A stretch of DNA of 64,000 nucleotides from Acidovorax delafieldii (lineage in GTDB: Bacteria; Pseudomonadota; Gammaproteobacteria; Burkholderiales; Burkholderiaceae_C). Position 1 is the stretch's first letter. Every line of letters begins with the position of its first letter. Positions 1 to 64,000 of the stretch are shown here, piece after piece. The translations under genes were made by a program, and so were the position numbers. Where the stretch lies: positions 298-64,297 of the forward strand of contig DFQQ01000017.1 in the NCBI GenBank assembly GCA_002377855.1, written 5' to 3'. The notes beneath the pieces were generated by a model. That model saw only the letters and a list, made by a program, of their open reading frames with translations. It was not told the DNA's origin and ran no database searches.

Positions 1-74
1 AGCTATACCCCCATTTTGACGCCAACCTTAATAACAAGTCATCGTCATCACAGCCTTGAATTATATACAGATTT

Positions 75-1487
75 TTAGCGGTTCCGCAAACGCTCAAGAA
101 CTTTTTCGCGCCCCACCAGCTCTAGCACCGCGTCCACCGAAGGGGTATGGGCAGTGCCTACCGTCAATACGCGCACGGGCATGGCCAGCTGCGGCATCTT
201 CAGACCGTGCTCAGCCAACACCGCCTTGAAAGCAGCGCTGATGGCAGCCTTCTCCCAAGTACAAGAAGCCAGGGCTGCGCCCAGGGCGTCCAGTGCGGGC
301 AAAACAGCTGGGGTCACGTGCTGAGCCATTTCTTGGGGTTGAGGCTGCACTTCACCATAGAAGGCAAGTGCCCAGTCGGCCAGCGCGACTGTGGTGTCAC
401 AGCGGTCCTTGAACAAACTGCAAATGCGTGGCAAACGACCGTCGGTCAACGCTTCGCGTGCCACACCGCGCTGCGCCAGCTGGTCCGCTACCAACGCTGC
501 GAGTGCATCGTCCGCGGTCAGTTTGATGTGTTGAGCATTCACCCAGCGTAGCTTCGCCTCATCAAACTGCGCTGCGCTGCGGCCGAGGTGATCCAGATTG
601 AACCACTGCAGGAACTGCTCCCGACTGAAGATCTCGTCATCTCCGTGGCTCCAACCCAGGCGGGCCAAGTAGTTGATCATCGCCTCAGGCAGGTAACCCT
701 CGTCGCGGTATTGCGTAACGGGCTTTGCGCCATTGCGCTTGCTCATCTTCTCGCCCTGCTCATTGAGCACTGTGGGTAAATGCGCATAAACCGGAGGCGT
801 TATCCCCAGCGCTCTGAAGATGTTGATCTGGCGGGGAGTGTTGTTCACATGGTCATCGCCGCGGATCACATGGGTAATTGCCATGTCCATGTCGTCCACC
901 ACCACGCAAAAATTGTACGTAGGGGTGCCATCAGGTCGTGCTATCACCAGATCGTCGAGCTCGTCATTTCTTATCTCGATGCGGCCTTTGACCTTGTCGT
1001 CCCACACAACGACTCCGTCCTTTGGATTGCGAAACCGCAGCACAGGGAGCACACCCTCCGGCACTGGAGGCAGTGTCTTCCCTTCTTCTGGTCGCCAAGT
1101 ACCGTCGTAGCGAGGTTTTTCCTTCGCCGCCATCTGGCGCTCACGCAACGCGTCAAGCTCAGGCACGCTCATATAGCATGGGTACACATGCCCCTGTTCC
1201 TGCATTTGCGCCAGCACGGCCTTGTACCGGTCCATGCGTTGCATTTGGTAGAAGGGGCCCTCATCAGGCTCCATGCCCAACCACTGCATACCTTCGAGAA
1301 TCACATCCACAGCGGCTTGGCTCGAGCGCTCCACGTCGGTGTCTTCGATACGCAAAATGAAATCGCCTCCCGTCGCACGTGCAAACGCCCAGGGATAAAG
1401 CGCAGAGCGAATGTTGCCGAGGTGAATGAACCCAGTGGGCGATGGGGCGAAGCGGGTGCGCACGTGCGCGACGTTGGAGTCTGTCAT
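75..1487 (-). CDS. gltX: glutamate--tRNA ligase
   Basis: ORF 75..1514(-). It shows the class I aaRS signatures [11 protein letters not shown] (HIGH-type) and KMSKR (KMSKS-type). Start trimmed to the ATG at 1487 (MTDSNV...); the Met at 1514 is an alternative. Confidence 0.93.
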
Positions 1488-1593
1488 GGGAATTGGAATG
1501 CGCTGACGCCGCATGGCGGCATTGCTGATAAACGTGGATTTACAAAGTTAGAAGAATGGACGACCCGCAAAGCTTCAATCGTCGTCCAAGCAT

Positions 1594-3099
1594 TCACGCT
1601 TCTTGGGCGTTCGGAAGGGCCAACCGTGACGTGTCTTCCTCGCCTTCCTCAGCGCCCACACGCCCCTCGTTCAGCTGCGCAATGCCCTCTGCGGTGATGT
1701 CGCCAGTGACATACACGCCGTCAAAACAAGACGCATCAAAACCGTAAATCGCGCTGTTGAGCGACCCGATGGCTCGTTTCATGCCGTCCACGTCCTGGTA
1801 GATCAGCGCATCGCACCCAATGGCTTCGCGAATCTCCTCCACGGTGCGGCCGTGTGCTACCAATTCCTTGCTGGTAGGCATGTCTATCCCGTACACGTTG
1901 GGATAACGGACGGGAGGGGCCGCACTGGCGAGATAGACTTTCCGTGCGCCGGCATCACGAGCCATTTGCACGATCTCACGAGACGTGGTGCCACGTACGA
2001 TGGAATCATCCACCAGCAGTACGTTCCGGCCTTTGAACTCACTGCCGATCACGTTGAGCTTTTGGCGCACCGACTTTTTCCGAACCCCCTGCCCGGGCAT
2101 GATGAAGGTGCGACCCACATAACGATTTTTCACGAAACCTTCGCGATAAGGAATGCCCAACAGGTGCGCCAATTGGGTAGCACTCGGACGGCTGGACTCC
2201 GGGATCGGGATGATCACATCGATTTCGTTCGGCGGCACCGTTGACACCACGCGCTTGGCAAGTGCCTCACCCAGGTTCAGACGAGCTTGGTACACCGAGA
2301 TCCCGTCCAACACGGAATCTGGCCGAGCAAGATACACGAACTCAAAAATGCAGGGATTGAGTTGTGGAGACTGCGCGCACTGGCGTGAGTGCACTGTGCC
2401 ATCCAGCGTGATGAACACCGCCTCGCCGGGCTCAATGTTCCGTTCGAACACATGCGACGTGCCTTCCAGCGCTACCGACTCGCTCCCCACCATCACTGTA
2501 CCGTCCTGGCTGCGCCCCATCGCCAGCGGACGGATACCGTGCGGATCCCGAAACGCCAATAGCCCGTGCCCGGCAATCAGCGCAATCACCGCGTACGAGC
2601 CCTTGATTCGCTGATGCACTGCACGCACTGCGGTAAAAACATCTTCAGGTTGCAGTGGGACCCCGCGCGTGGCCCGCTCCAGTTCATGCGCGAAGACGTT
2701 CAGCAACACCTCGGAGTCACTGTCTGTGTTGGTGTGGCGGTGGTCGGTTTGAAACAGCTCAGTGCGCAACGAATGCGCATTCGTCAAGTTGCCGTTGTGC
2801 ACCAACACGATGCCGAACGGGGCATTGACATAAAAAGGCTGGGCCTCTTCCTCGCTATAGGCGTTACCTGCAGTGGGGTAGCGTACCTGCCCCAGGCCCA
2901 CATTGCCCGGCAGGGCGCGCATGTTCCGGGTACGAAAAACATCGCGCACCATGCCCTTGGCCTTGTGCATGAAAAACTTGCGGCCTTGCTGAGTCACGAT
3001 ACCTGCGGCATCCTGGCCACGGTGCTGCAACAGCAGCAATGCGTCATAAATCAGCTGGTTGACTGGCGCGGTACTGACAACACCAACGATTCCACACAT
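1594..3099 (-). CDS. purF: amidophosphoribosyltransferase
   Basis: ORF 1594..3111(-). MCGIVG gives the Ntn-amidotransferase N-terminal Cys when the start is the ATG at 3099. PRTase motif VLLVDDSIVRGTT is present. Confidence 0.95.
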   Translation of the reverse strand: MCGIVGVVSTAPVNQLIYDALLLLQHRGQDAAGIVTQQGRKFFMHKAKGMVRDVFRTRNMRALPGNVGLGQVRYPTAGNAYSEEEAQPFYVNAPFGIVLVHNGNLTNAHSLRTELFQTDHRHTNTDSDSEVLLNVFAHELERATRGVPLQPEDVFTAVRAVHQRIKGSYAVIALIAGHGLLAFRDPHGIRPLAMGRSQDGTVMVGSESVALEGTSHVFERNIEPGEAVFITLDGTVHSRQCAQSPQLNPCIFEFVYLARPDSVLDGISVYQARLNLGEALAKRVVSTVPPNEIDVIIPIPESSRPSATQLAHLLGIPYREGFVKNRYVGRTFIMPGQGVRKKSVRQKLNVIGSEFKGRNVLLVDDSIVRGTTSREIVQMARDAGARKVYLASAAPPVRYPNVYGIDMPTSKELVAHGRTVEEIREAIGCDALIYQDVDGMKRAIGSLNSAIYGFDASCFDGVYVTGDITAEGIAQLNEGRVGAEEGEEDTSRLALPNAQEA

Positions 3100-3180
3100 A
3101 GTTCTTTCCAATCCAATTGCAGAGATTTCTGCGCTAAGCCAATTTCAAGAGCGCACCGCAACGACCTCGCGGTACATCGC

Positions 3181-3675
3181 TCACTCCGATGAAGGAAGAA
3201 GACTTCCGAATTCCTGAGGTAGTACGGGCTTTAGCGACGCCAACACCTGGTCAAGTATCGGAGCCCCTACTGAGGCTTTCCACCACCCATCGTTGCGCAT
3301 GGGCGTCAGCCCCACCACCACCGCAACCACCAGCAACAATATGCCACCACGTAACAAGCCGAACAGAGCGCCCATGCTGCGGTCTGCAGGGCGCAGCCCA
3401 GCGGCCTCTACCATTTTCTTGGCGAGCCAAGCCAACAGACCGAAAGCAAATATGGCTGCGACAAACACCAGCACAAATCCGGCCACATAGCTCAAAGCGC
3501 CCTCACCGCTCGCGACAGGCAGCCGTCGCCCCACGTCCGCCGCAAGCCATTGGGCGGTAAAGAAAGCAGCGACCCATCCCGCAAGCGACAGCAACTCAAA
3601 GACCAATCCACGCCACGCCCCAAGCAGCAACGAAGCACCCAACACCGTCAAAAAAATCCAATCAGCGAGTTCCAT
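3181..3675 (-). CDS. cvpA: CvpA-family membrane protein (colicin V production protein)
   Basis: 164 aa with several hydrophobic segments. It sits in the widely conserved folC-SPOR(dedD)-cvpA-purF gene order. Confidence 0.8.
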   Translation of the reverse strand: MELADWIFLTVLGASLLLGAWRGLVFELLSLAGWVAAFFTAQWLAADVGRRLPVASGEGALSYVAGFVLVFVAAIFAFGLLAWLAKKMVEAAGLRPADRSMGALFGLLRGGILLLVVAVVVGLTPMRNDGWWKASVGAPILDQVLASLKPVLPQEFGSLLPSSE

Positions 3676-3698
3676 TGGGGGGCCGGAAAGCGCAGGTA

Positions 3699-4502
3699 TC
3701 AGAGCGTCAGCACCGATGCGGACAAATCCAAACCTTTGATCCGTGCCGCCGCCTTGTCCGCATCTGCGCGGGTGCCGTAAGGCCCGACGCGAACACGTGT
3801 TCTCTTGCCATCCTTTGAATCCACTACCTGGGTGTAAGTTTTCAACCCGGCGCGTTCAAGCTTCAATCGCACCTCTTTGGCTTTGTCTGCGTCAGCGAAT
3901 GCACCGACCTGCACGATGAAGCGCTCGTCGTCCGAACGCTCGGCCGCCGCTGGCTGGCGTGCGTCTGTGGCTGGCTTACCTCGCACAGCATCCTCAGCCC
4001 GTGGCATCGGCTTGGCTACGATTGCTGGGCTGTTTTTGGCCTCAGCAGATTTACCCGCAGCCACTGGTGCTGGAGCCATGCCTGATTTGACGCCTGCGCG
4101 ACCGCTCGCCGGAGATGCGATCAACTCTTCCCCATCGGTCAATGTGGCGCTGGCGGCTACCCTTTCAACGCTTGGGCGTTGCTGTACAGAGTTAGCGGGC
4201 TGCGAACCTGCCGCCTTCACAGCATCAGGCTCGTTCGATTGGGCGGGCACAACCAAGGGCGCAACTTTGTTGCGGTCTGGAATTTCAATCGGAACGTCTA
4301 CGGGAATCGGCCGGGGCTGGGTGTCGAACAACAGAGGAAATCCAATTACCCCCAACAACACCAATACCGCAGCGCCCATCAAACGATGTCGAGCGCGGCG
4401 ACGCATGACCTCAATGCTCTCCGCTTGCGGAGAGCGGGGGCGCTTAGCCGGTTTTTCGGCAGGAACATCCTGACCGGGCCACCGAAACTTGAAAAATGCC
4501 AT
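3699..4502 (-). CDS. SPOR domain-containing protein (DedD-like)
   Basis: N-terminal TM segment, a Pro/Ala-rich linker, and a C-terminal SPOR-like region (FIVQVGAFADADKAKEVRLKLERAGL ... RVRVGPYGTRADADKAAARIK). Confidence 0.8.
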   Translation of the reverse strand: MAFFKFRWPGQDVPAEKPAKRPRSPQAESIEVMRRRARHRLMGAAVLVLLGVIGFPLLFDTQPRPIPVDVPIEIPDRNKVAPLVVPAQSNEPDAVKAAGSQPANSVQQRPSVERVAASATLTDGEELIASPASGRAGVKSGMAPAPVAAGKSAEAKNSPAIVAKPMPRAEDAVRGKPATDARQPAAAERSDDERFIVQVGAFADADKAKEVRLKLERAGLKTYTQVVDSKDGKRTRVRVGPYGTRADADKAAARIKGLDLSASVLTL

Positions 4503-4524
4503 GGAAATACGACTCGTGTGGACC

Positions 4525-5850
4525 TTAAGCGCCCAGATGTTTGGCGTCCAGGCGAGGGATTCCGTTCACAAGAACCCCGCCTACTGTGTAGAACGAGCCA
4601 AAGACCACGATTCTATCAGCCGGGTCCGCCGCATCTACCGCTGCCCGCAATGCCTGCAGAGGATCGGAGTGTGCACTGGAGCTCACATCCTTGCGCCCCC
4701 CGGCCACCATGTGCACCGCATTCCATTTTTGTTGAAGCTCTATTCCTGCCAGCGCCCTGGGGGTAGGCAAAGACGTGAAGTACCAGCGGTCCACCAGGGG
4801 ACCCACTTTGGCGAGCATCAGACCCAGGTCCTTGTCCGCCATCGCTCCAAATACGGCATGGGTGACCGGGTAGTACCCCATTGCATCAAGATTGGCGGTG
4901 AGGGCGGCAACCGAGTGCGGGTTGTGCGCGACATCCAGCACCAGCGTGGGCTGACCAGGAACGATTTGAAAGCGCCCCGGCAAGTCAACCATGGCCATGC
5001 CGTTTCGCACGGCCTGTGCGGTCACAGGCAATTTATCGCGGAGCGCTTCGTATGCCGCCAAAACACCAGCTGCATTGACCAACTGGTTCGCACCTCGAAG
5101 CGCAGGGTAAGCAAGGCCGGCGTAACGCCGCCCTCTGCCCGCCCAGCTCCACTGCTGCTTGTCGCCCGCCACATTGAAGTCGTGTCCGACCCTCCAAAGG
5201 TCCGCCCCTATTTCGCGTGCGTGGTCCACCACGCTCTGGGGGGCCACGGGGTCGCTCACGATGGCCGGCCGGCCGGTGCGCATGATGCCTGCTTTTTCCC
5301 GGCCGATCGCTTCGCGGTCGGCCCCGAGAAACTCAACGTGGTCGATATCGATGCTGGTGATAACTGCGCAATCAGTATCAATCACGTTGGTGGCGTCCAA
5401 GCGCCCGCCCAACCCCACCTCCAAGATAGCCACGTCCAGCAATGCATGGCTCATCAATCGCAGAATTGCCAAAGTGGTGAACTCAAAATAGGTCAGGGAC
5501 ACTTCTTCGCCGCTCTGCGTGCGCGCAGCCTCCACTGCTGAAAAATGCGGCAGCAGGTCGTCAGGCGTCACGATCTCACCGTGAACACGACAGCGTTCCT
5601 GGAAATGAACCAAGTGGGGTGACGTGTACACGCCAGTCCGGTAACCCGCCTGAAGAGCCACGGCCTCAAGCATTGCGCACGTAGAGCCCTTGCCATTGGT
5701 ACCTGCCACGGTGACGACAGGACAGCTGAACTTCAGCGACATGCGGCGTGCTATCTCGCGCACGCGGTCAAGCCCCATATCAATGCCAGTCGGGTGAATC
5801 TGCTCGCAGTAACGGAGCCAGCCTTCCAAGGTGTGCGGTGTGGTGTGCAT
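4525..5850 (-). CDS. folC: bifunctional folylpolyglutamate synthase / dihydrofolate synthase
   Basis: 441 aa Mur-ligase-family protein with P-loop GTNGKGST. Lies in the conserved context upstream of the SPOR/cvpA/purF genes. Confidence 0.92.
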   Translation of the reverse strand: MHTTPHTLEGWLRYCEQIHPTGIDMGLDRVREIARRMSLKFSCPVVTVAGTNGKGSTCAMLEAVALQAGYRTGVYTSPHLVHFQERCRVHGEIVTPDDLLPHFSAVEAARTQSGEEVSLTYFEFTTLAILRLMSHALLDVAILEVGLGGRLDATNVIDTDCAVITSIDIDHVEFLGADREAIGREKAGIMRTGRPAIVSDPVAPQSVVDHAREIGADLWRVGHDFNVAGDKQQWSWAGRGRRYAGLAYPALRGANQLVNAAGVLAAYEALRDKLPVTAQAVRNGMAMVDLPGRFQIVPGQPTLVLDVAHNPHSVAALTANLDAMGYYPVTHAVFGAMADKDLGLMLAKVGPLVDRWYFTSLPTPRALAGIELQQKWNAVHMVAGGRKDVSSSAHSDPLQALRAAVDAADPADRIVVFGSFYTVGGVLVNGIPRLDAKHLGA

Positions 5851-5885
5851 AGACCATCAATTGTCGCCCAGGCAGTGGATCGGGC

Positions 5886-6281
5886 ATGATTTCGCCCATG
5901 AAACAACGAGAAATTACCCTGTACGGCATCCCCAACTGCGACACAGTCAAGAAAGCGCGGGCTTGGCTCGCAGCACAGTCACTGGACTACACCTTTCACG
6001 ACTTCAAAAAGCAGGGAGTATCGATGGACCGCCTGCAGGCATGGTGCAGCGCACTAGGCGTGAACGTGGTACTCAACCAAAAAGGAACCACTTGGCGCGC
6101 GTTGACTCCCACAGAACAGGAGAGCGCAACCGAAATGGCTGGCGCACTAGAGCTAATGCACAGACACACCAGCCTGATCAAGCGTCCCATCGTTGAATGG
6201 AGTATTGGCCCGGAAAGCAAGGTGACGGCTGGATTTTCGCCGGAGGCTTGGGCCCAACACGTCACTGGCCAATTGAAATGA
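5886..6281 (+). CDS. ArsC/Spx/YffB-family protein
   Basis: 131 aa with ITLYGIPNCDTVKKARAWL, typical of the ArsC/YffB thioredoxin-like family. The ATG at 5898 is an alternative start. Confidence 0.8.
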   Translation: MISPMKQREITLYGIPNCDTVKKARAWLAAQSLDYTFHDFKKQGVSMDRLQAWCSALGVNVVLNQKGTTWRALTPTEQESATEMAGALELMHRHTSLIKRPIVEWSIGPESKVTAGFSPEAWAQHVTGQLK

Positions 6282-6438
6282 CGTTCACTTGGCAGTTCTC
6301 CTTGAAGGAGCAACGCCCGAAGGTACTGATCGAATCAAGGTTTACGTAACTTCACGCTTGCCTCTAGTGAAAGAGCGACGGTCCGTTCAACTTTTTTCGC
6401 GCTTCGCGCGTTGTATACCTTCAAGACAGGAGTCCTCC

Positions 6439-7086
6439 ATGAAAAAGCCAGCCATCCTTGCCGTGCTGACCATCTCTGTGTTTTCGGCGCAGGCCCAGGA
6501 GCAAGCGCGTGTCCTCTCGGCCACTCCTATCGTCCAGCAGGTAGGCGTGCCCCAACAAGTGTGCGGCAACGAAACCGTATACAGTGGGTCGCGCAATTCC
6601 GGCGCGGGAGCAGTGATGGGGGCGATCGCAGGAGGAGCGGCGGGCAATGCCGTTGGCAAAGGCAGCGGAAGAGCCGCCGCTACAGCTTTGGGCGTGATTG
6701 GCGGAGCGGTACTGGGCAATCAGATTGAGGGTAGCGGCCGCCCACAGTACGAGAACGTGCAACGCTGCACCACTGAAACATATTACGAAAACAGAACAGT
6801 AGGTTACAACGTGGTGTATGAGTATGCAGGCCGCCAATACACCACCCGAACGCAGTACGACCCCGGGCAATGGATCCCCGTGAGCGTGCAGCCGCAAATC
6901 GGTCAGAGTTACTCGACTCAGCCAGGAGCCTACGGTTCTGGTGCCACGTACGTCCAGCCTGGCGTTGTTACGTCCACCTATCCGGCCCCTGCTGCCTACG
7001 TCACCCCACCAGTCACGGTGATCGAATACAACTACACCGATGGCCGGCGGCCCTACCACCACCACGGTAATCCGTATTGGCGCTGA
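6439..7086 (+). CDS. glycine-zipper 2TM-type secreted/outer-membrane protein
   Basis: ORF 6289..7086 trimmed to the ATG at 6439, which is preceded by AGGAG (6428-6432). Signal peptide MKKPAILAVLTISVFSAQA. Gly-zipper stretch GAVMGAIAGGAAGNAVGKGSG...GVIGGAVLGN. Confidence 0.75.
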   Translation: MKKPAILAVLTISVFSAQAQEQARVLSATPIVQQVGVPQQVCGNETVYSGSRNSGAGAVMGAIAGGAAGNAVGKGSGRAAATALGVIGGAVLGNQIEGSGRPQYENVQRCTTETYYENRTVGYNVVYEYAGRQYTTRTQYDPGQWIPVSVQPQIGQSYSTQPGAYGSGATYVQPGVVTSTYPAPAAYVTPPVTVIEYNYTDGRRPYHHHGNPYWR

Positions 7087-7107
7087 AGATTCATGGTCAG
7101 GCAGCAA

Positions 7108-7133
7108 AGAGCCCTCTGAGGGCTCTTTTTTTT
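7108..7133 (+). terminator. Rho-independent terminator after the glycine-zipper gene
   Basis: Hairpin AGAGCCC-tctga-GGGCTCT followed by a T8 run, 22 nt after the stop codon. Confidence 0.8.
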
Positions 7134-7228
7134 GAAGTGAGCATTTAGTCTTCGGATACCGAAGCAAGCTCCTAACTCAGCGGTCGGCTGCCCTAAAATC
7201 AAAAGCTGACTATCACTTGCACACGACC

Positions 7229-7546
7229 ATGACCACCCAAACCATCGACGGAGTAACCGTCACCACCCAAGCCAATGTGTACTTTGACGGCAAATGCGTA
7301 AGCCACGGCATCACGCTGGCAGACGGCACAAAAAAATCGGTGGGTGTCGTTTTACCGGCCGTGCTGACCTTCAACACCGCAGCCGCTGAGATCATGGAAT
7401 GCGTTGCTGGTTCCTGCGAGTACAAGCTGGATGGAACAGATACCTGGGTCAGGTCTGCCGCCGGAGAAAAGTTCAGCGTGCCAGGTAACTCTAAGTTCGA
7501 TATCCGCGTCACTGAGTCGTACCACTACATCTGCCACTTCGGCTAA
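7229..7546 (+). CDS. ppnP: pyrimidine/purine nucleoside phosphorylase PpnP (DUF1255)
   Basis: About 105 aa with YFDGKCVSH and a cupin-like small protein pattern. ORF 7217..7546 opens with TTG; the ATG at 7229 was chosen as start. Confidence 0.8.
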   Translation: MTTQTIDGVTVTTQANVYFDGKCVSHGITLADGTKKSVGVVLPAVLTFNTAAAEIMECVAGSCEYKLDGTDTWVRSAAGEKFSVPGNSKFDIRVTESYHYICHFG

Positions 7547-8911
<1,365 letters not shown>

Positions 8912-8926
8912 GGCTCTGCGCTTATC

Positions 8927-8953
8927 AAGCCGCCCAACCGGGCGGCTTTTTTT
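8927..8953 (+). terminator. Rho-independent terminator after argG
   Basis: Hairpin AAGCCGCCC-aacc-GGGCGGCTT followed by a T-run. Confidence 0.85.
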
Positions 8954-9026
8954 CGTCCATTACAATCATTTAAATCATTTTTAACATAAAATCATGCAAT
9001 CAACTAATCCTCTCGCAGGAGGTGCT

Positions 9027-9539
9027 ATGCACATCATTACCTTGTTTTCTCGCTGGCTGGCGCTGTTTACAGCCGTGTCGCTGCTCGCTACCCCCGCGTG
9101 GGCTCTGCAGTCCCCCACTGGGGACGTGATATTGACCGTTTCCGGAAAAATTGGCCAAGCCAATCGGGACAAAGCGGCCGCTTTCGACTTGGAGATGCTT
9201 CAAAAGCTGCCTCAGCAGACCTTTGTCACCAAGACTCCGTGGGACAAGAACCCTACAAAGTTCACCGGTCCGTTGTTGCGCGATGTACTTAGCGCAGTGA
9301 AGTCCAACGGTAAAACCCTGACCGCCTTGGCTTTGAACGACTACAAAACAACTATTCCTGCAGAGGATGCGAGCTTGTATGACGTGATCGTGGCTCACAA
9401 GATCGACGACATGCCGATCCCTGTGCGCACAAAGGGGCCTCTGTTCATCATCTATCCTTTTGATTCGAAACCCGAACTGAAAGCGTCCAAGTACTATGGT
9501 CGCTCGGCTTGGCAGCTCAAATCCCTCAAGGTCGATTGA
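9027..9539 (+). CDS. periplasmic molybdopterin-binding-oxidoreductase-like domain protein
   Basis: ORF 8994..9539 trimmed to the ATG at 9027, after AGGAGG. Has a signal peptide ending AWA. NDYKTTIP and KGPLFIIYPFD resemble small Moco-domain-like proteins, from memory of the family. Confidence 0.55.
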   Translation: MHIITLFSRWLALFTAVSLLATPAWALQSPTGDVILTVSGKIGQANRDKAAAFDLEMLQKLPQQTFVTKTPWDKNPTKFTGPLLRDVLSAVKSNGKTLTALALNDYKTTIPAEDASLYDVIVAHKIDDMPIPVRTKGPLFIIYPFDSKPELKASKYYGRSAWQLKSLKVD

Positions 9540-9548
9540 AAACGATAA

Positions 9549-11921
9549 ATGCCATCCCGCCGCACCAACCAGCGCTACCTTTTATGGTTGGCACTGGGCA
9601 CGACCCTGATGGTTGCCGCCATGGCGGTTCTGCTGGTGCTTCAGGCAACCCAGCAACAGGCTATTCGCAAAAGCAGCGACCTGCGCAGTGACTCGATCAC
9701 CGCGTTGGCATTTCAACTGGAACGGGAGTTCTTGCGCCTGAGGCAGGTGCTGGAGGTACACGCAGTGAGCGAAGCGCCACGCACTTTGAATGACTTGCGG
9801 CTGCGCAGCGACATTTTTGCCAGCCGTTTTCAGCTGATGCACGACACGCCGAGCACCACGGCCTTGCACGAACGGCGAGAGTACGTGGAGACCATGCCCA
9901 AGCTCGAAGCGCTGATCGCACAGATGGACCAGATGCTCGCGGCCCCTGGTACACGCCCGCGCAAGGAGTTCCAACAACTGCTTGGTTCGTTCAATGAACT
10001 CGGCCCCGACGTCCAGGAAATGACGATGGCGGCCAACCGCCATGTCGCTTCACTCCTGGAAGAGCAGGAGTCCACCATGCTAGCGCAGGGCGGCCAGATC
10101 ACGGCGCTGATCGTGGCCCAGTTGGTCATTTTGCTGGCTGCCGGCGCAGCGCTGGCCCGACGCCAGTATCGGCAAGAAAGAGAGCGACTGGCTCTGCAGC
10201 AGCTGACTGAAAGATTGCAGACTGCCAACGCTGCGGCTGAACAGGCCAACCGGGGCAAGAGCCAGTTCCTAGCCAACATGAGCCACGAACTGCGCACTCC
10301 ATTCAACGGCGTGTTGGGCATGCTCACGCTGCTGGAAAGAACCAGGCTGGACGCTAGCCAGCGGGAGTACGTCTACACCGCCCGCAACTCGGCGGACCAT
10401 TTGCTGGCACTTTTGAACGACATTCTCGACGTGTCGGCCATGGAGGCCGGCAAGATGAGTATCCACCCCGTTCCGACCCACTTGCCAGCGGTGATGGAAG
10501 GTGTTGAGAGGCTCATGCGCCCGATGGCAGAGCAAAAAGGACTGCGCTTTGTCATCGACTTGGCTGAAGGCTTGCCGTCTTGGGTTGAAGCGGATGGCAC
10601 ACGGCTGAAACAGATTGTCCTGAACTTGGTGACCAACGCCATCAAGTTCAGTGACAAGGGCACCGTGTCCGTCAAGATGGGGCGCCATGACAACGGCGAA
10701 CTCTGTCATGGGAGCGTCTACGTCTTCCGCTTGGAGGTCGTTGACGAAGGAATCGGCATGGACCAAGCCACCCTTGCGAGGTTGTTCGAGCGATTCACAC
10801 AAGGAGACGCCAGTACATCGCGCCGCTTTGGTGGCACCGGCTTGGGTCTGGAGATCTCGCGCAATCTCGCCCGGAGGATGGGAGGAGACATACAGGCGCG
10901 AAGCACACTGGGCAAAGGCAGCACTTTTGTGGTCACCCTGCCCTTGTCGCTGGCACCGCCTCCCAAGGCAAGGGCCTTGCCCGGCCCATCAGAGGAGGCA
11001 TCCTCTCAGCCCGAAATTTCGGGGTTGGACATATTGGTAGCCGACGACCAGATGGTCAACCGCAAATACATGGGCGCATTGCTCACCAGCATGGGGCACG
11101 CCCCCCGGTTTGCCGAGAACGGCGAACAAGCCTGCGCAGAAGTGCAGAAGAAGCGACCGCATCTGGTGCTGATGGATTTGCACATGCCCGTCATGGACGG
11201 CTTTGAGGCGACCCGCAAGCTACGCCGGTCGCCTGAATTCACAGATCTGGCCATCGTGGCGTTGACCGCCGATGTGTTCGCACAGACCCGAGAACGGGCC
11301 ACCGAAGCGGGCATGAGTGCATTCGTTGCAAAACCGGTCAGCGTGGACACCATTCAATCACTGCTGACGGAAACGTTCAGAGCCCCTGAGGGCGAGCGCG
11401 TCTTACCGCCGCCAGAAGCGTCGGCAAAAGAAAGACCACTGACAGCCGAGACGGCCCCACTGCAACCGCCCTCCCAGCCTGCCAAGCGCCCCGCACGGCG
11501 GCGTTTCAAATCAGGGGACGTCGCCGCGCACATCGATATGGCCATGGTGGGCGAAGTCTGCGTGGGGGTCACTGTGCAGGGATATCGATCCCTGCTCCAA
11601 GGCTATTTCAGCGACGAGTCGGGAAGCTTGGATGCCTTGCTGCGCGCGCTCAGCGGCAGCGATCAAGAGGCGCTTCGGGCGGCAGCACATGGGTTCAAGG
11701 GGGCGTCTGCAAACCTCGGTTTCGCCAAATTGGCGGCGCTGGCTTTCCAGTTCGAGAAAGGCGAATACCTCCCTGAAATCGATGACCGAGCGCATTTGCT
11801 GGAGGCATGGGACATGACCCACGCCCTGTGCCTTCGCATGGGTCTCACAGACGTCGCGGCCATCCAGGAGCGCCATCGCCATGTGCCCAAAGCCAGCAGC
11901 CAGCAAGGCCCGCTCCCCTAG
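9549..11921 (+). CDS. hybrid sensor histidine kinase / response regulator with C-terminal HPt
   Basis: 790 aa. N-terminal TM-flanked sensor region, H-box [14 protein letters not shown]2 box [10 protein letters not shown], receiver domain DLHMPVMDG...KP, and HPt motif [11 protein letters not shown]. Confidence 0.92.
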
Positions 11922-11942
11922 TCTGCCAACCCGCAGATACGG

Positions 11943-13016
11943 TTACACCACCACAGGCTCCAGATCCAGCCGGATACCAAAGCGTTCGTAAACGCTGGTT
12001 TGTATTGCTTTCGCAAGGGTCATGACTTCACCGCCGGTCACGCTGTCTTGCGCTGTACCCCGATTGACAAGCACCAGCGCCTGTTTTTCATAGACTCCCG
12101 CCTTGCCAATGGATTTGCCACGCCAGCCACAGGCATCAATCAGCCACCCGGCCGCGAGTTTGACCGACCCGTCCGGCATGGGGTAGTGAACAATTCTGGG
12201 TTCTCGGGCAATGATGTCCGAGCATTGCTCTGGAGTCACTGTCGGGTTCTTGAAAAAGCTGCCCGCATTACCCACGACGGCCGGATCTGGCAGCTTTGCG
12301 CGGCGAATCTCGCAGACCCACTCAAAAATCTGCTGCGCATCGGGACACTCGATACCCGCCTCGGCACGGCGACGCTCCAGATCCAGGTAACCCAGCACCG
12401 GGCGCCAGGGCCGAGGCAGACGAAAGCGCACATGGGTGATCACAGCGCGCCCCGCGAGCCCGATGTTTCTCACTTCCTCGCGCTCAGGCGTCGCCACTGG
12501 GGCGCCATGCTTGAACACCGAATCACGGTAGCCGAACGCGCACTGCTCGGCGGTCAGCGTGAAGATCTGGCCCGTGCCCATATCCACAGCGTCGAGCGAT
12601 TCGAAACGATCCTGCAGCTCCACACCATACGCCCCGATGTTCTGTACGGGAGACGCACCCACCGTTCCGGGGATCAACGCCAGGTTTTCTAGACCGGGGT
12701 ACCCATTTTGCAGGGTCCACTGCACACAGTCGTGCCAAGACTCCCCCGCTCCGGCCTCCACAATCCAGGCCTTTGCAGTTTCTTGCACCAACCGGAAGCC
12801 CTTGATCTCCATTTTGAGGACCACCGGCTTCACATCGCCTGTCAGAACGATGTTGCTGCCGCCCCCCAGGACAAAAAAGGGCGCTGGGCGTAGTTCAGGA
12901 TCGGCACGCACCTGCAACAAATCTTGCACATCGCGAATACGCACCAGACTCAATGCGCGGGCTGCGATGCCGAAGGTGTTCCAGGGCTGTAAAGGGACGT
13001 TTTTCTCGACTACCAT
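11943..13016 (-). CDS. murB: UDP-N-acetylenolpyruvoylglucosamine reductase
   Basis: The real gene is the C-terminal 357 aa of ORF 11943..13592. It starts at the in-frame ATG 13016 (MVVEKNVPLQPWNTFGI...) and has the FAD-binding motif GGGSNIV. The upstream part of that ORF is antisense to yajQ. Confidence 0.9.
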   Translation of the reverse strand: MVVEKNVPLQPWNTFGIAARALSLVRIRDVQDLLQVRADPELRPAPFFVLGGGSNIVLTGDVKPVVLKMEIKGFRLVQETAKAWIVEAGAGESWHDCVQWTLQNGYPGLENLALIPGTVGASPVQNIGAYGVELQDRFESLDAVDMGTGQIFTLTAEQCAFGYRDSVFKHGAPVATPEREEVRNIGLAGRAVITHVRFRLPRPWRPVLGYLDLERRRAEAGIECPDAQQIFEWVCEIRRAKLPDPAVVGNAGSFFKNPTVTPEQCSDIIAREPRIVHYPMPDGSVKLAAGWLIDACGWRGKSIGKAGVYEKQALVLVNRGTAQDSVTGGEVMTLAKAIQTSVYERFGIRLDLEPVVV

Positions 13017-13086
13017 TGACAAGATTGTCGCATCGGGACCTGCGCCCGGGCGATCTCCCTGATTTGCCAAGCCAGTGAAAGCCGCT

Positions 13087-13572
13087 ATGCCATCCTTTGA
13101 TACCGTCTGTGAAGCCAACCTTGTTGAAGTGAAAAACGCAGTGGAGAACACCGTCAAGGAAATCTCCACTCGCTTTGACTTCAAAGGGACCGCCGCCAGC
13201 ATTGAAATCAAGGACAAGGAAATCACCCTCATCGGTGATGCCGAGTTCCAGCTCACCCAAATTGAAGACATACTGCGCAATAAGCTCACCAAGCGCAACG
13301 TCGATGTGCGTTTCCTCGACAAGGGCGATGTGCAGAAGATGGGCGGCGACAAGGTCAAGCAGGTCATCAAGGTACGCAACGGCATTGAAAGTGAACTAGC
13401 CAAAAAGATCCAAAAGCTGCTCAAGGAAAGCAAGTTGAAGGTCCAAGGTGCGATCCAGGAGGACAAGGTCCGCGTGACCGGTGCCAAACGCGACGACCTG
13501 CAGGCCGCTATGGCATTGATTCGCAAAGATGTGGCAGATGTACCTCTGTCGTTCGATAATTTCCGCGACTGA
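13087..13572 (+). CDS. yajQ: YajQ-family nucleotide / cyclic-di-GMP-binding protein
   Basis: Begins MPSFDTV, the typical YajQ N-terminus, at the ATG 13087. 161 aa. Confidence 0.88.
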
Positions 13573-13651
13573 TACCCAGTCGTGGGCCGCATGACGCTCT
13601 CACCCGTACTGCCGTACTGAGGCCAATGCGTTGCTGAAGCACCTGCGTCAG

Positions 13652-14284
13652 ATGGCCGAGCTCACGGCGCTGCTGGCAGCCCTCGGTGCCGGCGCGGCCC
13701 AGGCCCAGACCGCTGTGGCGCTGGCTGGGATTCTTGGCAACAAGGCACTTCTAGTGGTCAATGGCGGCGCTCCACGCGGCGTGGCTGCAGGCGAAAGCCA
13801 TTCGGGCGTGAAAGTCCTCTCTGTGGGTAAGGAAGAGGCTGTGGTTGAGATAGACGGCGCGCGACGCCCCTTGCGCTTGGGCGAAGCGCCGGTGAGCGTG
13901 GGCAGCCGGACCAGCGCCCGGCGGGTCGTGCTGCTTGCCGACGGGCGCGGCCATTTCATCAACAGCGGCATGATCAACGGCAGCCGCATGCAATACATGG
14001 TGGACACAGGTGCCTCCACCGTGGCCATCGGCAGGCCAGACGCAGATCGCATGGGCCTTCAGTACACGAGAGGCCAGCCCGTACAGATGAACACCGCCAA
14101 CGGCGTCGCGCAAGGTTGGCGTATCAAGCTGGACTCGGTACGAATCGGCGATGTGGAGGTGTATGGCATTGAGGCGGTGGTCACCCCGCAGGGCATGCCC
14201 TACGTTTTGCTCGGTAATAGCGTGCTGAGCGAGTTTCAGATGACCCGCACCAATGACCAGATGGTGCTGGAAAAGCGCAATTGA
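13652..14284 (+). CDS. retropepsin-like (clan AA) aspartic protease, secreted
   Basis: Signal peptide MAELTALLAALGAGAAQA and active-site motif MVDTGASTVAI (D-T-G-A). The TTG at 13631 is an alternative start. Confidence 0.75.
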   Translation: MAELTALLAALGAGAAQAQTAVALAGILGNKALLVVNGGAPRGVAAGESHSGVKVLSVGKEEAVVEIDGARRPLRLGEAPVSVGSRTSARRVVLLADGRGHFINSGMINGSRMQYMVDTGASTVAIGRPDADRMGLQYTRGQPVQMNTANGVAQGWRIKLDSVRIGDVEVYGIEAVVTPQGMPYVLLGNSVLSEFQMTRTNDQMVLEKRN

Positions 14285-14292
14285 CCACGCGG

Positions 14293-15318
14293 ATGTCCAC
14301 CTCCCTGCCCACTGGCAAGCTGCACGAAGGCGAGTACGAGGATTTACTCAGCCTTTGGTCTGACCTGGAAACGGCATTGTCGCTGCTGCTGTCCAAGCCA
14401 TTGCTGATCCAAGACTTCCCGGCAAAAATTCGCCAGCTCGATTTGTGGCTCCAAGACTTGGTGTCCCACGACAACGACGCGGCGCTGTACTTGATGTTCC
14501 AGTTGGCTGCCACCTCTACGGCAAGCTACAGCGCTTCTCACGCACTGGTGTGCGCAACGCTGTGCACCATCATGGCGCGCGAGTTGCGGCTGCCCATCAC
14601 GGAGCGAGACAGCTTGGTCAGGGCCGCCCTGACGATGAATATCGGCATGACCACGCTGCAAGATCAGTTGGCGCAGCAACGTGACAACCTGACACCCCAG
14701 CAAAAGGATGCAATCCAGCATCACCCGCTGCAAAGCCAGGCACTGCTGGAAAGGCTTTTTGTTACGGACTCCCTGTGGTTGGAGGTGGTTGGCCAGCACC
14801 ACGTTCAAATTGCCGACCGGGTACCCCTTGCTTCGCAGGCGCCTTCAGATCGGCTGACGCGCATTCTGGGAACGATCGACCGCTATGCGGCCATGATCAG
14901 CCCCCGCAAGTCTCGGGCCGGGCGCAGTTCTACGGATTCCGTTCGCGCCATCGTCGGGCAGGAGGTGGACCAGCACGATGAAGTGAGTTATGCGCTGGTG
15001 CGTGCTATTGGTTTGTGCCCACCGGGCACCTTCGTAAAGCTCGACAACGGGGACACAGCCATCGTCTTGCGCCGCAGTGACAAGGCCAACCATCCGTTGG
15101 TGGCCAGCTTGCTGGACCGCTCTGGCAATCACCGTGCACAGCCCACGTTGCACCCTACCGCGCTGAGCAAACCGCGCATCCAGTCGGCGCTAGCGCGCTC
15201 AGCCGTTACGGTGGAGCTCAACCACCGAACGATGGTGAGGCTGGGGCTTTATGCCGCCCAGCACAACACTGGCATTCACAATCTGGTCACAACGCCTGCC
15301 ACCTTGGGGCTGCACTGA
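14293..15318 (+). CDS. degenerate HD-GYP-like HD-domain protein
   Basis: IQHHP...GQHH...IDRYAAMISPRKSRAG resembles an HD-GYP core, but no GYP motif is present. The longest ORF opens at TTG 14281 and overlaps the preceding stop by 4 nt. Confidence 0.6.
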   Translation: MSTSLPTGKLHEGEYEDLLSLWSDLETALSLLLSKPLLIQDFPAKIRQLDLWLQDLVSHDNDAALYLMFQLAATSTASYSASHALVCATLCTIMARELRLPITERDSLVRAALTMNIGMTTLQDQLAQQRDNLTPQQKDAIQHHPLQSQALLERLFVTDSLWLEVVGQHHVQIADRVPLASQAPSDRLTRILGTIDRYAAMISPRKSRAGRSSTDSVRAIVGQEVDQHDEVSYALVRAIGLCPPGTFVKLDNGDTAIVLRRSDKANHPLVASLLDRSGNHRAQPTLHPTALSKPRIQSALARSAVTVELNHRTMVRLGLYAAQHNTGIHNLVTTPATLGLH

Positions 15319-15424
15319 CCTCTGCAGTCCCGCCTGCAGCCGGCCGCTGGCCCCTTGAAACGCAAGTACGCAAGCCCTGTCCGATGGGCCGGGCGCCACC
15401 GAAGTGAAGCTTGCCGCCAATCGT

Positions 15425-16054
15425 TTACTTTTTCGACTTGCCCAGCTTGGACTCCTTGCCCTCCAGCAACCGCTGGATATTTTCGCGGTGCCGCCACACC
15501 AACAGCAAAGCCATCACTGCAATGGCAACGGCAATACTCTGCTCTGCGTACCAGACCGCTCCGTCTACCAACAGATAAAACACCGGGGCGAACACGGCGG
15601 CGACCAGAGAAGCCAGCGACGAATACCGGAAAAACAAGGCGATCAACAGCCAGGTCACCGCAGTGGCTAGCCCCAACCACGCGTTGATACCCACGAGAAC
15701 CCCCAGGGCAGTGGCCACACCCTTCCCACCCTGAAAGCGGAAGAACACAGGCCAGAGATGCCCCAGGAATGCGGCCAGGCCCACCAGGGCGATCGTGCCC
15801 TCTTCCAATCCATATGGCTTGCCATACCAGCGCACCAACACCACGGGCAGCCAGCCCTTGACGGCGTCCAGCAGCAGCGTCACCACGGCGGCGACCTTGC
15901 TGCCCGAGCGCAGCACATTGGTCGCACCGGGGTTTTTGCTGCCGTAAGTGCGCGGGTCGCTCAGCCCCATCACGCGGGTGACGATGACGGCGAATGACAG
16001 CGAACCCAACAAATAGGCGGCCACGGCGGCAAACAGGGGATACACGGCGGTCAA
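15425..16054 (-). CDS. plsY: glycerol-3-phosphate acyltransferase PlsY
   Basis: Conserved [12 protein letters not shown] motif in a polytopic membrane protein. Start set to the in-frame TTG at 16054, which lies 5 nt after AAGGAG (16060-16065). The longer ORF to 16120 lacks an RBS. Confidence 0.88.
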
Positions 16055-16101
16055 AACAACTCCTTGGATAGATTCGGTACGGGCACGCCCGCATGCGGCG
16101 G

Positions 16102-16593
16102 CTATTCTGCCAGCGCGCACTGCACGGGCCGCGCGCCCAGCAGTTCAACGCACACGCGCGGGTCGATCTGCACCAGAAAGCCTCGACGCCCGCCGTTGAT
16201 GGCAATGCGCGGCAAACCCAGAATGGACTCTTCGATATAAACCGGCATCTTGCGCCGGGTGCCGAACGGAGACGTCCCCCCTACCAGATAGCCGCTGTGG
16301 CGGTTGGCCACCTCGGGGGCACAGGGCTCCACCGACTTGGCCCCGATCTGCCGGGCCAGGTTTTTGGTGGACACCTTGCGGTTGCCATGCATCAGCACCA
16401 CCAAAGGCTTGGCATCCTGGTCTTGCATGATCAACGTCTTGACCACCATGAACGGGTCGAGCCCCAGCACTGCGGCACTGTGCTGGGCTCCGCCATGCTC
16501 CAGGTACTCATAAGGATGCTCGGTGTAGGCCACCTTGTGCGCCTTGAGCAGCTGGGTGGCGGGGGTTTCGGAAACGTGTTCTCTCTTGGCCAT
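16102..16593 (-). CDS. ybaK: Cys-tRNA(Pro)/Cys-tRNA(Cys) deacylase YbaK
   Basis: 163 aa YbaK/EbsC-type sequence with GGTSPFG. Confidence 0.85.
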
Positions 16594-16650
16594 GGTGCAA
16601 AACAGGGTGACTCGCGATGGTAACCATGCCCAGCCTGAACCGCGAGATGC

Positions 16651-17619
16651 TTACCCGCCGCCTGCGCGCGAGCCGCCGGTACCTCGGGCGTTTTTGCGGT
16701 GCCCCACCTTGCGTGTTCCATACTCGGAAATTGCGGCGACCAGGGTCTCGGTAAAGGCGCGGACCAGGGGCGAGGGCTCACGCCCCTCCAGCCCTAGCAC
16801 CTGAAGCCGCCGCTGCTGCATCTGGGCTTCTTCAAAAGGCACGGCCATCAGGCGCCCGTCTTCCACCCAATGGGCCGCTGTCAGGTAGCCTGCCAGCACC
16901 ACGTCACTTCCTTCCAGCAGCGGCAGCAACGCCGACGAAAAATTGCTTTCGACAGCTGGCGCGTAGCGCAAGCCTTGCACGGTGCAGCTCAGGTCAAAAA
17001 GCTGCCGCCCCGTAATGCTGCTGCCTCCCATGAGCAAAGGGTAAGCCACTACATCGGCCACACGCACGCTGCGTTGGCGAGCCAGCGGATGCTCCGGCAC
17101 CACCACCGCGTACACCGGCGCCACGGCAGAGTGCAGCACCTGCAGGCCCTTGTCGGGCGCCAGGCTGTATTTCAACGCCAAGTCCACCTCACCGCGCAGC
17201 AGCAGCGCAGATGCCTCCTGCGGCACAACCACCTGCAAGTGCAACTGCACCGAAGGGTGTTGCCCCCTGAAGGCCTCCATGACACGGGGCAAGAACCCCA
17301 CCGCAAAACCCTCTGTGCAGGCCACGCGCACCTGCTGGGCCTGCTGGGTGGCCAAATCCTGCAGTTGCTGCACCAGCCCTGCGGATTGCGCCTCTTGCGC
17401 ATTGAGGTGGGCCAGCAACCGCGCACCTGCCGCCGTGAGCGCCATTCCACGGGGCTGGCGCTCAAACAGCGGCACACCCACCGAATCTTCAAGTTTGGAG
17501 AGTTGCCGGCTAACGGCAGACGCCGCAACGTGAAGGCGCTGCGCTGCCTGGTTGACCGACCCGGTGCGCGCCACCTCGAAGAAGTACCGCAGCGGCAAAC
17601 TGAACAGTGAAAAATGCAT
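16651..17619 (-). CDS. LysR-family transcriptional regulator
   Basis: N-terminal [38 protein letters not shown]. Start trimmed to the ATG at 17619. Divergent from a Bug-family binding-protein gene. Confidence 0.9.
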
Positions 17620-17629
17620 GGAGATGGTG

Positions 17630-17644
17630 TTGCCATAAAGGCAA
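17630..17644. promoter_or_regulatory. candidate LysR box (T-N11-A palindrome)
   Basis: TTGCC-ataaa-GGCAA is a perfect inverted repeat 11 nt upstream of the LysR start, inside the divergent intergenic region. Confidence 0.4.
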
Positions 17645-17771
17645 TACTTTTTTGCTAATTCTCTATCAATCAGAACGCGGAGACGGCGTCCATCTTGCAT
17701 GTTTCAAGGCTCCAATTGGCCCATGGCCCCGGCGGGCAGCGCCCGCCGAGCCTTCACCCCAGGAGACCTCG

Positions 17772-18776
17772 ATGAAACGCCGTAGCTCACTCACCTTTTT
17801 GCTTGCCGCCTGCGGCGCCCTGGCGTCCACCGCCGGCAATGCACAGCAGCCCACCAGCGCAGACATCGCGGCCGCGACTTGGCCCCAGCGCGCCATCCGC
17901 CTTGTGGTCCCCTTCCCTCCCGGCGGCGGTACCGACGCCGTGGCACGGGCCCTGGCGCAAAAACTGGCTGCCCGCCTGGGTAGCCCCGTGGTGGTGGACA
18001 ACAAGCCCGGCGCCTCCACCATCATTGGCACCGAGAGTGTGGTGAAGGCAGACCCGGATGGCTACACCCTGCTGGTGTCGGGCTCCACCAGCTACACCGT
18101 CAACGCCGCCTTGCGGCCCAAGCTGCCTTATGACCCGCTCAAAGACCTGGCCCCGGTTGCCATCGTGGCCAAGGCGCCGCTGGTGATCGTGGTCAACGCC
18201 AACTCTCCCTACAAAGACTTGAACGCGTTACTGGCCGCGGCCAAGGCAGCTCCCAAGACCATCAACTACGCCACCTTTGGCTCTGGCTCCGCCCCCCACC
18301 TGGTGGGCTCGCTGCTGGAGCAAACCACGGGGGTGCGCCTGCAAGATGTGCCCTACCGCGGCAGCGCCCAGGCCATGATGGGATTGATGGGCGGCGAGAT
18401 CCAGGTAGCCATCGACACCGTGGCCAGTGCTGCGCAACATGTGCGTGCAGGCAAGCTGCGCGCACTGGCCATTGCCGGCAATGAACGCGCCCGCGCCCTG
18501 CCCGACGTGCCCACGGTGACCGAACTGAAACTGCCAGACGCCGCCTTTGATGGCTGGTATGCCGTGGCCGCCCCGGCGCGCACCCCCACCCCCATCGTCA
18601 GTAAGCTCCTGAAAGAGGTGGACGGCGCGATGCGCGACCCACAACTGCAAGAGCAGATTCGCGCGCAAGGCATGGAGCCCGTGTTCATTGGCCCCAAACC
18701 CATGCACGCCGCGATGGAAGATGAGATCGGCCGTTACCGCGCACTGGCCTGGCGCGCCAAGATTGTGGTGGAGTAA
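17772..18776 (+). CDS. Bug-family (TctC-like) tripartite tricarboxylate transporter substrate-binding protein
   Basis: ATG at 17772 preceded by AGGAG. Has a signal peptide and the motif [17 protein letters not shown]. Confidence 0.88.
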
Positions 18777-18782
18777 GCGGCC

Positions 18783-20210
18783 ATGAGCAGAGAGCAACTC
18801 ATTCGCAGCGTGCAGCAGCACTTTGACGGCGGGGCGTTTGCCGCCACCCTGTCGCGGCGCGTGGCCTGGCGCACCGAAAGCGACACCGGCACGGTGCCGC
18901 CCACCCTGCGCGGCTACCTGGTCGACGAAATGGTGCCTGAGCTGCAAGGCCTGGGCTTTGACTGCCAAGTGCTGGACAACCCCGACCCCAAGGGTGGCCC
19001 CCTGCTACTGGCGCGTAGGGTGGAAGACGCCGCGCTGCCCACGGTGCTGACCTACGGTCACGGCGACGTGGTGAACGGGCAGGAAAGTGCTTGGCGCGAG
19101 GGCCTGTCGCCCTGGGCGCTGACACAAGAAGGCGACCGCTGGTACGGTCGCGGCACGGCCGACAACAAGGGGCAGCACACGGTGGTGTTCACCGCACTGG
19201 CCCACGCCATTGCCGCGCGCGGCGGCAAGCTGGGCTACAACGTGACGGTGCTGCTGGAGATGGGCGAAGAAGCCGGCTCCCCCGGCCTGGCCCGTTTCTG
19301 CGCCGACCATGCAGACGCCCTGCGTGCCGACCTGTTTGTGGCCAGCGACGGCCCGCGCATCAATGTGGAGCGTCCCACCCTGTTCCTGGGTTCACGCGGG
19401 GCCATCAACTTCTCGCTCACTGTGCGCAGCCGCGACAAGGCCTACCACTCCGGCAACTGGGGTGGCGTGCTGGCCAACCCGGCCACGGTGCTCAGCCATG
19501 CGCTGGCCAGCATGGTGGATGCGCATGGGCGCGTGCTGGTACCTGGCCTGCTGCCCGCCAGCGTGCCTGACAAGCTGCGCACAGCACTCAAAGACGTCGC
19601 CATCGGCGCGGGCGCGGACGACCCGGCCCTCACCCCCGGCTGGGGCGAGCCGGGCCTGACACCCGCCGAGCAACTGGTGGGCTGGAACACGCTGGAAGTG
19701 CTGGCCTTGGGCTCGGGCAATGCACAGCGGCCCATCAACGCCATCCCCTCGCAAGCCGTGGCGCACTGCCAGCTGCGCTTTGTGGTGGGCACTGACTGGA
19801 AGAACGTGCAGGCCACGCTGCGCCAGCACCTGGACGCCCACGGCTTTGAGCAGGTGGACACCACCATGGGCATGGTGTGTGGTGCCACACGACTGGACCT
19901 GGACAACCCCTGGGTGGACTGGACGCTGGCCAGCATGGAACGCAGCGCAGGCCAAAGCGCCACACTGCTGCCCAACTTGGCAGGCTCGCTGCCCAACGAC
20001 ATCTTTGCCGACCAGCTGGGCCTGCCCACGCTGTGGATTCCACACTCCTACCCCGCCTGCGCGCAGCATGCGCCCAATGAACATTTGCTCGGCTCCGTCG
20101 CCCGCGAAGGTCTGGCCGTTATGGCGGGACTGTTTTGGGATTTGGGCGAGCCCGGCAGCGCGCCGTGGCAAGAAGGGGCAGTTTCCGCAGGAGAACACCC
20201 TGGGGCGTAA
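18783..20210 (+). CDS. M20-family metallopeptidase / dipeptidase
   Basis: 475 aa with YGHGDVV and GRGTADNKG motifs. Confidence 0.85.
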   Translation: MSREQLIRSVQQHFDGGAFAATLSRRVAWRTESDTGTVPPTLRGYLVDEMVPELQGLGFDCQVLDNPDPKGGPLLLARRVEDAALPTVLTYGHGDVVNGQESAWREGLSPWALTQEGDRWYGRGTADNKGQHTVVFTALAHAIAARGGKLGYNVTVLLEMGEEAGSPGLARFCADHADALRADLFVASDGPRINVERPTLFLGSRGAINFSLTVRSRDKAYHSGNWGGVLANPATVLSHALASMVDAHGRVLVPGLLPASVPDKLRTALKDVAIGAGADDPALTPGWGEPGLTPAEQLVGWNTLEVLALGSGNAQRPINAIPSQAVAHCQLRFVVGTDWKNVQATLRQHLDAHGFEQVDTTMGMVCGATRLDLDNPWVDWTLASMERSAGQSATLLPNLAGSLPNDIFADQLGLPTLWIPHSYPACAQHAPNEHLLGSVAREGLAVMAGLFWDLGEPGSAPWQEGAVSAGEHPGA

Positions 20211-20287
20211 ACCACCCCAGGTGCCCATAGCGCATCCGCGCCGTGCAAACGCTTGTGGTACGGAATCACCCCCTTGAAACCGTTCAC

Positions 20288-20331
20288 GCTGAGCTTGTCG
20301 AAGCGCCGCGCAAGGCTTCGACAGGCTCAGC
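20288..20331. repeat. 17-bp imperfect inverted repeat (REP-like hairpin) between convergent genes
   Basis: GCTGAGCTTGTCGAAGC (20288-20304) pairs with GCTTCGACAGGCTCAGC (20315-20331), with 16 of 17 positions complementary. Confidence 0.7.
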
Positions 20332-20400
20332 CCGAACGGACATTGAAAATTTCTACAACCTCAGCCCAGACGGCGAGCACAGTCGGCTCTGGGGGCGCCA

Positions 20401-21462
20401 TCAAAGCGCTGGGTCGCGCACTTCCCAGCGAATGGCGTCGATAGCCTCCAGTACCTCGGGCGACAGCGTGGTGCCCCAGGCGTTCAGGTCTTCGTCCAGC
20501 TGGGCCAGCGATGTGACGCCAATGATGGTGCTGGCCACCTGCCACTTGGTGTAGCAGAAGGCCAGCGCCATCTGCGTAGGCGTGAGGCCGTTGTCGCGCG
20601 CGAGCTGGTTGTAGCGGCGGGCAGCAGCCAGCGCCTCTGGGCGGCCCCAGCGCTGCTTGCGCACCGATTCATAGCGCGCAATGCGTGCGCCCTGGGGGGC
20701 CCCGGCGTCGGTGGGGGCGTGCTCGTCGTACTTGCCTGTCAACAGGCCAAAGCCCAAAGGCGAATAGGCCAGCAGCGACACATTCAGGCGATGGCAGGTC
20801 TCGTCCATCGCGTTTTCCCAAGTGCGGTTGATGAGGCAGTACGGGTTTTGCACCGTGGCCACACGCGGCAGGCCGTGCTGCTCGGCCAGGCGCGCAAATT
20901 CGTGCACGCCATAGGGCGTCTCGTTCGAAAGGCCGATATAGCGCACCTTGCCCGCCTTCACCAGCTTGGCCAGCGTTTCGAGCTGCTCATGAATGGGCGT
21001 TTGCGAGGTTTCCTTGGCCGGGTCGTAGTACAGCGTGCCAAAGGCGGGCACATGGCGCTCGGGCCAGTGGATCTGGTAGAGGTCGATGACATCGGTCTGC
21101 AGGCGGCGCAGGCTGCCTTCGCACGATGCCACGATGTCAGCAGGCGTCATGCCCTTGCCCTCGCGCACCCAGGGCATGCCGCGCGAGGGGCCCGCCACCT
21201 TGGTGGCCAGCACCAGCTTCTGGCGGGCACCGGGGTTTTTGGAAAACCAATTGCCGATGATGGTTTCGGTCGCGCCAAAGGTCTCGGCCCGTGCGGGCAC
21301 GGAATACATCTCGGCCGTGTCGATGAAGTTGACGCCCCGCGCCAGCGAGTGGCTGAGGATGGCATGCGAGTCGGCTTCATTGACCTGCTCACCGAAGGTC
21401 ATGGTGCCCAGGCAGATGGGCGTAACGTGCAGGTCGCTGAGGCCGAGTGGGATGGTTTGCAT
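20401..21462 (-). CDS. NADP(H)-dependent aldo-keto reductase (Tas-like)
   Basis: 353 aa with an AKR-family N-terminus LGTMTFGEQ and overall Tas-like length. Confidence 0.85.
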   Translation of the reverse strand: MQTIPLGLSDLHVTPICLGTMTFGEQVNEADSHAILSHSLARGVNFIDTAEMYSVPARAETFGATETIIGNWFSKNPGARQKLVLATKVAGPSRGMPWVREGKGMTPADIVASCEGSLRRLQTDVIDLYQIHWPERHVPAFGTLYYDPAKETSQTPIHEQLETLAKLVKAGKVRYIGLSNETPYGVHEFARLAEQHGLPRVATVQNPYCLINRTWENAMDETCHRLNVSLLAYSPLGFGLLTGKYDEHAPTDAGAPQGARIARYESVRKQRWGRPEALAAARRYNQLARDNGLTPTQMALAFCYTKWQVASTIIGVTSLAQLDEDLNAWGTTLSPEVLEAIDAIRWEVRDPAL

Positions 21463-21538
21463 GGAGGAAAAGGATTACAAGCGAAGGAACGGCCTCGCAG
21501 AATAATGGATTTTCCTTTCACTCGCAGACCGGCACGCC

Positions 21539-22297
21539 ATGCCTGAGGGCCCTTCCATCTTCATCCTGCGCGAGCAGGCAGCCGCCTTTGCAGGCAAGAC
21601 AATCGCACGCACCGAGGGAAACACTTCCATCGACAAGGCACGCTTGGTAGGCCAGCGAGTAGTGTCGGTGCGCAGCTGGGGGAAGCACTTCTTGCTGGAG
21701 TTTGCAGGTTTTGCGCTGCGTGTGCACTTCCTGCTGTTTGGCAGCTACCGTATCAACGAACGCAAAGACGCGCCTGTACGCCTGAGCCTGCAGTTTGATG
21801 ACGGGGAACTCAACCTGTACGCCTGCTCCGTGAAGTTCGTGGAAGGGCCGCTGCAAGCCGCCTACGACTGGAAGGCCGATGTCATGTCTGACAGCTGGGA
21901 TCCCAGGCTGGCTCTGCAGCGGCTGCGGGCGCAGCCCGAGACCCTGGCGTGCGATGCGTTGCTGGACCAGACGGTGTTTTCAGGCGTGGGCAACATCATC
22001 AAGAATGAAGTGCTGTTTCGCATCCGCGTGCACCCTCTGTCCACCGTGGGCGCCCTGCCCGCTGCCAAGTTGCGCGAGTTGGTGGAGCAGGCCCGCCAAT
22101 ACAGCTTTGACTTTCTGGAGTGGAAGCGGCAATTTCAGCTCAAGCAACACTGGCTGGTGCACCGCTGCACGGTGTGCCCGCGCTGCCAGGTTCCGTTGAG
22201 CAAGGCCCATCTGGGCAAGACCAGACGGCGGAGCTTCTATTGCGAAGGTTGCCAGAAGCGATATGAACGGCCCGACCTTGCCGCGCCACCGCAGTGA
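21539..22297 (+). CDS. Fpg/Nei-family DNA glycosylase (endonuclease VIII-like)
   Basis: N-terminal MPEGP (catalytic Pro2/Glu3) and a C-terminal zinc finger CTVCPRC...CEGC. Confidence 0.8.
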   Translation: MPEGPSIFILREQAAAFAGKTIARTEGNTSIDKARLVGQRVVSVRSWGKHFLLEFAGFALRVHFLLFGSYRINERKDAPVRLSLQFDDGELNLYACSVKFVEGPLQAAYDWKADVMSDSWDPRLALQRLRAQPETLACDALLDQTVFSGVGNIIKNEVLFRIRVHPLSTVGALPAAKLRELVEQARQYSFDFLEWKRQFQLKQHWLVHRCTVCPRCQVPLSKAHLGKTRRRSFYCEGCQKRYERPDLAAPPQ

Positions 22298-22324
22298 GCG
22301 GCCTCACGCATCGCACCATGGATT

Positions 22325-22384
22325 TATGTAAAAAAGGCTTGTAGCGCCCTAATTCACAGCGCCAGTAGCTATAAATTCAATAGC
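22325..22384. repeat. ~60-bp intergenic repeat, copy 1
   Basis: Shares the blocks TATG..AAAAA.GGC..TAGCGC..AGCGC.AG.AGCTATA..ATAGC with 28435-28496. Confidence 0.6.
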
Positions 22385-22436
22385 AATCCATGGACCAAGC
22401 ACAGCCGACGATGTCTCGCGCTCACGCTGGCCAGAT

Positions 22437-23156
22437 TCACACCGCCAGGTACTGGGCCCACAAGCTGCGGTCGGCACGCAGCGCCTGCGAGTCTCCCTGC
22501 CACACCACCCTGCCTCGCTCCAGAATCACATGGCGGTCTGCCAAGTCCATCAAGCGGTGCACGTACTTGTCCACCACCAAAATGGTCTGGCCAGCAGCCT
22601 TGAGGCCCGCCAGGCATCGCCAGATCTCTTCTCGAATGACGGGTGCCAGCCCTTCGGTGGCTTCGTCCAGGATGAGCAGCCGGGGATTGGTCGACAAAGC
22701 CCTGCCAATGGCCAGCATTTGCTGCTCGCCGCCCGAGAGTTGGTGGCCGAGGTGATTTTGGCGCTCCTTCAAACGGGGAAACACGCCGTAGATGCGATCG
22801 AGACCCCACACGTCGCGCAGGCCGCTGCGGTTGTCAGCAAAAGCCACCAGGTGTTCACGCACCGTGAGGTTGGGGAACACATGCCGCCCTTCGGGCACGA
22901 TGGCCAAGCCCAGCCGGGCGATCGCATCGCTGGGCAAACGCGTGGTGGGCTGGCCGGCAAAGTGCACGCAGCCCGCCGTGGGCCGCACTGCGCCCACCAG
23001 CGTTTTGATGGTCGTGCTTTTGCCCATCCCATTGCGGCCGAGCAGCGACACCACCTCGCCCGCAGCAATGTGCAGGTCAACGCCAAACAACACTTGGCTG
23101 GCGCCGTACCCAGCCTCCAGAGCTTGGCAACTCAATAGGGGCGGTGGCGCGCTCAT
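22437..23156 (-). CDS. livF: branched-chain amino acid ABC transporter ATP-binding protein (LivF-like)
   Basis: Walker A GRNGMGKST and signature LSGGEQQML. Overlaps the upstream gene by 4 nt. Confidence 0.88.
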   Translation of the reverse strand: MSAPPPLLSCQALEAGYGASQVLFGVDLHIAAGEVVSLLGRNGMGKSTTIKTLVGAVRPTAGCVHFAGQPTTRLPSDAIARLGLAIVPEGRHVFPNLTVREHLVAFADNRSGLRDVWGLDRIYGVFPRLKERQNHLGHQLSGGEQQMLAIGRALSTNPRLLILDEATEGLAPVIREEIWRCLAGLKAAGQTILVVDKYVHRLMDLADRHVILERGRVVWQGDSQALRADRSLWAQYLAV

Positions 23157-23911
23157 TCGGGGGTCTCCAGCGTTTCGGTGCCCAGGTACACGGCTTGCAC
23201 CTCGGCGTTGTTGCGAATCGCGTCGGGGGTGCCGCTGGTCAGCACGCGCCCATACACCAGCACCGAGATGCGGTCCGCCAGGCGGAACACGGCATCCATG
23301 TCGTGCTCGATCAGCAGCACAGCCATGTCGCGCCGCAGGGTTTCGATCAACTCCACCATCTGCAGCGATTCATCAGGGCCCATGCCGGCCATGGGCTCGT
23401 CCAGCAGCAACAGCTTGGGCGTGGCTGCCAGCGCGAGGGCCACGTCCAGCGTGCGCTGGGCACCATGCGGCAGTGCACCCGCCAGCCCGTTCAGGTTGTG
23501 CTGCAGGCCGACCCGCTCAGCCAGCTGGTCAGCGCGTTCGTACAAACCATGTGCGCTGGAGCGTGGCTGCAAGAACCGAAAGCTGGAGCCGCTGTGCGCC
23601 TGCACGGCCAGCAGCAGGTTGTCGCGCACGCTCTGGTTCAGAAAAATGCGCGTGACCTGGAAGCAGCGCGACAGGCCCAGCGCCACCCGCCGGTGCATGG
23701 GCAGGTGCGTCAGGTCTTGGCCGTCTAGCACGATGCGCCCTGCGTCTGGCGCCAACAGGCCCGATATCTGGTGGACCAATGTGGTCTTGCCCGCCCCGTT
23801 GGGGCCGATGAGCGCGTGGATTTCGCCCGGTTCCACCGTGAGGCTGACGTGGTCTGTGGCCAGCAGGCCGCCAAAGCGCTTGACCAGCCCTTGCACCTGA
23901 AAAAGGCTCAT
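23153..23911 (-). CDS. livG: branched-chain amino acid ABC transporter ATP-binding protein (LivG-like)
   Basis: Start at the ATG 23911 (MSLFQVQGLVKRFGG), forming an ATGA overlap with the permease stop. Walker A GPNGAGKTT. Confidence 0.88.
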   Translation of the reverse strand: MSLFQVQGLVKRFGGLLATDHVSLTVEPGEIHALIGPNGAGKTTLVHQISGLLAPDAGRIVLDGQDLTHLPMHRRVALGLSRCFQVTRIFLNQSVRDNLLLAVQAHSGSSFRFLQPRSSAHGLYERADQLAERVGLQHNLNGLAGALPHGAQRTLDVALALAATPKLLLLDEPMAGMGPDESLQMVELIETLRRDMAVLLIEHDMDAVFRLADRISVLVYGRVLTSGTPDAIRNNAEVQAVYLGTETLETPE

Positions 23912-24918
23912 GGTTTGCCCCTGCCCCACAGGTCGCTCAGCGCCGCCAGCCCCTTGGGGGCATAGAGGGCGGTGGCAATCAACAACAGGCCCAGGGGCAT
24001 GTGCCAGTGCGTGGTGTGCAGCTTGAGCGCCTCTTCCAGCGCCAGCCACACGGCCGCGCCCACCGGCCCGCCCCAGCGGCGCCCCAGGCCGCCAATGATC
24101 ACCATGACGATGAGCGTGGCCGACTGTGTCCAATGCATCATCGACGGGCTGACAAAGCTGTTGCCCGTGGCCAGCAGCGCGCCCGCCAGGCCGGCAATGG
24201 CACCGGCCACGACGAACGCCGTGAGCTGCAGCAGGTAGACGGGATAGCCCAGGGCGCGCATGCGGGTTTCGTTGTCACGAATACCCACCAGCGCCATGCC
24301 AAAGCGCGAGCCGACGGCCCGATCCAGCCACCACAGCAGCGCGGCGACGATGGCCAGCACCACCCAGTACAACGTGGCTTCGTCGGCCATGTCCAGCCCC
24401 ATGCCCAGCGCGGGCCGCGCCATCAGCGTGTAGCCATCGTCGCCGCCGTAGCTGCGCAGCGACACGAAAACGAAGTACAGCATCTGCGCAAACGCCAGCG
24501 TGATCATGATGAAGTACACGCCCTTGGTGCGCAGCGAAATCGAGCCGATGACCAGCGCCGCGAAAGCGGCCAACAGCGCCGCCGCAGGCCACATGGCCCA
24601 GGCCGAGGTGAACCCGGCATCACTGAGCACCACCACCGCATAGGCCCCCACGCCCATGAAGCCCGCGTGGCCCAGCGCCACCATGCCGCCAAAGCCCATG
24701 ATGAAGTTGAGGCTGGCCGCTGCCAGCGCCACCACCAGCACACGGCGCACAAAGCCGATGTAGAAATCCAGGCCCAGCGCCGCTGCCACCGGTGGAAACA
24801 AGGCCAGCGCGAGCACAATGGCCAGCGGCCATGCAGCCGCTTTCCAGCGCGCAGGCTCGGGCGGCCGGCCCGGCACGGGCCCTGAGGAAGAAATTGAAGA
24901 AGACGAAGTCGCCGGCAT
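23908..24918 (-). CDS. livM: branched-chain amino acid ABC transporter permease (LivM-like)
   Basis: 336 aa polytopic membrane protein positioned within the LIV operon. Confidence 0.85.
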   Translation of the reverse strand: MPATSSSSISSSGPVPGRPPEPARWKAAAWPLAIVLALALFPPVAAALGLDFYIGFVRRVLVVALAAASLNFIMGFGGMVALGHAGFMGVGAYAVVVLSDAGFTSAWAMWPAAALLAAFAALVIGSISLRTKGVYFIMITLAFAQMLYFVFVSLRSYGGDDGYTLMARPALGMGLDMADEATLYWVVLAIVAALLWWLDRAVGSRFGMALVGIRDNETRMRALGYPVYLLQLTAFVVAGAIAGLAGALLATGNSFVSPSMMHWTQSATLIVMVIIGGLGRRWGGPVGAAVWLALEEALKLHTTHWHMPLGLLLIATALYAPKGLAALSDLWGRGKP

Positions 24919-24939
24919 AAAAAAAGGCTCAAAAAGGGC

Positions 24940-25860
24940 TCAGGCTTTCGCAGAAAAGAGCCCCGCAGGGCGGAAAGCCAGCACCGCGGCCATCAAGGCA
25001 TACATGGACACTTCGGCAAACAGCGGCCCCAGGTCGGCCGCCAAGGCCGGGGGCAGCGTGGCGCGCAGCAGCAGGGGCAAAAAGGCACGCCCAATCGTGT
25101 CCACCAGCCCCACCAGCAACGCCGCCACGAAAGCCCCGCGCATGGAGCCGATGCCGCCGATGACGATGACCACCAGCGCCGGGATCAAAATCGATTCACC
25201 CATGCCCACCTGCACCGCCACCAAGGGACCCATGAGCGCACCGGCCAGCGCCGCCAGGGCGGCGCCCAGCACAAAAATGCCGCTGAAGATGCGCTTGACG
25301 CGCACACCCATGAGTTCGGCCATCCAACGGTTGGATGCGCCCGCGCGCACCAGCATGCCCACGCGGCTGTGGTTGACCAGCAGGTACAGCAGCAGCGCCA
25401 CCAGCACCCCGGCGCCCAGCACCAGCAGCCGGTACGAGGGGTAAGGCAGGCCCGCGAACAGCTCCACCGGCCCCGCCAACGCCGCTGGGGCTGACGCCAT
25501 CACGGGCGAGGGGCCCCAGATCATCTTCACCGCGTCGTCCGCCACCAAAATGACGCCAAACGTGGCCAGTACCTGCGCCAGGTGGTCGCGCCCATACAAG
25601 CGGCGCATGAGCGTGACTTCCAGCAGCGCCGCCACTGCGGCCGTCACCACCACCGCCACACCCACCGCCAGCGCAAACGAGCCCGACTGCACATGCACCT
25701 GCGCCGCCACGTACGCACCCACCATGAACAGCGAGCCGTGCGACAGGTTCAGCACGTCCATCACGCCAAAGACCAGCGTCAGGCCCGCGGCAATCAGAAA
25801 CAGCATGAGCCCGTAGCCCGCACCGTTGAGCAACTGCTCAAAAACAAGAATGGCGTTCAT
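24940..25860 (-). CDS. livH: branched-chain amino acid ABC transporter permease (LivH-like)
   Basis: Start trimmed to the ATG at 25860 (MNAILVFEQLLNG). Polytopic membrane protein. Confidence 0.85.
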   Translation of the reverse strand: MNAILVFEQLLNGAGYGLMLFLIAAGLTLVFGVMDVLNLSHGSLFMVGAYVAAQVHVQSGSFALAVGVAVVVTAAVAALLEVTLMRRLYGRDHLAQVLATFGVILVADDAVKMIWGPSPVMASAPAALAGPVELFAGLPYPSYRLLVLGAGVLVALLLYLLVNHSRVGMLVRAGASNRWMAELMGVRVKRIFSGIFVLGAALAALAGALMGPLVAVQVGMGESILIPALVVIVIGGIGSMRGAFVAALLVGLVDTIGRAFLPLLLRATLPPALAADLGPLFAEVSMYALMAAVLAFRPAGLFSAKA

Positions 25861-25967
25861 GGCAAGACGGCGGTGCGGGAATGGAAAGGCACAGCCATGC
25901 AAAGGGCGCGACGCTGGGTCATAGGGGCGTGGGCAGGCGAAACGGGTGGCTTACGGCAGGGGCAAGT

Positions 25968-27191
25968 TCACTTCAGCTTGCACTGGGCGGCGTACGCGTC
26001 GCCGTAGTTCTCCAGCACCGTGCGGATGGTCTTGTTGGTCACGCGGCCTTCGGCGTTTTTGCCGATGCTGCGCAGGTAGAAGTTCTGCACCGGGAAGTGG
26101 TTGTTGGCGTAACGGAAATTACCGCGCACCGACGGGAACTGCGCCTTGGCAATCGCCTTGGTCAGCGCTTCCTTGTCATTCACCTTGCCGCCAGCGGCCT
26201 TCACCGCGGCGTCCATGGCCATGATCACGTCATAGGCTTGCGCGGCATACAGCGAAGGGTAACGGCCACCGTATTCCTTGCGGAAGGCGGCCACGAAGGC
26301 CTTGTTGGCGGCGTTGTCCAGGTCATGCGCCCAATGGGTGGTGTTGAACAGGCCCAGCATGGGCTCGCCCACCGCGCCAATCACGTCTTCGTCCGACGAA
26401 AAACCGCTGGTGACCAGGGTGATGTCCTTGGACAGCCCCGCCCCCACAAACTGCTTGATGAAGTTGATGCCCATGGCACCGGGCAGGAAGAAGTACACCG
26501 CGTCAGGCTTGGCGGCGCGCAGCTGGGCCAGCTCTGTCGCGTAGTCGATCTGGCCCACCTTGGTGTAGATCTCGTCGGCCACCTGACCCTTGAACTTGCG
26601 CTTGAAGCCGGTGAGCGAATCTTTTCCCGCAGGGTAGTTGGGGGCGATCAGCACCATGCGGCCAAACTTCTGGTCGGCCGCAAACTGGCCGGCGGCTTCG
26701 TGGAACTGGTCGTTCTGGTAGGCCGTGCCGAAAAAATACGGGTTGCACTGTGCGCCCGCCAGCTGGCTGGGGCCGGCGTTGTTCGACAGGTAGGGCACCT
26801 TGGCGGCAAACAGTGTGGGCGCCACGGCCAGGGCCACGTTGCTGGCGATGGGCCCGGTGAACAGGTCGATCTTTTCGCGCTGCACAAAGCGGTCTACCAG
26901 CTGCTTGGCCTGGTCGGGGCTGCCCGCCATGTCGGTCTGAACAAACTCTGCGGGCTGGCCACCCAGCTTGCTGCCGAGTTGCTTGATGGCCAACGCGAAC
27001 CCGTCGCGTGCCTCGGCCCCCGGCCCGGCGAAAGGCCCTGATACATCCAGCGCAACGCCCACCTTGATCGGCGAGCCCTGTGCATGGGCCGACACACCGA
27101 CACCGACACCGGCGGCCAAGGTTGCCAGCGCGGTCAGGTGGGCCACGCGGCGCAGCGTTTTACCGCAGAAAGATCGAAATTGGGGTGCCAT
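25968..27191 (-). CDS. ABC transporter substrate-binding protein (Leu/Ile/Val-binding family)
   Basis: The real start is the in-frame ATG 27191 (MAPQFRSF...), with a signal peptide ending AHAQG. The rest of ORF 25968..27836 is a non-coding 5' extension. Confidence 0.88.
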   Translation of the reverse strand: MAPQFRSFCGKTLRRVAHLTALATLAAGVGVGVSAHAQGSPIKVGVALDVSGPFAGPGAEARDGFALAIKQLGSKLGGQPAEFVQTDMAGSPDQAKQLVDRFVQREKIDLFTGPIASNVALAVAPTLFAAKVPYLSNNAGPSQLAGAQCNPYFFGTAYQNDQFHEAAGQFAADQKFGRMVLIAPNYPAGKDSLTGFKRKFKGQVADEIYTKVGQIDYATELAQLRAAKPDAVYFFLPGAMGINFIKQFVGAGLSKDITLVTSGFSSDEDVIGAVGEPMLGLFNTTHWAHDLDNAANKAFVAAFRKEYGGRYPSLYAAQAYDVIMAMDAAVKAAGGKVNDKEALTKAIAKAQFPSVRGNFRYANNHFPVQNFYLRSIGKNAEGRVTNKTIRTVLENYGDAYAAQCKLK

Positions 27192-27515
27192 CGTCAGTCC
27201 TATCGGAAAAGTGAAACGGGAGCGAGACGCGAATGCTACAGCCCTGCCAGGGCTTGCCCAGCCGGTAGAACCCGAAGGAGAGGTGGGCCGTGCGATTTCA
27301 GTGCACTCGGGTGGGAAGGCTGCAACTCGGCGGTAGCACCCGGCCCACGGCTGCAGACTCCTGCGTGACAGCGTGCCGCCCTCGCGCCGGGTGCTGCAAC
27401 GTAACATTGACGTGACCAAAGAGCTGCCGCGCCACTTCCCCTGGATCGGGGACCGCGCGCAGCGGCCTCGTTGCGCCATTGCACCGTTCGTTGTTGCGCT
27501 CACCTGCACATCTCC

Positions 27516-28418
27516 ATGTACCAAGCCATTCAACCGCTGCGCAGCAGCACATTGCCCCTGAGGCACCTGAACTACCACGTCAACCACTGGGGGCCGGAAG
27601 AAAGCCCCCTGCCTGCGCTGGTGCTGTTGCACGGCTGGATGGATGTGGGAGCCTCCTACCAATTCACGGTAGACGCGCTGCGCCAACAGCGACTCATTCT
27701 GGCGCCCGACTGGCGCGGCTTCGGGCAGACCAGCAGGCTGCAGGCCGATCATTACGTTTTTGCAGACTACCTGGCCGATCTGGACATGCTGCTCGACCAT
27801 TACGCGCCGGGGCAGGCCGTGGACCTGGTGGGCCACAGCATGGGGGGCAACGTGGCCATGATGTACGCCGGCGTGCGGCCCGAGCGCATTCGAAGGCTGG
27901 TCAATCTGGAGGGCTTTGGCTTGCCGGCCACCCGTCCGTCACAGGCACCCACCCGCTTCGCCCAGTGGATCGACGAGATCAAGCAGCTGCACCAGGGTGA
28001 AAAAAGCCTGAAAACCTATGACGATGCCCACGGTGTGGCTCAACGCTTGATGAAGACCAACCCCCGCCTTACGCAAGACAAGGCCGATTGGCTGGCGCAG
28101 CACTGGGCCAAGCCCAACGCGCAGGGCCAGTGGGAAATCCTGGGCGACCCTGCGCACAAAGTCACCAGCGCCCAGCTGTTCCGCGTGGACGAGGTGCTGG
28201 CCCTGTACGCACGCATCACGGCCCCGGTGCTGGCGGTGGAAGCCAGCGGCGACAGCCTGGGCCAGTGGTGGAAAGGCCGGTACAGCCTGGCGGAGTACCA
28301 CGAGCGGCTCACCCACGTGCCCGACTGCCGCATTGCCGTGGTGCAGGACGCAGGGCACATGCTCCACCACGACCAGCCCGAGGCCGTGGCACGGTTGATC
28401 GAGGATTTTCTGGCTTGA
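27516..28418 (+). CDS. alpha/beta-fold hydrolase
   Basis: Nucleophile elbow GHSMGG, HGW oxyanion region, and C-terminal GHMLHHD. ATG at 27516. Confidence 0.8.
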   Translation: MYQAIQPLRSSTLPLRHLNYHVNHWGPEESPLPALVLLHGWMDVGASYQFTVDALRQQRLILAPDWRGFGQTSRLQADHYVFADYLADLDMLLDHYAPGQAVDLVGHSMGGNVAMMYAGVRPERIRRLVNLEGFGLPATRPSQAPTRFAQWIDEIKQLHQGEKSLKTYDDAHGVAQRLMKTNPRLTQDKADWLAQHWAKPNAQGQWEILGDPAHKVTSAQLFRVDEVLALYARITAPVLAVEASGDSLGQWWKGRYSLAEYHERLTHVPDCRIAVVQDAGHMLHHDQPEAVARLIEDFLA

Positions 28419-28434
28419 GGCCGTTGATGGGAGT

Positions 28435-28496
28435 TATGGATCAAAAATGGCCATAGCGCTTATTGGTAAAGCGCAAGCAGCTATATTATTTATAGC
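28435..28496. repeat. ~60-bp intergenic repeat, copy 2
   Basis: See 22325-22384. Contains the internal hairpin AGCGCTTA-ttgg-TAAAGCGC. Confidence 0.6.
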
Positions 28497-28765
28497 GCTT
28501 AAACTTGCCAACCACGCGTGACTGTGTGGAATTTCCCAGGCAATGGCAGCAACTTGCGGCGTTGGCGTGCCTACCAATGGCCGAGCTATTGGCTACCCGC
28601 CGCGCCTGGTATCCCATTGCGGCAAGGTACTTGCGCGACCCCGCAAAGATCGCAAACAGGCCCTCAGGCCGCGCGGCTATTCCTCTCTTTGGAGGGGAGA
28701 TCGGGCGGCGCAGCGTACCGTGAGAAAATCGCCGGTTAATTCACAGAACACCCAGGACGCACACC

Positions 28766-29870
28766 ATGGACGCAGAACGCATCAACCTCATCGGCACCAC
28801 CTTGGCAGACCTGAGCACCCGCACCCAAGAGTTACGGAGGTATCTTTGACTTCGATGCCAAATTCGAACGTCTGAGAACCGTCAACGCATCGTTGGAAGA
28901 TCCTTCGGTCTGGAACGACCCGAAGAAGGCCCAGGAACTGGGCAAGGAACAAAAATCGCTCTCTGGCGTGGTCGTCACGCTGGACAAGCTCACCCGCGAG
29001 CTGGCCGACAACGCCGAGCTGTACGAGATGAGCAAGGAAGAAGGCGACGAAGCCGGTCTGATCACGATCGAGGGCGAGGCAGACAAGCTGCGCCCGCTGA
29101 TCGAAGAGCTGGAGTTCCGCCGCATGTTCAGCAACGAAGCCGACCCGCTGAACTGCTTTGTGGACATCCAGGCCGGCGCCGGTGGCACTGAAGCGTGCGA
29201 CTGGGCCAGCATGCTGCTGCGCCAGTACCTCAAGTACGCCGAGCGCAAGGGCTTCAAGGCCACGGTGGAAGAAGAAACTGCGGGCGACGTGGCGGGCATC
29301 AAGAGCGCCACGATCAAGATCGAAGGCGAATATGCCTATGGCCTGCTGCGCACCGAAACCGGCGTGCACCGTCTGGTGCGCAAGAGCCCGTTCGACAGCT
29401 CCGGCGGTCGCCACACCTCGTTCGCATCGCTGTTCGTCTACCCCGAGATTGATGACTCGATCGAGATCAACATCAACCCCGCCGACGTGCGCACCGACAC
29501 CTACCGCGCATCCGGCGCGGGTGGCCAGCACATCAACAAGACCGACTCGGCCGTGCGCCTGACCCACATGCCCACCGGCATCGTGGTGCAGTGCCAGGAC
29601 GGCCGCAGCCAGCACAGCAACCGCGATGTGGCGTGGCAACGCCTGCGCAGCCGCCTGTACGACTACGAAATGCGCAAGCGCCAGGAAGAGCAACAGAAGC
29701 TGGAGGACACCAAGACCGATGTGGGCTGGGGCCACCAGATTCGCTCGTATGTGCTGGACAACAGCCGCATCAAGGACTTGCGCACCAACGTGGAAGTCTC
29801 GGCCACGCAGAAGGTGCTGGACGGAGACCTCGATGTATTCATCGAGGCATCGCTCAAGCAGGGCGTGTGA
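28766..29870 (+). CDS. prfB: peptide chain release factor 2, made by a programmed +1 frameshift (join 28766..28846, 28848..29870)
   Basis: Frame 0 reads [27 protein letters not shown] then TGA at 28847-28849. The +1 frame continues [25 protein letters not shown] into ORF 28893..29870. The RF2 SPF motif (RKSPFDS) and GGQ motif ([13 protein letters not shown]) are present. Confidence 0.93.
28836..28850 (+). promoter_or_regulatory. prfB +1 frameshift site with internal Shine-Dalgarno
   Basis: GGAGG-tat-CTT-TGA-C is the canonical autoregulatory RF2 recoding cassette. Confidence 0.9.
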
Positions 29871-29928
29871 TGCGCCTGCCGCTGCAGCCGTTGCGCTGCG
29901 CTGCCCTGGCCATGTGTGGACGCGCGGC

Positions 29929-30612
29929 ATGAACCGCGTCCCCGCTCAGGCCATCATCTTCGACATGGATGGCACCATGATCGACTCCATGCCCTGGCAC
30001 GCCCAGGCGTGGGTCGAATTTGCGCGCCGCCGCAGCATGGCCCTGGACGTGCCCGACCTGATGGCCCGCACCACCGGGCGCAATGGCACCGAGTGCATCC
30101 GCGAACTGCTGGGCCGCGACGTGCCCCAGGACGAAGCCGATGCCCTGACGCGCGAGAAGGAAGACATCTACCGTGCGCTGTTCGGCCCGCGTTTCGCTGA
30201 AGTGGCGGGCTTTCGCCAGTTTGCACGCCAAGTGACTGACCGCGGCTTGAAGGTGGCGGTGGGCACGGCGGGCGACATCCACAACGTGCACTTTGCCCTG
30301 TCGCACCTGCAGATGGACGCTCAGCCACTGGCCATTGTGCGAGGAGACGAAGGCCTGCCGGGCAAGCCCGAGCCAGCCATTTTTCTGGAAGCCGCCCGCA
30401 GGCTGGCTGTGGCGCCGCAGCACTGTATTGTTTTCGAAGACGCCCCTTTCGGCATTGAAGCCGCCCGCCGTGCAGGCATGCACGCCGTGGCCGTGTGCAG
30501 CACCCACAGCCCCCAGCAACTGGCGGGGCCCCATGTGCTGGCCGCCGTGCGCGATTACACCGAACTCATGAACACCGACTTTCTGGAGAGCATCCATGTT
30601 GCAACTGTCTAA
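29929..30612 (+). CDS. HAD-family hydrolase (beta-phosphoglucomutase-like)
   Basis: In-frame ATG at 29929 (MNRVPAQAIIFDMDGTMIDS) with the DxDxT motif. The upstream part of ORF 29626..30612 overlaps the prfB 3' end and is not credible. Confidence 0.82.
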   Translation: MNRVPAQAIIFDMDGTMIDSMPWHAQAWVEFARRRSMALDVPDLMARTTGRNGTECIRELLGRDVPQDEADALTREKEDIYRALFGPRFAEVAGFRQFARQVTDRGLKVAVGTAGDIHNVHFALSHLQMDAQPLAIVRGDEGLPGKPEPAIFLEAARRLAVAPQHCIVFEDAPFGIEAARRAGMHAVAVCSTHSPQQLAGPHVLAAVRDYTELMNTDFLESIHVATV

Positions 30613-33325
30613 AGAAGATGGACAGGCCGCGCCTGTAGCCATCCGCCGCGAAGACTACACCGCCCCCGCCTATTGGATCGACAGCGTTGAGCTCACGTTC
30701 GACCTGGACCCCGCCAAGACCCGCGTGCTCAACCGCATGACGCTGCGCCGCAACGCCGATGTACCCGAGCAGCCCCTGCGTCTGCATGGCGAAGACCTGA
30801 ATCTGGCCCGCGTGCTGGTCAACGGCCAGGGGACATCGTTCAAGATGGACGGTGGCCAGCTCGTGCTGGAAAACCTGCCCGAGGGGGCCGACGCATTCGC
30901 CCTCGAGATCTTCACCACCTGCGCGCCCGCCAAGAACACCAAGCTCATGGGCCTGTACGTGAGCAACGATTCGTTCTTCACGCAGTGCGAGGCAGAGGGC
31001 TTCCGCCGCATCACCTACTTCCTGGACCGCCCGGATGTGATGGCCAGCTACACCGTGACGCTGCGCGCCGACAAGGCGCAATACCCCGTGCTGCTGAGTA
31101 ACGGCAATCTGGTGGACAGTGGCGACCTGGAAGACGGCCGCCACTTTGCCAAATGGGTGGACCCGCACAAGAAGCCTTGCTATCTGTTCGCCCTGGTGGC
31201 TGGCAAGCTGGTGGCGCGCGAGCAGAAAATCCGCACCCGTGCGGGCACCGATCACCTGCTGCAGGTGTATGTGCGCCCCGGCGATCTGGGCAAGACCGAG
31301 CACGCCATGAACTCCCTGATGGCGAGCATCGCGTGGGATGAAGCGCGCTTCGGCCTGCCGCTAGACCTGGAGCGCTTCATGATCGTCGCCACCAGCGACT
31401 TCAACATGGGCGCCATGGAAAATAAGGGCCTGAACATCTTCAACACGAAGTACGTTCTGGCCAGCGAAGCCACCGCCACTGACATCGACTTTGCCAACAT
31501 CGAAAGCGTGGTGGGCCACGAGTACTTCCACAACTGGACAGGCAACCGCGTGACCTGCCGCGACTGGTTCCAGCTGAGCCTGAAGGAAGGCCTCACGGTC
31601 TTCCGCGACCAGGAGTTCAGCATGGACCTGGCCGGCAGTCCCTCGGCCCGCGCCGTCAAGCGCATCGAAGACGTGCGCGTGCTGCGCACCGCCCAGTTCC
31701 CCGAAGACGCAGGCCCCATGGCCCACCCGGTGCGGCCCGACAGCTACGTCGAGATCAACAACTTCTACACCGTCACTATCTACGAAAAAGGCTCCGAGGT
31801 CGTGCGCATGCAGCACAACCTGGTCGGCCGCGACGGTTTTGCCAAGGGCATGAAGCTGTACTTTGAGCGCCACGACGGCCAGGCCGTGACCTGCGACGAC
31901 TTTGTGCAGGCGATTGCCGACGCCAATCCCGCCAGCCCGTTGGCGCAACACCTGCCGCAGTTCAAGCGCTGGTACAGCCAGGCAGGCACGCCCCGCGTGC
32001 GCGCCACGGGCGTGTACGACACGGCCACACGCAGCTACACACTCACGCTGTCGCAAAGCTGCCCCGCCACGCCCGGCCAGCCCAGCAAAGAGCCGTTTGT
32101 GATTCCGGTGGAGTTGGGGCTGCTCAGCGCATCGGGCGCCCCTCTGCCCCTGCAGCTGGAAGGCACCACGGCCACCGGCGCCACTTCGCAGGTGCTGGTG
32201 TTGACCGAAGCCTCGCAAACCTTCACCTTCACCAACTTGGACGGCGCCCCCGTCCCCTCGCTGCTGCGCAACTTCAGCGCTCCGGTGGTGCTGGACATCG
32301 ACTACACCGATGCCGAACTGCTGACCCTGCTGGCGCACGACACCGACGCCTTCAACCGCTGGGAAGCAGGCCAACGCCTGGCACTGCGCCTTGCTATCAA
32401 TCACATAGCTGGCAGCGCTGATCTGGCGGGCGCTACAGGCAATTTTGAGCCCAAACTTTTAGGCACGGCCTTCGTAGACGCCATGCGCGCCGTGCTGCGC
32501 CACCCCGCCCTGGATGCGGCCTTCAAGGAGCTGGTGCTCACCCTGCCGTCCGAAACCTACATCGCCGAGCAACTGGACGTGGTGGACCCGCAGCGCATCC
32601 ACGCCGTGCGCGAAGCCATGCGCACCGAACTGGCGATGGCCTTGCAGCCTGATTGGGAATGGGCCTGGGAACAGCACCAGAACACTGGCGGCTACCGGCC
32701 CGACAGCGTGTCTGCAGGCCGCCGCGCCCTCAGCGGCATGGCCCTGCACATGCTGTGCATCGCCGCGCAGATCACGGGCGACGCCGTCTGGCCCGGCAAG
32801 GCCTACCAGCGCTTCAAGGATGCGGGCAACATGACCGACCGCTTCAACGCGCTCACTGCCCTGGTGGCCAGCGGCCACGAGTTGGCTGCCCCGGCCCTGG
32901 CCCGCTTCCACGCCCTGTTCAAGGACGAGCCGCTGGTCATCGACAAGTGGTTTGCCCTGCAGGCCGGTGCGCCCGACCGGGGCGGCAGCATCCTGCCCAT
33001 CGTGCGCCAGCTGATGCAGCATCCGGATTTCAGCCTCAAGAACCCCAACCGCGCACGCAGCGTGATCTTCAGCTACTGCAACGCGAACCCCGGCGCCTTT
33101 CACCGCCACGATGCCGGTGGCTACGTCTTCTGGGGCGACCGCGTCATTGAGCTCGACGCCATCAACCCCCAGGTGGCCGCCCGCCTGGCCCGCGCGCTGG
33201 ATCGGTGGAAAAAACTGGCCGATCCGTGGCGCACCGCGGCACGCGAAGCGGTCGCCCGCGTGGCAGCCCGCGAAGGCCTGAGCAACGACGTGCGCGAGGT
33301 TGTCAACCGCGCACTGGCTGAATAA
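30596..33325 (+). CDS. pepN: aminopeptidase N
   Basis: 909 aa with GAMEN and [10 protein letters not shown] (HExxH) motifs. Confidence 0.95.
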
Positions 33326-33342
33326 ACAAGGAGAACGACCCC

Positions 33343-34350
33343 ATGGCAAAACCCATCAGCCTTACCCGGTACCTCGTCGAGCAGCAGCGCGTCGACGGTC
33401 ATATCCCGTCCCAACTGCGCCTGCTGCTGGAAGTCGTGGCACGGGCTTGCAAGCGCATCAGCCAATCGGTCAACAAAGGCGCACTCGGCGGTGTGCTGGG
33501 CAGCGCGGACAGTGAGAATGTGCAAGGTGAAGTTCAGAAGAAGCTGGACATCATCGCCAACGAAGTGCTCATCGAGGCCAACGAATGGGGCGGCCACCTG
33601 GCCGCCATGGCCTCGGAAGAAATGGACGGCATCTACCTGGTGCCCAACCGCTACCCCCAGGGCGAATACCTGCTGCTGTTCGACCCCCTGGATGGCTCCA
33701 GCAACATCGATGTCAACGTGAGCATCGGCACCATCTTCAGCGTGCTGAAAAAGCCCGACGGTGACCGTGGTGTGGAAGAAGGCGACTTTCTGCAACCTGG
33801 CAACCAGCAAGTGGCCGCTGGCTACTGCATCTATGGCCCGCAGACCACCCTGGTGCTCACCGTGGGCGACGGCGTGGCCATGTTCACGCTCGACCGCGAG
33901 CAGGGCTCCTTCGTGCTCACGCAAGAGAACGTGCGCATTCCTGAGGACACCAAGGAATTCGCGATCAACATGAGCAACATGCGCCACTGGGATGAGCCCG
34001 TCAAGCGCTACATCGACGAATGCCTGCAGGGCAAGGCCGGCCCGCGCGGCAAGGACTTCAACATGCGCTGGATCGCCTCCATGGTGGCCGACGTGCACCG
34101 CATCCTCACCCGCGGCGGCGTCTTCATGTATCCATGGGACAAACGCGAGCCCAACAAGCCGGGCAAGCTGCGCCTGATGTACGAAGCCAATCCCATGGGA
34201 TGGCTGGTGGAGCAGGCCGGCGGAGCAGCCACCAACGGCAAGGGTCGCATCCTGGACATTCAGCCCCAGCAACTGCACGAACGCGTCAGCGTCATCCTCG
34301 GCTCCAAGAACGAGGTGGAGCGGGTGACCCAGTACCATTCAGGGCTATAA
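33343..34350 (+). CDS. fbp: class 1 fructose-1,6-bisphosphatase
   Basis: 335 aa with [23 protein letters not shown] and a typical FBPase I layout. Confidence 0.93.
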
Positions 34351-34362
34351 TTTGATGCTGAC

Positions 34363-34438
34363 GCCGGTGTAGCTCAGTCGGTAGAGCAGCTCATTCGTAA
34401 TGAGAAGGTCGGGTGTTCGATTCATCTCTCCGGCACCA
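34363..34438 (+). tRNA. tRNA-Thr (anticodon CGT)
   Basis: A 76-nt cloverleaf folded by hand: acceptor GCCGGTG/CTCCGGC (one T-T mismatch at 6:67), D arm GCTC-AGTCGGTA-GAGC, anticodon loop TTCGTAA, T arm GGGTG-TTCGATT-CATCT, and encoded CCA. Confidence 0.85.
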
Positions 34439-34439
34439 A
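34394..34439 (+). repeat. attL core (tRNA-Thr 3' half)
   Basis: ttcgtaatgagaaggtcgggtgttcgattcatctctccggcaccaa is identical to 63769-63814. Confidence 0.9.
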
Positions 34440-34599
34440 TAAAATCAACGACTTACAAGTCGTTATTGTTCCAAGTGCCGTCTCCTGTCACACTCAAGTC
34501 ACAGTAGACGGCACAATTTGGCAGCACTGCACAACAGTGCCATCTCTCTCCAGCCAGTTTTGTGCCGTCACATTTCGCTGACCGTACACAAAACACAAC

Positions 34600-35733
34600 A
34601 TGGCTGCAATCCGTGAACGCAAAGACCAAAACGGCAAAGTGAGCTACCAAGCTCAGGTCCGTATTCAAGGCTATCCGCCGCAGTCGAAAACTTTCTTACG
34701 AAAGACCGACGCCAAGCAATGGGCCATCCAGACGGAAACCGAAATCCGCACTGGCATGACCATCCGGAAAAACTCTGCCAGCAAGCACACCGTGCGCGAG
34801 ATGCTGGAGCGCTATCGCGACAACGTGCTGACCGACAAAGCCAACGGCGGCAAAGACCACAAGACGCACATCGCGTGGTGGATTGACGAGCTTGGTCACT
34901 ACGCCCTATCCGAAGTCACAACCGATCTTGTGACACGGAGCATCGACAAGTTCAAAAAGTCGAAGACACGGCTTGGGAAGCCCCCTGCCCCAGCGACCGT
35001 CCTACGGTACATGATGGCGCTTTCGCATGCCTTCACCGTGGCGCGCAAGCAGTGGAACTGGTGCGAGTCTTCGCCTGTTGAAAACGTGCAGCGGCCGAAA
35101 GTCAATAACGAGCGCACACGGTATCTGACCGACGCAGAGCGCGAGTCTTTGCTCGATGCCTGCAAAAATTCAGCGAACCCCGATCTGTACTTGGTAGTGG
35201 TGTTGGCGATCTCGACCGGCATGCGCAAAGGCGAGATCATGGGCATGCGCTGGCAAGACATTCACACAGCCCCAGACCAGAGCTTCACCCGCGTACATCT
35301 GACCAAAACCAAGAATGACAAGGCACGGTCAGTGTTGCTCACGTCCCTAGCGCTGGAATTGCTGGAAGAACGTCGCGCGAAGGTGATTCAAAGCCGGGAA
35401 GTCAAAGTGGCTACCGGGCTAATTTTTCCAAGCTCCGTGAACGCCGACATACCCGTCGATCTTCGCAAACCATGGGGTGCTGCACTAAAGACCGCTGGCA
35501 TTGAAGAATTTCGCTTCCACGATCTCCGGCACACGACGGCGAGTTACCTGGCAATGAATGGCGCCAGCCTTCTATCTATCAGCAAGGTGCTTGGCCACCA
35601 GACCACCAAGATGACGGAGCGGTACTCCCACTTGGCCACGTCTCACATTGACGAAGTAGTCCGGAGCATGAACGCAAAGAAGTTTGGAACCGCAAATGAG
35701 CCCTCCCCTGCCAACCAAGCCAGCGAAGACTGA
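34600..35733 (+). CDS. int: tyrosine-type site-specific integrase
   Basis: 377 aa. Catalytic-region motifs MRKGEI (Arg), RFHDLRHTTASYL (H-x-x-R) and TERYSH (Tyr). Starts 160 bp from the tRNA. Confidence 0.9.
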   Translation: MAAIRERKDQNGKVSYQAQVRIQGYPPQSKTFLRKTDAKQWAIQTETEIRTGMTIRKNSASKHTVREMLERYRDNVLTDKANGGKDHKTHIAWWIDELGHYALSEVTTDLVTRSIDKFKKSKTRLGKPPAPATVLRYMMALSHAFTVARKQWNWCESSPVENVQRPKVNNERTRYLTDAERESLLDACKNSANPDLYLVVVLAISTGMRKGEIMGMRWQDIHTAPDQSFTRVHLTKTKNDKARSVLLTSLALELLEERRAKVIQSREVKVATGLIFPSSVNADIPVDLRKPWGAALKTAGIEEFRFHDLRHTTASYLAMNGASLLSISKVLGHQTTKMTERYSHLATSHIDEVVRSMNAKKFGTANEPSPANQASED

Positions 35734-35827
35734 GCCCATCCACATCACGCCATCCCGCGCACTTTGACAGCCTTCTTCGCATTGATTAAAATGTGTACAC
35801 ACTGATTCACAAACAAGGAGTTCTGCT

Positions 35828-36100
35828 ATGGAAGCCACGAAGGTAGGAATCCGCGAGTTCCGAGCGGACTTGGCTGAGTACATCGCGGCCAGCAGCCCTG
35901 TTGCTGTGACTCGTCACGGCCAGACGGTCGGCTACTTCATCCCCGTGCACGGCCAGGCTGAGGCGGATTTGGTGGCCTTGAAGAAAGCTAGCCAGTCGCT
36001 CGATAAGCTGTTGTCTGCGCAAGGTGTGGATGTAGAGGACATCGTTGCTGACTTCAAGAAAGCCCGCAAGAAGAGCACTACCGCTGCCAGTGCCAAATGA
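35828..36100 (+). CDS. Phd/YefM-type antitoxin
   Basis: 90 aa with the pattern IREFRADLAEYI...PVAVTRHGQTVGYFIP. AAGGAG RBS. ATGA overlap with the PIN gene. Confidence 0.75.
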   Translation: MEATKVGIREFRADLAEYIAASSPVAVTRHGQTVGYFIPVHGQAEADLVALKKASQSLDKLLSAQGVDVEDIVADFKKARKKSTTAASAK

Positions 36101-36519
36101 GCAGCGCGGCCATCGTTCTGGATGCCAACATCCTGATTCGCGCGGTGCTGGGCAAACGTGTCCGTGAATTGATCCAAGCGCATGCAGCCACCGTCAAGTT
36201 CTTCGCCCCTGATGTGGCGTATGCGGATGCACGGAAATACTTGCCTGCACTGCTGACAAAACGCAGCGTTGATCCCATCCCTGCCATGCTGGTGCTCGAT
36301 GCATTGGAGCGCATCGTCCACCCCATGGATATGGAGGTTTACGGAGGTCTCCAGCAGCAGGCATTGCGCAGGATTGAGATGCGGGATGCCGATGACTGGC
36401 CGGTGCTGGCGTGCGCGATGGTGCTTGGTTGCCCGGTTTGGACTGAGGATGCAGACTTTTTCGGCACTGGTGTGGCAACTTGGACTACCGACCGAATTGC
36501 GCTGTATCTAGGCGGGTGA
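36097..36519 (+). CDS. vapC: PIN-domain toxin (VapC-like)
   Basis: 140 aa with acidic PIN residues in LDANILI, ADDWPVLA and TEDADF. Confidence 0.8.
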   Translation: MSSAAIVLDANILIRAVLGKRVRELIQAHAATVKFFAPDVAYADARKYLPALLTKRSVDPIPAMLVLDALERIVHPMDMEVYGGLQQQALRRIEMRDADDWPVLACAMVLGCPVWTEDADFFGTGVATWTTDRIALYLGG

Positions 36520-36690
36520 TGGGGACGCGTCGACTATCGTTGACTCTTGCCGGATTCCAGAAAATGGCTTGTTGCAATCGGTCATGTACGCTCACGAGGC
36601 GAGGGTGCCCTCGCTATAGTTCTGGGCCAGTCTGGCTCCCCAGCCCCAGTTTGTGATCGAGACAAGACCCAATGACAAGAGGTATGCAGT

Positions 36691-37377
36691 TTGAAGAACG
36701 TCGGATTCGACACAGAAGAACAGTTGGTAAAAGCCATTGTGGCGTGCACTCGGCGTGCGCAGCGTCGTGACTATCGAGTCGAGTTGGAGCTAGACGCAGG
36801 TGTGGGCATCGCCGACCTCGTACTTGCAAAGAGAGCTGCAAGGACCACGGGTGCGCTCAGAGCGCTATCAAGCGTCAATCCGCGCCTTGCTGTGCTGCTG
36901 AGCCATGGTGTTGGATCAACGATCAGTACCAGAGCAGCTCTGGCAAGCGCGTTAGGCACATCTGACGGCGGGGCGCAACGCGTTCTTGCTCAGCTGTCCT
37001 CTGCTGGCCTTGCATGTGGGTCTGCTAAGGAGTTTTCTATTTCAACAGTATCTACCCTCCCGTTTGAAAGGGTGATTGCGGTTGAGGCCAAGCTCAGCGA
37101 GTGGAAACGCGTGCTTGTACAGGCATACAGGAATTTGCAGTTTGCGGATGAATCCTGGGTTGTTCTCGATCACGCGTATGTGCGGCCTGCACTAGCCCAG
37201 ATTGGCAGGTTCAAGTCTCTCGGTGTAGGTTTGGCGTCCGTTGACTGCCAAGCTGGACTCTACATCCACTCAGCCGCTGTCTTCGGAGGCCCAATGAGCA
37301 TCGCCAAAAGATGGCAGGCTCAGGCAGTGTTGGCTGCCCGGGTAGTGGCAAAGCGGCCTTTACTAGAACGTTTCTAG
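36691..37377 (+). CDS. hypothetical protein with PD-(D/E)xK-like motifs
   Basis: 228 aa. TTG start 8 nt after AAGAGG. GIADLVL ... VIAVEAKLSEWK resembles D...ExK nuclease-core strands, with a possible helical/wHTH insert between them. No family recognised. Confidence 0.45.
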   Translation: MKNVGFDTEEQLVKAIVACTRRAQRRDYRVELELDAGVGIADLVLAKRAARTTGALRALSSVNPRLAVLLSHGVGSTISTRAALASALGTSDGGAQRVLAQLSSAGLACGSAKEFSISTVSTLPFERVIAVEAKLSEWKRVLVQAYRNLQFADESWVVLDHAYVRPALAQIGRFKSLGVGLASVDCQAGLYIHSAAVFGGPMSIAKRWQAQAVLAARVVAKRPLLERF

Positions 37378-38511
37378 GGCTTCCGCCCATGAGGCAAGGT
37401 GGCCGTTTCTCCCATGTCGTTCAAGCGGAAGGCGAGACTCTAACGCCTGATACATCCGCTGTGCATGAGCTACCCGACGTTTGAGCATTGACCGTCGTTC
37501 ATCCAAGCTCATCGCACGCAACTCGTTAACGTGAGCCTGCATGTTGAGGAAATAGTGCTTGTAAAGCGCAGGTTGGTTAAACGTAGGCTCCACCGCCTGT
37601 GATAGCGCGTTCTCAGCCCACTCAGTGGGGTGATATACCTGTCGCCATATTTCCGGCGCTAGTGTCCGAATGCGTTGGGCATCTTCAAACTGAACCCAGT
37701 TCAAAAGTCCAGCCAGATATATACGCGCTTTGGGCCCTCGTACAGCACCGTCGGATTCAACAAACTTGTCTTCCGAGAAGATGCGCGTGTTCTCAAATGC
37801 GCCCATCGTGATGTTGGGATCACCGATGGCAGAGTAAAGCAGGCCTTCTGTGTTCGTGTAGCCAATCGTCAGTTGTAGTCCGGTCCCCATCACCTCCCTG
37901 AAAAACCGCAAGGTCTCCCTCAAAAAGTCAGCGTCTTGTACCTGTTTGGTGTCTCGCTCAAACTCATACATGAGATAGAGCTCGTCCACTTGGTGGAAAT
38001 GAGTAATCCAATCAAGGAGCATCCTACGCCAGCTGGCATGCCTAATCATGCTTGCCTTGACAGCGAGCGACAGGCATAGCGGTCTGTTGCCAGCAACGGC
38101 AAGAAATGGGTTAACCGAGAACTCCTCTTGCATCTGAAAGTACTCGGGATACATCTCCTTCAGGAAGCGGGTCGGAACTACGATCTTGCGAAAGCCCTGG
38201 TCGATCTGGAAATCCACACAGGCCTGCGCGACTTGGGACGAGTGTTCAGCAAATGTCCCGGTTTGAAAGCCCCCTGATGCCTGCTCAGGAAAAAAAGGAT
38301 AAGACAGCAGCTTTCGCTTGCGGGAATTCGGCAGATAGAACTGAGGGTCGAAAAGCGACGCGGCCCGCGTCGCAGGAGCGAGCTTTTCGATTGTCGGCAG
38401 CGCTTGGTGAAGTGGGCTCAGTACAAGTCCGTCTCCGCACCGCTCGCTAAGAAAAGACTCAATGTTCCAGTTCGCGTTATGTCCGACCTGATGGAGCAGT
38501 CCAAGCGGCAT
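37363..38511 (-). CDS. hypothetical protein (382 aa), downstream partner of the Ser/Thr kinase
   Basis: ATG at 38511, 6 nt after a perfect AGGAGG and 14 nt after the kinase stop. No motif recognised. The alternating hydrophobic-strand/helix pattern (FDPQFYLP, IVVPTRF, LSLAVKA, LYLMYEF, LTIGYTN, ITMGAFEN, RIYLAGL) suggests an alpha/beta fold. Confidence 0.6.
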   Translation of the reverse strand: MPLGLLHQVGHNANWNIESFLSERCGDGLVLSPLHQALPTIEKLAPATRAASLFDPQFYLPNSRKRKLLSYPFFPEQASGGFQTGTFAEHSSQVAQACVDFQIDQGFRKIVVPTRFLKEMYPEYFQMQEEFSVNPFLAVAGNRPLCLSLAVKASMIRHASWRRMLLDWITHFHQVDELYLMYEFERDTKQVQDADFLRETLRFFREVMGTGLQLTIGYTNTEGLLYSAIGDPNITMGAFENTRIFSEDKFVESDGAVRGPKARIYLAGLLNWVQFEDAQRIRTLAPEIWRQVYHPTEWAENALSQAVEPTFNQPALYKHYFLNMQAHVNELRAMSLDERRSMLKRRVAHAQRMYQALESRLPLERHGRNGHLASWAEALETF

Positions 38512-38525
38512 GCCTTTCCTCCTAA

Positions 38526-39530
38526 TTAATGGTTCTGGTTGAGGCCGCAAAGTGCCTCAAGTTGCTCAACAAAAATGTTAGGCGTGCGTTGCCGCTCAAA
38601 TTGCGCCTTCTTCATGGCTCTCTCTACGAAATCGGAGAAGGACTGCGAGACTTGCACGAGTTCAGCTAACGGCTTGGGATCGTGTTTTAGAGTCGCGATC
38701 TGAACATCTAACTGGTCCATGTCGTTATCCCAATGGAATGGATGGATACCCGACGCCAGAAGGTACATCACCACACCAATTGCAAAGAAATCCGTTTTGA
38801 AACAGATGAGCGCGCGTTCGTCCCTAAACTGCTCTGGAGCAGCATAGCCCGGGGTTAGGGGGGCAACGAAGCCGGTTTGCGTAAGTCCTTTGGCGCCTGT
38901 CTCACGGACCACGCCTAGGTCGATGACAACCACCTCCCCGTTTGGCCGAACAAGGATGTTCGGCGGTTTGATGTCGCGGTGCACAAACCGTTGTGGATGA
39001 ACCCACAGTGGCATCAATGCGTTTGCAACTCCCAGGGCGAGCGTAGCGATACGCTTTTCATCGCCGCAGTAATGCTGCCAAATGTCCTCAAGCGGGTTCC
39101 CTTCGATGAATTCTTCGATGGTCACATAGAGCCGCTCCGCAAGCGGCTCGTCGGTTTCCGGATTGGTTTTGAACAAGTTGGCGTACAGAAGCTTCGGAAA
39201 ATTGGCAGGCCTGACCGCTGCCAAGATGTCAACTTCAGCCTGAAGGCGAGCAATAGTGTTGGTGTCTGCACCAGACACCACCTTGACGACGACGTTGCCC
39301 CATGACTCCCAGCCCCATAGGAATGGGCTGTCATCTGGATCGTCAATATCCAAAACCTCAAGACTGGCGACAGCCTCCGCTGCTCTGCGCATATCCTCAG
39401 GAATCAAGGAATCTTGAAATCTCGCCAAGTACACAACACGCTGCCCGGAGGGTGCAAGGGCACGGTCGATGATTAGACTCGGCATGCAAACGCGCAACTC
39501 GTTTCTTAGACGCACTGAATCCGATGGCAA
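38526..39530 (-). CDS. Hanks-type serine/threonine protein kinase (stand-alone, cytoplasmic)
   Basis: Beta3 Lys in VVVKVV, alphaC Glu in LQAEVDIL, catalytic loop HRDIKPPNILV, DLG in place of DFG, and YAAPEQF. The Gly-rich loop is degenerate. The TTG at 39530 follows GGGAGGG; the ATG at 39485 is an alternative start. Confidence 0.85.
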   Translation of the reverse strand: MPSDSVRLRNELRVCMPSLIIDRALAPSGQRVVYLARFQDSLIPEDMRRAAEAVASLEVLDIDDPDDSPFLWGWESWGNVVVKVVSGADTNTIARLQAEVDILAAVRPANFPKLLYANLFKTNPETDEPLAERLYVTIEEFIEGNPLEDIWQHYCGDEKRIATLALGVANALMPLWVHPQRFVHRDIKPPNILVRPNGEVVVIDLGVVRETGAKGLTQTGFVAPLTPGYAAPEQFRDERALICFKTDFFAIGVVMYLLASGIHPFHWDNDMDQLDVQIATLKHDPKPLAELVQVSQSFSDFVERAMKKAQFERQRTPNIFVEQLEALCGLNQNH

Positions 39531-39706
39531 TGGAGCCCTCCCTAGCCTTGATCGTTTATCGTCGCCCCGGCGGATAGCCCGAAGCTACGTTACGAAAGAT
39601 AACAGACAAGCCGCATTGGTGGCTATTAAACAAGTGCCGAGCTGACCGCTGATACCACCGAAAATGCGACGGTCATGATGATTGGTGGGTGTAAGAAATT
39701 GATCCA

Positions 39707-40708
39707 TCACAGCAAACTCGGAATCTTCCTCCGCGCGACAGGGCGGATGTACTTGGCCAAGGTCACGTCAGACTTGTGCCCAGTCTGCTCTCGTATCTGC
39801 CACGGCTGCAGTCCCTTCTCCGCTGCGCTTGTGCAATAGCCAGCCCTCAAGCTATGGCCGCTGACTTTCTTCGCGTCCCCGCCAACACGCTCCACAGACG
39901 CCTTCACCACTAGCGCCACGGACTGCGCGGACAAACCCAGCCGTGCAACGCGGTCATGGCGGCTGACGGCACGAAACACAAACCCCTCATTGATCCCCGA
40001 AACTTCCAGCCAACGCGCGAGGGCTTGGACTGGACAACGCTCTCCACTGGCATGCGGGATGAACACCGTACGACCATGGCCTTCTTGATCGGTCTTGCTA
40101 GATGGCAAGAAAATCTCCACCCCATTGGCCAGATAGGTCAGATGCTCCACTTGTACCGACACAAGCTCAGACCTGCGCATGGCTGAAGCAAAGCCAACGA
40201 GCAGCAGTGCACGATCACGCGCTGCTTTGACTGGCTTCTTCTGCTGGTCGATCATGACCAGCGCCGCCAGCAGATCATCTTTGATCATTGGCTGAACTTG
40301 CCGCTGCTTGGTGCCAAGCGTTCGGCGAATGCCTTGCATGACGCGCTTCACCGTCTCACTCCGGGCCGGAGATTCCATAGATTTTTCGAGATGAGCCTTG
40401 TGGATCGCGGTCACCCGTCGCTCCAAGGTCGCTACCGACAATTTTTCCGCGCACCGGGCCAGGTACTCGGCAAGAGCCGCCGGGCTGGCCGGAACACTCC
40501 CGCCACTGGCAAAAAAATGCTTCAAATCAGAGGCATATGCACGCTTCGTAGCCGCTGACTGACTGGCCGCGATGAACAGCTCGGCGGTGGCCGAAAAACC
40601 GCTCAGAACGCCCTCTGGCGGCATTTGCAGTGTGCGGTTGGACGTGGTGGTGGTGCGAGCAGACAAAGCTGCGCCAGCGCCCTCCTGCGGAGTGCGAATT
40701 TTCTTCAT
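39707..40708 (-). CDS. second tyrosine recombinase / site-specific integrase
   Basis: ATG at 40708 (MKKIRTP...). N-terminal SAM-like region TKRAYASDLKHF. Catalytic motifs MRRSEL (Arg), HSLRAGYCTS (H-x-x-R) and LAKYIR (Tyr). Confidence 0.85.
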   Translation of the reverse strand: MKKIRTPQEGAGAALSARTTTTSNRTLQMPPEGVLSGFSATAELFIAASQSAATKRAYASDLKHFFASGGSVPASPAALAEYLARCAEKLSVATLERRVTAIHKAHLEKSMESPARSETVKRVMQGIRRTLGTKQRQVQPMIKDDLLAALVMIDQQKKPVKAARDRALLLVGFASAMRRSELVSVQVEHLTYLANGVEIFLPSSKTDQEGHGRTVFIPHASGERCPVQALARWLEVSGINEGFVFRAVSRHDRVARLGLSAQSVALVVKASVERVGGDAKKVSGHSLRAGYCTSAAEKGLQPWQIREQTGHKSDVTLAKYIRPVARRKIPSLL

Positions 40709-40740
40709 GGTGAGTCCTATGGACGGGTTGGAAAAACAAT

Positions 40741-40770
40741 AAAAAACGGCCCGCAAATGGGGCCGTTTTG
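40741..40770. terminator. bidirectional hairpin terminator between the helicase operon and the recombinase
   Basis: A6 run, then ACGGCCC-gcaaatg-GGGCCGT, then T4. This reads as a stem plus T-run on both strands. Confidence 0.6.
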
Positions 40771-41122
40771 GTGGTCATCTGGCAGTCGATAACTGTGTCT
40801 TATCACTACCTTGGACTGGAGAAAAAATATCCCTACGATATATAAATTGCAAACAAAGAGCCAGGCACTCCGAATTTATTATCACAGAGACCGATGTAAC
40901 TCTTCGATTGGTTAAAATATTACCCTAACAAAACTCGTTAACGCTCACGAAGTTGTCATTCTTCATAATTTCAAATAAAAGCGGGACATAAAATTAACGA
41001 TAAGGCCTGCTTTAAATATCGTTACAGCAAATATGGCCGGATTATCTCATAAAAACCCAGTCTGCCAATCGCGGAAATTTATTTCAAACCAATAAATATA
41101 AAAACGTCAAGCTCTACTCGTA

Positions 41123-43900
41123 TCATTTTCCTTGACACAAAATTTCAACATAACCGATGAGCTCTGCCGAGTAGCTACCATCGCCATTCGCAGTTCCTTT
41201 ATGCTTTAGCTCCCGCTGCAACGTGGGCTCGACGGCGCGCGCGAACATCCCCAACCTCTGCTCTGCCGAAAACTTCGGCAAGGCCACCGGTGCCTGCAAG
41301 TAGCTCTCGCACTTGCGTTCAATGGCAGGCGCGCGCGTACCGTCTTCCTTGACGGCGATGGGCTGCACGACGAGGCGCCGGTCTCCACTCTTGCCGGATG
41401 TCTCAACCATCCAGATGGACAGCAGCACAGGTTCATCGACATCGGCCAGCACCGCCAAACCCACATCTTCGGGCGGCACGCTGCGCCAGCGCCCAAGCTC
41501 CTCCTGCACCAACGGGTGATCCAGACCCATCAGCTCAAGGGAATCGTTGCCGGTGGCCGTCTCGCGGTTCAAGGTGAACCGCGCGCGGCGGGCACCATCG
41601 ACGTTCACCAAGTCATAGGTTTCGTCGTCCACCTTGACTAGCCGCTGCTGCCGATCCGCCACGGCCGCAGACATGAACCGCACCAGGCGATCCAAGCTCG
41701 ACGACACGTCAGAGAAAGGCTTGTAGTCGTCAAGGCTGAATCCTTCGAGGTCTTGGAAGAGTTCAAACACCACCTGCCGCGCCTCGCGTGAGTTGGAAAG
41801 CGCCGCCTCCAGCTCAACTTGCGTCCGCTTCAATTCGGGGTCCGACAACGCCTCCTGATACAGCCGGTCATAGTTCAACCGCTCCGACAGCTGCCCCAGA
41901 ATCTGCGCGCGCAGGTCTTCGGCAACGTTGCCCTGGTCATCGACCTTGCCGACCGTGCGAGCAATCTCGGTCAGCTTTTCATCCAGCAGCATGAAGATGC
42001 GGCCTTCGATGGTGTCTGACAGCACAAGGTTGTAGACCTGCGCGGTGTGGTTCTGCCCGTAACGGTGGATACGACCAATGCGCTGCTCCACATCCATTGG
42101 GTTCCACGGCAGGTCGAAGTTGAACAGGATGCGCGCGAACTGAAGGTTGATACCTTCTCGCCCAGCCGCCGTGCACACCAAGACGCGCGGGCCATCCTTC
42201 TGCCGGAAGCGCCGTTCTGCCGCCACCTTGGCACCATGGTCACCGCCGCGCAGCACCACCACACCCTGGCCTGGGAAGGTCTGGTCAATCTCGCGGGCGA
42301 TCAAGTCCACCGTGCCGAGGTAGGTAGCGAACACCACAATCTTTTCGCTCGGGTCTTGCCGCCACAAGGTGCCCAAGCCATCCAACAGCTTCTGCGCCTT
42401 CGTCTCGCGCTGCTGCGGGAATATCTTGAGCAGGTCTCCTATGCGTAACCGCTCTTCGGGCAAGTGCAGTTCAACGACCGCAGATGCGGCCTCCTCGGCG
42501 TGCGCTGCCGAATACTCGCTGCCATACGGGTCCGACGCCAGCTCAAGCGCCTCCTCGTCCAGCTTCTTGACCAGCCGGTACTTCAGGTCAGCGATGACTC
42601 GGTCCACCTCACTGCGGCCAATCGGATCGCGCGCCAAGCCGAACTCGTCGTGGATCAGCTCTCTGGCTTCGTCTGTCAGCCTCTCCCGGCCTTCAATGTC
42701 CAGGTCTTTGTCACGCAGCAAGGCCTCGTGCAAGGTCAGCATCAGCAGTCGTCGCTTCAACGTGCGCTTGACGGCCGCAAAGCTCGATGCAGCAATCTTC
42801 TGGAAGATCGCCATCAGGAATCCGAGCGCCTGCCCTTTACTGCCCTGGCGCCGCGCCAGGTTGAAACCATCTTCAAGGTACTCGCGCAGCTTTTCGTAGA
42901 ACAGCCGCTCCTCCGCACACATCAGGAAGGATTCGGTGTGAACCCACCGCCGCGCGAACAGCGGTGAGCCATCGGGTTGGCATGCGTCCGCCTTGGTGCG
43001 GCGGAACATCACCGTGTTCAGGCGGTGCCGGTTTTCCAGCATCTCTTCCGGGCTGCCGAACAGCGTCGGGTTGAGCAACTGCGCCAGCATCCAGAACTGG
43101 AAGTGATTACCTTGGTGCGGTGTGGCCGACAACAGCATCAGGTCACGCGAATGGTCCTTCAGCGCCTCGGCCAGCTTGTAGTTCTCGGTCTTGCGTACCT
43201 TGCCGCCGTTGCGGTACGCGGTCAGATGGTGGGCTTCATCGAACACCACCAAGTCCCAACGCGGTGCATCGAGCAGCCGCTTGATACGCGTGGGGCGCTT
43301 CAGGGTGTCAATGCTGGCGATCAGGCGGTCATGCTTGGCAAACGCATTGGTCTTGCGGTCGGTGATATCACCCTCAGAGCCGAACACCTCGAAGTCAAGG
43401 TTGAACACCTCGTTCAATTCGCGGTGCCAGTTGTGCACCAGACCGGCAGGCACAACCATCAAAGCGCGGTTCAGCTCGCCTCGGCTGGCCAGCTCGCGCA
43501 AGATCAGCGCGGTCTCAATGGTCTTGCCTAGGCCCACCTCGTCGGCGATGAGATAGCGCCGGGGAGATGCGGTGGCAATCCGGTGAGTCAACACCACCTG
43601 ATGCGGCAGCAGGTCGATCTTGGCGGAGGTCAGCGCCGATGCGCTCTCCATGACCGGCAGCGCATGCGCCTCGTAGGACAGCCATGCCTTGCGCGCGCGA
43701 TCCTCGCCGCCATCGACGGCACGCAAGATGCGCTCGGTGCGTGACAGCTGGCGGCGCACCGCCGCGACAGGAACGCGGCGCTCGCCGATGCTGAAGAACG
43801 CCCGCAGGTATCCGTCACGGGCGGGGTCGAGAACGACGCCAGAGCCAAACTCGTGATGGCTGATCCGCTCGCCGGGTTGAAACTGAAGCTCCTTATCCAC
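41123..43900 (-). CDS. SNF2-family (COG0553-type) helicase
   Basis: 925 aa with a GTG start. Motif I DEVGLGKT, motif II DEAHHL, SATP, and motif VI QRIGRIHRYGQ. Last gene of the six-gene operon. Confidence 0.9.
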   Translation of the reverse strand: MDKELQFQPGERISHHEFGSGVVLDPARDGYLRAFFSIGERRVPVAAVRRQLSRTERILRAVDGGEDRARKAWLSYEAHALPVMESASALTSAKIDLLPHQVVLTHRIATASPRRYLIADEVGLGKTIETALILRELASRGELNRALMVVPAGLVHNWHRELNEVFNLDFEVFGSEGDITDRKTNAFAKHDRLIASIDTLKRPTRIKRLLDAPRWDLVVFDEAHHLTAYRNGGKVRKTENYKLAEALKDHSRDLMLLSATPHQGNHFQFWMLAQLLNPTLFGSPEEMLENRHRLNTVMFRRTKADACQPDGSPLFARRWVHTESFLMCAEERLFYEKLREYLEDGFNLARRQGSKGQALGFLMAIFQKIAASSFAAVKRTLKRRLLMLTLHEALLRDKDLDIEGRERLTDEARELIHDEFGLARDPIGRSEVDRVIADLKYRLVKKLDEEALELASDPYGSEYSAAHAEEAASAVVELHLPEERLRIGDLLKIFPQQRETKAQKLLDGLGTLWRQDPSEKIVVFATYLGTVDLIAREIDQTFPGQGVVVLRGGDHGAKVAAERRFRQKDGPRVLVCTAAGREGINLQFARILFNFDLPWNPMDVEQRIGRIHRYGQNHTAQVYNLVLSDTIEGRIFMLLDEKLTEIARTVGKVDDQGNVAEDLRAQILGQLSERLNYDRLYQEALSDPELKRTQVELEAALSNSREARQVVFELFQDLEGFSLDDYKPFSDVSSSLDRLVRFMSAAVADRQQRLVKVDDETYDLVNVDGARRARFTLNRETATGNDSLELMGLDHPLVQEELGRWRSVPPEDVGLAVLADVDEPVLLSIWMVETSGKSGDRRLVVQPIAVKEDGTRAPAIERKCESYLQAPVALPKFSAEQRLGMFARAVEPTLQRELKHKGTANGDGSYSAELIGYVEILCQGK

Positions 43901-43909
43901 GCGCAGACC

Positions 43910-44410
43910 TCATGTGATCCGCAGGTGGAAAAGACCCGCAGCCTTGGCCCCTTCGCGCAGCAAGATTTCTTGCGGGTACTCGTTGGCCTCGCCCCAAAGG
44001 ATGCGGCCGAAGGCCAACAGGCTTTCACTGTGGGGCGCAGCACAGCGCCACTCGATGGAATCAGTAGCCGGGTTGAGCTTAATGCGGCCTTGACCTGCTG
44101 GCAGCCAGAAAATCAGCGCCGCCTCGCCCTCGTAATAGGCTTGGAATGAGAGGATGGCGTCCTTGATGGCATCGCCCAACCAGGCTTCCGCATCTTCCGG
44201 CGTCAGCAGATCAAGACTGGCCTCCAGCCCAGCCACCACCACCGTGTTGTTGCCATTGCTCGGCAGGTCGTCAGGCCAATTGCCAACCGCCTGCAAAAAC
44301 TGCCGCAGGCTCCAGACTTGCCCAGCCTCGCAAACTTGGTTGCGGGCCTCTTCGTCCCACACCCAACTAGTGCCCCGCCGTTGCCAGACGGTATCGAGGG
44401 TTTGCTTCAT
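43910..44410 (-). CDS. small conserved-position ORF (166 aa) between methyltransferase and helicase
   Basis: The ATG at 44410 forms an ATGA overlap with the methyltransferase stop. It occupies the slot that I recall a DUF3780-type small protein filling in DUF499/DUF1156/helicase loci; this is unverified. Confidence 0.55.
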   Translation of the reverse strand: MKQTLDTVWQRRGTSWVWDEEARNQVCEAGQVWSLRQFLQAVGNWPDDLPSNGNNTVVVAGLEASLDLLTPEDAEAWLGDAIKDAILSFQAYYEGEAALIFWLPAGQGRIKLNPATDSIEWRCAAPHSESLLAFGRILWGEANEYPQEILLREGAKAAGLFHLRIT

Positions 44411-47400
44411 ACCTCGTACTCCTCGAACAGCGAAGTCTGTTGCGGCATGGCCGTCTGCGTCGCAGCCCAAGCGTTGTAGATGGACACCGCACGCGAGGCC
44501 GCATTGCGATTTTCCTGATCGGGACCGTGCCGATGCAGCCACTCCAGCAAGGGCTTCAAGGCCACGTGCGGCTTGAAGTTTTCGTTCTTCAGCGTGTCAG
44601 CCGCATTGATGCCACTGCCGTCGAAGCAGGCACCAACCAGCACCAGTGCCTGATCCAGATCGGAGGTCAGCCGACGCTTGTGCTTGCCAGACCACTCACG
44701 AGCGAAGTCCAGCGGCTTCACGCGCGTGAAAACCTTGCTCTTCTCAGAACACCATCCGCGCTGCTCGAATTCATCGGGCGTCGTGATGGAACCCTTCAGG
44801 AACTTCTGCAGCTGGTCGCGCTTCATCTCTGTGGCACTGCCGAAGGTACGAAGAAACTGGCGCGTGATCGGCTCGGCGTTGACCGGCGGCGGCTCCTTAC
44901 CCTTGTCAGCATCCTCGTCGATGAGCTGATTGATACCGATCAACGCCTCCTTGACGGAGATCGTGCGTCCTTCGTCAACGTAGACCTTGCCGTAGTGCCG
45001 AGAGAAGTACTCCAACGCCTTGCCGCGCCGGATCACCTGAATGTCCGCCGCTGGCAGACCTTCCTTCGCATGGTTTTCGAGCATGGCCTGTAGCTGGCGC
45101 ACATCAGCCATTACCTCACGGCGCATGCGACCCCAGCTAACCGGCTTGGGCTCCTCTGTGCGCTTGCGACAGACGTGGATGACGTCGTACTCGATTTTTT
45201 GCGCACCGAATTCAGCGTTGTCACCTTTAGTTTCGTCAGATCGAATTGGGTAAGTCGCTTCTAGGTAGTAGCCCGCATCGAACAGGGACTCAAGCACGGC
45301 CACCCACGGCTCATCCTCACTATGGTGAAAGGTGAAGGCGAGGATGCCGCTTGGCTTCAAAAGGCGATGCGCCTCGCGCCAGCATTGCGTTAACAGCCTT
45401 TGATAGAAACCGTTTGAGTCTTCTGGCTCGCGAAAGCTGTTAGCAACGGCTTCCAGCGACTTTGGGGTGTATTCCGCCTCGAAAATGTCAGGGTACTTGC
45501 CTTTAAGTGCCAGACGCAGCCAGACATAAAAAAAGTCGGCAAGCTCGGAATATTGCAAAAGGTCGCCGAACGGCGGATCAGTGATGACTAAGTCTAGGCT
45601 TGCTGTTTCAAGCTCGTGAAGATCGGTAGATGAGCCTTGACGAACATCCACATTCAATACTGGATCGCCCGGCTTGACCTTCTCACTTTTCCCACTCATC
45701 CTTTCAGCCAGAGCTGGGTCTTGGCGGCTAAGACTTTCTACGCTGACAACTTCCCAAGGATCAATTGCCCATTCTCGACCTTCGAGAACTCCCTCTGAGC
45801 TGGACGCCCAGTTACCACGACCCAGGTCAGGGAATACGCAATTCTCAACCACCGTTAACTTCGGGTGGTAGTTACTGTTCGAGAACATCGGCTCTGGCGT
45901 GTCTCGCTGTGGATTCCAAAAACTAAACAAGCACTGGTTGCGCAAATATTGCTGAAAAGCACCTAGAACGTACTCGCGCGTGGCCCAGTCATAGTCTCCT
46001 ATATTGACGATTGCCTTAAGCAACTGCGCATGCACCAAAAGCTGGCGGGCGCTAAACATGTCAGACCATTTCTTGTAGCCATGACCGTTGGCTATCAAAT
46101 CCTTAACCACGGCACGCAGGCTTGGTGGAATGTCTGATTGTGGCCAATAGTCTTTGAGATCGGCCTCCTTACGTACTTCCCATTCAGCTAGGGCTGCGTC
46201 GTACTGCTTGGCATGCGTGATATCGAACGCCGCGAAGAAGCGGCCACTATAGGGCTTTCCTGACGTATCGCGCTTTGGAGCGTAGCCCTGAACCGCATAG
46301 GCGCCAAAAGGCGCAGTTTTTTCTGTTGGTCGCAATGCTGAGATGATGTCCTGAGTGGTACCGCATTGCGCACAAGTAAATTTTCCATTGCCAGCCTTGT
46401 TGGCGCGATCTGTCGGAAAGGTGGTTTTCGTTTCAGGGCACGTCACTTCTTCCGGCAATTTGCCGCGCACTTCCAGCAATCGAATTTTCGACGCGCGCTC
46501 ATGATCCCAGCGCGCTGTCGTCGCAACATCATCCTGCGCCGACCCACCATATGGCTGGTTATTTGAATCCTGCTTGGGCGAACCGACCAGCCACTGTGGA
46601 TGCACCAGAAGGCTCAACTCGACCTTCTTGTTCGCACCTTTGCCGAGTTTGATTTGGCCCCGGTCACCAACAATAACCAATCCATCTTTAGGGTGGGTAT
46701 GGGCGGCGGCGTTATGTGTGCAGTGCGGACAGGTTACGCCCTGCGCAGGATCAAGTACCGCATAGGGCTGTTCCGAGGACACAACAAACAAAGGCACATC
46801 GGGCGCCATACGCGCGGCCTCAGCTTCAATATGAAATTTAGCACCACAGTTGCCGCAGGAGTGTTCCCAGTGCTTGACAGTGATTGTCTTCACGGCGATT
46901 ACTGGACTGCTCATGATCGGTGTACGGTGGCCGCAGCCCGTCACTTGACACGGGCCATGCTTAGCCCAGAAGGTGTAGATGACTTCCGGACCTTCGTAGC
47001 GGTATTCCTTCCTCTGCTCACGCGGGATGGTCAGCGGATCGAAGTCCGCAGGCATCACCTTTTTTGTCAGGAGATGTGTCCACGTGCCCTTTTCCCCTTC
47101 TGGACCGTCGCAGTAGTAATACGGCATGATCTGAGGCTTGACCTCCGCCTCGATGTCAGCGAGCAGGCGCTTCACCTCGTCCAGATCAACATTCGCCAGC
47201 TCTTGTTTGACCACGAACCACGCAACCGGGTTCAGATCATTGCCGACCATCTGCATCCCAAGGCGTGAGCCTTCCACCAGCGTAGTGCCACCGCCCATGA
47301 AGATGTCGGCCACCTTCAGATGCTTGAAAGCACCCTTTTTCTGGTGGTTGGCGTAATAGTTGTCCCACACCAGCTTGGCGGCGTGCGACTTGTCTTCCGG

Positions 47401-47664
47401 CGCCTTAGTCGCAGCAGCAATCAGCATCGAGCGGAAGACGCTGGAGCGGCGCCGCGCCCACCACTTGGACATTTGGTAGATCGGCTTTCCCGCGTTACCC
47501 TCAATGATTGCCACCTGATTGACAGGCAGGATCGGGAAATCCACTTCCAAACAAGTCTTGGGGCGATCAGGATCGTTGAAGTCAACGGTTTCAAGCGCGA
47601 CAGCCTTGCCGGCACCAACAGCCTTTGCGACTTCCTGGGCGAGTAGTTCTTTTTTGGTGGCCAT
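44407..47664 (-). CDS. DUF1156-type (COG1743-like) split adenine-specific DNA methyltransferase with Zn-ribbon inserts
   Basis: 1085 aa. N-terminal MSKWWARRRS, AdoMet motif FMGGGTTLVEG, then about 560 aa later motif IV ITDPPFGD followed by YSELADFFYVWLR. CxxC pairs (CGNC, CPHC, CAQC) lie in the insert. Confidence 0.85.
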   Translation of the reverse strand: MATKKELLAQEVAKAVGAGKAVALETVDFNDPDRPKTCLEVDFPILPVNQVAIIEGNAGKPIYQMSKWWARRRSSVFRSMLIAAATKAPEDKSHAAKLVWDNYYANHQKKGAFKHLKVADIFMGGGTTLVEGSRLGMQMVGNDLNPVAWFVVKQELANVDLDEVKRLLADIEAEVKPQIMPYYYCDGPEGEKGTWTHLLTKKVMPADFDPLTIPREQRKEYRYEGPEVIYTFWAKHGPCQVTGCGHRTPIMSSPVIAVKTITVKHWEHSCGNCGAKFHIEAEAARMAPDVPLFVVSSEQPYAVLDPAQGVTCPHCTHNAAAHTHPKDGLVIVGDRGQIKLGKGANKKVELSLLVHPQWLVGSPKQDSNNQPYGGSAQDDVATTARWDHERASKIRLLEVRGKLPEEVTCPETKTTFPTDRANKAGNGKFTCAQCGTTQDIISALRPTEKTAPFGAYAVQGYAPKRDTSGKPYSGRFFAAFDITHAKQYDAALAEWEVRKEADLKDYWPQSDIPPSLRAVVKDLIANGHGYKKWSDMFSARQLLVHAQLLKAIVNIGDYDWATREYVLGAFQQYLRNQCLFSFWNPQRDTPEPMFSNSNYHPKLTVVENCVFPDLGRGNWASSSEGVLEGREWAIDPWEVVSVESLSRQDPALAERMSGKSEKVKPGDPVLNVDVRQGSSTDLHELETASLDLVITDPPFGDLLQYSELADFFYVWLRLALKGKYPDIFEAEYTPKSLEAVANSFREPEDSNGFYQRLLTQCWREAHRLLKPSGILAFTFHHSEDEPWVAVLESLFDAGYYLEATYPIRSDETKGDNAEFGAQKIEYDVIHVCRKRTEEPKPVSWGRMRREVMADVRQLQAMLENHAKEGLPAADIQVIRRGKALEYFSRHYGKVYVDEGRTISVKEALIGINQLIDEDADKGKEPPPVNAEPITRQFLRTFGSATEMKRDQLQKFLKGSITTPDEFEQRGWCSEKSKVFTRVKPLDFAREWSGKHKRRLTSDLDQALVLVGACFDGSGINAADTLKNENFKPHVALKPLLEWLHRHGPDQENRNAASRAVSIYNAWAATQTAMPQQTSLFEEYEV

Positions 47665-47668
47665 CTTA

Positions 47669-48589
47669 TTATTTGCGTGTCGTCAACATCATCTCAACTC
47701 CGTAGAGCCTGCGTAACACCCTAGCTAAGCCTCTCAATTTGTGCATCAGCGGGTTTGCAAGCGCAGCATCCGACTTGCTTAGGCTTGCCTGGAAGTAAGC
47801 ATAGACACGGGCGTACTGATCGTCAGAATCTTGATTCCCAACGATACTCCTGAGCATGCTTTCGATGTACGCGTCAATATTTTCATTTGTCTTGCTGCTT
47901 GAAGAAAAAAGCTCCTCAACTTGGCCCTGTATGAGCCGCAGCAAATCGACAGACTCCGCCTTCACAGGATCGCTATGCAAGCTAACTTCATGAAACGAAT
48001 TGAAGTAGAACTTATGATCTTCCGGTGGATCCGATACGTCCATTTTCGGAGGGATACAAATGAGGCCCTCAAAATATGGAACTGAAGGGTAATCAAGGAG
48101 TAGCCCGTGCCGGAAAGTCAGGCGAGAATTTACCCACGCTTGGTCATATAAGGGGTCACCGCCGGACCTCAATCGCTTTGAATCAATAAAAGTCGGTGCG
48201 ACATAGAACACCTTCTCACCAGAATTTTGAAGGTCAACCATGAAGCTATGCTGCGATTTAGGTGCCTTCGCGGACTTCGCTCGAAGCGCAAAGTGAAACA
48301 ATCCGGCATCATCATCAAACGCCCATCCTTTGCGACGCATATAAGCTGCAGGTTGAGAAGACCAAGGGCGCCCAGTGAAGTCGGGATATTTGTATTGGAA
48401 ATACAAGGGTACCGCTTGCACTACGGCTGCATCCCAACCACGAGTAGCCTCCGCTCCAGGAGAAATAGGAACGATCTCTACTTTCCTATCAGGCCCTGTT
48501 AGCTGCCGAAAGATAGAAACAATGTAGTCATGAATGGATTGTTCGATGACAGGGGCATCGGACGGGGATGTCCACGGAGCCTTCACCAT
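47669..48589 (-). CDS. hypothetical protein with PD-(D/E)xK-like signature (306 aa)
   Basis: The ATG at 48589 overlaps the upstream stop by 7 nt. GWDAAVVQAVPLYFQYKYPD has a D-x12-Q-x-K pattern. Visibly more AT-rich than the flanking genes. The longer ORF to 48937 overlaps the PglZ-like gene and was rejected. Confidence 0.6.
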   Translation of the reverse strand: MVKAPWTSPSDAPVIEQSIHDYIVSIFRQLTGPDRKVEIVPISPGAEATRGWDAAVVQAVPLYFQYKYPDFTGRPWSSQPAAYMRRKGWAFDDDAGLFHFALRAKSAKAPKSQHSFMVDLQNSGEKVFYVAPTFIDSKRLRSGGDPLYDQAWVNSRLTFRHGLLLDYPSVPYFEGLICIPPKMDVSDPPEDHKFYFNSFHEVSLHSDPVKAESVDLLRLIQGQVEELFSSSSKTNENIDAYIESMLRSIVGNQDSDDQYARVYAYFQASLSKSDAALANPLMHKLRGLARVLRRLYGVEMMLTTRK

Positions 48590-49599
48590 TTCACTCCCCC
48601 TGCTACCGGGTAAGAAATTTCGACAAAGGGTGACAGCACCTCCAGCAGCGAAAGGCCGCCATGGGTCAGCGTTGGGTAGCCTCCCTGGCTCTTCCACTTC
48701 CTGCGCCCCAACGCCAGCAAATGTGCGCCATGCGGGCTGTCCAATTGCAGAGCCACGGGCGGCACAAACGGGCCTGCCTCGCCAGTGCCCACGACGCTGC
48801 GGCCGCTTGAAAAGGTCTTCTTGAGGTGCTGGCCAACATCGCCTTCGGCGTCGGGGAAGTAGCCCGTGGCAGCGTAGCCATGGTCGGACGTGATGACCAG
48901 ACGGCGACCGGTTGCGAGGCGCTCGACGAAAGACCAAAAGTCATCGCTGGTGAGCTGATCGGCGGCATCCTTGGTCAGCGTATCCAGACCTTGACCGGCG
49001 ACTGCTGCATCGTGAATCTTGCTGTCTGGCCAGTGGTGCCAGAACACCCAATTGGGCGCACCGTTGACCAATCCTTCGCAGTCCTTCCACGGCATGTCCA
49101 GGCTTTCGGTCTGCGCGGGCTGAAGACGATGCGCGAGGCCACCACCATTGTTCTGAAGCTGGCTGCGGCGGCCAAACCCAAGGGCGCGAGCAAACTCGTT
49201 GGTCTCGCCAGGGATTTCCGAGGCGTTGGCCGAGACTTCGTGCAAATTGAACCCGCGCTCTTTGGCACCTTGCAACAGCCAGGGCAATTCGCGCAGTGAC
49301 AGGCCGTCCAGAATCAGCACGGCTTTGGCGCTGTACGGCTCCGCCCACCAGCGCGCGAGACGGTCCGAAGTGCGCTCAACGGAATCGCCGAAGCTGCTCC
49401 ACAAGTCCCAGCCGCTGGCAGACAGGAAATTGTCCAAGGCGCCGATCTCTCGGTCGCGTTTGATGACTTCGCTCGGGGCGTTGCCAACGGCCAAGGGCTT
49501 GGAGGCAATCTCCGTGGCGCTCTTGACGATGACGCTCCAGGCATCAGCAGCGGAACCCTTGGTCAGTTCCTTCAGGATTTCAGGATGGAGGGCCATCAC
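48583..49599 (-). CDS. short PglZ-like / alkaline-phosphatase-superfamily protein (338 aa)
   Basis: VLILDGLSLRE (metal Asp), IPGETNEF (candidate Thr nucleophile), ITSDHGY and THGGLSLLEVLSPF match the PglZ/AP core. The start (GTG 49599 or ATG 49596) overlaps the upstream TGA. Confidence 0.7.
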   Translation of the reverse strand: MMALHPEILKELTKGSAADAWSVIVKSATEIASKPLAVGNAPSEVIKRDREIGALDNFLSASGWDLWSSFGDSVERTSDRLARWWAEPYSAKAVLILDGLSLRELPWLLQGAKERGFNLHEVSANASEIPGETNEFARALGFGRRSQLQNNGGGLAHRLQPAQTESLDMPWKDCEGLVNGAPNWVFWHHWPDSKIHDAAVAGQGLDTLTKDAADQLTSDDFWSFVERLATGRRLVITSDHGYAATGYFPDAEGDVGQHLKKTFSSGRSVVGTGEAGPFVPPVALQLDSPHGAHLLALGRRKWKSQGGYPTLTHGGLSLLEVLSPFVEISYPVAGGVKW

Positions 49600-52349
49600 T
49601 TGTCCTCCTTCTCAAGGTTCAGCTCGAACGTCATGCCATCGGGCAGCTTCTTCAGCAGTTCCTTGAGCTGGGCGCCAGTAGCGGCAGACACCTTGATGGA
49701 AACCTCGGCAACCTGCGTCGCCGGGCCGATGCCCCAGCCTTCCAGCTTTCCAATCAGATTCAGCGGAGAGGTGGGCGGGGTGTGCAGCGGAATGCGCGGG
49801 GTGCCGCTGGCTGCGGAACCACCGAAGATGCCACCGCCAGTACTGGCCGGAGGCACAGACTGTCCGCCCGGTGTCGGCTCGTTCACCCCAGGAGGTGCGA
49901 GAGGATTGGTGCCACCACCGAACAGGCCCCCGCCAGTATTTGGCGTGCCGGGGGTGCCAGTGGGTGCTGTCGGCGTGGTGCCGCCGGTGGCAGGCACCGC
50001 AGAGGGTTCAAGCAGGAAGACTTCGTCGAGCTGACGACCGGTATACGAGAGTTTGGGACGCAAGCGCCGCCATGCGGTGTCTTCATCCTCACCGGGATTG
50101 GTTTGCAGCCATTCCATTTGGCGCAGGTTGATGACGATCTTTCCGCGCGCGCACAGGCGAAGGATGCGTTCCTTCATCGAGGTTTCGCCGAGCCAAGGAA
50201 TGCAGTCCTGGCCCGCAGGCCGAGGCTCCTGCAACTCACGCAGCAGCTTGCCCACCGCCGAGTTCTCGGAGGCGGCTTCGAGCACCAAATCCTCAAAGTC
50301 CTCGGGTACGAAAAGATCGTTGGTCAACGCCTCTTCGATGCCTTCGGGAATCTGCGCGCCTTGCTTCTTCAGGCTTTCCACGCTAAAGCGGCATTGAGCG
50401 GGGTCAGCGAAATTCCATCGCTGCACCACAGCGAACCGGTCGAACCGCTTCTTGAGGATGTCGCGCAGGGCACCCTGGTATTCGGTGTGCAGCTTCTTGT
50501 ACTCGGGGCCTTGATTGCTCCATTCCTGCGCCTTCATTTCGGCACGCGCGAGGATCAGCAGGTCTCGGTCTTGGAAAGCGTTGGTCGAGCCCGCACGCGG
50601 CAACAGGAAGCGGATGGTGTTGCGGCGCTTTTGCAGATGATCTTTGAGCCAGCGGCCCAGGCGTGCGTCGATGTTGTCCGGCTCTTCTGGCAGCACCAGG
50701 ATGGGCAAGCGGTCGTCCCAGCGTTCCGGCTGTTCAGACTCATCCAAGGTGGACCAAGGGTCCGTCTGCCATGACTTGGGCAAAGCAATGACGCGGAAGG
50801 TCTTCGCCACCTCGTCGGTGCCACCAATCACATAGCGAATCTGCTTGGCCAGTTGTGCCTGGTCGGAGCCATCAGCAAAGAGCTTGTCATTGCGAGCACA
50901 GGCCATCAGCTTGGCGCGCGGGTTCTCCTCCTCGCGGAACACAAGCCGGTTGCCGTCCTGATGGATGTTGAAGCTGTTCTCAACAATCGTCGCCAGCTCC
51001 ACATTGAAGGCGTTGTCATCGACGGCCGTGCTGCGCGTGATGTCAACTTGCAAGGTCTGCGGCTCCGCACCGGCAAGGTTACCGACAGCGATGGAGCGCA
51101 GCCACAAGGCACCCACGATCTCTTGCAAGTGGGGTGCCAAAGTTGCGTGCTCGCTGACCGCCTCGGTCACCGAGATGATGTTCTGCTGCGCCTTGGCCCG
51201 CAGCGTGCGGTGATGCTCGTTGGACACCGAGTCCAGCAGCGCGCCAATGCCCGACGCGTCGTCATCCAGACGGAAGTCAGCGGCTGTGAGCACCGGCGCG
51301 GCCTCGCCACGGCTCTTGTAGAGGTTCGCAAGGATGCGAATCATGTCGCGCGTTTCCTGCGCGTCCGTGGCGATGAGCACTTGCTCTTCCAGCAGGCGAA
51401 GCAGGTGCGGTGCGTAGGGCCATGATTCGGTGAATTCCTGGCGCTTGCGTTCCTGCTCGGCGGACGGCACGTCCAGCAGCCGGAAATACTCGGCCACATG
51501 CTTGCCGACCAAGGCTTCGATGCTGGCCGGTGCAATCTGAAGGCGGTTGTCGAAGAGGCGGTGCAGCAGCATGCGGCGCCGGTCTTGCTGAATGCGTTCA
51601 GCGTTTCCGCCTGCCTTGAAGTCGATGGCCACCGGGTTGACGCGGTGCACCTGTTGGTAGGCGTCGCTGCCGCCGTTGCGCACCGAGATCACCAGCACCA
51701 ACAGGTCCGGGCGCTCCTTGGCAATCTCCGACAGGATTTGGATGAAGTTGAAGGCCCAGTTCTTCCACGGGTACTGCTTGGTGTTCGTCAGGCCGTCGAA
51801 CCATGTCTGGAACTCGTCCAACAGCAGCATCGTGGGGGTGTGTTCAAGCAGTTCGAGAATCAGCTTGTCAGACGGGATGTCGGTCTTCGCCGCACCCATG
51901 CCCTCCCACTTGCCCTTGATGTATGTGCCGTGGGGGTGCCGCTCCAGCAACAAGTCCCAAAGAAACTTGTACCGCTGACGATGCAGGCTCTCACCAATCA
52001 CCTGCATGCCGCTGCGAAGGCCGATCTTGGCGATCTGCGGATCACCCAATGTCGTGGACCAGGAATTCAGCCAAGCACCCGTCGAGGCGGCATCGTTGAC
52101 CGCGTGATACAGCGCGGCCATCAAGTGAGACTTACCAAGCCCACGCTCACCGATCACCACGACCGGGCGCCCTTGGTCCGGGCCTACAGCCTCGATGCCC
52201 TTCAGCAGGTCATGCGTGGGGTAGGTAATCTCTAGGAACGACTGCGCGGCGATCTGTGTCGCGCCGGTGTTGGTGTCGTTCGACAGTTCAATTGCGGTTC
52301 CCTTGAGACGCTTGCCCCGAAATTCCTCGCGTAGCGTTAATCCCAGCAT
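49596..52349 (-). CDS. DUF499-type P-loop ATPase (BrxC/PglY-like)
   Basis: 917 aa. FLEITYPT, Walker A GERGLGKSH and Walker B LLLDEF. A 77-aa Gly/Pro/Thr low-complexity linker precedes a 55-aa C-terminal domain. First gene of the operon, with RBS GGGAGAG. Confidence 0.8.
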   Translation of the reverse strand: MLGLTLREEFRGKRLKGTAIELSNDTNTGATQIAAQSFLEITYPTHDLLKGIEAVGPDQGRPVVVIGERGLGKSHLMAALYHAVNDAASTGAWLNSWSTTLGDPQIAKIGLRSGMQVIGESLHRQRYKFLWDLLLERHPHGTYIKGKWEGMGAAKTDIPSDKLILELLEHTPTMLLLDEFQTWFDGLTNTKQYPWKNWAFNFIQILSEIAKERPDLLVLVISVRNGGSDAYQQVHRVNPVAIDFKAGGNAERIQQDRRRMLLHRLFDNRLQIAPASIEALVGKHVAEYFRLLDVPSAEQERKRQEFTESWPYAPHLLRLLEEQVLIATDAQETRDMIRILANLYKSRGEAAPVLTAADFRLDDDASGIGALLDSVSNEHHRTLRAKAQQNIISVTEAVSEHATLAPHLQEIVGALWLRSIAVGNLAGAEPQTLQVDITRSTAVDDNAFNVELATIVENSFNIHQDGNRLVFREEENPRAKLMACARNDKLFADGSDQAQLAKQIRYVIGGTDEVAKTFRVIALPKSWQTDPWSTLDESEQPERWDDRLPILVLPEEPDNIDARLGRWLKDHLQKRRNTIRFLLPRAGSTNAFQDRDLLILARAEMKAQEWSNQGPEYKKLHTEYQGALRDILKKRFDRFAVVQRWNFADPAQCRFSVESLKKQGAQIPEGIEEALTNDLFVPEDFEDLVLEAASENSAVGKLLRELQEPRPAGQDCIPWLGETSMKERILRLCARGKIVINLRQMEWLQTNPGEDEDTAWRRLRPKLSYTGRQLDEVFLLEPSAVPATGGTTPTAPTGTPGTPNTGGGLFGGGTNPLAPPGVNEPTPGGQSVPPASTGGGIFGGSAASGTPRIPLHTPPTSPLNLIGKLEGWGIGPATQVAEVSIKVSAATGAQLKELLKKLPDGMTFELNLEKEDK

Positions 52350-52936
52350 TACTTAGCTCTCCCGTTCTGATCATGGCGTTGCTAAATGTATATCGCCTCA
52401 AAACGGTCAGCAGCGACATCTCGGCTGCAGCAAGAAGTAGAGCTCCATTTTCGGAGCATCTTTCGAGAGCTGTGGGCGTTCTTTCGCAAGCCAGTCCGGC
52501 ACGCACCGTTGGTGCTAGATAAATTCACAGCTATGCAAACTTCTCACACATTTCAATGACAACACCAAATTTGTCGGATCACTACCTTCAAGTGATTGCG
52601 GATTCTCAACAGACTGCACCACTTATCTATTTATACGAATAATGGTATATAATAACATAAATTAATTACTTTTGTGTATTATTTTGGCTTTTTTTATGCC
52701 ATTGCGATGCGTTCCGGCGACTGTTTTCGATTTGGCTTGCTGAGCGGCTACACAACAGCATCTGAACGGAGTGATCAGCCGAATTTAGATCACCTCGCTG
52801 CGCCAGCTTTTGCCATGCAATAGCACCTTTTCACCCGGCTTGAGCGGCGCCGTGAGCCCGCTTTGGGTTATCAAAAACCTGACTTGCGGAACCCGCCGAA
52901 TGGGCCAACTGGTGTGCTTTCACCCTGGAGCAACCC

Positions 52937-53707
52937 ATGACCAATGACCTGATCCCAGGCAGCGCGGAAAGGGATGCCAACGGACATGACCCGTGCTGTC
53001 GCAACGGAGTTGCCCATGCCCCAGGCAATGCAGCCTTCTGCCGCCATCACATGAGCCGCCTCCTGCACCGCATTGGGGTAGCTCTACCCCGCTTGTTGGA
53101 CGGCCAAGACCTGATCCGAGAAAGTCGCGCTATCGAGCAGCGATGCTGGCGAGAATTCGGATACGAAAAGCAGCCCATTTTCGATGGCGACCTGCCTGCA
53201 TTTTTGATGGTGGACGGCGACGGTTATCCAGTTGCCTTGTCATGTCCAGCGGACCCGGAGGAACTGGCCAGTAGGCTGGCTGCCGTGGAGCCATCACCAC
53301 CGCCAGCGGAGTCATGCATCGGTACGAATCTCGACACGCTGGCACGGCTGCTGAACTTCACGCCATTCGAGTCCCAGTGGCTACGGTGGTCCTATTGCAT
53401 CCGGCGCTTCGGCGGTGCGATCTTGCCAGCCATCCCATTGCGTGACGCCACTCACGACTGCAACGTGCTGGCGCTGTTGTGCGAGATACCGGTGGACGCT
53501 GTACGAGATGCCGTGGCATTGCGCCGGTTGCACGCCTGGGGCTTGCTGGATCGCGGTGATGTCGATGGTTCGACGCCGTCACTGCTCAGCGACTGTCTGT
53601 TGGCCACAGATCAGTTCGTGGAGTGGATCGAGCAACCCTATGCCTCGGACTCCGAACTGCTAACCGCGCTTTGCAAAGCGCAAGTCTCGTTGATGGCCTC
53701 TCGCTGA
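52937..53707 (+). CDS. hypothetical protein (256 aa)
   Basis: The ATG follows CTGGAG. N-terminal Cys/His cluster CCRNGVAH-x8-CRHH. No family recognised. Confidence 0.55.
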   Translation: MTNDLIPGSAERDANGHDPCCRNGVAHAPGNAAFCRHHMSRLLHRIGVALPRLLDGQDLIRESRAIEQRCWREFGYEKQPIFDGDLPAFLMVDGDGYPVALSCPADPEELASRLAAVEPSPPPAESCIGTNLDTLARLLNFTPFESQWLRWSYCIRRFGGAILPAIPLRDATHDCNVLALLCEIPVDAVRDAVALRRLHAWGLLDRGDVDGSTPSLLSDCLLATDQFVEWIEQPYASDSELLTALCKAQVSLMASR

Positions 53708-53847
53708 GGCCCTGTCTCTCTACGGCTGCTGTTCTGCAGCCGAGCTGATCTCTCTCGCTTGTTTTCTATCCGCCAATCGTTCGCGGAGGACTACGCGTGC
53801 CCGTTTGTTTTTCAGTTTTGTTTCGTTCCCTACCTATGGAGATTCCC

Positions 53848-54237
53848 ATGACCACTACACCCGAATCCACATCAAGTCTGGCTTCGCCTTCACCTACCGT
53901 CGCCACCGTCATCTACTCCAACACCGCCAAGTTTCCACTAGGCCAAATCGTCGCTACGCCAGGCGCTTTGGAACTGCTGCAAGAAACCGGCTTCAGCGCG
54001 GCAGCTCTGGTCAGTCGTCACGTGCATGGCGACTGGGGTGACCTATCTGAAGAAGACCGCGCAGAAAACGACTTCGCCATCTCCCGCCGTTTGCGGATTT
54101 TGAGTTGCTACCGACTGGTCGATGCGGAGCGACTGGCTGATACGCCCAGAGACAAGCGTTCGTCGCTTCCAACGCTCTGGATCATCACTGAAGCCGACCG
54201 TAGCGTGACTACGCTGTTGCGTCCAGATGAGTATTGA
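53848..54237 (+). CDS. small GDWG-motif protein (plasmid/ICE-associated family)
   Basis: FPLGQIVATPGALELL...HVHGDWGDLSEEDRAENDFAI...RILSCY...LWIITEADRSVTTLLRPDEY. I recall this ~110-130 aa family being auto-annotated as type I restriction M-subunit-like. Alternative starts at 53797 (GTG) and 53836. Confidence 0.6.
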   Translation: MTTTPESTSSLASPSPTVATVIYSNTAKFPLGQIVATPGALELLQETGFSAAALVSRHVHGDWGDLSEEDRAENDFAISRRLRILSCYRLVDAERLADTPRDKRSSLPTLWIITEADRSVTTLLRPDEY

Positions 54238-54976
54238 TATGTCCAATGCCGTCTCATCGAAGCGCGCTGAGCCGTCCTATGCGTTCCAGCGCATCCATGC
54301 GGCGCTGCAGACTGGTCATGCGCTCACCGTTCAACAAAAGCGCGAAGAGCCAGTGCCGGTATTCATGCAGCAGTCGGTTTTGGACGCATCTTGCGGGACC
54401 CACATGCTCGCGATGCTGCTGGTCACCCTTGGACTTGCAAAGGCCTCGGCACTGCACGACATGTCACGGCGCAAGCATGGTGTAGCAGCCGCAGTTTGGG
54501 CCGCAATGTCCCCGTACTACTTCACCGGAATTACCCCCCAAAAATGGGCGGAGGAAGTGAACAGCCTCAGGCTGCCACTCGAACTCACCGCTCGCTACTG
54601 CATTGAGCACGATGTAGATGCCCCCGCCGTCAAATGGCTCATGCAAGGCGATCTGGTCGCTATTGCATTTGCCTCGGTCAAGCATCACCGCACCAAGCAC
54701 TGGGCTCTCGCGGTAGGTGTGGAGGGTTTGGTGGTCGGTCAAAGTCACATTCCGCAGCGCATCCTGCTACTGGACAGTGGTGGAGCGGAGCCATGTTTCC
54801 ACGCGCATAACGCACGGCTGCGTTTGCCAGATGCCGGCCCCGGTAGCCGTCGTGCCAAGCCTGGTTGGCATAAAGAGCCCAAGCAGAAGATGATCATCTG
54901 GATGCATGAGTCTGAGTCTTGGCAACCCGAGGCAGTGCGATTGCTCGCAGCCATACGTGTACGGAGAACGTCATGA
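54227..54976 (+). CDS. peptidase C39-like (papain-fold) cysteine protease domain protein
   Basis: QQSVLDASCGTHMLAMLLVTLG (Gln/Cys), KHWALAVGVEG (His) and LLLDSGG (Asp) follow the C39 order. Overlaps the upstream gene by 11 nt; the ATG at 54239 is an alternative start. Confidence 0.55.
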   Translation: MSIDMSNAVSSKRAEPSYAFQRIHAALQTGHALTVQQKREEPVPVFMQQSVLDASCGTHMLAMLLVTLGLAKASALHDMSRRKHGVAAAVWAAMSPYYFTGITPQKWAEEVNSLRLPLELTARYCIEHDVDAPAVKWLMQGDLVAIAFASVKHHRTKHWALAVGVEGLVVGQSHIPQRILLLDSGGAEPCFHAHNARLRLPDAGPGSRRAKPGWHKEPKQKMIIWMHESESWQPEAVRLLAAIRVRRTS

Positions 54977-55422
54977 CACTGAACCGGCGCGAATGTTTGC
55001 GGACGCTGGCTCTGGTGTGCATGCCAACTCCTTCGGTCGTGTACTCGGAAAGGGTTCTTGACGATCTGTGGGCGGCAACAGAGCCGGACGCGATGCCAGC
55101 ATTGGACTGGGGCGATCTGAGCGCGGTAGTGGCGCGTTGGGGGCGGTCCACATGGAGTCATGTCGCTACCGGCCATCACTGCGACCTGCGAACCATGCTC
55201 CATGACAGCATCGAGACTACCGCACAGCAGGTTTCACCAGAACGCCCATCGACTGTCATCGTTGTACTGCGCGGCGGCTGCGGCTTGCATCTGGATCAGT
55301 GCAGGGCAGTATCCAGCGCGTTCCACAGCGCGGTGGCAGCTTGTTCTGAACTGTGGTTTGCTGCAGCGCCTGCCCCGGCATTGGTGGACAAGCTGCGACT
55401 GACAGTGGTCGTGAGCGGCTGA
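54973..55422 (+). CDS. hypothetical protein with Tat-like signal (149 aa)
   Basis: ATGA overlap with the upstream gene. The N-terminus MTLNRRECLRTLALVCMP resembles a twin-arginine leader. Confidence 0.5.
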   Translation: MTLNRRECLRTLALVCMPTPSVVYSERVLDDLWAATEPDAMPALDWGDLSAVVARWGRSTWSHVATGHHCDLRTMLHDSIETTAQQVSPERPSTVIVVLRGGCGLHLDQCRAVSSAFHSAVAACSELWFAAAPAPALVDKLRLTVVVSG

Positions 55423-55439
55423 AACGATCCGCCCAGAGC

Positions 55440-55847
55440 CTACTTGGCGGCAGCTTTACCCGGCACTTTGGTGCGCTTGGCTGCTGGCTTCTTGTCGAGC
55501 ACGGCTTGATTGGCGCGGCGCAGTGTCCCGCCCTCGGTGGTGGGCGGATGTGCCAGCCGAATGCCGCCGAACAAGTCGGCCAGGGTGATGTCCAGCACGT
55601 GGCAGATGGTGGCCAGCGTCAAAACACTCGGATTCACCAGACCCAGCTCCAGCTTGGACACCCGAGTGCGCTCCACCTCGGCACTCATTGCCAATTCCAA
55701 CTGCGTCATGCCGCTTTGCTCGCGGAAGTGCCGCAGGTTCTGACCAACCGCCAACGTGATGGCATTCGGTATGAGTCGCACCTTGCGGCGGCGCTGAACC
55801 GGCGTCTCGCTGGCAGCGCTTTGTTTCTGTGGAGCAGTCCGTGACAT
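55440..55847 (-). CDS. XRE-family HTH transcriptional regulator
   Basis: LRHFREQSGMTQLELAMSAEVERTRVSKLELG is a classic Cro/CI-type HTH. ATG at 55847. Divergent from the lipoprotein gene. Confidence 0.85.
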   Translation of the reverse strand: MSRTAPQKQSAASETPVQRRRKVRLIPNAITLAVGQNLRHFREQSGMTQLELAMSAEVERTRVSKLELGLVNPSVLTLATICHVLDITLADLFGGIRLAHPPTTEGGTLRRANQAVLDKKPAAKRTKVPGKAAAK

Positions 55848-55957
55848 GCTCCACAGGCTCTCGAAATGTGCCTGCTGAGGAAACGTCTTATAAGGAACAT
55901 TGCATGCCAGAATGTTCCTTGAGAGGCACAAATTCTTACAACCAACAGGAAGAAAAA

Positions 55958-57097
55958 ATGAATCCCAAAAGAGCTACCGCCGTGACCTTGGCGGCAACGT
56001 CCGTGGTCTTGCTGGCTGCATGCGGTGACAAAACACCGTCCTGCGCTGATCCGGCCACGGTATCGCTGGTTCAGCAGATTTACCAGCAGAGCTTTGACAA
56101 AGAGCATGCAAGCATGAGCCCTGAGCGTCAGCGCAGCGTGCAGATCACGAGCAAGAACACCAAAGTCACGGTGGAGTCCATCACTACCGCTCGCAGCGAC
56201 GAATCGACAGGGAAGAAGACCTGCTCAGCGGTCCTGACGGCGGTGATGCCGCAAGACGCTATCCCTACCGATCAACGGATGCTCAATCACCTGCGCGGCA
56301 TCTACGAGCCTCAAGGCGCGGCGTTGGATGGCAATACGGTCAAGGGCAATGTGACCTACACCGTTCAGCGTACCGAAGACAGCAAGGAGATTCTGGTCAA
56401 GCTCACGGGGCACTTGGCGTTCATGGGGTTGTTCCACGATCTGGCGATGCTCCGGGTGTTCGACAAGAGCGAAGCGGAGATTGCCAAGATCGCTGGTGAA
56501 GCTCTGCCAGCGGCTGAGGTCAAGCCAGCGGAGCCGACTCCAGCAGCGGTTTCACCAGTCGCCCTGCCTGCGCCAGCTGCAGCTGTACCAGCGCCTGCAA
56601 ATACGGCACCCGCTGCCGCGCCAGTCGCCCCGTCGGCCAACGTTACGGCTGCTGCTCCGGATGTAACTGTCCCGCATCTCTGCACTGCTTCTGAGGCCCC
56701 GATCTTTGCGTGCTCCACCGGAAAGAAGCGAGCCTCGGTGTGTACTGGCCGCGCTGGTGGCAATGAGCAGTTAACGTACCGGATTGCACCGCTGGAAGGC
56801 GCGGTGGAGATGGAATATCCGAGTGCTGGAACCGGCGCGGCTTCAGCTTTCCAGCGTGGCTCACAGGTCGTTCAAGACAGTACGGCAGTGAACTTCCTGT
56901 CCTTCGACAAGGGCAACTATCGCTATGTCGTATATGCCGGTGACGGTGAAAATGGACGCAAGGGAGTGGTGGTGGAGCAGGGGGGCAAACGCCTTGCGGA
57001 TTTGCGTTGCCAGAGTGACGCAAAGTCCGCGATAAGCGCGAAGGAGCTTGATCGCTATGGGATGCGTGTGGACTCACGGCCTCTGCAGCTTCCCTGA
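55958..57097 (+). CDS. lipoprotein with Pro/Ala-rich linker (379 aa)
   Basis: Lipobox LLAAC after MNPKRATAVTLAATSVV. Central PAAEVKPAEPTPAAVSPVALPAPAAAVPAPANTAPAAAPVAP linker and a Cys-containing C-terminal domain. Confidence 0.75.
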   Translation: MNPKRATAVTLAATSVVLLAACGDKTPSCADPATVSLVQQIYQQSFDKEHASMSPERQRSVQITSKNTKVTVESITTARSDESTGKKTCSAVLTAVMPQDAIPTDQRMLNHLRGIYEPQGAALDGNTVKGNVTYTVQRTEDSKEILVKLTGHLAFMGLFHDLAMLRVFDKSEAEIAKIAGEALPAAEVKPAEPTPAAVSPVALPAPAAAVPAPANTAPAAAPVAPSANVTAAAPDVTVPHLCTASEAPIFACSTGKKRASVCTGRAGGNEQLTYRIAPLEGAVEMEYPSAGTGAASAFQRGSQVVQDSTAVNFLSFDKGNYRYVVYAGDGENGRKGVVVEQGGKRLADLRCQSDAKSAISAKELDRYGMRVDSRPLQLP

Positions 57098-57125
57098 TGG
57101 ATCACCCAACAAAAAGAGCATTCAC

Positions 57126-58127
57126 ATGACCAGACGATTTCTCAAGGCTGTTTCTCACTTGACCGCCGTGGTGGCTATCGGCGTGGCTTCAATGACCAGC
57201 CATGCAAATGACGATGTGATCCCTGTAGAGAAGTTTCAACCGGCCATCACTGTGCAGTTCGCCCCCGAGAAACCCAACGGTTGGGAGTTGGAGCGGCCCA
57301 TGGCGGCTTACGGTATGAACCTGTTCGCCGCTAACGTCCCCGCGTACAACGGCAAGGGAAAGCTGATCTCAAGCTGGAGTCCCCAGCAGGGGCGTGTGTT
57401 TGAGCAGCCGACCGTGATCATCGTGCACGGAGGCCATGGCATCTCCCCGGCCAATGTGGATATGGCGGTTTGGCTTCGCAAAGAACTCAAGGCCAATGTG
57501 CTGATCTTGGACTCCTACTGGTCTCGCGGAAAGTCGGAAAACTGGCTTGCGTGGACGGAGTACGGTGCGAACATGCGCGTGCTCGATCTGATCGCAGCAG
57601 CGCGTTTTACGCAAAGCCAAGGCGCTGATCCGAAGAAGACTTTCGTGATCGGTGGGAGTCAAGGCGGCTGGACAGTGCTGCGTGCATTCAGCAATCACAA
57701 CCTCAGCGGTGAGGTGAAGTCCTTGCTGGTCGGCGGTGCATCGCTGTACCCCAACTGCTATGTCAAAGAGTCGATCTTTGGGAAGTCCCCTAGCGGCAAT
57801 ACCGACAAGCAGTTTGCCCCACCGCTTGGCAACTACGTTGCGCCTGTGATTGCGTTTACCGGCACCAATGACTCGGCAACACCCTTGTCTCAGTGCAATG
57901 TTGAGATGGTATTCAAAGGCGTTGAGAAATGGACCAACTTTGAAGGTGCGACTCACTCGTGGGATTCACCCAGTGGCGGCATTGGTCGGCCGGGAGTCGA
58001 TGGCAGTTGCTCTAACGCGCTCAACAAGTACAACCAGTTTCAGGTCTGCCGCAACAACAAGTACACCGAGATCATGCGCAGCGACATCCTTGCTTTTATC
58101 GAACGGCACACCCCCAAAGTGCAATAG
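57126..58127 (+). CDS. secreted alpha/beta (dienelactone-hydrolase-like) serine hydrolase, paralog 1
   Basis: Signal peptide ending SHA, nucleophile elbow GGSQGGW, Asp in TGTNDSATP and His in GATHSWD. Confidence 0.75.
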   Translation: MTRRFLKAVSHLTAVVAIGVASMTSHANDDVIPVEKFQPAITVQFAPEKPNGWELERPMAAYGMNLFAANVPAYNGKGKLISSWSPQQGRVFEQPTVIIVHGGHGISPANVDMAVWLRKELKANVLILDSYWSRGKSENWLAWTEYGANMRVLDLIAAARFTQSQGADPKKTFVIGGSQGGWTVLRAFSNHNLSGEVKSLLVGGASLYPNCYVKESIFGKSPSGNTDKQFAPPLGNYVAPVIAFTGTNDSATPLSQCNVEMVFKGVEKWTNFEGATHSWDSPSGGIGRPGVDGSCSNALNKYNQFQVCRNNKYTEIMRSDILAFIERHTPKVQ

Positions 58128-58179
58128 CCTCTGCTTGCTGAAGCTGATGTACACAACTCTTTGAAATCTGAGCAGAAAA

Positions 58180-59175
58180 ATGAGCAATCTGATTTGTAAG
58201 CCGCTGCTCTCGCTTCTTGGTAGCGCAGTGCTGTGCATGGCTGCGGCCTCATCTTGGGCAGCTTCGGACGATGTGATCTCCGTTGAAAAGTACCAGCCGC
58301 CTATCACCGTGCAGCATCCACCGGCATCGTCCCATGGCTGGAACATGGAGCGGCCACTGGTGAACAACGGACTCAATTTGTTTGCCGCAAACGTTCCGTC
58401 TTATGACGGCAAGGGCATGCTGTTCTCAAGCTGGACAGCACAGAACGGTCGAGTGTTCGAGCGTCCCACCATCATCATCGTTCATGGTGGGCATGGTGTG
58501 GCACCCGGCAATCTGGACACCGCTGTATGGGCCAAGCGCAATCTCGATGCCAACATACTGATTCTCGATTCCTACTGGTCGCGCGGCCGGGATGAAAACT
58601 GGCTGGCATGGACACGTTTTGGTGCCAACATGCGGGTGCTCGATCTGATCGCCGCCGCACGTTTCGTCAAGTCGGAAGGTGCTGATCCCAAGAAGACGTT
58701 CGTGATTGGCGACAGCCAAGGCGGGTGGACGGTGCTGCGTGCATTCTCCAACCACAACCTCAGTGGCGAAGTGAAGTCGTTGCTGGCTGGAGGTGTGTCT
58801 CTGTACCCCAACTGCTACGTGAAAGAGTCCATTTTTGGACGTGCGCCGAGCGGCAGTACGGACAAGGAAGATGCTCCTATGCTTGGAAACTATGTGGCAC
58901 CTGTGATCGCTTTCACCGGAACTGCTGACACCGCCACACCGCTGTCTCAGTGCAACGTGGACAAAGTATTCAAGGGCGTCGAGAAATGGACGAACTTTGA
59001 GGGTGCTACGCATGCATGGGACTCCCCAACCAAGGGTGTTGGTCGCCGGGCGGAAGATAACGTGTGCACTCGGGCGCTCAACAAGTACAACCCGTTCCCA
59101 ATCTGTAGCAGCAACAAGTTCACAGACACTACCCGTAACGACATTATCGAATTCGTCAATCGACACCTGCCTTGA
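58180..59175 (+). CDS. secreted alpha/beta serine hydrolase, paralog 2 (tandem duplicate)
   Basis: Colinear with paralog 1, with most positions identical by eye. GDSQGGW, TGTADTATP and GATHAWD motifs. Confidence 0.75.
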   Translation: MSNLICKPLLSLLGSAVLCMAAASSWAASDDVISVEKYQPPITVQHPPASSHGWNMERPLVNNGLNLFAANVPSYDGKGMLFSSWTAQNGRVFERPTIIIVHGGHGVAPGNLDTAVWAKRNLDANILILDSYWSRGRDENWLAWTRFGANMRVLDLIAAARFVKSEGADPKKTFVIGDSQGGWTVLRAFSNHNLSGEVKSLLAGGVSLYPNCYVKESIFGRAPSGSTDKEDAPMLGNYVAPVIAFTGTADTATPLSQCNVDKVFKGVEKWTNFEGATHAWDSPTKGVGRRAEDNVCTRALNKYNPFPICSSNKFTDTTRNDIIEFVNRHLP

Positions 59176-59244
59176 GTCACAGCAAGCCATATCCTGGGTT
59201 ATACGAACAAACGTTCATCACCAAATACACTCAATACGAGAAAA

Positions 59245-59273
59245 CTGGTGGTTTCAAGCACCGTAACCACCAG
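59245..59273. terminator. hairpin between convergent hydrolase and Rep genes
   Basis: CTGGTGGTT-N11-AACCACCAG is a perfect 9-bp inverted repeat. No clear T-run follows. Confidence 0.4.
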
Positions 59274-59281
59274 CCAGCTAC

Positions 59282-60397
59282 TTACGCACGAAGCCATGCA
59301 CGCTCGTTTTGCGTGGCTTCGCGCCAGCCAATCCAGCGGCTCGGCTCATACACAAATCGGCTCTCCAGAGCCCAGTCTGGTGGCTCCATGATGGCTGCAG
59401 CATTGGTTATCGAAGCCCAGTTTGTCGCGTCGTCTCGCAACGCCGGAATCGACAGATCAATGCCGTACTGCTGGAGGACCTCCAAGCGGCGGCGATAGTA
59501 AGTGGTTGGGCTTTTGCAGAAGTCCATAGGGCGGCGACCATCAAGCCATAAAGCGATCAAAGTGCGATGTTCCAGTTTGGCTGTCAGTAGCAAAAGCTCC
59601 CGCTTGTCCAAAGGCGGCAAGTCTTGCAAAGGGATCGCCTGGACCGTCTCAAGATGCAGCACGCGAGCGGTATCCGGATGCCAGAGTGAGCCATGATTGA
59701 AAAGGCGGTTCTTGTTCTTGAGACAGCGCTTAAGCCGGGCCTCAATTCGCACGCCTTGCGCCAGAAACTGCTCAAGCATGTGATCGAAATACAGGTTTGT
59801 TCCAACGCGATCAAAGTCCATTGGCATACGGCCTAACAGCTTGCGTTTGTGCTTCGGAAGGCCATCTAAAAAGTAGTGGTGCTTGTTGTAGATGAGAATC
59901 TGTCGATCACGCGAGTTCGGGTGGAGCCGGACTCCGATTCCAGGCCGGATAGGCGTCGCTTCGAGCACCGGATCGGCATAGCGGCGGATGTTGTCACAGA
60001 GCCGGTGAATCATGCCCTCCGGCAGCGCGTAGTGCTCTGCCACATGCACTTCATCGACGGCATAGTTGCCGGTGTTAAGTGCTTCAATAACGGATGCAGG
60101 GCATGCCAGTTTCATGGTCTCAAACACCAACAGTACGGAAGCTTTGACCAGCCCCGTAAAGTCGTTGGAACCCATGCCGTTGTGCCCTTGCAGCCACAGC
60201 GCTGGCGAGCCAGAAAACCGCATGCGTTCTGCACCGTTTTCCACTCGCGCACAGAAGTGCGGAGCATCTTTGCCTGCGCATACTTTGACTTCAGTGAACG
60301 ACTTGGTTTTGGCTCCGCCGGGGTGACGTGTCATGACGGCCTTTCCAATTTCCGGAAAGTCATCGCCATTTATGGTTATGTCGAAATAGTCAATCAT
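59282..60397 (-). CDS. phage/plasmid replication initiation protein, gene II/X (rolling-circle) family-like
   Basis: SGSPALWLQGHNGMGSNDF resembles the gpII-family NP-x-K-x-LQGHN-x-FG block, from memory. ATG at 60397 (MIDYFDI...). Confidence 0.6.
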   Translation of the reverse strand: MIDYFDITINGDDFPEIGKAVMTRHPGGAKTKSFTEVKVCAGKDAPHFCARVENGAERMRFSGSPALWLQGHNGMGSNDFTGLVKASVLLVFETMKLACPASVIEALNTGNYAVDEVHVAEHYALPEGMIHRLCDNIRRYADPVLEATPIRPGIGVRLHPNSRDRQILIYNKHHYFLDGLPKHKRKLLGRMPMDFDRVGTNLYFDHMLEQFLAQGVRIEARLKRCLKNKNRLFNHGSLWHPDTARVLHLETVQAIPLQDLPPLDKRELLLLTAKLEHRTLIALWLDGRRPMDFCKSPTTYYRRRLEVLQQYGIDLSIPALRDDATNWASITNAAAIMEPPDWALESRFVYEPSRWIGWREATQNERAWLRA

Positions 60398-60570
60398 GGT
60401 GTTGTTGTGGCGTGCTTTCACTCTCATTTCTGAGCAATTAAGTTCACACCTGTCCAATAGTGATAGTCATCTCCATAGCTCTACTTAGCCAATGCCACCG
60501 TCTGCCACTGCGTTGATGTGGTCGCGCAGAGGTGTGCAGCGGTGCATTGGCTAGTGGATGCACATATGCA

Positions 60571-61575
60571 TCACTTCGTTTTGAGCCAGCGGCCAACGGT
60601 GGTTCGGTCAATGCCCAGCTCGTCGGCAATAGCGACTTGAGACAAGCCTTTGGCCTTCATTGCATGGGCTTTTCCGATGCGCGGGTCTCGGTGCAGGCCC
60701 TCAATGTGGTGCCACGAAACGTCACCGTTTTCATCTTGCCGCAGGGTTGCCGCGATGGGCTGAACCTCGGTGTTTGCCAGGTGGCGAGATTTCTCCCAGA
60801 CAAGGTTGAAGCGCAACGCACCGTCACCGGCAACGTCCTCCACGGGCTTGAGGGCTACCGACCAGTCCAGCGCATCCTCATGGCTGCTACTGCCGCGCTG
60901 CTTGCCCGTTTTGCCGGTATGGTGGATCACGATGACTGTGCGGCCAGCACGTTTGTGGCCGAGCATCCAGCGCATCATCGGCGCCCAGGCTTCAGCAGTT
61001 TCACGACCATCACCGCTCCAGGCGGAGTAGTTGTCGATGAAGATGACGTCCCATTCTGTCCCGATCATTTCGTCGATAGCGCGCTGACCTTCGGCCGTGT
61101 TGATTGAGGGCAGCAGATCGGTAAAGGCTTCAGGCGTGAAGAGCTTCAGATTGCTCGGAGGGTCTACATTGAAGCTGCGGCACAGCGACAGGATGCGCTG
61201 GCGCAGGGTGAAGAGGTCCATCTCGCCGTCGAGGTAGATAACTCGACGTGCACGACGAGCTTTGCGGCCAAGGAAAGCGATGCAGGCGCTTATGCAGATG
61301 GCGAGGCTCAACGCCACCCAGGTCTTGCCGCGACCGCGTGGTCCAAACAACATGCCGGTCTGGTTGGATTGGATGAGACGGCCCCAGTGGTTCTTGCGGC
61401 GTGGCACTTCGAGGTGCACGAACTTGGCTGCGGAGATCAAGCGCATTTCGCTTCGAGGGCGGAATGGCTTGCCTTGGTTCGGCTCCGTCATGGGCGAGCG
61501 AGGGCGAGCCACCTTCGCAGATTGGGAGGTAGTTTTCATGACTTCTTTGGAAGGCATGGCCGCAGCAACGGCCAT
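60571..61575 (-). CDS. RepA-like AAA/RecA-fold ATPase with C-terminal HTH
   Basis: Walker A GPRGRGKTW, Walker B VIFIDNYS, and C-terminal HTH LSQVAIADELGIDRTTVGRWLK. Confidence 0.75.
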   Translation of the reverse strand: MAVAAAMPSKEVMKTTSQSAKVARPRSPMTEPNQGKPFRPRSEMRLISAAKFVHLEVPRRKNHWGRLIQSNQTGMLFGPRGRGKTWVALSLAICISACIAFLGRKARRARRVIYLDGEMDLFTLRQRILSLCRSFNVDPPSNLKLFTPEAFTDLLPSINTAEGQRAIDEMIGTEWDVIFIDNYSAWSGDGRETAEAWAPMMRWMLGHKRAGRTVIVIHHTGKTGKQRGSSSHEDALDWSVALKPVEDVAGDGALRFNLVWEKSRHLANTEVQPIAATLRQDENGDVSWHHIEGLHRDPRIGKAHAMKAKGLSQVAIADELGIDRTTVGRWLKTK

Positions 61576-61598
61576 GGTATTTGTCTTGTGCTTGATAT

Positions 61599-62129
61599 TT
61601 ACAGCGACGGTGCGACTTCAGCCGAAGAGGTCAGTTCGGACTTCGTGGTGCGCGGGCCACATCTGATATGGACCTCACGGACAGTCTTGCCTTCGCGCTC
61701 GCGACTAACACCCGAGACGATGATCTCAAGTCCGTTGTCGGTGTCGTGGCGGTAGACGTTCGCTTCAGGATTCAAATACGTCACTCCCTTCAGCTTGCCG
61801 CGCGTGCCCACGGTGAGCAAGGTTTTGGCGTAGTTAGCCCCAAATTTGTTCAACAAGAACGCTTCTGTCAGGTAACAGCGGCGAAGAGCGGCCTTGGCGT
61901 CAGCGCTGATGTAGACCTGTGTCAAGTCGATGATCTGGAAGTTTGCGCGGAATTCGGCTTGCTCTGCGGACAGCTTCAAGAACTTGTGAATTGACAGTGT
62001 TTTATCTGCGGCGAGAGTCTGCAGGTCCACACGTTCCATTTTTTCAGCGTTTGCAGAAGGTGTGATGCAGATTTGCGAACCGTCGATTGACGCCAGATTT
62101 TTTTCGGCATTTTCATTAATTTCGGACAT
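61599..62129 (-). CDS. hypothetical protein (176 aa)
   Basis: The ATG follows GGAGAAG. No recognisable motif. Same-strand module with the ATPase and Rep genes. Confidence 0.5.
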   Translation of the reverse strand: MSEINENAEKNLASIDGSQICITPSANAEKMERVDLQTLAADKTLSIHKFLKLSAEQAEFRANFQIIDLTQVYISADAKAALRRCYLTEAFLLNKFGANYAKTLLTVGTRGKLKGVTYLNPEANVYRHDTDNGLEIIVSGVSREREGKTVREVHIRCGPRTTKSELTSSAEVAPSL

Positions 62130-62182
62130 GACTTCTCCAGTCCATGCATGGCATGGATCAAATAGATATGAAAACCAGTGAT

Positions 62183-62557
62183 TTATTTGACAGTGGGACG
62201 AGAGTCAACCCACTCCAGGAAAGCGATCTCGTCGATCAGGACTCGACGACCCACTTTACGAATTGCGTGAGCAAGACCATTGCCTGGAATAACGTCATTC
62301 CCACCCTTGCCACGCGCACGCAATCGAGGCTTGGATGCAAATATCAATGCACGCAGAGAACCTTCAGTGAATACGGGGTGTTTCACGGAAAACTGCTGGA
62401 CTGAGAGCCACTTTTTTACCTCAGAATTGCCGTGAGATTCCGTCAAGGATTCCTTTTCAACCTTGGACGGAACGCTCTTCAATGTCTTCTTCGACAAAAA
62501 TCTGACAAATGTACTTTCATATCCCGCACTTACATTAGTTGAGACAGGTGAATTCAT
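62183..62557 (-). CDS. excisionase/AlpA-like HTH DNA-binding protein
   Basis: ATG at 62557, 4 nt after AAGGAG. WLSVQQFSVKHPVFTEGSLRALIF...IRKVGRRVLIDEIAFLEWV fits the MerR-like excisionase HTH pattern. Confidence 0.6.
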   Translation of the reverse strand: MNSPVSTNVSAGYESTFVRFLSKKTLKSVPSKVEKESLTESHGNSEVKKWLSVQQFSVKHPVFTEGSLRALIFASKPRLRARGKGGNDVIPGNGLAHAIRKVGRRVLIDEIAFLEWVDSRPTVK

Positions 62558-62672
62558 AAAGCTCCTTAGATACATCGGTAGTGGTTGAGAGAATCTGCTC
62601 AACCTTTGGCAATGATGCCCAGCACTGCCAATTTCTCTAAGGGAAAGGATGCTCTAGTAAATTTTCCCTACC

Positions 62673-63533
62673 CTATGCACCCCTCAACTGTCCAATGAAA
62701 TCGTCGTAATATGCAATGTGCCTATAGCCCTCATCTCTAAGCGCCAATGCCACGGGATACTGCTTTTTGGTACGGTCAGCATATGAGTCATATGAAGCAA
62801 CGCGCTCTCCCTCTGGAGTTATATGGATAATTTCATGCTTTGACTCACCATTGTTAATTCTTTGAAGAATTTTTACGTAGGCTTCATACACACCAGCGGG
62901 ATTAAACGACTTTAAGCCTTCGTATGAATCCAGGGATGTAATGCCTATTCGCCGAAGCAACTCTCTCTGCTTCAAAACAATTTGACGAATAGATTCATTC
63001 AAAAACCCAATAGGATGCAAAACATCAATTTTCACTACCACCTCAGTTTTTTTAATATCAGTGACAGTAACGGCCAAAGGCTTTTGACGTGGATGTTCTC
63101 GATCGTTCAATTCAGCAAAAACATCTACGGTCAATCTACCAAATATATTCTCATCAGCTTTAGGCAACGGGGTTATTTCAGGGTCTATCCACTTACTGAT
63201 CCCAAAATGCGCTTGCGGAGTGACGGAGGGTGCATGGCCTACAGACCAGCCTTCACGCCTACTCTCTTCAGTCCGGCTAATCCAATCACCTACGGTTTCT
63301 CCGTTTAATGCCGCAGGCTGAGAAAAGAACAGCGACATAGAGGTTTCCGGTGGGCATGCCAACAAGGGCATTCCCCCAGCCGCCCTCTTCAAATCTCGCA
63401 CAGACAAAGGGAGACTCATCCATTCGGCATAGGCCGCGCGATACGCAGGGTTGAATCGTAGAAACTCCCATGCCCACTGACGAGGTGAGAGCTCTCTTGA
63501 GTTCTTGGGTGCCTTTTTGGTTCTTCCAGCCAT
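62673..63533 (-). CDS. DUF6499-like transcriptional-regulator-domain protein
   Basis: N-terminal SPRQWAWEFLRFNPAYRAAYAEW matches the WAWEFLRRNP-type motif I associate with DUF6499/DUF2285 proteins. AT-rich gene. Alternative starts at 63545 and 63578. Confidence 0.55.
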   Translation of the reverse strand: MAGRTKKAPKNSRELSPRQWAWEFLRFNPAYRAAYAEWMSLPLSVRDLKRAAGGMPLLACPPETSMSLFFSQPAALNGETVGDWISRTEESRREGWSVGHAPSVTPQAHFGISKWIDPEITPLPKADENIFGRLTVDVFAELNDREHPRQKPLAVTVTDIKKTEVVVKIDVLHPIGFLNESIRQIVLKQRELLRRIGITSLDSYEGLKSFNPAGVYEAYVKILQRINNGESKHEIIHITPEGERVASYDSYADRTKKQYPVALALRDEGYRHIAYYDDFIGQLRGA

Positions 63534-63768
63534 GCTTTGCCTCATTTGGAACACTGCAATTGTGAGCACCGTAGCCAAATTTTGCTCATGCCGAAAGAGC
63601 CGGCATCAATGCACATTGATGCCCAGTTGGGGGCGTCCTCCGCGTCACAGCTATGTCACAGTCGCTGCCAAATTTCGGCATAAACCTCGATCGTTGCGGG
63701 CTGTTAAAATCATGCCGTCTAGAGTGAAGACAGCAATTGGCAGCAATTGGAAACAGTTAGTGCTGGAG

Positions 63769-63814
63769 TTCGTAATGAGAAGGTCGGGTGTTCGATTCAT
63801 CTCTCCGGCACCAA
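63769..63814 (+). repeat. attR core (duplicated tRNA-Thr 3' half)
   Basis: Identical 46-mer to 34394-34439. Sequence upstream of 63769 no longer matches the tRNA. Confidence 0.9.
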
Positions 63815-63829
63815 GTAAACAAAGGAAAA

Positions 63830-63863
63830 CCTGCTATCAAAACGGTAGCGGGGTTTTTCTTTT
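63830..63863 (+). terminator. displaced tRNA-Thr terminator just outside attR
   Basis: CCTGCTATC-aaaac-GGTAGCGGG stem (two G-U pairs) followed by TTTTTCTTTT. Confidence 0.5.
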
Positions 63864-64000
63864 GGCGGGGTATGTAAGGGTAGATGTAAGACGTTTTTGA
63901 AGATGGATCCGAACGGACACACATTCTCGCCACCCACGCATCCGTGATGCGGCACTCATCCCAGCGTCCAATTGGCCAACCGACTTGCGCAATCGCACCG

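Follow-up and report, generated by a model that had tools for sequence, protein, structure and literature searches.

Gene content of the locus

The window analyzed here is a stretch of 64,000 nt from Acidovorax delafieldii (assembly GCA_002377855.1, contig DFQQ01000017.1, positions 298 to 64,297 of the forward strand), and the coordinates below refer to this stretch. It contains a cassette of 3 genes, which we refer to as genes 1 to 3, located within a genomic island at a tRNA-Thr gene. The features of the cassette and its immediate surroundings are as follows:

34363..34438, plus strand: tRNA-Thr(CGT), predicted with ARAGORN, left border of the cassette-bearing genomic island
34600..35733: integrase ORF to the right of tRNA-Thr(CGT)
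36691..37377, plus strand: gene 3, predicted PD-(D/E)xK-type nuclease of 228 aa with an inserted winged helix, from motifs and model topology
37363..38511, minus strand: gene 2, TIM-barrel protein of 382 aa from a new family, from the ORF and an AlphaFold2 model
38512..38525, minus strand: spacer of 14 nt between the kinase and barrel genes, TTAGGAGGAAAGGC, read directly, with AGGAGG at 38518..38523
38526..39530, minus strand: gene 1, minimal Hanks-type Ser/Thr kinase of 334 aa with a TTG start, Pfam Pkinase
39536..39542, minus strand: GGGAGGG resembling a Shine-Dalgarno sequence, separated by 5 nt from the TTG codon of the kinase gene
39707..40756, minus strand: tyrosine recombinase gene, Pfam Phage_integrase (8e-14)

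To the right of the tRNA-Thr gene, the GC content fell from about 0.64 to about 0.55, in agreement with the initial annotation, which had described the cassette genes as AT-richer than the core. The cassette adjoins a defense-type operon for a helicase and a methylase as well as a pair of ORFs that putatively encode a TA module. The operon had been described as BREX-like, and the helicase and methylase genes are indeed present, but the helicase scored about equally with the BrxHI and HmaA models, the methylase scored higher with the HmaB model than with the PglX model, and the integrase gene at 39707..40756 separates the operon from the cassette.

The kinase gene and the 382-aa ORF were both found on the minus strand, as annotated. 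At their junction, the TAA termination codon of the kinase gene (38528..38526) is followed by the previously reported 14-nt gap (TTAGGAGGAAAGGC), in which AGGAGG (38523..38518) precedes the ATG codon at 38511. The 2 genes overlapped (ATGA) or were separated by at most 14 nt in other loci, which suggests that they are translationally coupled. Gene 3 is convergent with gene 2, and their 3' ends overlap by 15 nt (37363..37377). This third gene had been overlooked in the initial annotation, which proposed a module of 2 genes; it is as obligatory as the other 2, and some lineages have added a PPP-type phosphatase gene.

A minimal Ser/Thr kinase

All of the kinase motifs quoted previously were present in the translation of gene 1, which contains NVVVKVV, LQAEVDIL, HRDIKPPNILV, DLG, and YAAPEQF. 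Residues 80 to 319 matched the Pfam Pkinase model (5.9e-24, 85 bits, cut-off 31.7), but the match covered only model positions 27 to 257 and thus left the region of the Gly-rich loop unaligned. That the match begins at model position 27 is consistent with the loop having been called degenerate: GxGxxG is absent, and a conserved SGQ[RK]xV[YF] motif with a single Gly is found in its place.

The residues K83, E99, H184-R-D186, N191, and D204-x-G206 were invariant among 20 diverse members of the family, as were T217 in the activation loop, E233 of the APE motif, D247, and R313. The catalytic core is complete and includes the β3 Lys, the αC Glu, HRDxKxxN, the DFG Asp, the APE Glu, the αF Asp, and the αH-I Arg. 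The substrate-binding residues of the C-lobe, which is that of a full protein kinase, were also invariant. Members of the family are about 280 to 350 aa long and carry no extra domain. Judged from its sequence, the product of gene 1 is a catalytically complete protein kinase with no sensor domain, and the invariance of the catalytic residues bears out its earlier description as a minimal, stand-alone Hanks-type kinase. The acidic insert noted ahead of β3, located between β2 and β3, is real, although it varies in length and is restricted to the Burkholderiales clade. The TTG start codon was supported by an N-terminus, MPxDSxxLR, that is conserved in the homologs.

A new family of TIM-barrel proteins

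The search with the 382-aa protein retrieved 430 homologs with E-values down to 4e-259, which indicates that these are genuine genes rather than chance ORFs. The family comprised 621 clusters at 50% identity. It was previously stated that the protein belongs to no known family, and we likewise obtained no match in Pfam, PADLOC, NCBIfam, PHROGs, or the PDB sequences.

The AlphaFold2 model (pLDDT 83.4, pTM 0.86), in which strands alternate with helices, confirmed the earlier suggestion of a TIM-like α/β fold: the protein is modeled as a (β/α)8 TIM barrel followed by a C-terminal helical bundle. A Foldseek search against the PDB identified generic phosphate-binding and aldolase barrels only (E-values of about 3e-4, TM 0.3 to 0.5); the structural neighbors included TIM, RPE, and the PRPP-binding MJ1099, and the Foldseek probability was 1.00 for the TIM, RPE, and HpaI barrels despite the low TM values. 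The residues Q8, G10, D55, Q57, P113, Y179, G217, Y218, G237, R243, and F245 were conserved throughout the family. In the model, they were placed at the C-terminal ends of the β-strands or immediately beyond them, on the catalytic face. Strands 7 and 8 carried near-invariant Gly residues within them or at their ends, a feature shared with phosphate-binding barrels. Furthermore, 2 invariant basic loops, at residues 60 to 82 and 239 to 259, were placed on the catalytic face; both were modeled with low confidence, as would fit segments that become ordered only when a partner is bound. According to the model, gene 2 represents a TIM-barrel family that is new and whose conserved pocket resembles that of an enzyme, and the protein is presumably an enzyme or a ligand sensor.

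Two known groups of barrel proteins, DpdA/TGT and QatD/TatD, share the (β/α)8 fold with gene 2, but a relationship was undetectable at the sequence and profile levels. Matches to the Pfam TGT and aGPT-Pplase families were obtained for none of 23 members, even at E-values of up to 5, and hhalign gave a probability of 0.16% for the comparison with DpdA of the phage 9g type. The C-terminal Zn-binding Cys/His cluster of the TGT/DpdA proteins is missing, and the family alignment contains no conserved Cys cluster. In a fold search against a viral library, DpdA/TGT-like proteins were the top structural neighbors, although weak ones (E-value 2.5e-3, TMt 0.51), and made up 4 of the 32 best matches. As for TatD/QatD, the HxH motif is absent; the segment H7-Q-V-G-H11 reads HxxxH instead, and both His residues vary in distant members. 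No Pfam or PADLOC match was obtained, and TatD was not among the top 50 fold matches in the PDB.

A candidate nuclease with an inserted winged helix

An alignment of 21 diverse members showed that gene 3 encodes the conserved residues E9 in helix 1, E33, and G39-x-[PA]-D42 in strand 2, followed by E132-x-K134 in strand 3, W138, and Q144-A-x-R-[YN] in helix 2. Over the whole range from archaea to Proteobacteria, the residues E9, D42, E132, K134, and Q144 showed little or no variation. These motifs mapped onto the model elements H9-22, E40-48, and E125-134 and correspond to the canonical α-β-β-β-α-β elements, although the N-terminal third of the model was of low confidence and the first 41 residues had pLDDT values below 50. 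The motifs and the predicted topology suggest that the protein is a candidate nuclease with a PD-(D/E)xK/QxxxY signature.

A winged helix of the MarR/Crp type is located between the strands that carry the "PD" and "ExK" motifs. It was matched by profiles of PDB 2d1h (E = 3.9e-4) and PA3341 (2.6e-3), and 3 members of the family matched Pfam HTH_Crp_2, with a best value of 1.8e-5. The Foldseek and PDB profile searches with gene 3 matched this insert and nothing else, and none of the nuclease families in Pfam or PADLOC matched the protein. The insert was missing from gene 3 in loci L047 and L048.

The three genes form a widespread triad

The genes for the kinase (KIN), the barrel protein (TIM), and the nuclease-motif protein (THR) were adjacent in every locus for which enough DNA was available, about 60 in total, from which 45 nonredundant complete triads were obtained. 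The hosts included Proteobacteria, Verrucomicrobia, Bdellovibrio, Bacillota, Desulfatiglandales, Balneolales, Planctomycetes, Obscuribacterales, haloarchaea, and Nanohaloarchaea, such that the triad was present in at least 8 bacterial phyla in addition to the 2 archaeal groups. The gene order differed among lineages and was KIN>TIM><THR in 37 triads, THR>KIN>TIM in 6, and KIN>TIM>THR in 2. The 3 proteins nevertheless coevolved: the matrices of pairwise identities were strongly correlated (Mantel p = 0.001), with r = 0.94 for KIN/TIM, 0.88 for KIN/THR, and 0.83 for TIM/THR. The barrel protein was the best conserved of the 3, with a mean pairwise identity of 0.40 versus 0.38 and 0.31. It was also noted that neither the barrel protein nor the nuclease contained a Ser or Thr residue that was invariant across the whole family.

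The initial annotation had allowed for the homologs of the 382-aa protein belonging to a well-characterized metabolic family with no synteny to kinases. The outcome was the opposite: the kinase was located beside the barrel homolog in 56 of the 58 loci examined, and the 2 exceptions were decayed copies of the cassette. Decayed copies are present in some genomes (L040, L051), as expected if the genes are accessory and costly. In a single case, the complete genome of a Noviherbaspirillum, the kinase gene and the first approximately 120 codons of the barrel gene were deleted and the nuclease gene was intact. The cassette was not found in 5,426 complete E. coli genomes or in 50,697 phage records.

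A PPP-type Ser/Thr phosphatase gene flanked the triad in 8 gammaproteobacterial loci and was also present in 2 archaeal loci, where it occupied a different position and represents an independent gain. Four-gene versions of the cassette exist in Silvania, Vibrio, and Aeromonas. The phosphatase contained the motifs GDxHG, GDxxDRG, GNHE, and GHTP and matched Pfam Metallophos (3e-17). The recruitment of this phosphatase to the triad points to reversible protein phosphorylation.

Mobility and genomic neighborhoods

The GC content of the cassette was below that of its flanks in nearly all loci, e.g. 0.39 versus 0.60 and 0.33 versus 0.52, and the flanking genes differed in every genus. One cassette was carried as cargo of a Tn7-like element, 3 plasmids contained a copy, and in satellite-like elements the cassette was located next to the P4 psu and P4 alpha primase genes. 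The variable locus of P4 is a reservoir of antiviral systems (PMC9122126). Many other copies were isolated insertions of 3 genes among chromosomal metabolic and regulatory genes, and no genes of mobile elements lay closer to them than 8 kb.

It had been anticipated that the homologs would be enriched in defense islands. The enrichment was modest at most: among the 150 ORFs nearest to the cassettes, only about 7 matched a PADLOC defense model. The better contextual evidence for a defense role comes from the P4-like satellites, the plasmids, the Tn7-like element, and the tRNA islands; the island in the window, the satellites, and the Tn7-like cargo are individually strong contexts.

Comparison with known systems

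Hanks-type kinases are known in defense, and the triad was compared with the systems that contain them. The barrel and nuclease families had no match among 5,027 PADLOC models, so nothing links either of them to a validated system, and the triad as a whole matches no named system. The best PADLOC matches of the kinase were to mad6 (1.3e-29) and PD-T4-6 (1.6e-28), both at the level of the domain only.

The PD-T4-6 and Stk2 kinases act by phosphorylating host proteins. They share with the cassette a eukaryote-like Ser/Thr kinase domain and accessory genes, but they are stand-alone kinases, whereas the minimal kinase studied here was never found without the barrel and nuclease genes; the comparison with Stk2 is by description. 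The PD-T4-6 match covered the kinase domain alone and was comparable to that of PknB in NCBIfam (1e-25), and an assignment to PD-T4-6 was rejected on these grounds and because the kinase is always part of the triad.

Pgl consists of the PglW kinase, the PglZ phosphatase, and the PglX methylase. Both this system (BREX type 2) and MADS resemble the cassette in that a Ser/Thr kinase is part of a multigene set with DNA-directed enzymes. Unlike them, the cassette lacks a methyltransferase, PglZ, and all other mad or pgl genes, and its partner families are undescribed. The kinase scored 67 bits with the MADS6 model (cut-off 460) and 26 bits with the PglW model (cut-off 990), the partner proteins matched no mad model, and PglX, PglZ, and PglY are absent; neither assignment was made.

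Like the triad, TerY-P and KKP are small mobile cassettes that follow the logic of a switch based on reversible Ser/Thr phosphorylation. However, a TerY/vWA protein and a PP2C phosphatase are required in TerY-P, and 2 kinases are present in KKP, whereas the kinase of the triad is invariably accompanied by a TIM barrel and a nuclease and only optionally by a phosphatase. The partner proteins had no Pfam match, and the phosphatase is of the PPP/Metallophos type rather than PP2C, so the triad was not classified as TerY-P. The kinase-kinase-phosphatase module KKP controls Pf prophages and also defends against lytic phages (PMC11341870).

A mechanistic precedent for a kinase-activated nuclease is provided by CapK/CapS-VapC, in which a danger signal prompts a kinase to phosphorylate its partner and thereby activate a nuclease (PMC13373217). 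The components are nevertheless unrelated to the triad families, CapK being an anti-sigma-factor kinase of the GHKL type, CapS a STAS protein, and the nuclease a PIN/VapC protein. RecB/Cas4-like nucleases share with gene 3 the pattern E...[PA]D...ExK...QxxxY(N) on an α-β-β-β-α-β core, but gene 3 differs from them in the absence of an Fe-S Cys cluster and in the winged helix inside the nuclease core.

Proposed function and alternatives

We infer a role of the cassette in defense. The explanation that we favor, and to which we give a little less than an even chance, is that the locus represents a self-contained, mobile 3-gene system directed against phages or other mobile elements, in which a DNA nuclease is gated by reversible Ser/Thr phosphorylation. 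Sensing and switching would fall to the kinase together with the barrel protein, and the latter would bind or convert a ligand or nucleic-acid feature linked to infection. The activated kinase would autophosphorylate the invariant Thr217 of its activation loop and then phosphorylate the nuclease, the barrel protein, or both. Phosphorylation would license the nuclease to cut DNA, leading to direct restriction or abortive infection, and the phosphatase, where present, would reset the switch or set its threshold. The winged helix may allow the nuclease protein to autoregulate its own, separately transcribed gene. The division into sensor and effector that was previously drawn between the kinase and the 382-aa protein is probably wrong in detail, since the obvious effector, the nuclease, had been missed.

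The roles could also be distributed differently, such that the barrel enzyme is the effector and, once activated by the kinase, acts on an essential metabolite, nucleotide, or nucleic acid by depleting or modifying it, and gene 3 is mainly a winged-helix regulator or accessory protein with a secondary or inactive nuclease-like core. In favor of this, the barrel protein is the best conserved of the 3, shows the tightest coevolution with the kinase, and has an enzyme-like pocket; the folds closest to it are phosphate-binding barrels, with which it shares the Gly residues at strands 7 and 8. Moreover, where the order is THR>KIN>TIM, gene 3 leads the operon, as regulators typically do. On the other hand, the near-complete invariance of E9, D42, E132, K134, and Q144 is unexpected for a mere regulator, and the winged helix is dispensable, as seen in the 2 loci that lack it. 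We consider this arrangement unlikely.

Another explanation is that the cassette serves the mobile elements that carry it, as a maintenance, addiction, or regulatory module with KKP-like control or as a stabilizer resembling a toxin-antitoxin pair, rather than immunity. This would agree with its carriage by plasmids, satellites, Tn7-like elements, and tRNA islands, with the weak enrichment of known defense neighbors, and with the phosphorylation-based module documented in Pf prophages (PMC11341870). It agrees less well with the many isolated chromosomal insertions far from any element genes, and no function resembling replication, partition, or excision is encoded in the cassette. We regard a role of this kind as unlikely, and because KKP also defends against lytic phages, it overlaps with the defense explanation favored here.

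More improbable is an arrangement similar to restriction-modification, in which the kinase and the barrel protein mark the host DNA, comparable to the phage kinase with aGPT-pyrophosphorylase or to base exchange by DpdA, and the nuclease cuts unmarked DNA. As in many restriction-modification systems, the nuclease gene is transcribed on its own, in convergent orientation and with an overlap, conserved basic loops are located on the catalytic face of the barrel, and the viral fold search pointed weakly to DpdA/TGT-like proteins. However, the negligible hhalign probability for DpdA and the absence of Pfam TGT and aGPT-Pplase matches speak against such chemistry, as do the full protein-kinase C-lobe and the recruitment of protein phosphatases. 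Moreover, an intact nuclease gene with neither the kinase nor the start of the barrel protein should be lethal in such an arrangement, although Noviherbaspirillum is a single case.

Finally, an ordinary housekeeping or metabolic cluster under the control of a kinase is highly improbable, because even though metabolic enzymes typically have this barrel fold and some copies are located among metabolic genes, the triad is patchily distributed across phyla and domains, is strongly anomalous in composition, has flanks that vary by genus, always includes a protein with nuclease motifs, has decayed in some genomes, is carried by mobile elements, and has no counterpart among the curated NCBIfam or Pfam families.

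A broader and more tentative suggestion, which we consider possible rather than probable, is that the triad represents a hitherto unrecognized family of immune systems in bacteria and archaea, which combines a switch of kinase and PPP-type phosphatase with a new TIM-barrel chemistry and a RecB-like nuclease bearing a winged helix. If so, the barrel protein would perform a new type of sensing or signaling chemistry, for example on an infection-specific nucleotide, a nucleic-acid feature, or a phospho-ligand, and the triad would be more than another kinase toxin, extending immunity based on phospho-signaling with a new enzymatic component.

A Three-Gene Cassette in a tRNA-Thr Island

The 2 open reading frames described in the initial annotation, a stand-alone Hanks-type Ser/Thr kinase of 334 amino acids and a protein of 382 amino acids, were found to be real genes on the minus strand. 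The kinase gene starts with TTG, preceded by GGGAGGG with a spacer of 5 nt in our reading of the sequence, and the N-terminus, MPxDSxxLR, is common to the aligned homologs. The spacer between the 2 genes is 14 nt long (TTAGGAGGAAAGGC), with the perfect AGGAGG that had been pointed out located 6 nt ahead of the ATG of the second gene. The pair is thus tightly coupled as proposed, but it is not a complete unit. A convergent third gene, which encodes the likely effector, had been missed, and the module consists of 3 genes (about 2.9 kb), or of 4 genes in some lineages. The features of the locus are as follows.

34363..34438, tRNA-Thr(CGT), start of the genomic island that carries the cassette
34600..35733, plus strand, integrase (tyrosine recombinase) gene at the tRNA-Thr border of the island
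35828..36519, plus strand, small overlapping pair of open reading frames (90 and 140 amino acids) directly upstream of the nuclease gene
36691..37377, plus strand, predicted nuclease gene (228 amino acids), convergent with the 382-amino acid gene, 3′ ends overlapping by 15 nt
37363..38511, minus strand, gene for the 382-amino acid barrel protein, ATG at 38511
38526..39530, minus strand, kinase gene, TTG start, TAA at 38528..38526
39707..40756, minus strand, second integrase (tyrosine recombinase) gene, between the triad and the helicase/methylase operon
41123..52349, minus strand, helicase/methylase operon, beyond the second integrase gene

The GC content drops from about 0.64 to about 0.55 at the tRNA-Thr and integrase genes, in agreement with the AT-richer tRNA island noted previously. 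With its 2 tyrosine recombinase genes, the island looks like a mosaic of modules acquired separately, and the right end of the window (62001..64000), where the GC content falls sharply to 0.47 compared to 0.55 to 0.60 in the remaining island, may represent a further acquired segment. A scan of the locus for promoters and terminators gave nothing exceeding the shuffled expectation.

The overlapping pair at 35828..36519 corresponds to what had been called a TA module; the 140-amino acid frame starts with MSSAAIVLDANILIRA and looks PIN-like by eye. The operon at 41123..52349 had been described as BREX-like, and its SNF2 helicase of 925 amino acids did match BrxHI best among the PADLOC profiles (3.5e-103), followed by HmaA (1.4e-91) and DrmD (5e-74). 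However, the methylase of 1085 amino acids, which has a weak DUF1156 N-terminus, matched HmaB (3.4e-39) better than PglX (3e-21). The operon also contains a frame of 210 amino acids, and the frames of 422, 338, and 917 amino acids that follow the methylase had no match in PADLOC. The operon looks like a Hma/DISARM/BREX-related helicase-methylase system with unrecognized components rather than a canonical BREX system.

Conservation and Coevolution of the Three Genes

A search of a database of 5.8 billion proteins retrieved 430 homologs of the 382-amino acid protein, all of about 381 to 385 amino acids and all unnamed or annotated as hypothetical. An exhaustive profile search expanded the family to 621 clusters at 50% identity (330 at E<=1e-10), in which the full-length clusters are nearly all 380 to 415 amino acids long, and no fusions were seen among the best 150 clusters. 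A separate, matching family was found for the 228-amino acid protein. In Hydrogenophaga, Variovorax, Roseateles, and Acidovorax, the kinase gene, the 382-amino acid gene and a convergent gene for a protein of about 225 to 240 amino acids were arranged in the same layout, while the flanking genes were wholly different.

A scan of one genome for each GTDB species yielded 51 loci, and these were searched with HMMs for the 3 proteins. All 3 genes were located side by side in every locus with enough DNA; the exceptions were 2 decayed loci (L040 and L051) and 2 contigs (L046 and L049) that end right after the 382-amino acid gene. The hosts include Beta- and Gammaproteobacteria (Vibrio, Aeromonas, Silvania, Pseudescherichia, and Acerihabitans among the latter), Verrucomicrobia, Bdellovibrio, Bacillota, Desulfatiglandales, Balneolales, Bacteroidales, Planctomycetes (including Brocadiaceae), Obscuribacterales, and Nanohaloarchaea. 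Both plasmids examined, from Bacillus mycoides and the haloarchaeon Natribaculum breve, contained all 3 genes, and a third plasmid match was identified in B. bombysepticus. Two open reading frames adjoining the Planctomycetes/Brocadiaceae variants, considered as extra accessory genes, had no match among PDB sequences.

The kinase and barrel genes were followed by a convergent nuclease gene in 37 loci, whereas all 3 genes were in the same orientation with the nuclease gene first in 6 loci and last in 2 loci. Almost everywhere, the kinase and barrel genes overlapped (ATGA) or were at most 14 nt apart, and the 3′ ends of the barrel and nuclease genes overlapped by 8 to 45 nt in most convergent loci. 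Furthermore, the pairwise identities of the 3 proteins in 45 nonredundant triads were correlated, with r values of 0.94, 0.88, and 0.83 (Mantel p=0.001). Since the gene set has been kept despite rearrangement and the proteins have coevolved, these comparisons provide strong evidence that the triad is a single functional unit.

The Kinase

All of the kinase motifs quoted in the initial annotation were present in the translated sequence. The Pfam Pkinase domain was matched by residues 80 to 319 (5.9e-24), aligned only from model position 27, which fits with the degenerate Gly-rich loop that had been suggested; the loop has the conserved form SGQ[RK]xV[YF]. No sensor domain was found, as previously stated. 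The acidic insert between β2 and β3 is real, but it is restricted to the Burkholderiales clade. In an alignment of 20 diverse members, K83, E99, HRD186xKxxN191, D204xG, the APE glutamate E233, D247 of helix αF and R313 were kept, and Thr217 in the activation loop was invariant. The catalytic and structural features that mark an active Hanks-type protein kinase are all in place, and the kinase is predicted from its sequence to be catalytically competent.

The Barrel Protein

In line with the original description of an unrecognized family, the 382-amino acid protein had no match in Pfam, PADLOC, NCBIfam, PHROGs, or PDB sequences, either with the sequence itself or with profiles built from close and from distant members. 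The TIM-like fold that had been suspected was recovered in an AlphaFold2 model based on a 36-sequence alignment (pLDDT 83.4, pTM 0.86), which displayed an eight-stranded β/α barrel followed by a C-terminal helical bundle. A Foldseek search against the PDB retrieved only generic barrels, such as triosephosphate isomerase, HpaI aldolase, ribulose-phosphate epimerase, and transaldolase (E of about 3e-4 to 4e-3, TM 0.3 to 0.5, identity 8% to 15%).

In an alignment reaching down to 20% identity, G10, D55, P113, and F245 were invariant and Q8, Q57, Q102, Y179, G217, Y218, G237, and R243 were nearly so. When conservation was combined with the secondary structure of the model, nearly all of these residues appeared to be placed at the C-terminal ends of the strands or immediately beyond them, on the classical active-site face of TIM barrels. 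Two loops, 60 to 82 (…SRKRKLLSYPFFPE…) and 239 to 259 (…FENTRIFS…), had pLDDT values below 50 and yet hardly varied within the close family, nor did the adjacent RGPKARIY segment, a pattern expected for segments that become ordered only on a substrate or partner. The conserved pocket of the model implies an enzymatic or ligand-sensing activity, and it is possible, although doubtful, that the family carries a new chemistry.

Two more specific identities were considered. In a viral structure library, proteins annotated as queuine tRNA-ribosyltransferase or DpdA-like ranked highest (E 2.5e-3, TMt 0.51, 4 of the top 32). At the profile level, none of 23 family members matched Pfam TGT even at E<=5, hhalign gave a probability of 0.16% against the phage 9g-type DpdA, using a narrow profile of 9g-like DpdA proteins at >=70% identity, and the family has no Zn-Cys cluster. 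The likeness to TGT/DpdA is therefore at the fold level only. A TatD/QatD-like nuclease was rejected, as no conserved HxH and no matches were found.

The Predicted Nuclease and Phosphatase

Among 21 members of the third family, from archaea to Proteobacteria, E9, E33, G39-x-[P/A]-D42, E132-x-K134, W138, and Q144-A-x-R-[Y/N] were conserved, and these map to helix 1, strand 2, strand 3, and helix 2 of an αβββαβ core in the model. The pattern corresponds to a PD-(D/E)xK signature with a RecB-like QxxxY tail. The prediction of a nuclease rests on motifs plus topology, because Foldseek matched only the winged helix and not the core, and the N-terminal 41 residues were poorly modeled. The winged helix (residues ~50 to 120) is inserted between the PD and ExK strands and matched profiles of MarR-like regulators (E=3.9e-4) and, in one member, Pfam HTH_Crp_2 (1.8e-5). 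It is absent from the proteins in Desulfatiglandales and Balneolales.

In Oceanobacter, Vibrio, Aeromonas, Silvania, Pseudescherichia, and Acerihabitans, a gene for a protein of about 255 amino acids adjoins and diverges from the nuclease gene. Because of its GDxHG, GDxxDRG, GNHE, and GHTP motifs and its match to Pfam Metallophos (3e-17), the product is predicted to be a lambda-phosphatase-like Ser/Thr phosphatase of the PPP family. Weaker profile matches (E 4.5e-8 and 3.2e-7) were located directly downstream of the barrel gene in a Nanohaloarchaeon and on the Natribaculum plasmid. The cassette in the window had no phosphatase gene in the profile search. The loci with matches are as follows.

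L031, L033, L038, L039, L042, L043, L045, L052, L062, phosphatase gene beside the nuclease gene
L054, 2964..3647, archaeal phosphatase match
L060, 7204..7893, archaeal phosphatase match

That 2 distant lineages appear to have recruited a phosphatase independently points to a central role of reversible protein phosphorylation.

Mobility and Genomic Neighborhoods

In nearly all loci, the AT content of the cassette exceeded that of its flanks, by as much as 20 percentage points. In Roseateles (L004/L005, 1..21155), the triad was located within about 5 kb of the Tn7-like genes TnsB, TniB, and TniQ/TnsD, and is probably cargo of a Tn7-like transposon; genes for DUF4365, DUF2971, and H-NS-like proteins were also seen nearby. 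In Silvania confinis (L039, 5243..11720), the four-gene cassette begins 343 nt after a P4 psu gene (5.7e-83) and is followed by an HNH_2 endonuclease gene. The canonical P4 psu-int hotspot was only partly recognizable there, with psu and a tRNA-Leu(CAA) near the cassette, while the 446-amino acid open reading frame tested was no integrase. Among 2.9 million viral contigs, the single match was a 16.8-kb element in IMG/VR (L062, 3719..10746), in which the four-gene cassette follows a 796-amino acid gene with 72% identity to the P4 alpha primase. In the sequence analyzed around these 2 P4-related loci, no integrase gene turned up. P4-like satellites are documented to carry a reservoir of antiviral systems in their variable locus (PMC9122126). 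Weighing in the other direction, neither the 5,426 complete E. coli genomes nor any of the 50,697 phage records contained a copy of the cassette.

The initial annotation had asked whether the homologs are always next to a kinase and enriched in defense islands. The synteny was borne out by the survey, but only about 7 of the 150 open reading frames nearest to 38 nonredundant cassettes matched PADLOC defense models, and the Pfam content of the neighbors was heterogeneous. It was also noted that the region downstream of the cassette in a Pseudescherichia MAG (L045, 10817..16670) contains an HNH endonuclease gene, an Hcp (T6SS) gene and a gene for a 1222-amino acid SF1 helicase (AAA_11/AAA_12) fused to a PLD nuclease domain, with a defense-like look. 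A second, unrelated kinase gene (359 amino acids, Pkinase and a weak cold-shock-domain match) is located about 3 kb from the triad in Hydrogenophaga sp. BPS33 (L001, 5258..6337), beside an IS (rve) transposase gene and an HTH_XRE gene.

Proposed Mechanism and Alternatives

The comparisons show the gene set, a kinase competent by its sequence, the modeled fold and pocket of the barrel, the nuclease motifs with the winged helix, the phosphatase association, and the mobility of the cassette, whereas we infer the direction of signaling, the substrate, the trigger, and the biological role in a model that we favor tentatively. The kinase-barrel unit would sense infection and phosphorylate the nuclease, the barrel protein or both, phosphorylation would license DNA cleavage, and the phosphatase, where present, would reset the switch. 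The nuclease is the likely effector, and a role in defense is plausible.

That the barrel protein is the true effector is unlikely; its conserved pocket fits such a role, but the catalytic residues of the nuclease are kept from archaea to Proteobacteria. Next in rank is the also unlikely explanation that the cassette serves as a mobile-element maintenance or regulatory module, with which its mobility and the few defense genes around it are compatible. An R-M-like modification system is improbable, and the decayed cassette on the complete chromosome of Noviherbaspirillum sp. ST 5-3 (NZ_CP176528, L040, 8046..9525) speaks against this model and against antidote models, although it is a single case. 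Here, the kinase gene is gone and the barrel gene lacks its first ~120 codons, the open reading frame starting at about residue 124, whereas the nuclease gene is intact with all catalytic motifs, so that the nuclease alone seems to be tolerated. Other loci with a degraded look, all in MAGs, have the barrel gene in 2 pieces (L014 and L041) or a kinase remnant and the barrel in one open reading frame (the L051 fragment). Housekeeping metabolism is a most improbable role for genes with such variable surroundings.

Relation to Known Systems

Protein-kinase signaling is a cornerstone of eukaryotic innate immunity. To our knowledge, few prokaryotic defense systems make use of it, and most of these consist of a single gene or are poorly understood. 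In the favored signaling model, the cassette would work like the kinase-containing defenses Stk2, PD-T4-6, TerY-P, KKP, Pgl, and MADS, but none of the membership tests run assigned it to any of them. The best PADLOC matches of the kinase, mad6 (1.3e-29) and PD-T4-6 (about 1e-28), are generic similarities of the kinase domain, and its NCBIfam scores were far below the cut-offs for MADS6 (67 vs. 460) and PglW (26 vs. 990); together with the architecture, the cut-offs rule out PD-T4-6, MADS, and PglW. CapK/CapS-VapC follows a similar logic of a kinase-activated nuclease (PMC13373217), but its kinase belongs to a different superfamily. For 2 of the 3 cassette proteins, no matching family exists in Pfam, NCBIfam, PADLOC v2.0, or PHROGs, and the full-text literature searched contained no description of a system with a kinase, a TIM barrel, and a nuclease, although a newer DefenseFinder or PADLOC release or another paper may list it.

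We classify the cassette as a candidate kinase-based defense or conflict system, and it would be more than that if the chemistry of the barrel is new. It is directly testable because it is small and has clear catalytic residues in all 3 proteins. The PADLOC (2023), Pfam, and NCBIfam libraries have a gap here that the cassette would close. It would contribute a large, unannotated family of TIM barrels (over 600 clusters at 50% identity), a nuclease whose catalytic core is interrupted by a winged helix, and a compact pathway from a kinase, with or without a phosphatase, to a nuclease across many bacterial phyla and archaea.

Follow-up and report, generated by a model that had tools for sequence, protein, structure and literature searches.

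A putative Type-3 BREX-related operon with an embedded nuclease-like gene on a tRNA-Thr island of Acidovorax delafieldii

The operon described here is, with a probability that we put at roughly 0.8, a complete and apparently intact modification-based defence operon of the Type-3 BREX-related (BR-3) kind that carries an unrelated nuclease-like gene, ORF3, at a cargo slot. It is located on a 29.4-kb integrative island at tRNA-Thr within a 64,000-nucleotide stretch of Acidovorax delafieldii DNA (GCA_002377855.1, DFQQ01000017.1:298-64297; the window). The Type-3 DUF499-centred system was defined computationally and was reported for 569 taxa (Rakesh & Krishnan, Nucleic Acids Res 2026, PMC12839542). 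It consists of a DUF499 ATPase, an N6-methyltransferase, a nuclease-less BrxHII-like helicase and a standalone PglZ; 82% of the taxa also have a small inactive STAND protein (PMC12839542). Matched against this description, five of the six genes, all but ORF3, are predicted to make up such a system. An initial annotation of the same DNA judged rightly that the locus encodes a DUF499 ATPase, a PglZ core, a DUF1156 methyltransferase, an SNF2 helicase and an extra nuclease-like gene. Its suggestion that these genes form an undescribed hybrid fitting no known system is outdated, since the five-gene core matches the published Type-3 BR system by component and size. The annotation would have been contradicted by a defined subtype with a named counterpart of similar size and order for every gene, and this was found for five of the six genes, ORF3 being the exception. 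The features of the locus are collected in Table 1.

Table 1. Features of the operon and its surroundings, in positions of the window.
Feature	Position	Strand	Description
ORF1	49596-52349	-	Predicted DUF499 ATPase, 917 aa
ORF2	48583-49596/49599	-	Probable standalone PglZ, 337/338 aa by start codon (ATG/GTG)
ORF3	47669-48589	-	Embedded accessory gene, PD-(D/E)xK-like candidate nuclease, 306 aa
ORF4	44407-47664	-	Predicted DUF1156-type N6-adenine DNA methyltransferase, 1085 aa
ORF5	43910-44410	-	Small conserved core protein, 166 aa
ORF6	41123-43900	-	Predicted Swi2/Snf2 helicase, 925 aa
Leader	52350-52936	-	AT-rich, upstream of the operon, 587 bp, GC 0.475
Hairpin	40743-40769	-	Intrinsic-terminator-like, 10-bp stem with 6 G-C pairs, then a T-run
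attL	34394-34439	+	Left island end; 3' 46 nt of tRNA-Thr(CGT) (gene 34363-34438)
Integrase gene	34600-35733		Integrase gene of the island
attR	63769-63814	+	Right island end; direct 46-nt copy of the tRNA-Thr 3' end without mismatch (chance expectation, 0 matches)

The initial annotation described six ORFs on the same strand, and its reading of their layout was confirmed. ORF1 and ORF2 overlap by 1 nt (ATG start of ORF2) or 4 nt (GTG start) and ORF2 and ORF3 by 7 nt, 4 nt separate ORF3 from ORF4, ORF4 and ORF5 share an ATGA, and 9 nt lie between ORF5 and ORF6; all of the motifs quoted in the annotation were located in the translations. The ATG at 49596 is the likely start of ORF2 because the homologues begin with 'MAL...'. 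The AT-rich leader, estimated before at about 590 bp, and the AT-rich downstream spacer with its hairpin were also found. Nucleotide homology with the nearest relatives begins only ~20 nt before the ATG of the ATPase gene, and the leader contains one weak sigma-70-like match at 52678-52649. An ORF search of the leader found no counterpart of the HTH_17 regulator gene, which directly adjoins the ATPase gene in at least 48 related loci. Expression may differ from that of the relatives because this upstream gene, common among them, is missing here. At the other end, the hairpin closes a 366-bp spacer (40757-41122, GC 0.374) and lies just upstream of a second integrase gene.

The five core genes were strictly colinear and constant in size in 83 fetched loci, which belonged to Beta-, Alpha- and Gammaproteobacteria and to MAG contigs labelled Planctomycetes, Verrucomicrobia, Acidobacteria and Synechococcus. 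Their order and sizes are likewise kept on 45 plasmids. Since the same gene order recurs in all of them, the arrangement is not due to chance. An ORF3-superfamily gene occupied the position of ORF3 in only four of 75 loci from the genome collection, besides the window and two loci fetched through ORF3 homologues.

ORF1 is predicted to be a DUF499 AAA+ ATPase of the ORC/Cdc6 type and the counterpart of BrxC, MtsA and HmaC. It matched Pfam DUF499 with 28.9 bits (cut-off 23) as well as AAA_16, its orthologues are annotated as DUF499, and the PADLOC HmaC model reached only E 0.0015. The motifs FLEITYPT, GERGLGKSH and LLLDEF are found at residues 38, 67 and 175, respectively, with K73 in Walker A and D178/E179 in Walker B. 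The conservation profile further delimits a P/G/T-rich linker at residues 776-850 and, after it, a small C-terminal domain that is conserved.

ORF4 is a predicted DUF1156-type N6-adenine DNA methyltransferase, the counterpart of PglXI, HmaB and MtsC. It was matched by the PADLOC models HmaB (E 3e-39), PglXI (E 3e-21) and DUF1156_MTase and by Pfam N6_N4_Mtase (32.8 bits); Pfam DUF1156 scored 16.7 bits, below its cut-off of 24, and NCBIfam DUF1156_antiphage reached 83.7 of the 1000 bits required. The motif KWWARRRS is at residue 67, FMGGGTT (motif I) at 122, and ITDPPFGD at 694, which places the DPPF of motif IV at 696-699. Between motifs I and IV lies a hypervariable target-recognition insert of ~450 aa (variable block, residues 276-700), which carries two conserved 4-Cys clusters, C239/244/270/273 and C312/315/431/434. 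In the methyltransferases of Type-3 BR systems, a DUF1156 helical domain forms the N-terminus and the target-recognition insert follows strand 2; two 4-Cys zinc fingers are present in a subset of them (PMC12839542).

In Type-3 BR systems the helicase begins with a Tudor domain and is not fused to a nuclease (PMC12839542). Analysis of ORF6 points to a Swi2/Snf2 helicase of this kind, a predicted counterpart of BrxHII, HmaA and DrmD-like proteins that has no nuclease domain. Its N-terminus includes the Tudor-like sequence motif GERISHHEFGSGVV, followed by DEVGLGKT at residue 120 (Walker A K126), DEAHHL at 221 (DEAH, 221-224) and QRIGRIHRYGQ at 606 (motif VI). In PADLOC, BrxHI/BrxHII matched with E 3.5e-103 and HmaA with E 1.4e-91, the latter over profile positions 93-651 of 1176 only. 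The Pfam search identified SNF2-rel_dom, Helicase_C and ResIII and no nuclease family; the PLD_Helicase and phospholipD_antiphage models matched only the helicase C-lobe (156 bits, cut-off 1100). The closest solved structure is RapA.

The PglZ of Type-3 BR systems is a catalytic domain encoded by its own gene, with its metal-coordinating residues intact (PMC12839542). ORF2 is probably a single-domain standalone PglZ of this kind, an alkaline-phosphatase-superfamily catalytic domain with intact active-site motifs, although the statistical support from profiles and folds is weak. Its motifs (in the numbering of the 338-aa GTG form) are LILDGLSLRE at residue 95, PGET at 130, TSDHGY at 237 and THGGLSLLE at 312. 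They are collinear with ISDALRYE, LPSYT, VTADHGF and VHGGTMLQEV of the PglZ from E. coli HS, and 30 homologues without exception have D97, T132, D238/H239 and H312. Alignment of ORF2 with the E. coli HS protein by hhalign gave E 0.01. Searches of Pfam and NCBIfam returned no significant profile match; the NCBIfam model BREX_PglZ_3 matched the C-terminal 35 aa only, with E 0.0011 and 17.3 bits, below its cut-off of 250. Archaeal homologues weakly match Pfam PglZ and Phosphodiest (E ~0.02), and MCA2685, which is 81% identical to ORF2, is named 'PglZ domain-containing' in UniProt. ORF2 has more than 2659 homologues, and the final nine residues of the copy in this operon were rewritten by the ORF3 insertion.

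The fifth core protein, ORF5, is a putative 'inactive STAND' (BrxB/BrxF-like) component, as its position and size match those of that component in Type-3 BR. It has 902 homologues with 62 invariant columns and is always found between the methyltransferase and helicase genes in the surveyed loci. Comparison with BrxB by hhalign gave E 0.31-0.35. The AF2 model is poor (pLDDT 43), a Foldseek search with it returned no significant match, and its order of elements (β3, helices, β4, three strands) only loosely resembles the published BrxB topology line.

As the initial annotation noticed, the remaining gene is inserted mid-operon. In insert-free operons the stop codon of the PglZ gene is separated from the methyltransferase ATG by an 18-nt spacer, and ORF3 is located exactly there, translationally coupled on both sides. 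This spacer carries inserts in 35 of 75 loci. When one representative per size class was scanned, those of the three commonest classes turned out to be SIR2-HerA, IetAS and Ppl, and the remaining ones matched no known system. One locus (L076) retains the scar of a SIR2-HerA cassette, a HEC-01-like cassette occupies a different junction of a related operon, and the nearest relatives, whose flanks are 94-96% identical at the nucleotide level, have other cassettes. Embedded genes of the ORF3 superfamily occur in L049, L059, L066, L080, L092 and L093, and such genes stand alone in L084-L087, L094 and L095, on other mobile elements and in non-BR contexts. Because an ORF3-type gene is missing from ~94% of the orthologous operons and is found alone elsewhere, we consider ORF3 an embedded accessory gene and not a sixth subunit.

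The GC content of ORF3 is 0.49, compared with ~0.61 in the neighbouring genes. Its QYK is at residue 65, twelve residues downstream of D53, and 60 sequences that are only ~20% identical all have E16, E47, D53, Q65 and K67. Members of the family, which are ~300 aa long, also have invariant R/Q/Y/H/H residues, and an extra domain of ~170 aa has invariant residues of its own. Only 36 close homologues were found; the whole family amounts to ~200 clusters at 50% identity (203 representatives at E<=1e-3). It has no match in Pfam, PADLOC, NCBIfam, PHROGs, PDB or BFVD, and none to the HEC or PDC models in PADLOC-DB v2.0.0. The AF2 model (pTM 0.79) had no significant fold neighbour in PDB or BFVD. The order of secondary structure elements is compatible with the αβββαβ core of PD-(D/E)xK nucleases, whose catalytic motif is D...(D/E/Q)xK, with no significant fold or profile match.

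Most likely, ORF3 is an autonomous 'embedded' defence nuclease, where the word nuclease is based on the sequence motif only. A broader proposal, which we advance tentatively and at slightly less than even odds, is that the family represents unrecognised autonomous single-gene anti-phage/anti-plasmid nucleases and that the 18-nt junction is perhaps a dedicated, translationally coupled docking site at which second-line systems are exchanged. If this is true, BR-3 operons swap whole second-line defence systems through the PglZ/methyltransferase junction. Alternatively, ORF3 may be neither a nuclease nor a defence effector but a regulator, an anti-defence gene or selfish cargo using an insertion hotspot. 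The lack of any significant fold or family match in the searched databases agrees with this explanation, as does the fact that no function is assigned to roughly half, or more, of the genes that such systems harbour. We regard it as rather unlikely, with a chance that is nonetheless substantial.

We found no experimental study of any BR-3 system in the searchable literature, and we infer the roles of this operon in defence and methylation, as well as that of PglZ, by homology to MANTIS (Type-2 BR) and BREX-1. The precedents for the mechanism are MANTIS itself and the complexes of BrxC with PglZ-BrxB. In the proposed pathway, the AAA+ ATPase would load the methyltransferase onto DNA, and the methyltransferase would hemimethylate a short asymmetric motif, chosen by its variable insert, so that self DNA is marked. 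When incoming DNA is unmodified, the ATPase-methyltransferase complex bound at the site would recruit the SNF2 translocase and also the PglZ metallo-phosphodiesterase, which may be tethered through the 166-aa BrxB-like adaptor. Type-1 and Type-2 BR systems have a helicase with a fused nuclease, and PglZ would take the place of that nuclease here. ORF3 would act as an independent second-layer nuclease, co-transcribed with the host operon, and it may be a modification-dependent or anti-defence-triggered back-up.

The operon could instead be primarily an epigenetic or addiction module that stabilises mobile elements through methylation-dependent post-segregational killing or the exclusion of competing plasmids. 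Related systems are carried by ICE-like regions and by 45 plasmids, of which 34 are predicted to be conjugative, and the copy described here is on an integrative island. In addition, the surveyed loci are 72-97% identical across distant taxa, implying rapid horizontal spread, and MANTIS restricts plasmids too. However, such a role and defence are not mutually exclusive; known defence systems are embedded in the operons, and the related Hma and MANTIS protect against phages. We consider it improbable that stabilisation is the main role.

Less probable still is the view taken in the initial annotation, in which the six genes would constitute a single six-component modification-plus-restriction hybrid with the 306-aa protein as its restriction nuclease. 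The coupling of ORF3 to both neighbours, its nuclease-like E-D-QxK signature and a core helicase that has no nuclease would all fit such a hybrid. Nevertheless, the slot rarely holds an ORF3-superfamily gene and is elsewhere empty or filled with complete unrelated systems, the GC content of ORF3 is foreign, its family occurs alone in non-BR contexts, and the core minus ORF3 corresponds to the Type-3 BR system already described. The least probable reading is a canonical system in degenerate or variant form (BREX type 3 minus BrxA, or Hma/Type-1 BR), for although the best PADLOC matches are BrxHI/BrxHII, HmaA, HmaB and PglXI and the vocabulary is common to BREX-3, the ATPase is DUF499 with no BrxC/DUF6079 match, the PglZ is 337 aa long vs 865 aa in E. 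coli HS, no BrxA family appears among the Pfam, PADLOC or NCBIfam matches of the six ORFs, the HmaA match stops before any C-terminal REase, and an arrangement kept in hundreds of genomes is not a product of decay. On this point the initial annotation, which had noted the half-sized PglZ and the absence of a BrxA-like ORF and had judged the locus to be neither canonical BREX-3 nor Hma, was borne out.

The Type-3 BR assignment can be set against the known systems. BREX type 3, which comprises BrxF, BrxC, PglXI, BrxHII, PglZ and BrxA (Goldfarb et al. 2015), shares with the operon a PglXI-like methyltransferase, a BrxHII-like helicase and the catalytic domain of PglZ, and the AAA+ ATPases of the two belong to the same clade. 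It differs in gene order, in its BrxC/DUF6079 ATPase where DUF499 is found here, in the N- and C-terminal domains of its PglZ, and in BrxA; neither PADLOC nor Pfam matched BrxC/DUF6079 or BrxA to any of the six ORFs. Hma (PADLOC, Payne et al. 2021), which equals Type-1 BR, has the same three-gene backbone and also hosts defence systems between its genes, but its helicase ends in a PD-(D/E)xK nuclease that is absent here, and it lacks the PglZ and the small protein, both of which are conserved in this operon. Among BR systems, only MANTIS, also known as Gao_RL, has a mechanism that is defined: asymmetric 6-bp sites undergo ATPase-loaded hemimethylation, and helicase-linked restriction follows (Shaw et al., bioRxiv 10.64898/2026.09.23.753747). 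The DUF499 AAA+ ATPase (MtsA), the DUF1156 methyltransferase (MtsC) and the SF2 helicase motor are homologous in both. In place of the DUF3780 protein (MtsB), for which there was no Pfam match among the six ORFs, and the PLD nuclease at the N-terminus of the MANTIS helicase (MtsD), this operon has the standalone PglZ and the 166-aa protein. The NCBIfam equivalog models score far below their cut-offs (83.7 bits vs 1000 and 156 bits vs 1100). DISARM, in which DrmA, DrmB, DrmC or DrmE accompanies DrmD and a Drm methyltransferase, was rejected: the similarity to DrmD is that of a generic SNF2 protein (302 bits, cut-off 610), and PADLOC identified no other Drm component.

With respect to ORF3, the DUF4365/DREN nuclease domain of the SPARDA short-Argonaute system (PMC10810196, PMC12205087) is likewise a PD-(D/E)xK-type defence effector nuclease. 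UniProt gives the name DUF4365 to one relative of ORF3, and the best TM score of the ORF3 model in BFVD, in a match below significance, was obtained with a DUF4365 protein. However, Pfam DUF4365 matches none of 37 ORF3 family members, no SPARDA structure is among the PDB fold matches listed for ORF3 (none of them significant), and the additional ~170-aa domain is particular to ORF3. The embedding of defence systems within defence systems ('guilt-by-embedding') was described by Payne et al. 2024 (10.1101/2024.01.29.577857), and Hma, BREX and DISARM are known to host them. In such cases the guest genes share the orientation of the core genes of a modification-based system and are packed tightly among them. 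ORF3 is co-oriented, nested between core genes, variably present and also found outside, and the relatives of the operon host SIR2-HerA, IetAS, Ppl and HEC-01 in the same way. Compared with the published Type-3 BR system, the copy on this island has the extra 306-aa gene and not the upstream HTH gene common in relatives. Its core has the same composition, with a predicted DUF499 ATPase, standalone PglZ, two-zinc-finger DUF1156-type methyltransferase and nuclease-free Tudor-Swi2/Snf2 helicase, and a small separate protein occupies the position of the iSTAND component.

Six closely spaced ORFs, referred to as ORF1 to ORF6, code on the minus strand of the window for proteins of 917, 337/338, 306, 1085, 166 and 925 amino acids, in the order ATPase, PglZ, 306-amino acid protein, methyltransferase, 166-amino acid protein and helicase. 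This copy of the operon is intact and compact (11.2 kb), and the initial annotation had described it accurately. Its list of junctions was exact (a TGATG or GTGA overlap, a 7-nt overlap, a 4-nt gap, an ATGA overlap and a 9-nt gap), the peptide motifs that it had read in translation were all recovered, each at one position only, and the AT-rich leader (587 bp, GC 0.475), the AT-rich downstream spacer (366 bp, GC 0.374) and the terminator-like hairpin, which has a 10-bp stem, are real. The start of ORF2 was placed at the ATG in position 49596 because its homologues begin with MAL. The leader and the spacer contained no repeats and no att-like sites, and the tRNA was the only family matched in Rfam.

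Features of the window and of the related loci (L-numbers) fetched for comparison
Feature	Location	Remarks
att repeats	34394-34439 and 63769-63814	exact 46-nt direct repeat of the tRNA-Thr(CGT) 3′ end
Integrase	34600-35733	
395-amino acid ORF	within 37363-40756	no family match; overlaps the kinase gene
Ser/Thr kinase	38526-39530	matches the PD-T4-6 and MADS mad6 models
Second integrase	39707-40756	tyrosine recombinase; directly past the operon terminator
Terminator-like hairpin	40743-40769	
ORF1-ORF6 operon	41123-52349	minus strand
Nucleotide homology with L004-L006 restarts	47664	methyltransferase ATG
Sigma-70-like match	47668-47697	inside the ORF3 3′ end
Nucleotide homology with L004-L006 stops	48619-48629	PglZ 3′ end
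ORF1 linker	49800-50020	amino acids 776-850
Region searched for the HTH_17 gene	52350-52936	gene absent
Replication genes	59282-61575	Phage_CRI (G2P-like) initiator; AAA_25 + HTH protein
HTH_17 gene	L001:7015-7260	example
434-amino acid gene	L001:17510-18814	example
195-amino acid gene	L005:14221-14808	example
253+95+~120-amino acid cassette	L035:11014-12401	example
Spacer with cassette remnant	L076:10985-11075	73 nt

Sequence and profile searches of ORF2 against the PDB returned only spurious matches to designed proteins, and nothing was found in Pfam at E≤1. The PglZ protein of the E. coli HS BREX-1 locus (NC_009800) was then used as reference. The hhalign program paired residues 140-328 of ORF2 with residues 549-736 of E. 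coli PglZ (E 0.01), and four alkaline phosphatase-type motifs were collinear and similarly spaced in the two proteins (ILDGLSLRE/ISDALRYE, IPGET/LPSYT, ITSDHGY/VTADHGF and THGGLSLLEV/VHGGTMLQEV, ORF2 first). Residues D97, T132, D238/H239 and H312 were invariant among 30 homologues. The annotation of homologues agrees: haloarchaeal proteins with 25% identity match Pfam PglZ and Phosphodiest with E of about 0.02, one of them is labelled "alkaline phosphatase" by PGAP, and Methylococcus MCA2685, which is 81% identical to ORF2, is named "PglZ domain-containing" in UniProt. The collinear motifs, the invariant residues and these annotations identify ORF2, at the level of sequence, as a bare PglZ catalytic domain. 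The earlier remark that this component is about half the usual size holds, 337 amino acids compared to 865 in E. coli PglZ.

ORF1 scored above the Pfam DUF499 threshold and has Walker motifs of the AAA_16 type; it matched the PADLOC HmaC model marginally (E 0.0015) and no BrxC model in PADLOC or Pfam. A low-complexity linker rich in P, G and T, with two GG(L/I)FGG repeats, is the sole poorly conserved region of the ATPase (identity 0.44 versus ~0.9 in the rest). ORF4 matched HmaB (E 3e-39), PglXI, the DUF1156-methyltransferase models and Pfam N6_N4_Mtase. About 570 residues separate its SAM motif FMGGGTT (position 122) from the catalytic DPPF (position 696), and it includes a variable block (amino acids 276-700) as well as two conserved clusters of four cysteines, C239/244/270/273 and C312/315/431/434. 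ORF6 is a Swi2/Snf2 helicase with best matches to BrxHI|BrxHII (3.5e-103), HmaA (1.4e-91, limited to profile positions 93-651 of 1176) and DrmD. Its scores against NCBIfam equivalogs were all far under the cut-offs, no nuclease domain was found with PADLOC, Pfam or NCBIfam, and the closest solved structure was RapA. ORF2, ORF3 and ORF5 had no match in Pfam or PADLOC, and the lone NCBIfam match among them was a sub-threshold one of BREX_PglZ_3 to ORF2. MADS was considered on the basis of weak mad8, mad2 and mad6 matches and was rejected, since these reflect generic P-loop, methyltransferase and kinase similarity and the mad6-like kinase is located past an integrase gene.

"BREX-related" (BR) systems built around DUF499 were recently sorted into three types (Rakesh & Krishnan, NAR 2026, PMC12839542). 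Type 1 BR is Hma, and Type 2 BR is Gao_RL, also called MANTIS (PMC12839542). The MANTIS methyltransferase is loaded onto DNA by the DUF499 ATPase together with a co-factor, asymmetric 6-bp sites are hemimethylated, and unmodified DNA is then restricted by a helicase-nuclease (10.64898/2026.09.23.753747). Type 3 BR (here BR-3) was described in 569 taxa (PMC12839542); no experimental study of it was found in the searchable literature.

Homologues of ORF2 number more than 2659, and most of them are ~80% identical across distant taxa. A survey of 83 loci, including 80 one-genome-per-species contigs and Methylococcus capsulatus Bath, showed that the core order ATPase, PglZ, methyltransferase, 166-amino acid gene and helicase is invariant in every sufficiently long contig, with identities of about 80-99% in the ATPase and the helicase. 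BR-3 operons were found on 45 plasmids of a collection that lacks pEFER (CU928144); 28 of these plasmids are from Klebsiella and 34 are predicted to be conjugative. PGAP labels the genes of the plasmid copies DUF499, hypothetical, DUF1156, hypothetical and SNF2-related. The haloarchaeal plasmids pAArc1-01 and pHLAC01 (L089 and L090) carry a compact, 25% identical version composed of DUF499, a 296-amino acid "alkaline phosphatase", an 878-amino acid methyltransferase, a 132-amino acid protein and a Dam-like methylase; the helicase is not among the genes in the incomplete PLSDB gene table. The flanks of the operon vary. An 80-amino acid HTH_17 gene (AlpA/excisionase-like) adjoins the ATPase start in at least 48 loci; the window and L004, where homology upstream is down to ~20 nt, do not have it. 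About 10 loci (L001 and ~9 others) have a 434-amino acid gene without family match after the helicase and overlapping it; this gene is missing in the window, where the downstream spacer occupies its place.

The junction between PglZ and the methyltransferase acts as a cargo slot. Operons with no insert have 18 nt between the stop codon of PglZ and the ATG of the methyltransferase, and the slot is filled in 35 of 75 loci with translational coupling preserved. One representative was scanned for each of the SIR2-HerA, IetAS, Ppl, 253-amino acid and ORF3-like size classes and the other loci were placed by their ORF size pattern, which gave SIR2-HerA in 11 loci, IetAS in 12, Ppl in 3, a 253+95+~120-amino acid cassette in 3, small single genes in 3 (158, 197 and 132 amino acids in L024, L050 and L064) and ORF3-like genes in 3, with a fourth copy after SIR2-HerA in L080. 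The SIR2-HerA, IetAS and Ppl representatives gave nearly full-length PADLOC matches, and the ORF3-like (L059) and 253-amino acid (L035) representatives had no match in the Pfam/PADLOC scan. Other junctions are also occupied. A 195-amino acid gene, whose L005 product had no Pfam or PADLOC match, lies between the methyltransferase and the 166-amino acid gene in 4 loci, and other small ORFs do so in 2 more; a two-gene insert lies between the 166-amino acid gene and the helicase in 9 loci, and its scanned representative, L009, is HEC-01-like (AAA_21+DUF4276). The 195-amino acid gene, the 253+95+~120-amino acid cassette and the 158-, 197- and 132-amino acid genes are candidates for unknown defence genes. 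In L076 the PglZ/methyltransferase spacer has a 73-nt sequence identical to that at the SIR2-HerA cassette's 3′ end, a deletion scar indicating cassette loss in addition to gain. Compared over 41123-52370, the nearest relatives of the window copy are L004-L006; nucleotide identity is 94-96% in the ATPase and PglZ genes and about 89-93% in the stretch that starts at the distal methyltransferase or the 166-amino acid gene and ends with the helicase. The slot holds SIR2-HerA in L004 and IetAS in L006; it is empty in L005, yet the 195-amino acid gene follows the methyltransferase there. The target-recognition block of the methyltransferase differs from that of the window in L004 and L005 and is 96% identical in L006. 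Cassette and specificity module thus often differ among close relatives. This embedding has its counterpart in the "auxiliary/backup effectors" described by Rakesh & Krishnan (PMC12839542).

ORF3 is outside the BR-3 core. Its GC content is 0.49, compared to about 0.61 in the neighbouring genes, and homology with L004-L006 is interrupted around it. Its close homologues number only 36; when 1.84 billion representatives were searched with a profile, 203 proteins were found at E≤1e-3, of which 78 reached E≤1e-10, and nearly all have about 300 amino acids. No Pfam match was found among all 37 family members and 10 distant relatives, nor any PADLOC v2, NCBIfam or PHROGs match among the members tested. 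Ten residues, E16, E47, D53, Q65, K67, R86, Q113, Y129, H192 and H205, are invariant in 60 sequences with about 20% identity. The E…D…QxK series on an α-β-β-β core is a candidate PD-(D/E)xK signature of the Mrr-like QxK variant. The AF2 model, of fair confidence (pLDDT 76.7, pTM 0.79), had no Foldseek match in PDB or BFVD at E≤0.001, and the 60-sequence profile had none in PDB. The BFVD match with the best TM score, a non-significant one, was a DUF4365 protein, and one ORF3 relative is named DUF4365 in UniProt. SPARDA has DUF4365 as its DREN nuclease domain (PMC10810196, PMC12205087); we take a relationship of ORF3 with it as a lead only. Family members are embedded in the BR-3 slot in L049, L059, L066, L080, L092 and L093. 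On the most economical reading, ORF3 would be an autonomous one-gene defence nuclease carried in the slot. The best sigma-70-like match of the region (TTGAGA-18-AATAAT, 10/12) lies just 5′ of the methyltransferase ATG and could be an internal promoter brought by the insert, in a region where promoter-like sites are not above chance (5 versus a shuffled expectation of 4.1).

The operon is located on a 29.4-kb integrative island (34.4-63.8 kb) bounded by direct repeats whose chance expectation is zero; the tRNA marks a fall in GC, from ~0.65 to ~0.55. The presence of replication genes suggests an element able to replicate after excision, satellite- or plasmid-like. A second defence module of the island may consist of the kinase and the overlapping 395-amino acid ORF.

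Type 3 BR is widespread (more than 2600 PglZ-type homologues, 45 plasmids) and represents the simplest natural case in which a bare PglZ domain takes the place of the helicase-fused nuclease; therefore, it lends itself to a clean test of what PglZ does in BREX-like immunity. Close relatives that vary in cassette and methyltransferase specificity block amount to a natural swap experiment, and ORF3 gives "guilt-by-embedding" discovery a new, concrete candidate. Current understanding stands, and the gain is one member and one candidate.

The initial annotation had proposed that the locus may be a distinct modification-plus-restriction hybrid. That reading does not hold, since the core corresponds to the catalogued Type 3 BR (PMC12839542) and ORF3 is an added accessory; the window operon is a further member of this recently catalogued type with an embedded accessory of known kind. 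Type 3 BR is defined by a DUF499 ATPase, an N6-methyltransferase, a BrxHII-like helicase whose nuclease has been lost and, each encoded by a gene of its own, a standalone active PglZ and, in 82% of taxa, a small inactive STAND NTPase (PMC12839542). The core of the window was assigned to it by the match of its predicted components to that description. At the place of the inactive STAND protein the window has the 166-amino acid gene: its product gave no significant hhalign match to E. coli BrxB or to 15 BrxB sequences from the PMC12839542 supplement (E 0.31-0.35), its AF2 model built from 30 homologues was poor (pLDDT 43), and Foldseek on this low-confidence model gave nothing significant. The DUF499 ATPase, the standalone PglZ and the nuclease-less BrxHII-like helicase are shared with the published type. 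In a subset of Type 3 BR methyltransferases the target-recognition insert contains two zinc fingers of the 4-Cys type (PMC12839542), and the window enzyme, with its two conserved 4-Cys clusters, is of this two-zinc-finger kind.

Follow-up and report, generated by a model that had tools for sequence, protein, structure and literature searches.

An operon on the minus strand of the Acidovorax delafieldii stretch analysed here (64,000 nucleotides, referred to as the window) carries, between an ATPase and a methyltransferase gene, a gene for a short PglZ-like phosphatase, which overlaps a second gene of lower GC content. An initial annotation interpreted these two genes as a phosphatase-nuclease cassette grafted into a BREX-like modification system. 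This raises the question whether both genes entered the operon together and whether the product of the second, a 306 aa protein designated X306, is a nuclease. Both open reading frames (Table 1), the four phosphatase motifs, the stretch GWDAAVVQAVPLYFQYK (residues 51 to 67 of X306) and the 7 nt overlap described in that annotation are present. The overlap extends from the X306 ATG at 48589 to the end of the PglZ stop codon at 48583; an alternative GTG start at 48586, better spaced from a GGGGGAG Shine-Dalgarno sequence, would shorten it to 4 nt.

Table 1. Positions of the operon genes and of the inserted segment in the window.
Feature	Position	Strand	Size	Remark
DUF499-type AAA+ ATPase (BrxC-like)	49596..52349	-	917 aa	core gene, first in the operon
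Standalone PglZ	48583..49599	-	338 aa	from GTG; alkaline-phosphatase superfamily
Inserted cargo segment	47665..48618	-	~0.95 kb	GC 0.49
X306	47669..48589	-	306 aa	
N6-adenine methyltransferase	44407..47664	-	1085 aa	core gene
Small core ORF	43910..44407	-	~166 aa	between methyltransferase and helicase
Swi2/Snf2 helicase	41123..43900	-	925 aa	last core gene

Operon type and the standalone PglZ

The operon, which occupies 41123 to 52349 on the minus strand, belongs to the Type-3 BREX-Related (BR) defence systems. This type is already published; Rakesh and Krishnan (Nucleic Acids Res 2026, PMC12839542) define it by a standalone PglZ and record it in 569 taxa. The BREX-like character assigned initially is borne out in this form by family matches and gene order. 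The operon combines a DUF499 ATPase, a DUF1156-type N6-methyltransferase, an Snf2 helicase without nuclease and a standalone PglZ, and the same arrangement of DUF499 ATPase, PglZ, DUF1156 methyltransferase, small ORF and Snf2 helicase was found in 80 genomes. Among these 80 loci, 74 of which include both PglZ and methyltransferase, the core gene order was the same wherever the contigs were long enough. Models for BrxA, BrxB, BrxF, BrxL or PglX of classical BREX (types 1 to 6) matched none of the six operon proteins, and the BREX-model matches were limited to PglXI, BrxH and, for BREX_PglZ_3, a C-terminal fragment. Scanning the operon for promoters and terminators gave counts no higher than chance.

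The ATPase matches Pfam DUF499 (28.9 bits, cutoff 23) as well as AAA_16. It is 75 to 99% identical in 79 of the 80 related loci and always encoded immediately upstream of PglZ. The methyltransferase matches Pfam N6_N4_Mtase (32.8 bits, cutoff 26.7), PADLOC HmaB (3e-39) and PglXI (3e-21) and NCBIfam DUF1156_antiphage (9e-24), while its N-terminal match to Pfam DUF1156 is weak (16.7 bits, under the cutoff of 24). The centre of its gene (approximately 45400 to 46800) is reduced in GC and, according to homology breakpoints and GC, swapped among close relatives; going by published architecture, this is presumably the target-recognition region. The small core ORF, which in its longest form reaches 44542 and is called by gene callers with 165 to 166 aa, is kept at 44 to 99% identity across the related loci and had no match in a Pfam scan. 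It sits where the iSTAND (inactive STAND) component of Type-3 BR systems is located, which PMC12839542 reports for 82% of taxa, and by this position it is a candidate iSTAND. The helicase (Pfam SNF2-rel_dom, Helicase_C and ResIII; PADLOC BrxHI|BrxHII, 3.5e-103, and HmaA, 1.4e-91) is 78 to 100% identical across related loci, and scans with Pfam, PADLOC and NCBIfam found no nuclease family fused to it.

For PglZ, an ATG start at 49596 (337 aa) is favoured by homologues and gene calls. The protein carries the motifs LILDG (D98), PGET (T133), SDHG (D239, H240) and THGG (H313), and these five residues are invariant across 68 homologues. More than 2659 homologues were found, and the 120 listed are 80 to 97% identical. 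In all 80 related loci, PglZ is present at 73 to 97% identity. Its length is 329 to 338 aa, without extra domains. Its AlphaFold2 model is of modest confidence (pLDDT 65, pTM 0.75). In a Foldseek search against the PDB, the best 14 matches were all PorX, a PglZ-domain protein (probability 0.97 to 1.00, E 1e-5 to 3e-4), followed by ENPP phosphodiesterases and then by a BREX PglZ (9zn5_B, E 0.09). The TM-scores are just 0.33 to 0.40, because 104 residues of the model have a pLDDT below 50. At the sequence level, NCBIfam BREX_PglZ_3 matches the C-terminus (E 1e-3); Pfam PF08665 does not pick up the protein, and an HMM search of PDB sequences with the PglZ profile (alignment A2) gave spurious matches only. 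The predicted structure and the motifs identify the 338 aa protein as a minimal PglZ or alkaline-phosphatase-type protein, as initially annotated. It is a core subunit of this Type-3 BR system.

The cargo slot at the PglZ-methyltransferase junction

The extent of the insert was delimited by comparison with three near-identical operons (L001, L002 and L003; 94 to 96% identity), in which the slot is empty or holds other cargo. DNA homology to these operons (blastn) spans the PglZ gene down to a breakpoint at 48619 to 48629 and restarts at 47664 to 47667. The insert replaces the junction of approximately 20 nt between PglZ and the methyltransferase together with the final PglZ codons; the last approximately 10 codons (48583 to 48618) come from the insert and give this copy an altered C-terminal tail. 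The GC content of the X306 gene is 0.490 (GC3 0.505), compared to 0.614 for the ATPase, 0.618 for PglZ and 0.615 for the helicase, which places it in the lowest 2.3% of 921 nt windows. The AT-rich character noted initially was recovered, with a GC of 0.450 at 47881 to 47940, but it does not extend to the pair, as the region of low GC is that of X306 only. These comparisons show that only the 306 aa gene is a horizontally acquired passenger. The two-gene insert of the initial annotation has to be given up, PglZ being a conserved core gene.

In 38 of the 74 related loci the junction is empty, so that PglZ directly adjoins the methyltransferase. SIR2+HerA (PADLOC 3e-86 and 1e-225) and IetA+IetS (IetAS; PADLOC 4e-145 and 0) occupy it in 12 loci each, Ppl (PADLOC 6e-137) in three, and an X306-family gene in four (approximately 5% of BR-3 loci). 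The remaining occupied slots hold small genes without a named family or a MazF-like gene. Proteins of 253, 158, 197 and 192 aa are further cargo candidates. Cargo genes always have the orientation of the operon and are closely joined to their neighbours, and the cargo stop codons adjoin or overlap the methyltransferase ATG. Sequence comparison across the loci delineates a fixed cargo slot, the approximately 20 nt from the PglZ stop to the methyltransferase ATG. Since SIR2-HerA, IetAS or Ppl are also found there, the junction is a generic slot, and the tight joins suggest co-transcription of cargo and operon. Exchange probably proceeds by homologous recombination in the highly conserved ends of the flanking genes. 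Whole defence systems (SIR2-HerA, IetAS, Ppl) are exchanged in this slot among nearly identical operons, which makes the junction a clean natural system for the assembly of layered immunity and a site to mine for more candidates.

The X306 family and its putative nuclease domain

A word-index search retrieved 36 homologues of X306 and an exhaustive search 203 cluster representatives (E<=1e-3); the family comprises approximately 200 clusters at 50% identity, with proteins of approximately 300 aa. X306 itself gave only noise against Pfam, NCBIfam and PADLOC. The same holds for family scans with 37 close and 114 distant relatives, save one LmuA match (4e-5) of a single member. The HEC and PDC models of PADLOC-DB v2.0.0 did not match the family, and the accessible portions of the supplements of PMC12839542 contain neither accessions of X306 homologues nor the term 'DUF4365'. 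Close homologues occupy the slot in six lineages (window/L107, L105, L046, L063, L081 and L088). PglZ and X306 overlap by 4 to 7 nt in the window and in L105 to L109, and do not overlap in L046 and L063. Six independent embeddings with start/stop overlaps could speak against autonomy and mean dependence on the BR machinery. Approximately ten other contexts are stand-alone, in islands or in mobile elements, without PglZ nearby; a free-standing module of both genes, for which the initial annotation had suggested a search, did not emerge from them. The majority of X306-clade contexts lack BR genes. A metagenome scan added ten loci, five of them with close relatives and none adjoining BR genes. 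Searches of PLSDB plasmids and GenBank phages (tblastn) and of IMG/VR found no X306 match. X306 is encoded on the operon strand between core genes, in a slot used by defence systems, and has homologues that also occur independently; by these sequence features it represents an uncatalogued family and a candidate for the defence genes that lie embedded in BREX-related or Hma operons.

The residues of the D...QxK pattern, which the initial annotation had compared to PD-(D/E)xK nucleases, are near-invariant among 114 relatives of approximately 20% identity (D53 and Q65 in 113 of 114, K67 in all 114), as are E16 (112 of 112) and E47 (113 of 114). The conserved order helix-E, D and QxK corresponds to the PD-(D/E)xK / DUF4365 motif. 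H192, Y/F194, H205 and S206 are conserved in a beta-rich middle domain, which is followed by a variable, helical C-terminal domain. Further invariant residues beyond the putative core are R86, Q113, H114, Y129, H192, H205 and S206, most of which (R86, Q113, H114, Y129, H192 and H205) go beyond what a plain PD-(D/E)xK core contains.

The AlphaFold2 model of X306 (pLDDT 76.7, pTM 0.79) is weakest at residues 1 to 60, the putative core (pLDDT 35 to 77), where D53 lies in a short helix and not at a strand start. Foldseek did not return a significant nuclease-fold match, such as the initial reading would have led one to expect: the best PDB match had an E of 0.15 with a TM-score of approximately 0.1, and the BFVD match with the best TM-score was a phage DUF4365 protein (TMt 0.41, E 0.76). 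DUF4365-type domains are probably present in the PDB, because structures of SPARDA complexes are published. PF14280 matched none of the 37 and 114 family members scanned at E<=1-10, and HMM searches of PDB sequences with two X306 profiles (A1, A3) gave spurious matches only. In an hhalign comparison of the family (A3) with 37 PF14280 proteins, an alignment seeded from phage LE1 gp38, E16/D53/Q65-K67 fell on E9/D39/Q67-K69, in register but not significantly (probability 0.6%). One homologue is named DUF4365 in UniProt, which was used as a lead only. As fold and profile searches gave nothing significant, a nuclease identity of X306 is no more than plausible. Roles as a regulator, specificity factor or anti-defence gene were set aside because of the lack of a DNA-binding or regulator family match, the mid-operon position and the invariant catalytic-type residues.

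Taken as a whole, a Type-3 BR operon with X306 as a passenger that is an autonomous defence module and a PD-(D/E)xK nuclease is the best explanation and is considered moderately probable. X306 would be a self-sufficient single-gene defence or abortive-infection module that contributes a further layer of immunity. The N-terminal domain would be a metal-dependent PD-(D/E)xK nuclease of the D...QxK (DUF4365/Mrr-like) kind, formed from E16, E47, D53, Q65 and K67, and the beta-rich middle domain and the variable C-terminal helices might serve sensing or regulation.

It is doubtful that X306, although embedded cargo, is not a PD-(D/E)xK protein and that D...QxK is part of some other fold or activity, possibly a new one, for instance that of a sensor, a nucleotide-modifying enzyme or a hydrolase of another kind. 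The order and spacing of helix-E, strand, G-x-D and P-x-x-x-Q-x-K-x-S mirror DUF4365, all three motif elements align in register, and QxK is the validated DUF4365 catalytic motif, Q62 and K64 having been mutated to inactivate the DUF4365 nuclease TmuRE (PMC10810196). What speaks for a different fold is that neither the PDB nor BFVD holds a significant structural neighbour despite the pTM of 0.79, that no profile links X306 to Pfam, PADLOC or NCBIfam families, and that the invariant polar residues from R86 to S206 lie outside the putative core.

An auxiliary or backup effector wired physically or functionally into the BR-3 complex, which would degrade DNA nicked or marked by PglZ or fire upon inhibition of the complex, is an unlikely alternative to an autonomous module. 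X306 was captured repeatedly into the same slot with seamless coupling in the six lineages, PMC12839542 proposes a layered model in which BREX/BR loci contain auxiliary PD-(D/E)xK nucleases, and BR-3 helicases lack the nuclease fusions of BR-1 and BR-2. The slot position, however, does not imply wiring, because it also accepts complete, independently active systems (SIR2-HerA, IetAS, Ppl); moreover, BR genes are absent from most X306-clade contexts and an X306-family gene is present in only approximately 5% of BR-3 loci. Also rather improbable is that X306 by itself constitutes a new anti-phage system whose active site is composite; its repeated, seamless capture beside PglZ could then reflect synergy. 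The composite site could consist of a DUF4365-like E/E/D/QxK core plus R86, Q113-H114, Y129, H192 and H205-S206, and the synergy could be an attack on DNA nicked or marked by PglZ. An obligate, co-grafted pair of PglZ and X306 acting as one phosphatase-nuclease effector cassette, as initially annotated, is very improbable and already contradicted by the distribution data, despite the overlap in the window and in L105 to L109 and the proposal, in PMC12839542, of PglZ as primary nuclease effector of BREX and BR-3: PglZ is present in all 80 loci and adjoins the methyltransferase directly in 38 of 74, homology to insert-free relatives spans its gene, low GC is limited to X306, X306 homologues occur without PglZ in approximately ten contexts, and the genes do not overlap in L046 and L063.

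The main claim adds little, the operon type and the minimal PglZ having been described before. X306, read as an autonomous passenger, offers a concrete candidate for a new family of single-gene defence that can be tested at low cost and is apparently missed by current catalogues. It was picked by an embedding logic that gave seven successes out of nine in Hma systems (bioRxiv 10.1101/2024.01.29.577857).

Comparison with known systems

PorX and BREX PglZ, the nearest structural neighbours of the 338 aa PglZ, share its Asp, Thr, Asp-His and His motifs, and the 'phosphatase null' PDB entries of PorX are Thr mutants, which fits a Thr nucleophile in PglZ. With approximately half the length of BREX PglZ, the protein has neither the extra domains found there nor the receiver domain of PorX.

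With DUF4365 (PF14280; e.g. DREN/TmuRE of SPARDA short-Argonaute systems), X306 shares an N-terminal helix Glu, G-x-D and P-x-x-F-Q-x-K-x-S. The distance of the motif from the N-terminus is similar (Q65/K67 in X306, Q62/K64 in TmuRE, Q67/K69 in phage LE1 gp38). The sequence-profile and structural comparisons of X306 with DUF4365 gave no significant match, and X306, with its conserved His-rich beta domain and helical tail, is longer by approximately 130 residues. Unlike the SPARDA effector, X306 is not accompanied by an APAZ or Argonaute protein.

A comparable example of a defence gene nested in another system is BrxU/GmrSD, which is embedded in type I BREX. Auxiliary nucleases embedded in BREX-related loci are already described in PMC12839542, and Payne et al. 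(2024, bioRxiv 10.1101/2024.01.29.577857) described 'guilt by embedding' for defence genes within Hma and other defence operons, with phage defence obtained for the seven Hma-embedded candidates mentioned above. Like X306, the Hma-embedded genes lie on the same strand, are nested between core genes at a position that known defence systems occupy in relatives, and have homologues elsewhere alone. X306 differs from them in that the cargo lies exactly at the PglZ|methyltransferase junction, where start and stop codons overlap, and in being known from sequence alone.

The sister types of Type-3 BR are Hma (PADLOC) and the DUF499/DUF1156/DUF3780/PLD-helicase system (PADLOC/NCBIfam; BR type 2). Hma-based searches miss the present subtype, probably because the HmaC and DUF1156 models match weakly. 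With published Type-3 BR, the operon shares the ATPase, the N6-methyltransferase, the Snf2 helicase without nuclease and a separate, standalone PglZ whose metal and nucleophile residues are intact; its small extra ORF lies at the iSTAND position. The core is essentially the same, and this copy adds X306 and an altered C-terminal tail of PglZ.

Operon type and genomic surroundings

Six closely packed ORFs, all on the minus strand, form an operon in the window (see table). In the family search, the ATPase matched Pfam DUF499, the methyltransferase matched N6_N4_Mtase, HmaB (3e-39), PglXI (3e-21) and NCBIfam DUF1156_antiphage (9e-24), with a weak match to DUF1156 itself, and the helicase matched SNF2/Helicase_C, BrxHI/BrxHII (3.5e-103) and HmaA (1.4e-91). 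DUF499-centred "BREX-Related" (BR) systems were defined by Rakesh & Krishnan (NAR 2026, PMC12839542). Their Type-3 (BR-3) comprises a DUF499 ATPase, an N6-methyltransferase and an Snf2 helicase without nuclease fusion, and it is characterised by a PglZ that is standalone and active (all 569 taxa) and by an inactive STAND protein (iSTAND; 82% of taxa) (PMC12839542). The operon corresponds to Type-3 BR gene for gene, the small ORF being a candidate iSTAND only. Family matches and this fit bear out the BREX-like nature proposed in the initial annotation; the operon type is an already published system.

Features of the operon and its surroundings in the window
Feature	Position	Strand	Size or remark
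ATPase	49596-52349	-	917 aa
PglZ-like protein	48583-49599	-	338 aa
X306	47669-48589	-	306 aa
Promoter-like site	47668-47697	-	TTGAGA, 18 nt, AATAAT; 10/12 matches
Methyltransferase	44407-47664	-	1085 aa
Small ORF	43910-44542	-	~166 aa from gene-caller start
Helicase	41123-43900	-	925 aa
Second tyrosine recombinase	39707-40756	-	
Ser/Thr protein kinase-like gene	38526-39530	-	Pkinase, 5.9e-24
Two ORFs	36691-38550		no assigned family
Tyrosine integrase	34600-35733	+	Phage_integrase, 3.9e-28
tRNA-Thr(CGT)	34363-34438	+	

The reading of the 338-aa protein as a minimal PglZ is supported by homologue, residue and fold evidence and is consistent with the description in PMC12839542. The motifs LILDG, PGET, SDHG and THGG were all found, as claimed, and 68 PglZ homologues show no variation at D98, T133, D239, H240 and H313. 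More than 2659 homologues were retrieved (80-97% identity among the 120 matches listed), one of them bearing the UniRef name "PglZ domain-containing". Pfam PF08665 did not match the protein, and NCBIfam BREX_PglZ_3 matched its C-terminal 35 residues only (E 1e-3). The AF2 model is modest (pLDDT 65, pTM 0.75, four low-confidence stretches); its best 14 Foldseek matches in the PDB were all PorX, a PglZ-domain response regulator (probability 0.97-1.00), followed by ENPP phosphodiesterases and then by Acinetobacter BREX PglZ (E 0.09).

In the ATPase, a long Gly/Pro/Thr-rich low-complexity linker (residues ~765-860) precedes a small C-terminal domain, possibly the RRM-like sensor domain described as variable and C-terminal in DUF499 ATPases (PMC12839542). 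The centre of the methyltransferase gene (~45400-46800) is lower in GC (0.51-0.54) and does not align with the operons of the related loci L001, L002 and L005, which are 90-95% identical elsewhere; this suggests that the presumed target-recognition region has been swapped independently of the remaining gene. Several relatives carry a small HTH_17 gene directly before the ATPase gene (L081 6040-6276, L105 238-519, L107 1482-1736). No equivalent ORF was seen at 52350-52900 of the window, where homology to relatives is lost a short way upstream of the ATPase gene and GC falls to ~0.46.

The tRNA-Thr gene is directly followed by the tyrosine integrase gene, from which the BR-3 operon appears to lie within a genomic island integrated at tRNA-Thr. 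The kinase-like and second recombinase genes are located just downstream of the helicase gene. The core BR-3 proteins of L001-L080 (the loci encoding related PglZ) share 73-99% identity, whether they come from Beta-, Alpha- or Gammaproteobacteria or from MAGs labelled Akkermansiaceae, Acidobacteria, Pirellulales/Gemmatales, Solidesulfovibrio and Synechococcus. Such identity implies either very recent horizontal spread or some bin contamination.

Extent of the insert

PglZ is a core gene of the operon, and X306 alone is inserted. The genome scan yielded 80 loci encoding related PglZ at 73-97% identity in many phyla, and ATPase, PglZ, methyltransferase, small ORF and helicase keep a constant order wherever the contig is long enough (tblastn, six window proteins). 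In 38 of the 74 loci carrying both genes, the methyltransferase ATG directly follows the PglZ stop, with a gap of ~19 nt in 35 of the 38. The closest operons, L001 (Hydrogenophaga) and L002 and L003 (Ramlibacter), all at 94-96% identity, served as partners for DNA alignment. Homology to them spans the ATPase gene and the entire PglZ gene, ends at 48619-48629 and restarts at 47664-47667, the methyltransferase start; the insert therefore measures ~0.95 kb and coincides with the low-GC block. The insert replaces the last PglZ codons, changing the consensus C-terminus "...SPFVELTK" to "...SPFVEISYPVAGGVKW". The initial annotation, whose observation was largely correct, had regarded PglZ and X306 as a two-gene grafted cassette. 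Such a joint insert is ruled out by the homology through all of PglZ and by the empty junctions, and relatives of X306 occur without BR genes.

The AT-rich stretch and the 7-nt overlap were found as described. X306 has a GC content of 0.490 (GC3 0.505), compared to 0.614, 0.618 and 0.615 for ATPase, PglZ and helicase, and among windows of its length it belongs to the lowest 2.3%; 47881-47940 has 0.450, matching the hand estimate. With its ATG at 48589, X306 overlaps the end of the PglZ gene by 7 nt, while an alternative GTG three bases on is better spaced from the ribosome-binding site GGGGGAG and would reduce the overlap to 4 nt. The promoter-like site lies in the X306 3' end just upstream of the methyltransferase ATG; such sites are no commoner in the region than expected by chance.

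Distribution and possible nuclease nature of X306

A word-index search yielded 36 X306 homologues (39-99% identity). Close relatives occupy the same PglZ-methyltransferase junction (the slot) in six lineages: the window with 99% copies in L107-L109, L105/L106 (70%), L046, L063, L081 (Stenotrophomonas) and L088 (Luteimonas). X306 is not bound to PglZ: some ten further, separate contexts lack a BR gene within reach. These include a Comamonas conjugative element (beside integrases and an ABC ATPase), a Pseudomonas locus beside TIR-domain proteins and an integrase-bounded island with an FRG-domain gene. No copies were found in plasmid, phage and IMG/VR collections. Identity does not sort by context, the 70% copy being embedded, the 62% copy free and the 50-53% copies of both kinds; this interleaving speaks for an autonomous gene that was captured repeatedly.

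An exhaustive search gave 203 cluster representatives of the family, nearly all of ~300 aa, and conservation was counted in 114 of them (~20% identity to X306). The motif GWDAAVVQAVPLYFQYK is present, and the expected invariance of D, Q and K holds, since D53 (113/114), Q65 (113/114) and K67 (114/114) are nearly invariant. Similarly conserved are E16 (112/112), E47 (113/114), R86 (113/113), Q113 (113/114), Y129 (114/114), and H114, H192 and H205 (112/114 each). The consensus "E...GYD.......PFY.QFK.S" resembles DUF4365 (PF14280), a PD-(D/E)xK family that includes TmuRE of SPARDA, in which Q62 and K64 were mutated to abolish activity (PMC10810196). With a PF14280 alignment built from phage LE1 gp38 and 36 relatives, hhalign placed E16, D53 and Q65-K67 on E9, D39 and Q67-K69 (probability 0.6%, not significant). 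The highest Foldseek TM-score in BFVD was again the DUF4365 protein LE1 gp38 (TMt 0.41, E 0.76, not significant); nothing significant was obtained in the PDB (E ≥0.15), and no X306-family member scanned matched PF14280. Confidence in the X306 model (pLDDT 76.7, pTM 0.79) is lowest across the putative nuclease core. The nuclease-like residues stood, but fold and profile matches did not reach significance: nuclease identity is unproven, and a PD-(D/E)xK type is slightly favoured for the N-terminal domain. The conserved, His-rich middle domain is unexplained by this reading.

Cargo of the slot and comparison with known systems

Among the 74 loci, 38 have an empty slot and 36 carry cargo: SIR2 + HerA in 12 (PADLOC 3e-86 and 1e-225), IetA + IetS in 12 (4e-145 and 0), Ppl in three (6e-137), a 253-aa protein in three, a sole X306-family gene in three (L046 and L063 close, L056 distant) and a single small gene without family matches in three. 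Two of the 253-aa loci also carry a second ORF, from a MazF-like family whose L033 member matches PemK_toxin (4e-12). L076, counted under SIR2 + HerA, has a distant X306-family gene behind that pair, giving four X306-family loci in total. All cargo shares the strand of the operon. Its start lies at the PglZ stop or overlaps it, and its end ranges from overlapping the methyltransferase ATG by 1 nt to lying ~20 nt away from it (e.g. TGAATG, TAATG, TGATG). Near-identical cores hold SIR2-HerA (L001), IetAS (L003), nothing (L002) or X306 (window), so cargo is exchanged; recombination within the conserved flanks would be the simplest route.

No Pfam or PADLOC match was found for the 253-aa family (three loci), a 158-aa and a 197-aa slot protein, which makes them additional 'guilt by embedding' candidates. 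Cargos of this candidate kind lie in L033, L049, L053, L020, L047 and L061, the last with a 132-aa ORF. A second cargo junction, small ORF-helicase, is occupied in 10 of 67 loci (L006, L028, L039, L041, L045, L053, L059, L067, L072 and L071). L006 has a putative ATPase (356 aa, P-loop motif) and a protein of 241 aa recalling DUF4276 by eye, and L071 a 507-aa ORF, transposase-like by eye. The methyltransferase-small ORF junction is a third site of cargo (L002, L016, L042, L049, L050 and L061) and carries a conserved ~192-aa protein; in L061 its cargo is two ORFs of 111 and 131 aa that resemble a nucleotidyltransferase/HEPN pair by eye.

No X306 model exists in PADLOC v2, Pfam or NCBIfam, and X306 can reasonably be put forward as a candidate single-gene defence system. 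Its interest would increase if it were a new enzyme family or acted together with PglZ. In the sister Hma systems, 62.7% have embedded genes, 22.8% of these genes are known defences and seven of nine tested candidates gave phage protection (bioRxiv 10.1101/2024.01.29.577857); auxiliary nucleases within BREX and BR loci are also catalogued (PMC12839542). X306 adds a new, so far uncatalogued member to this known class of defence-operon-embedded genes.
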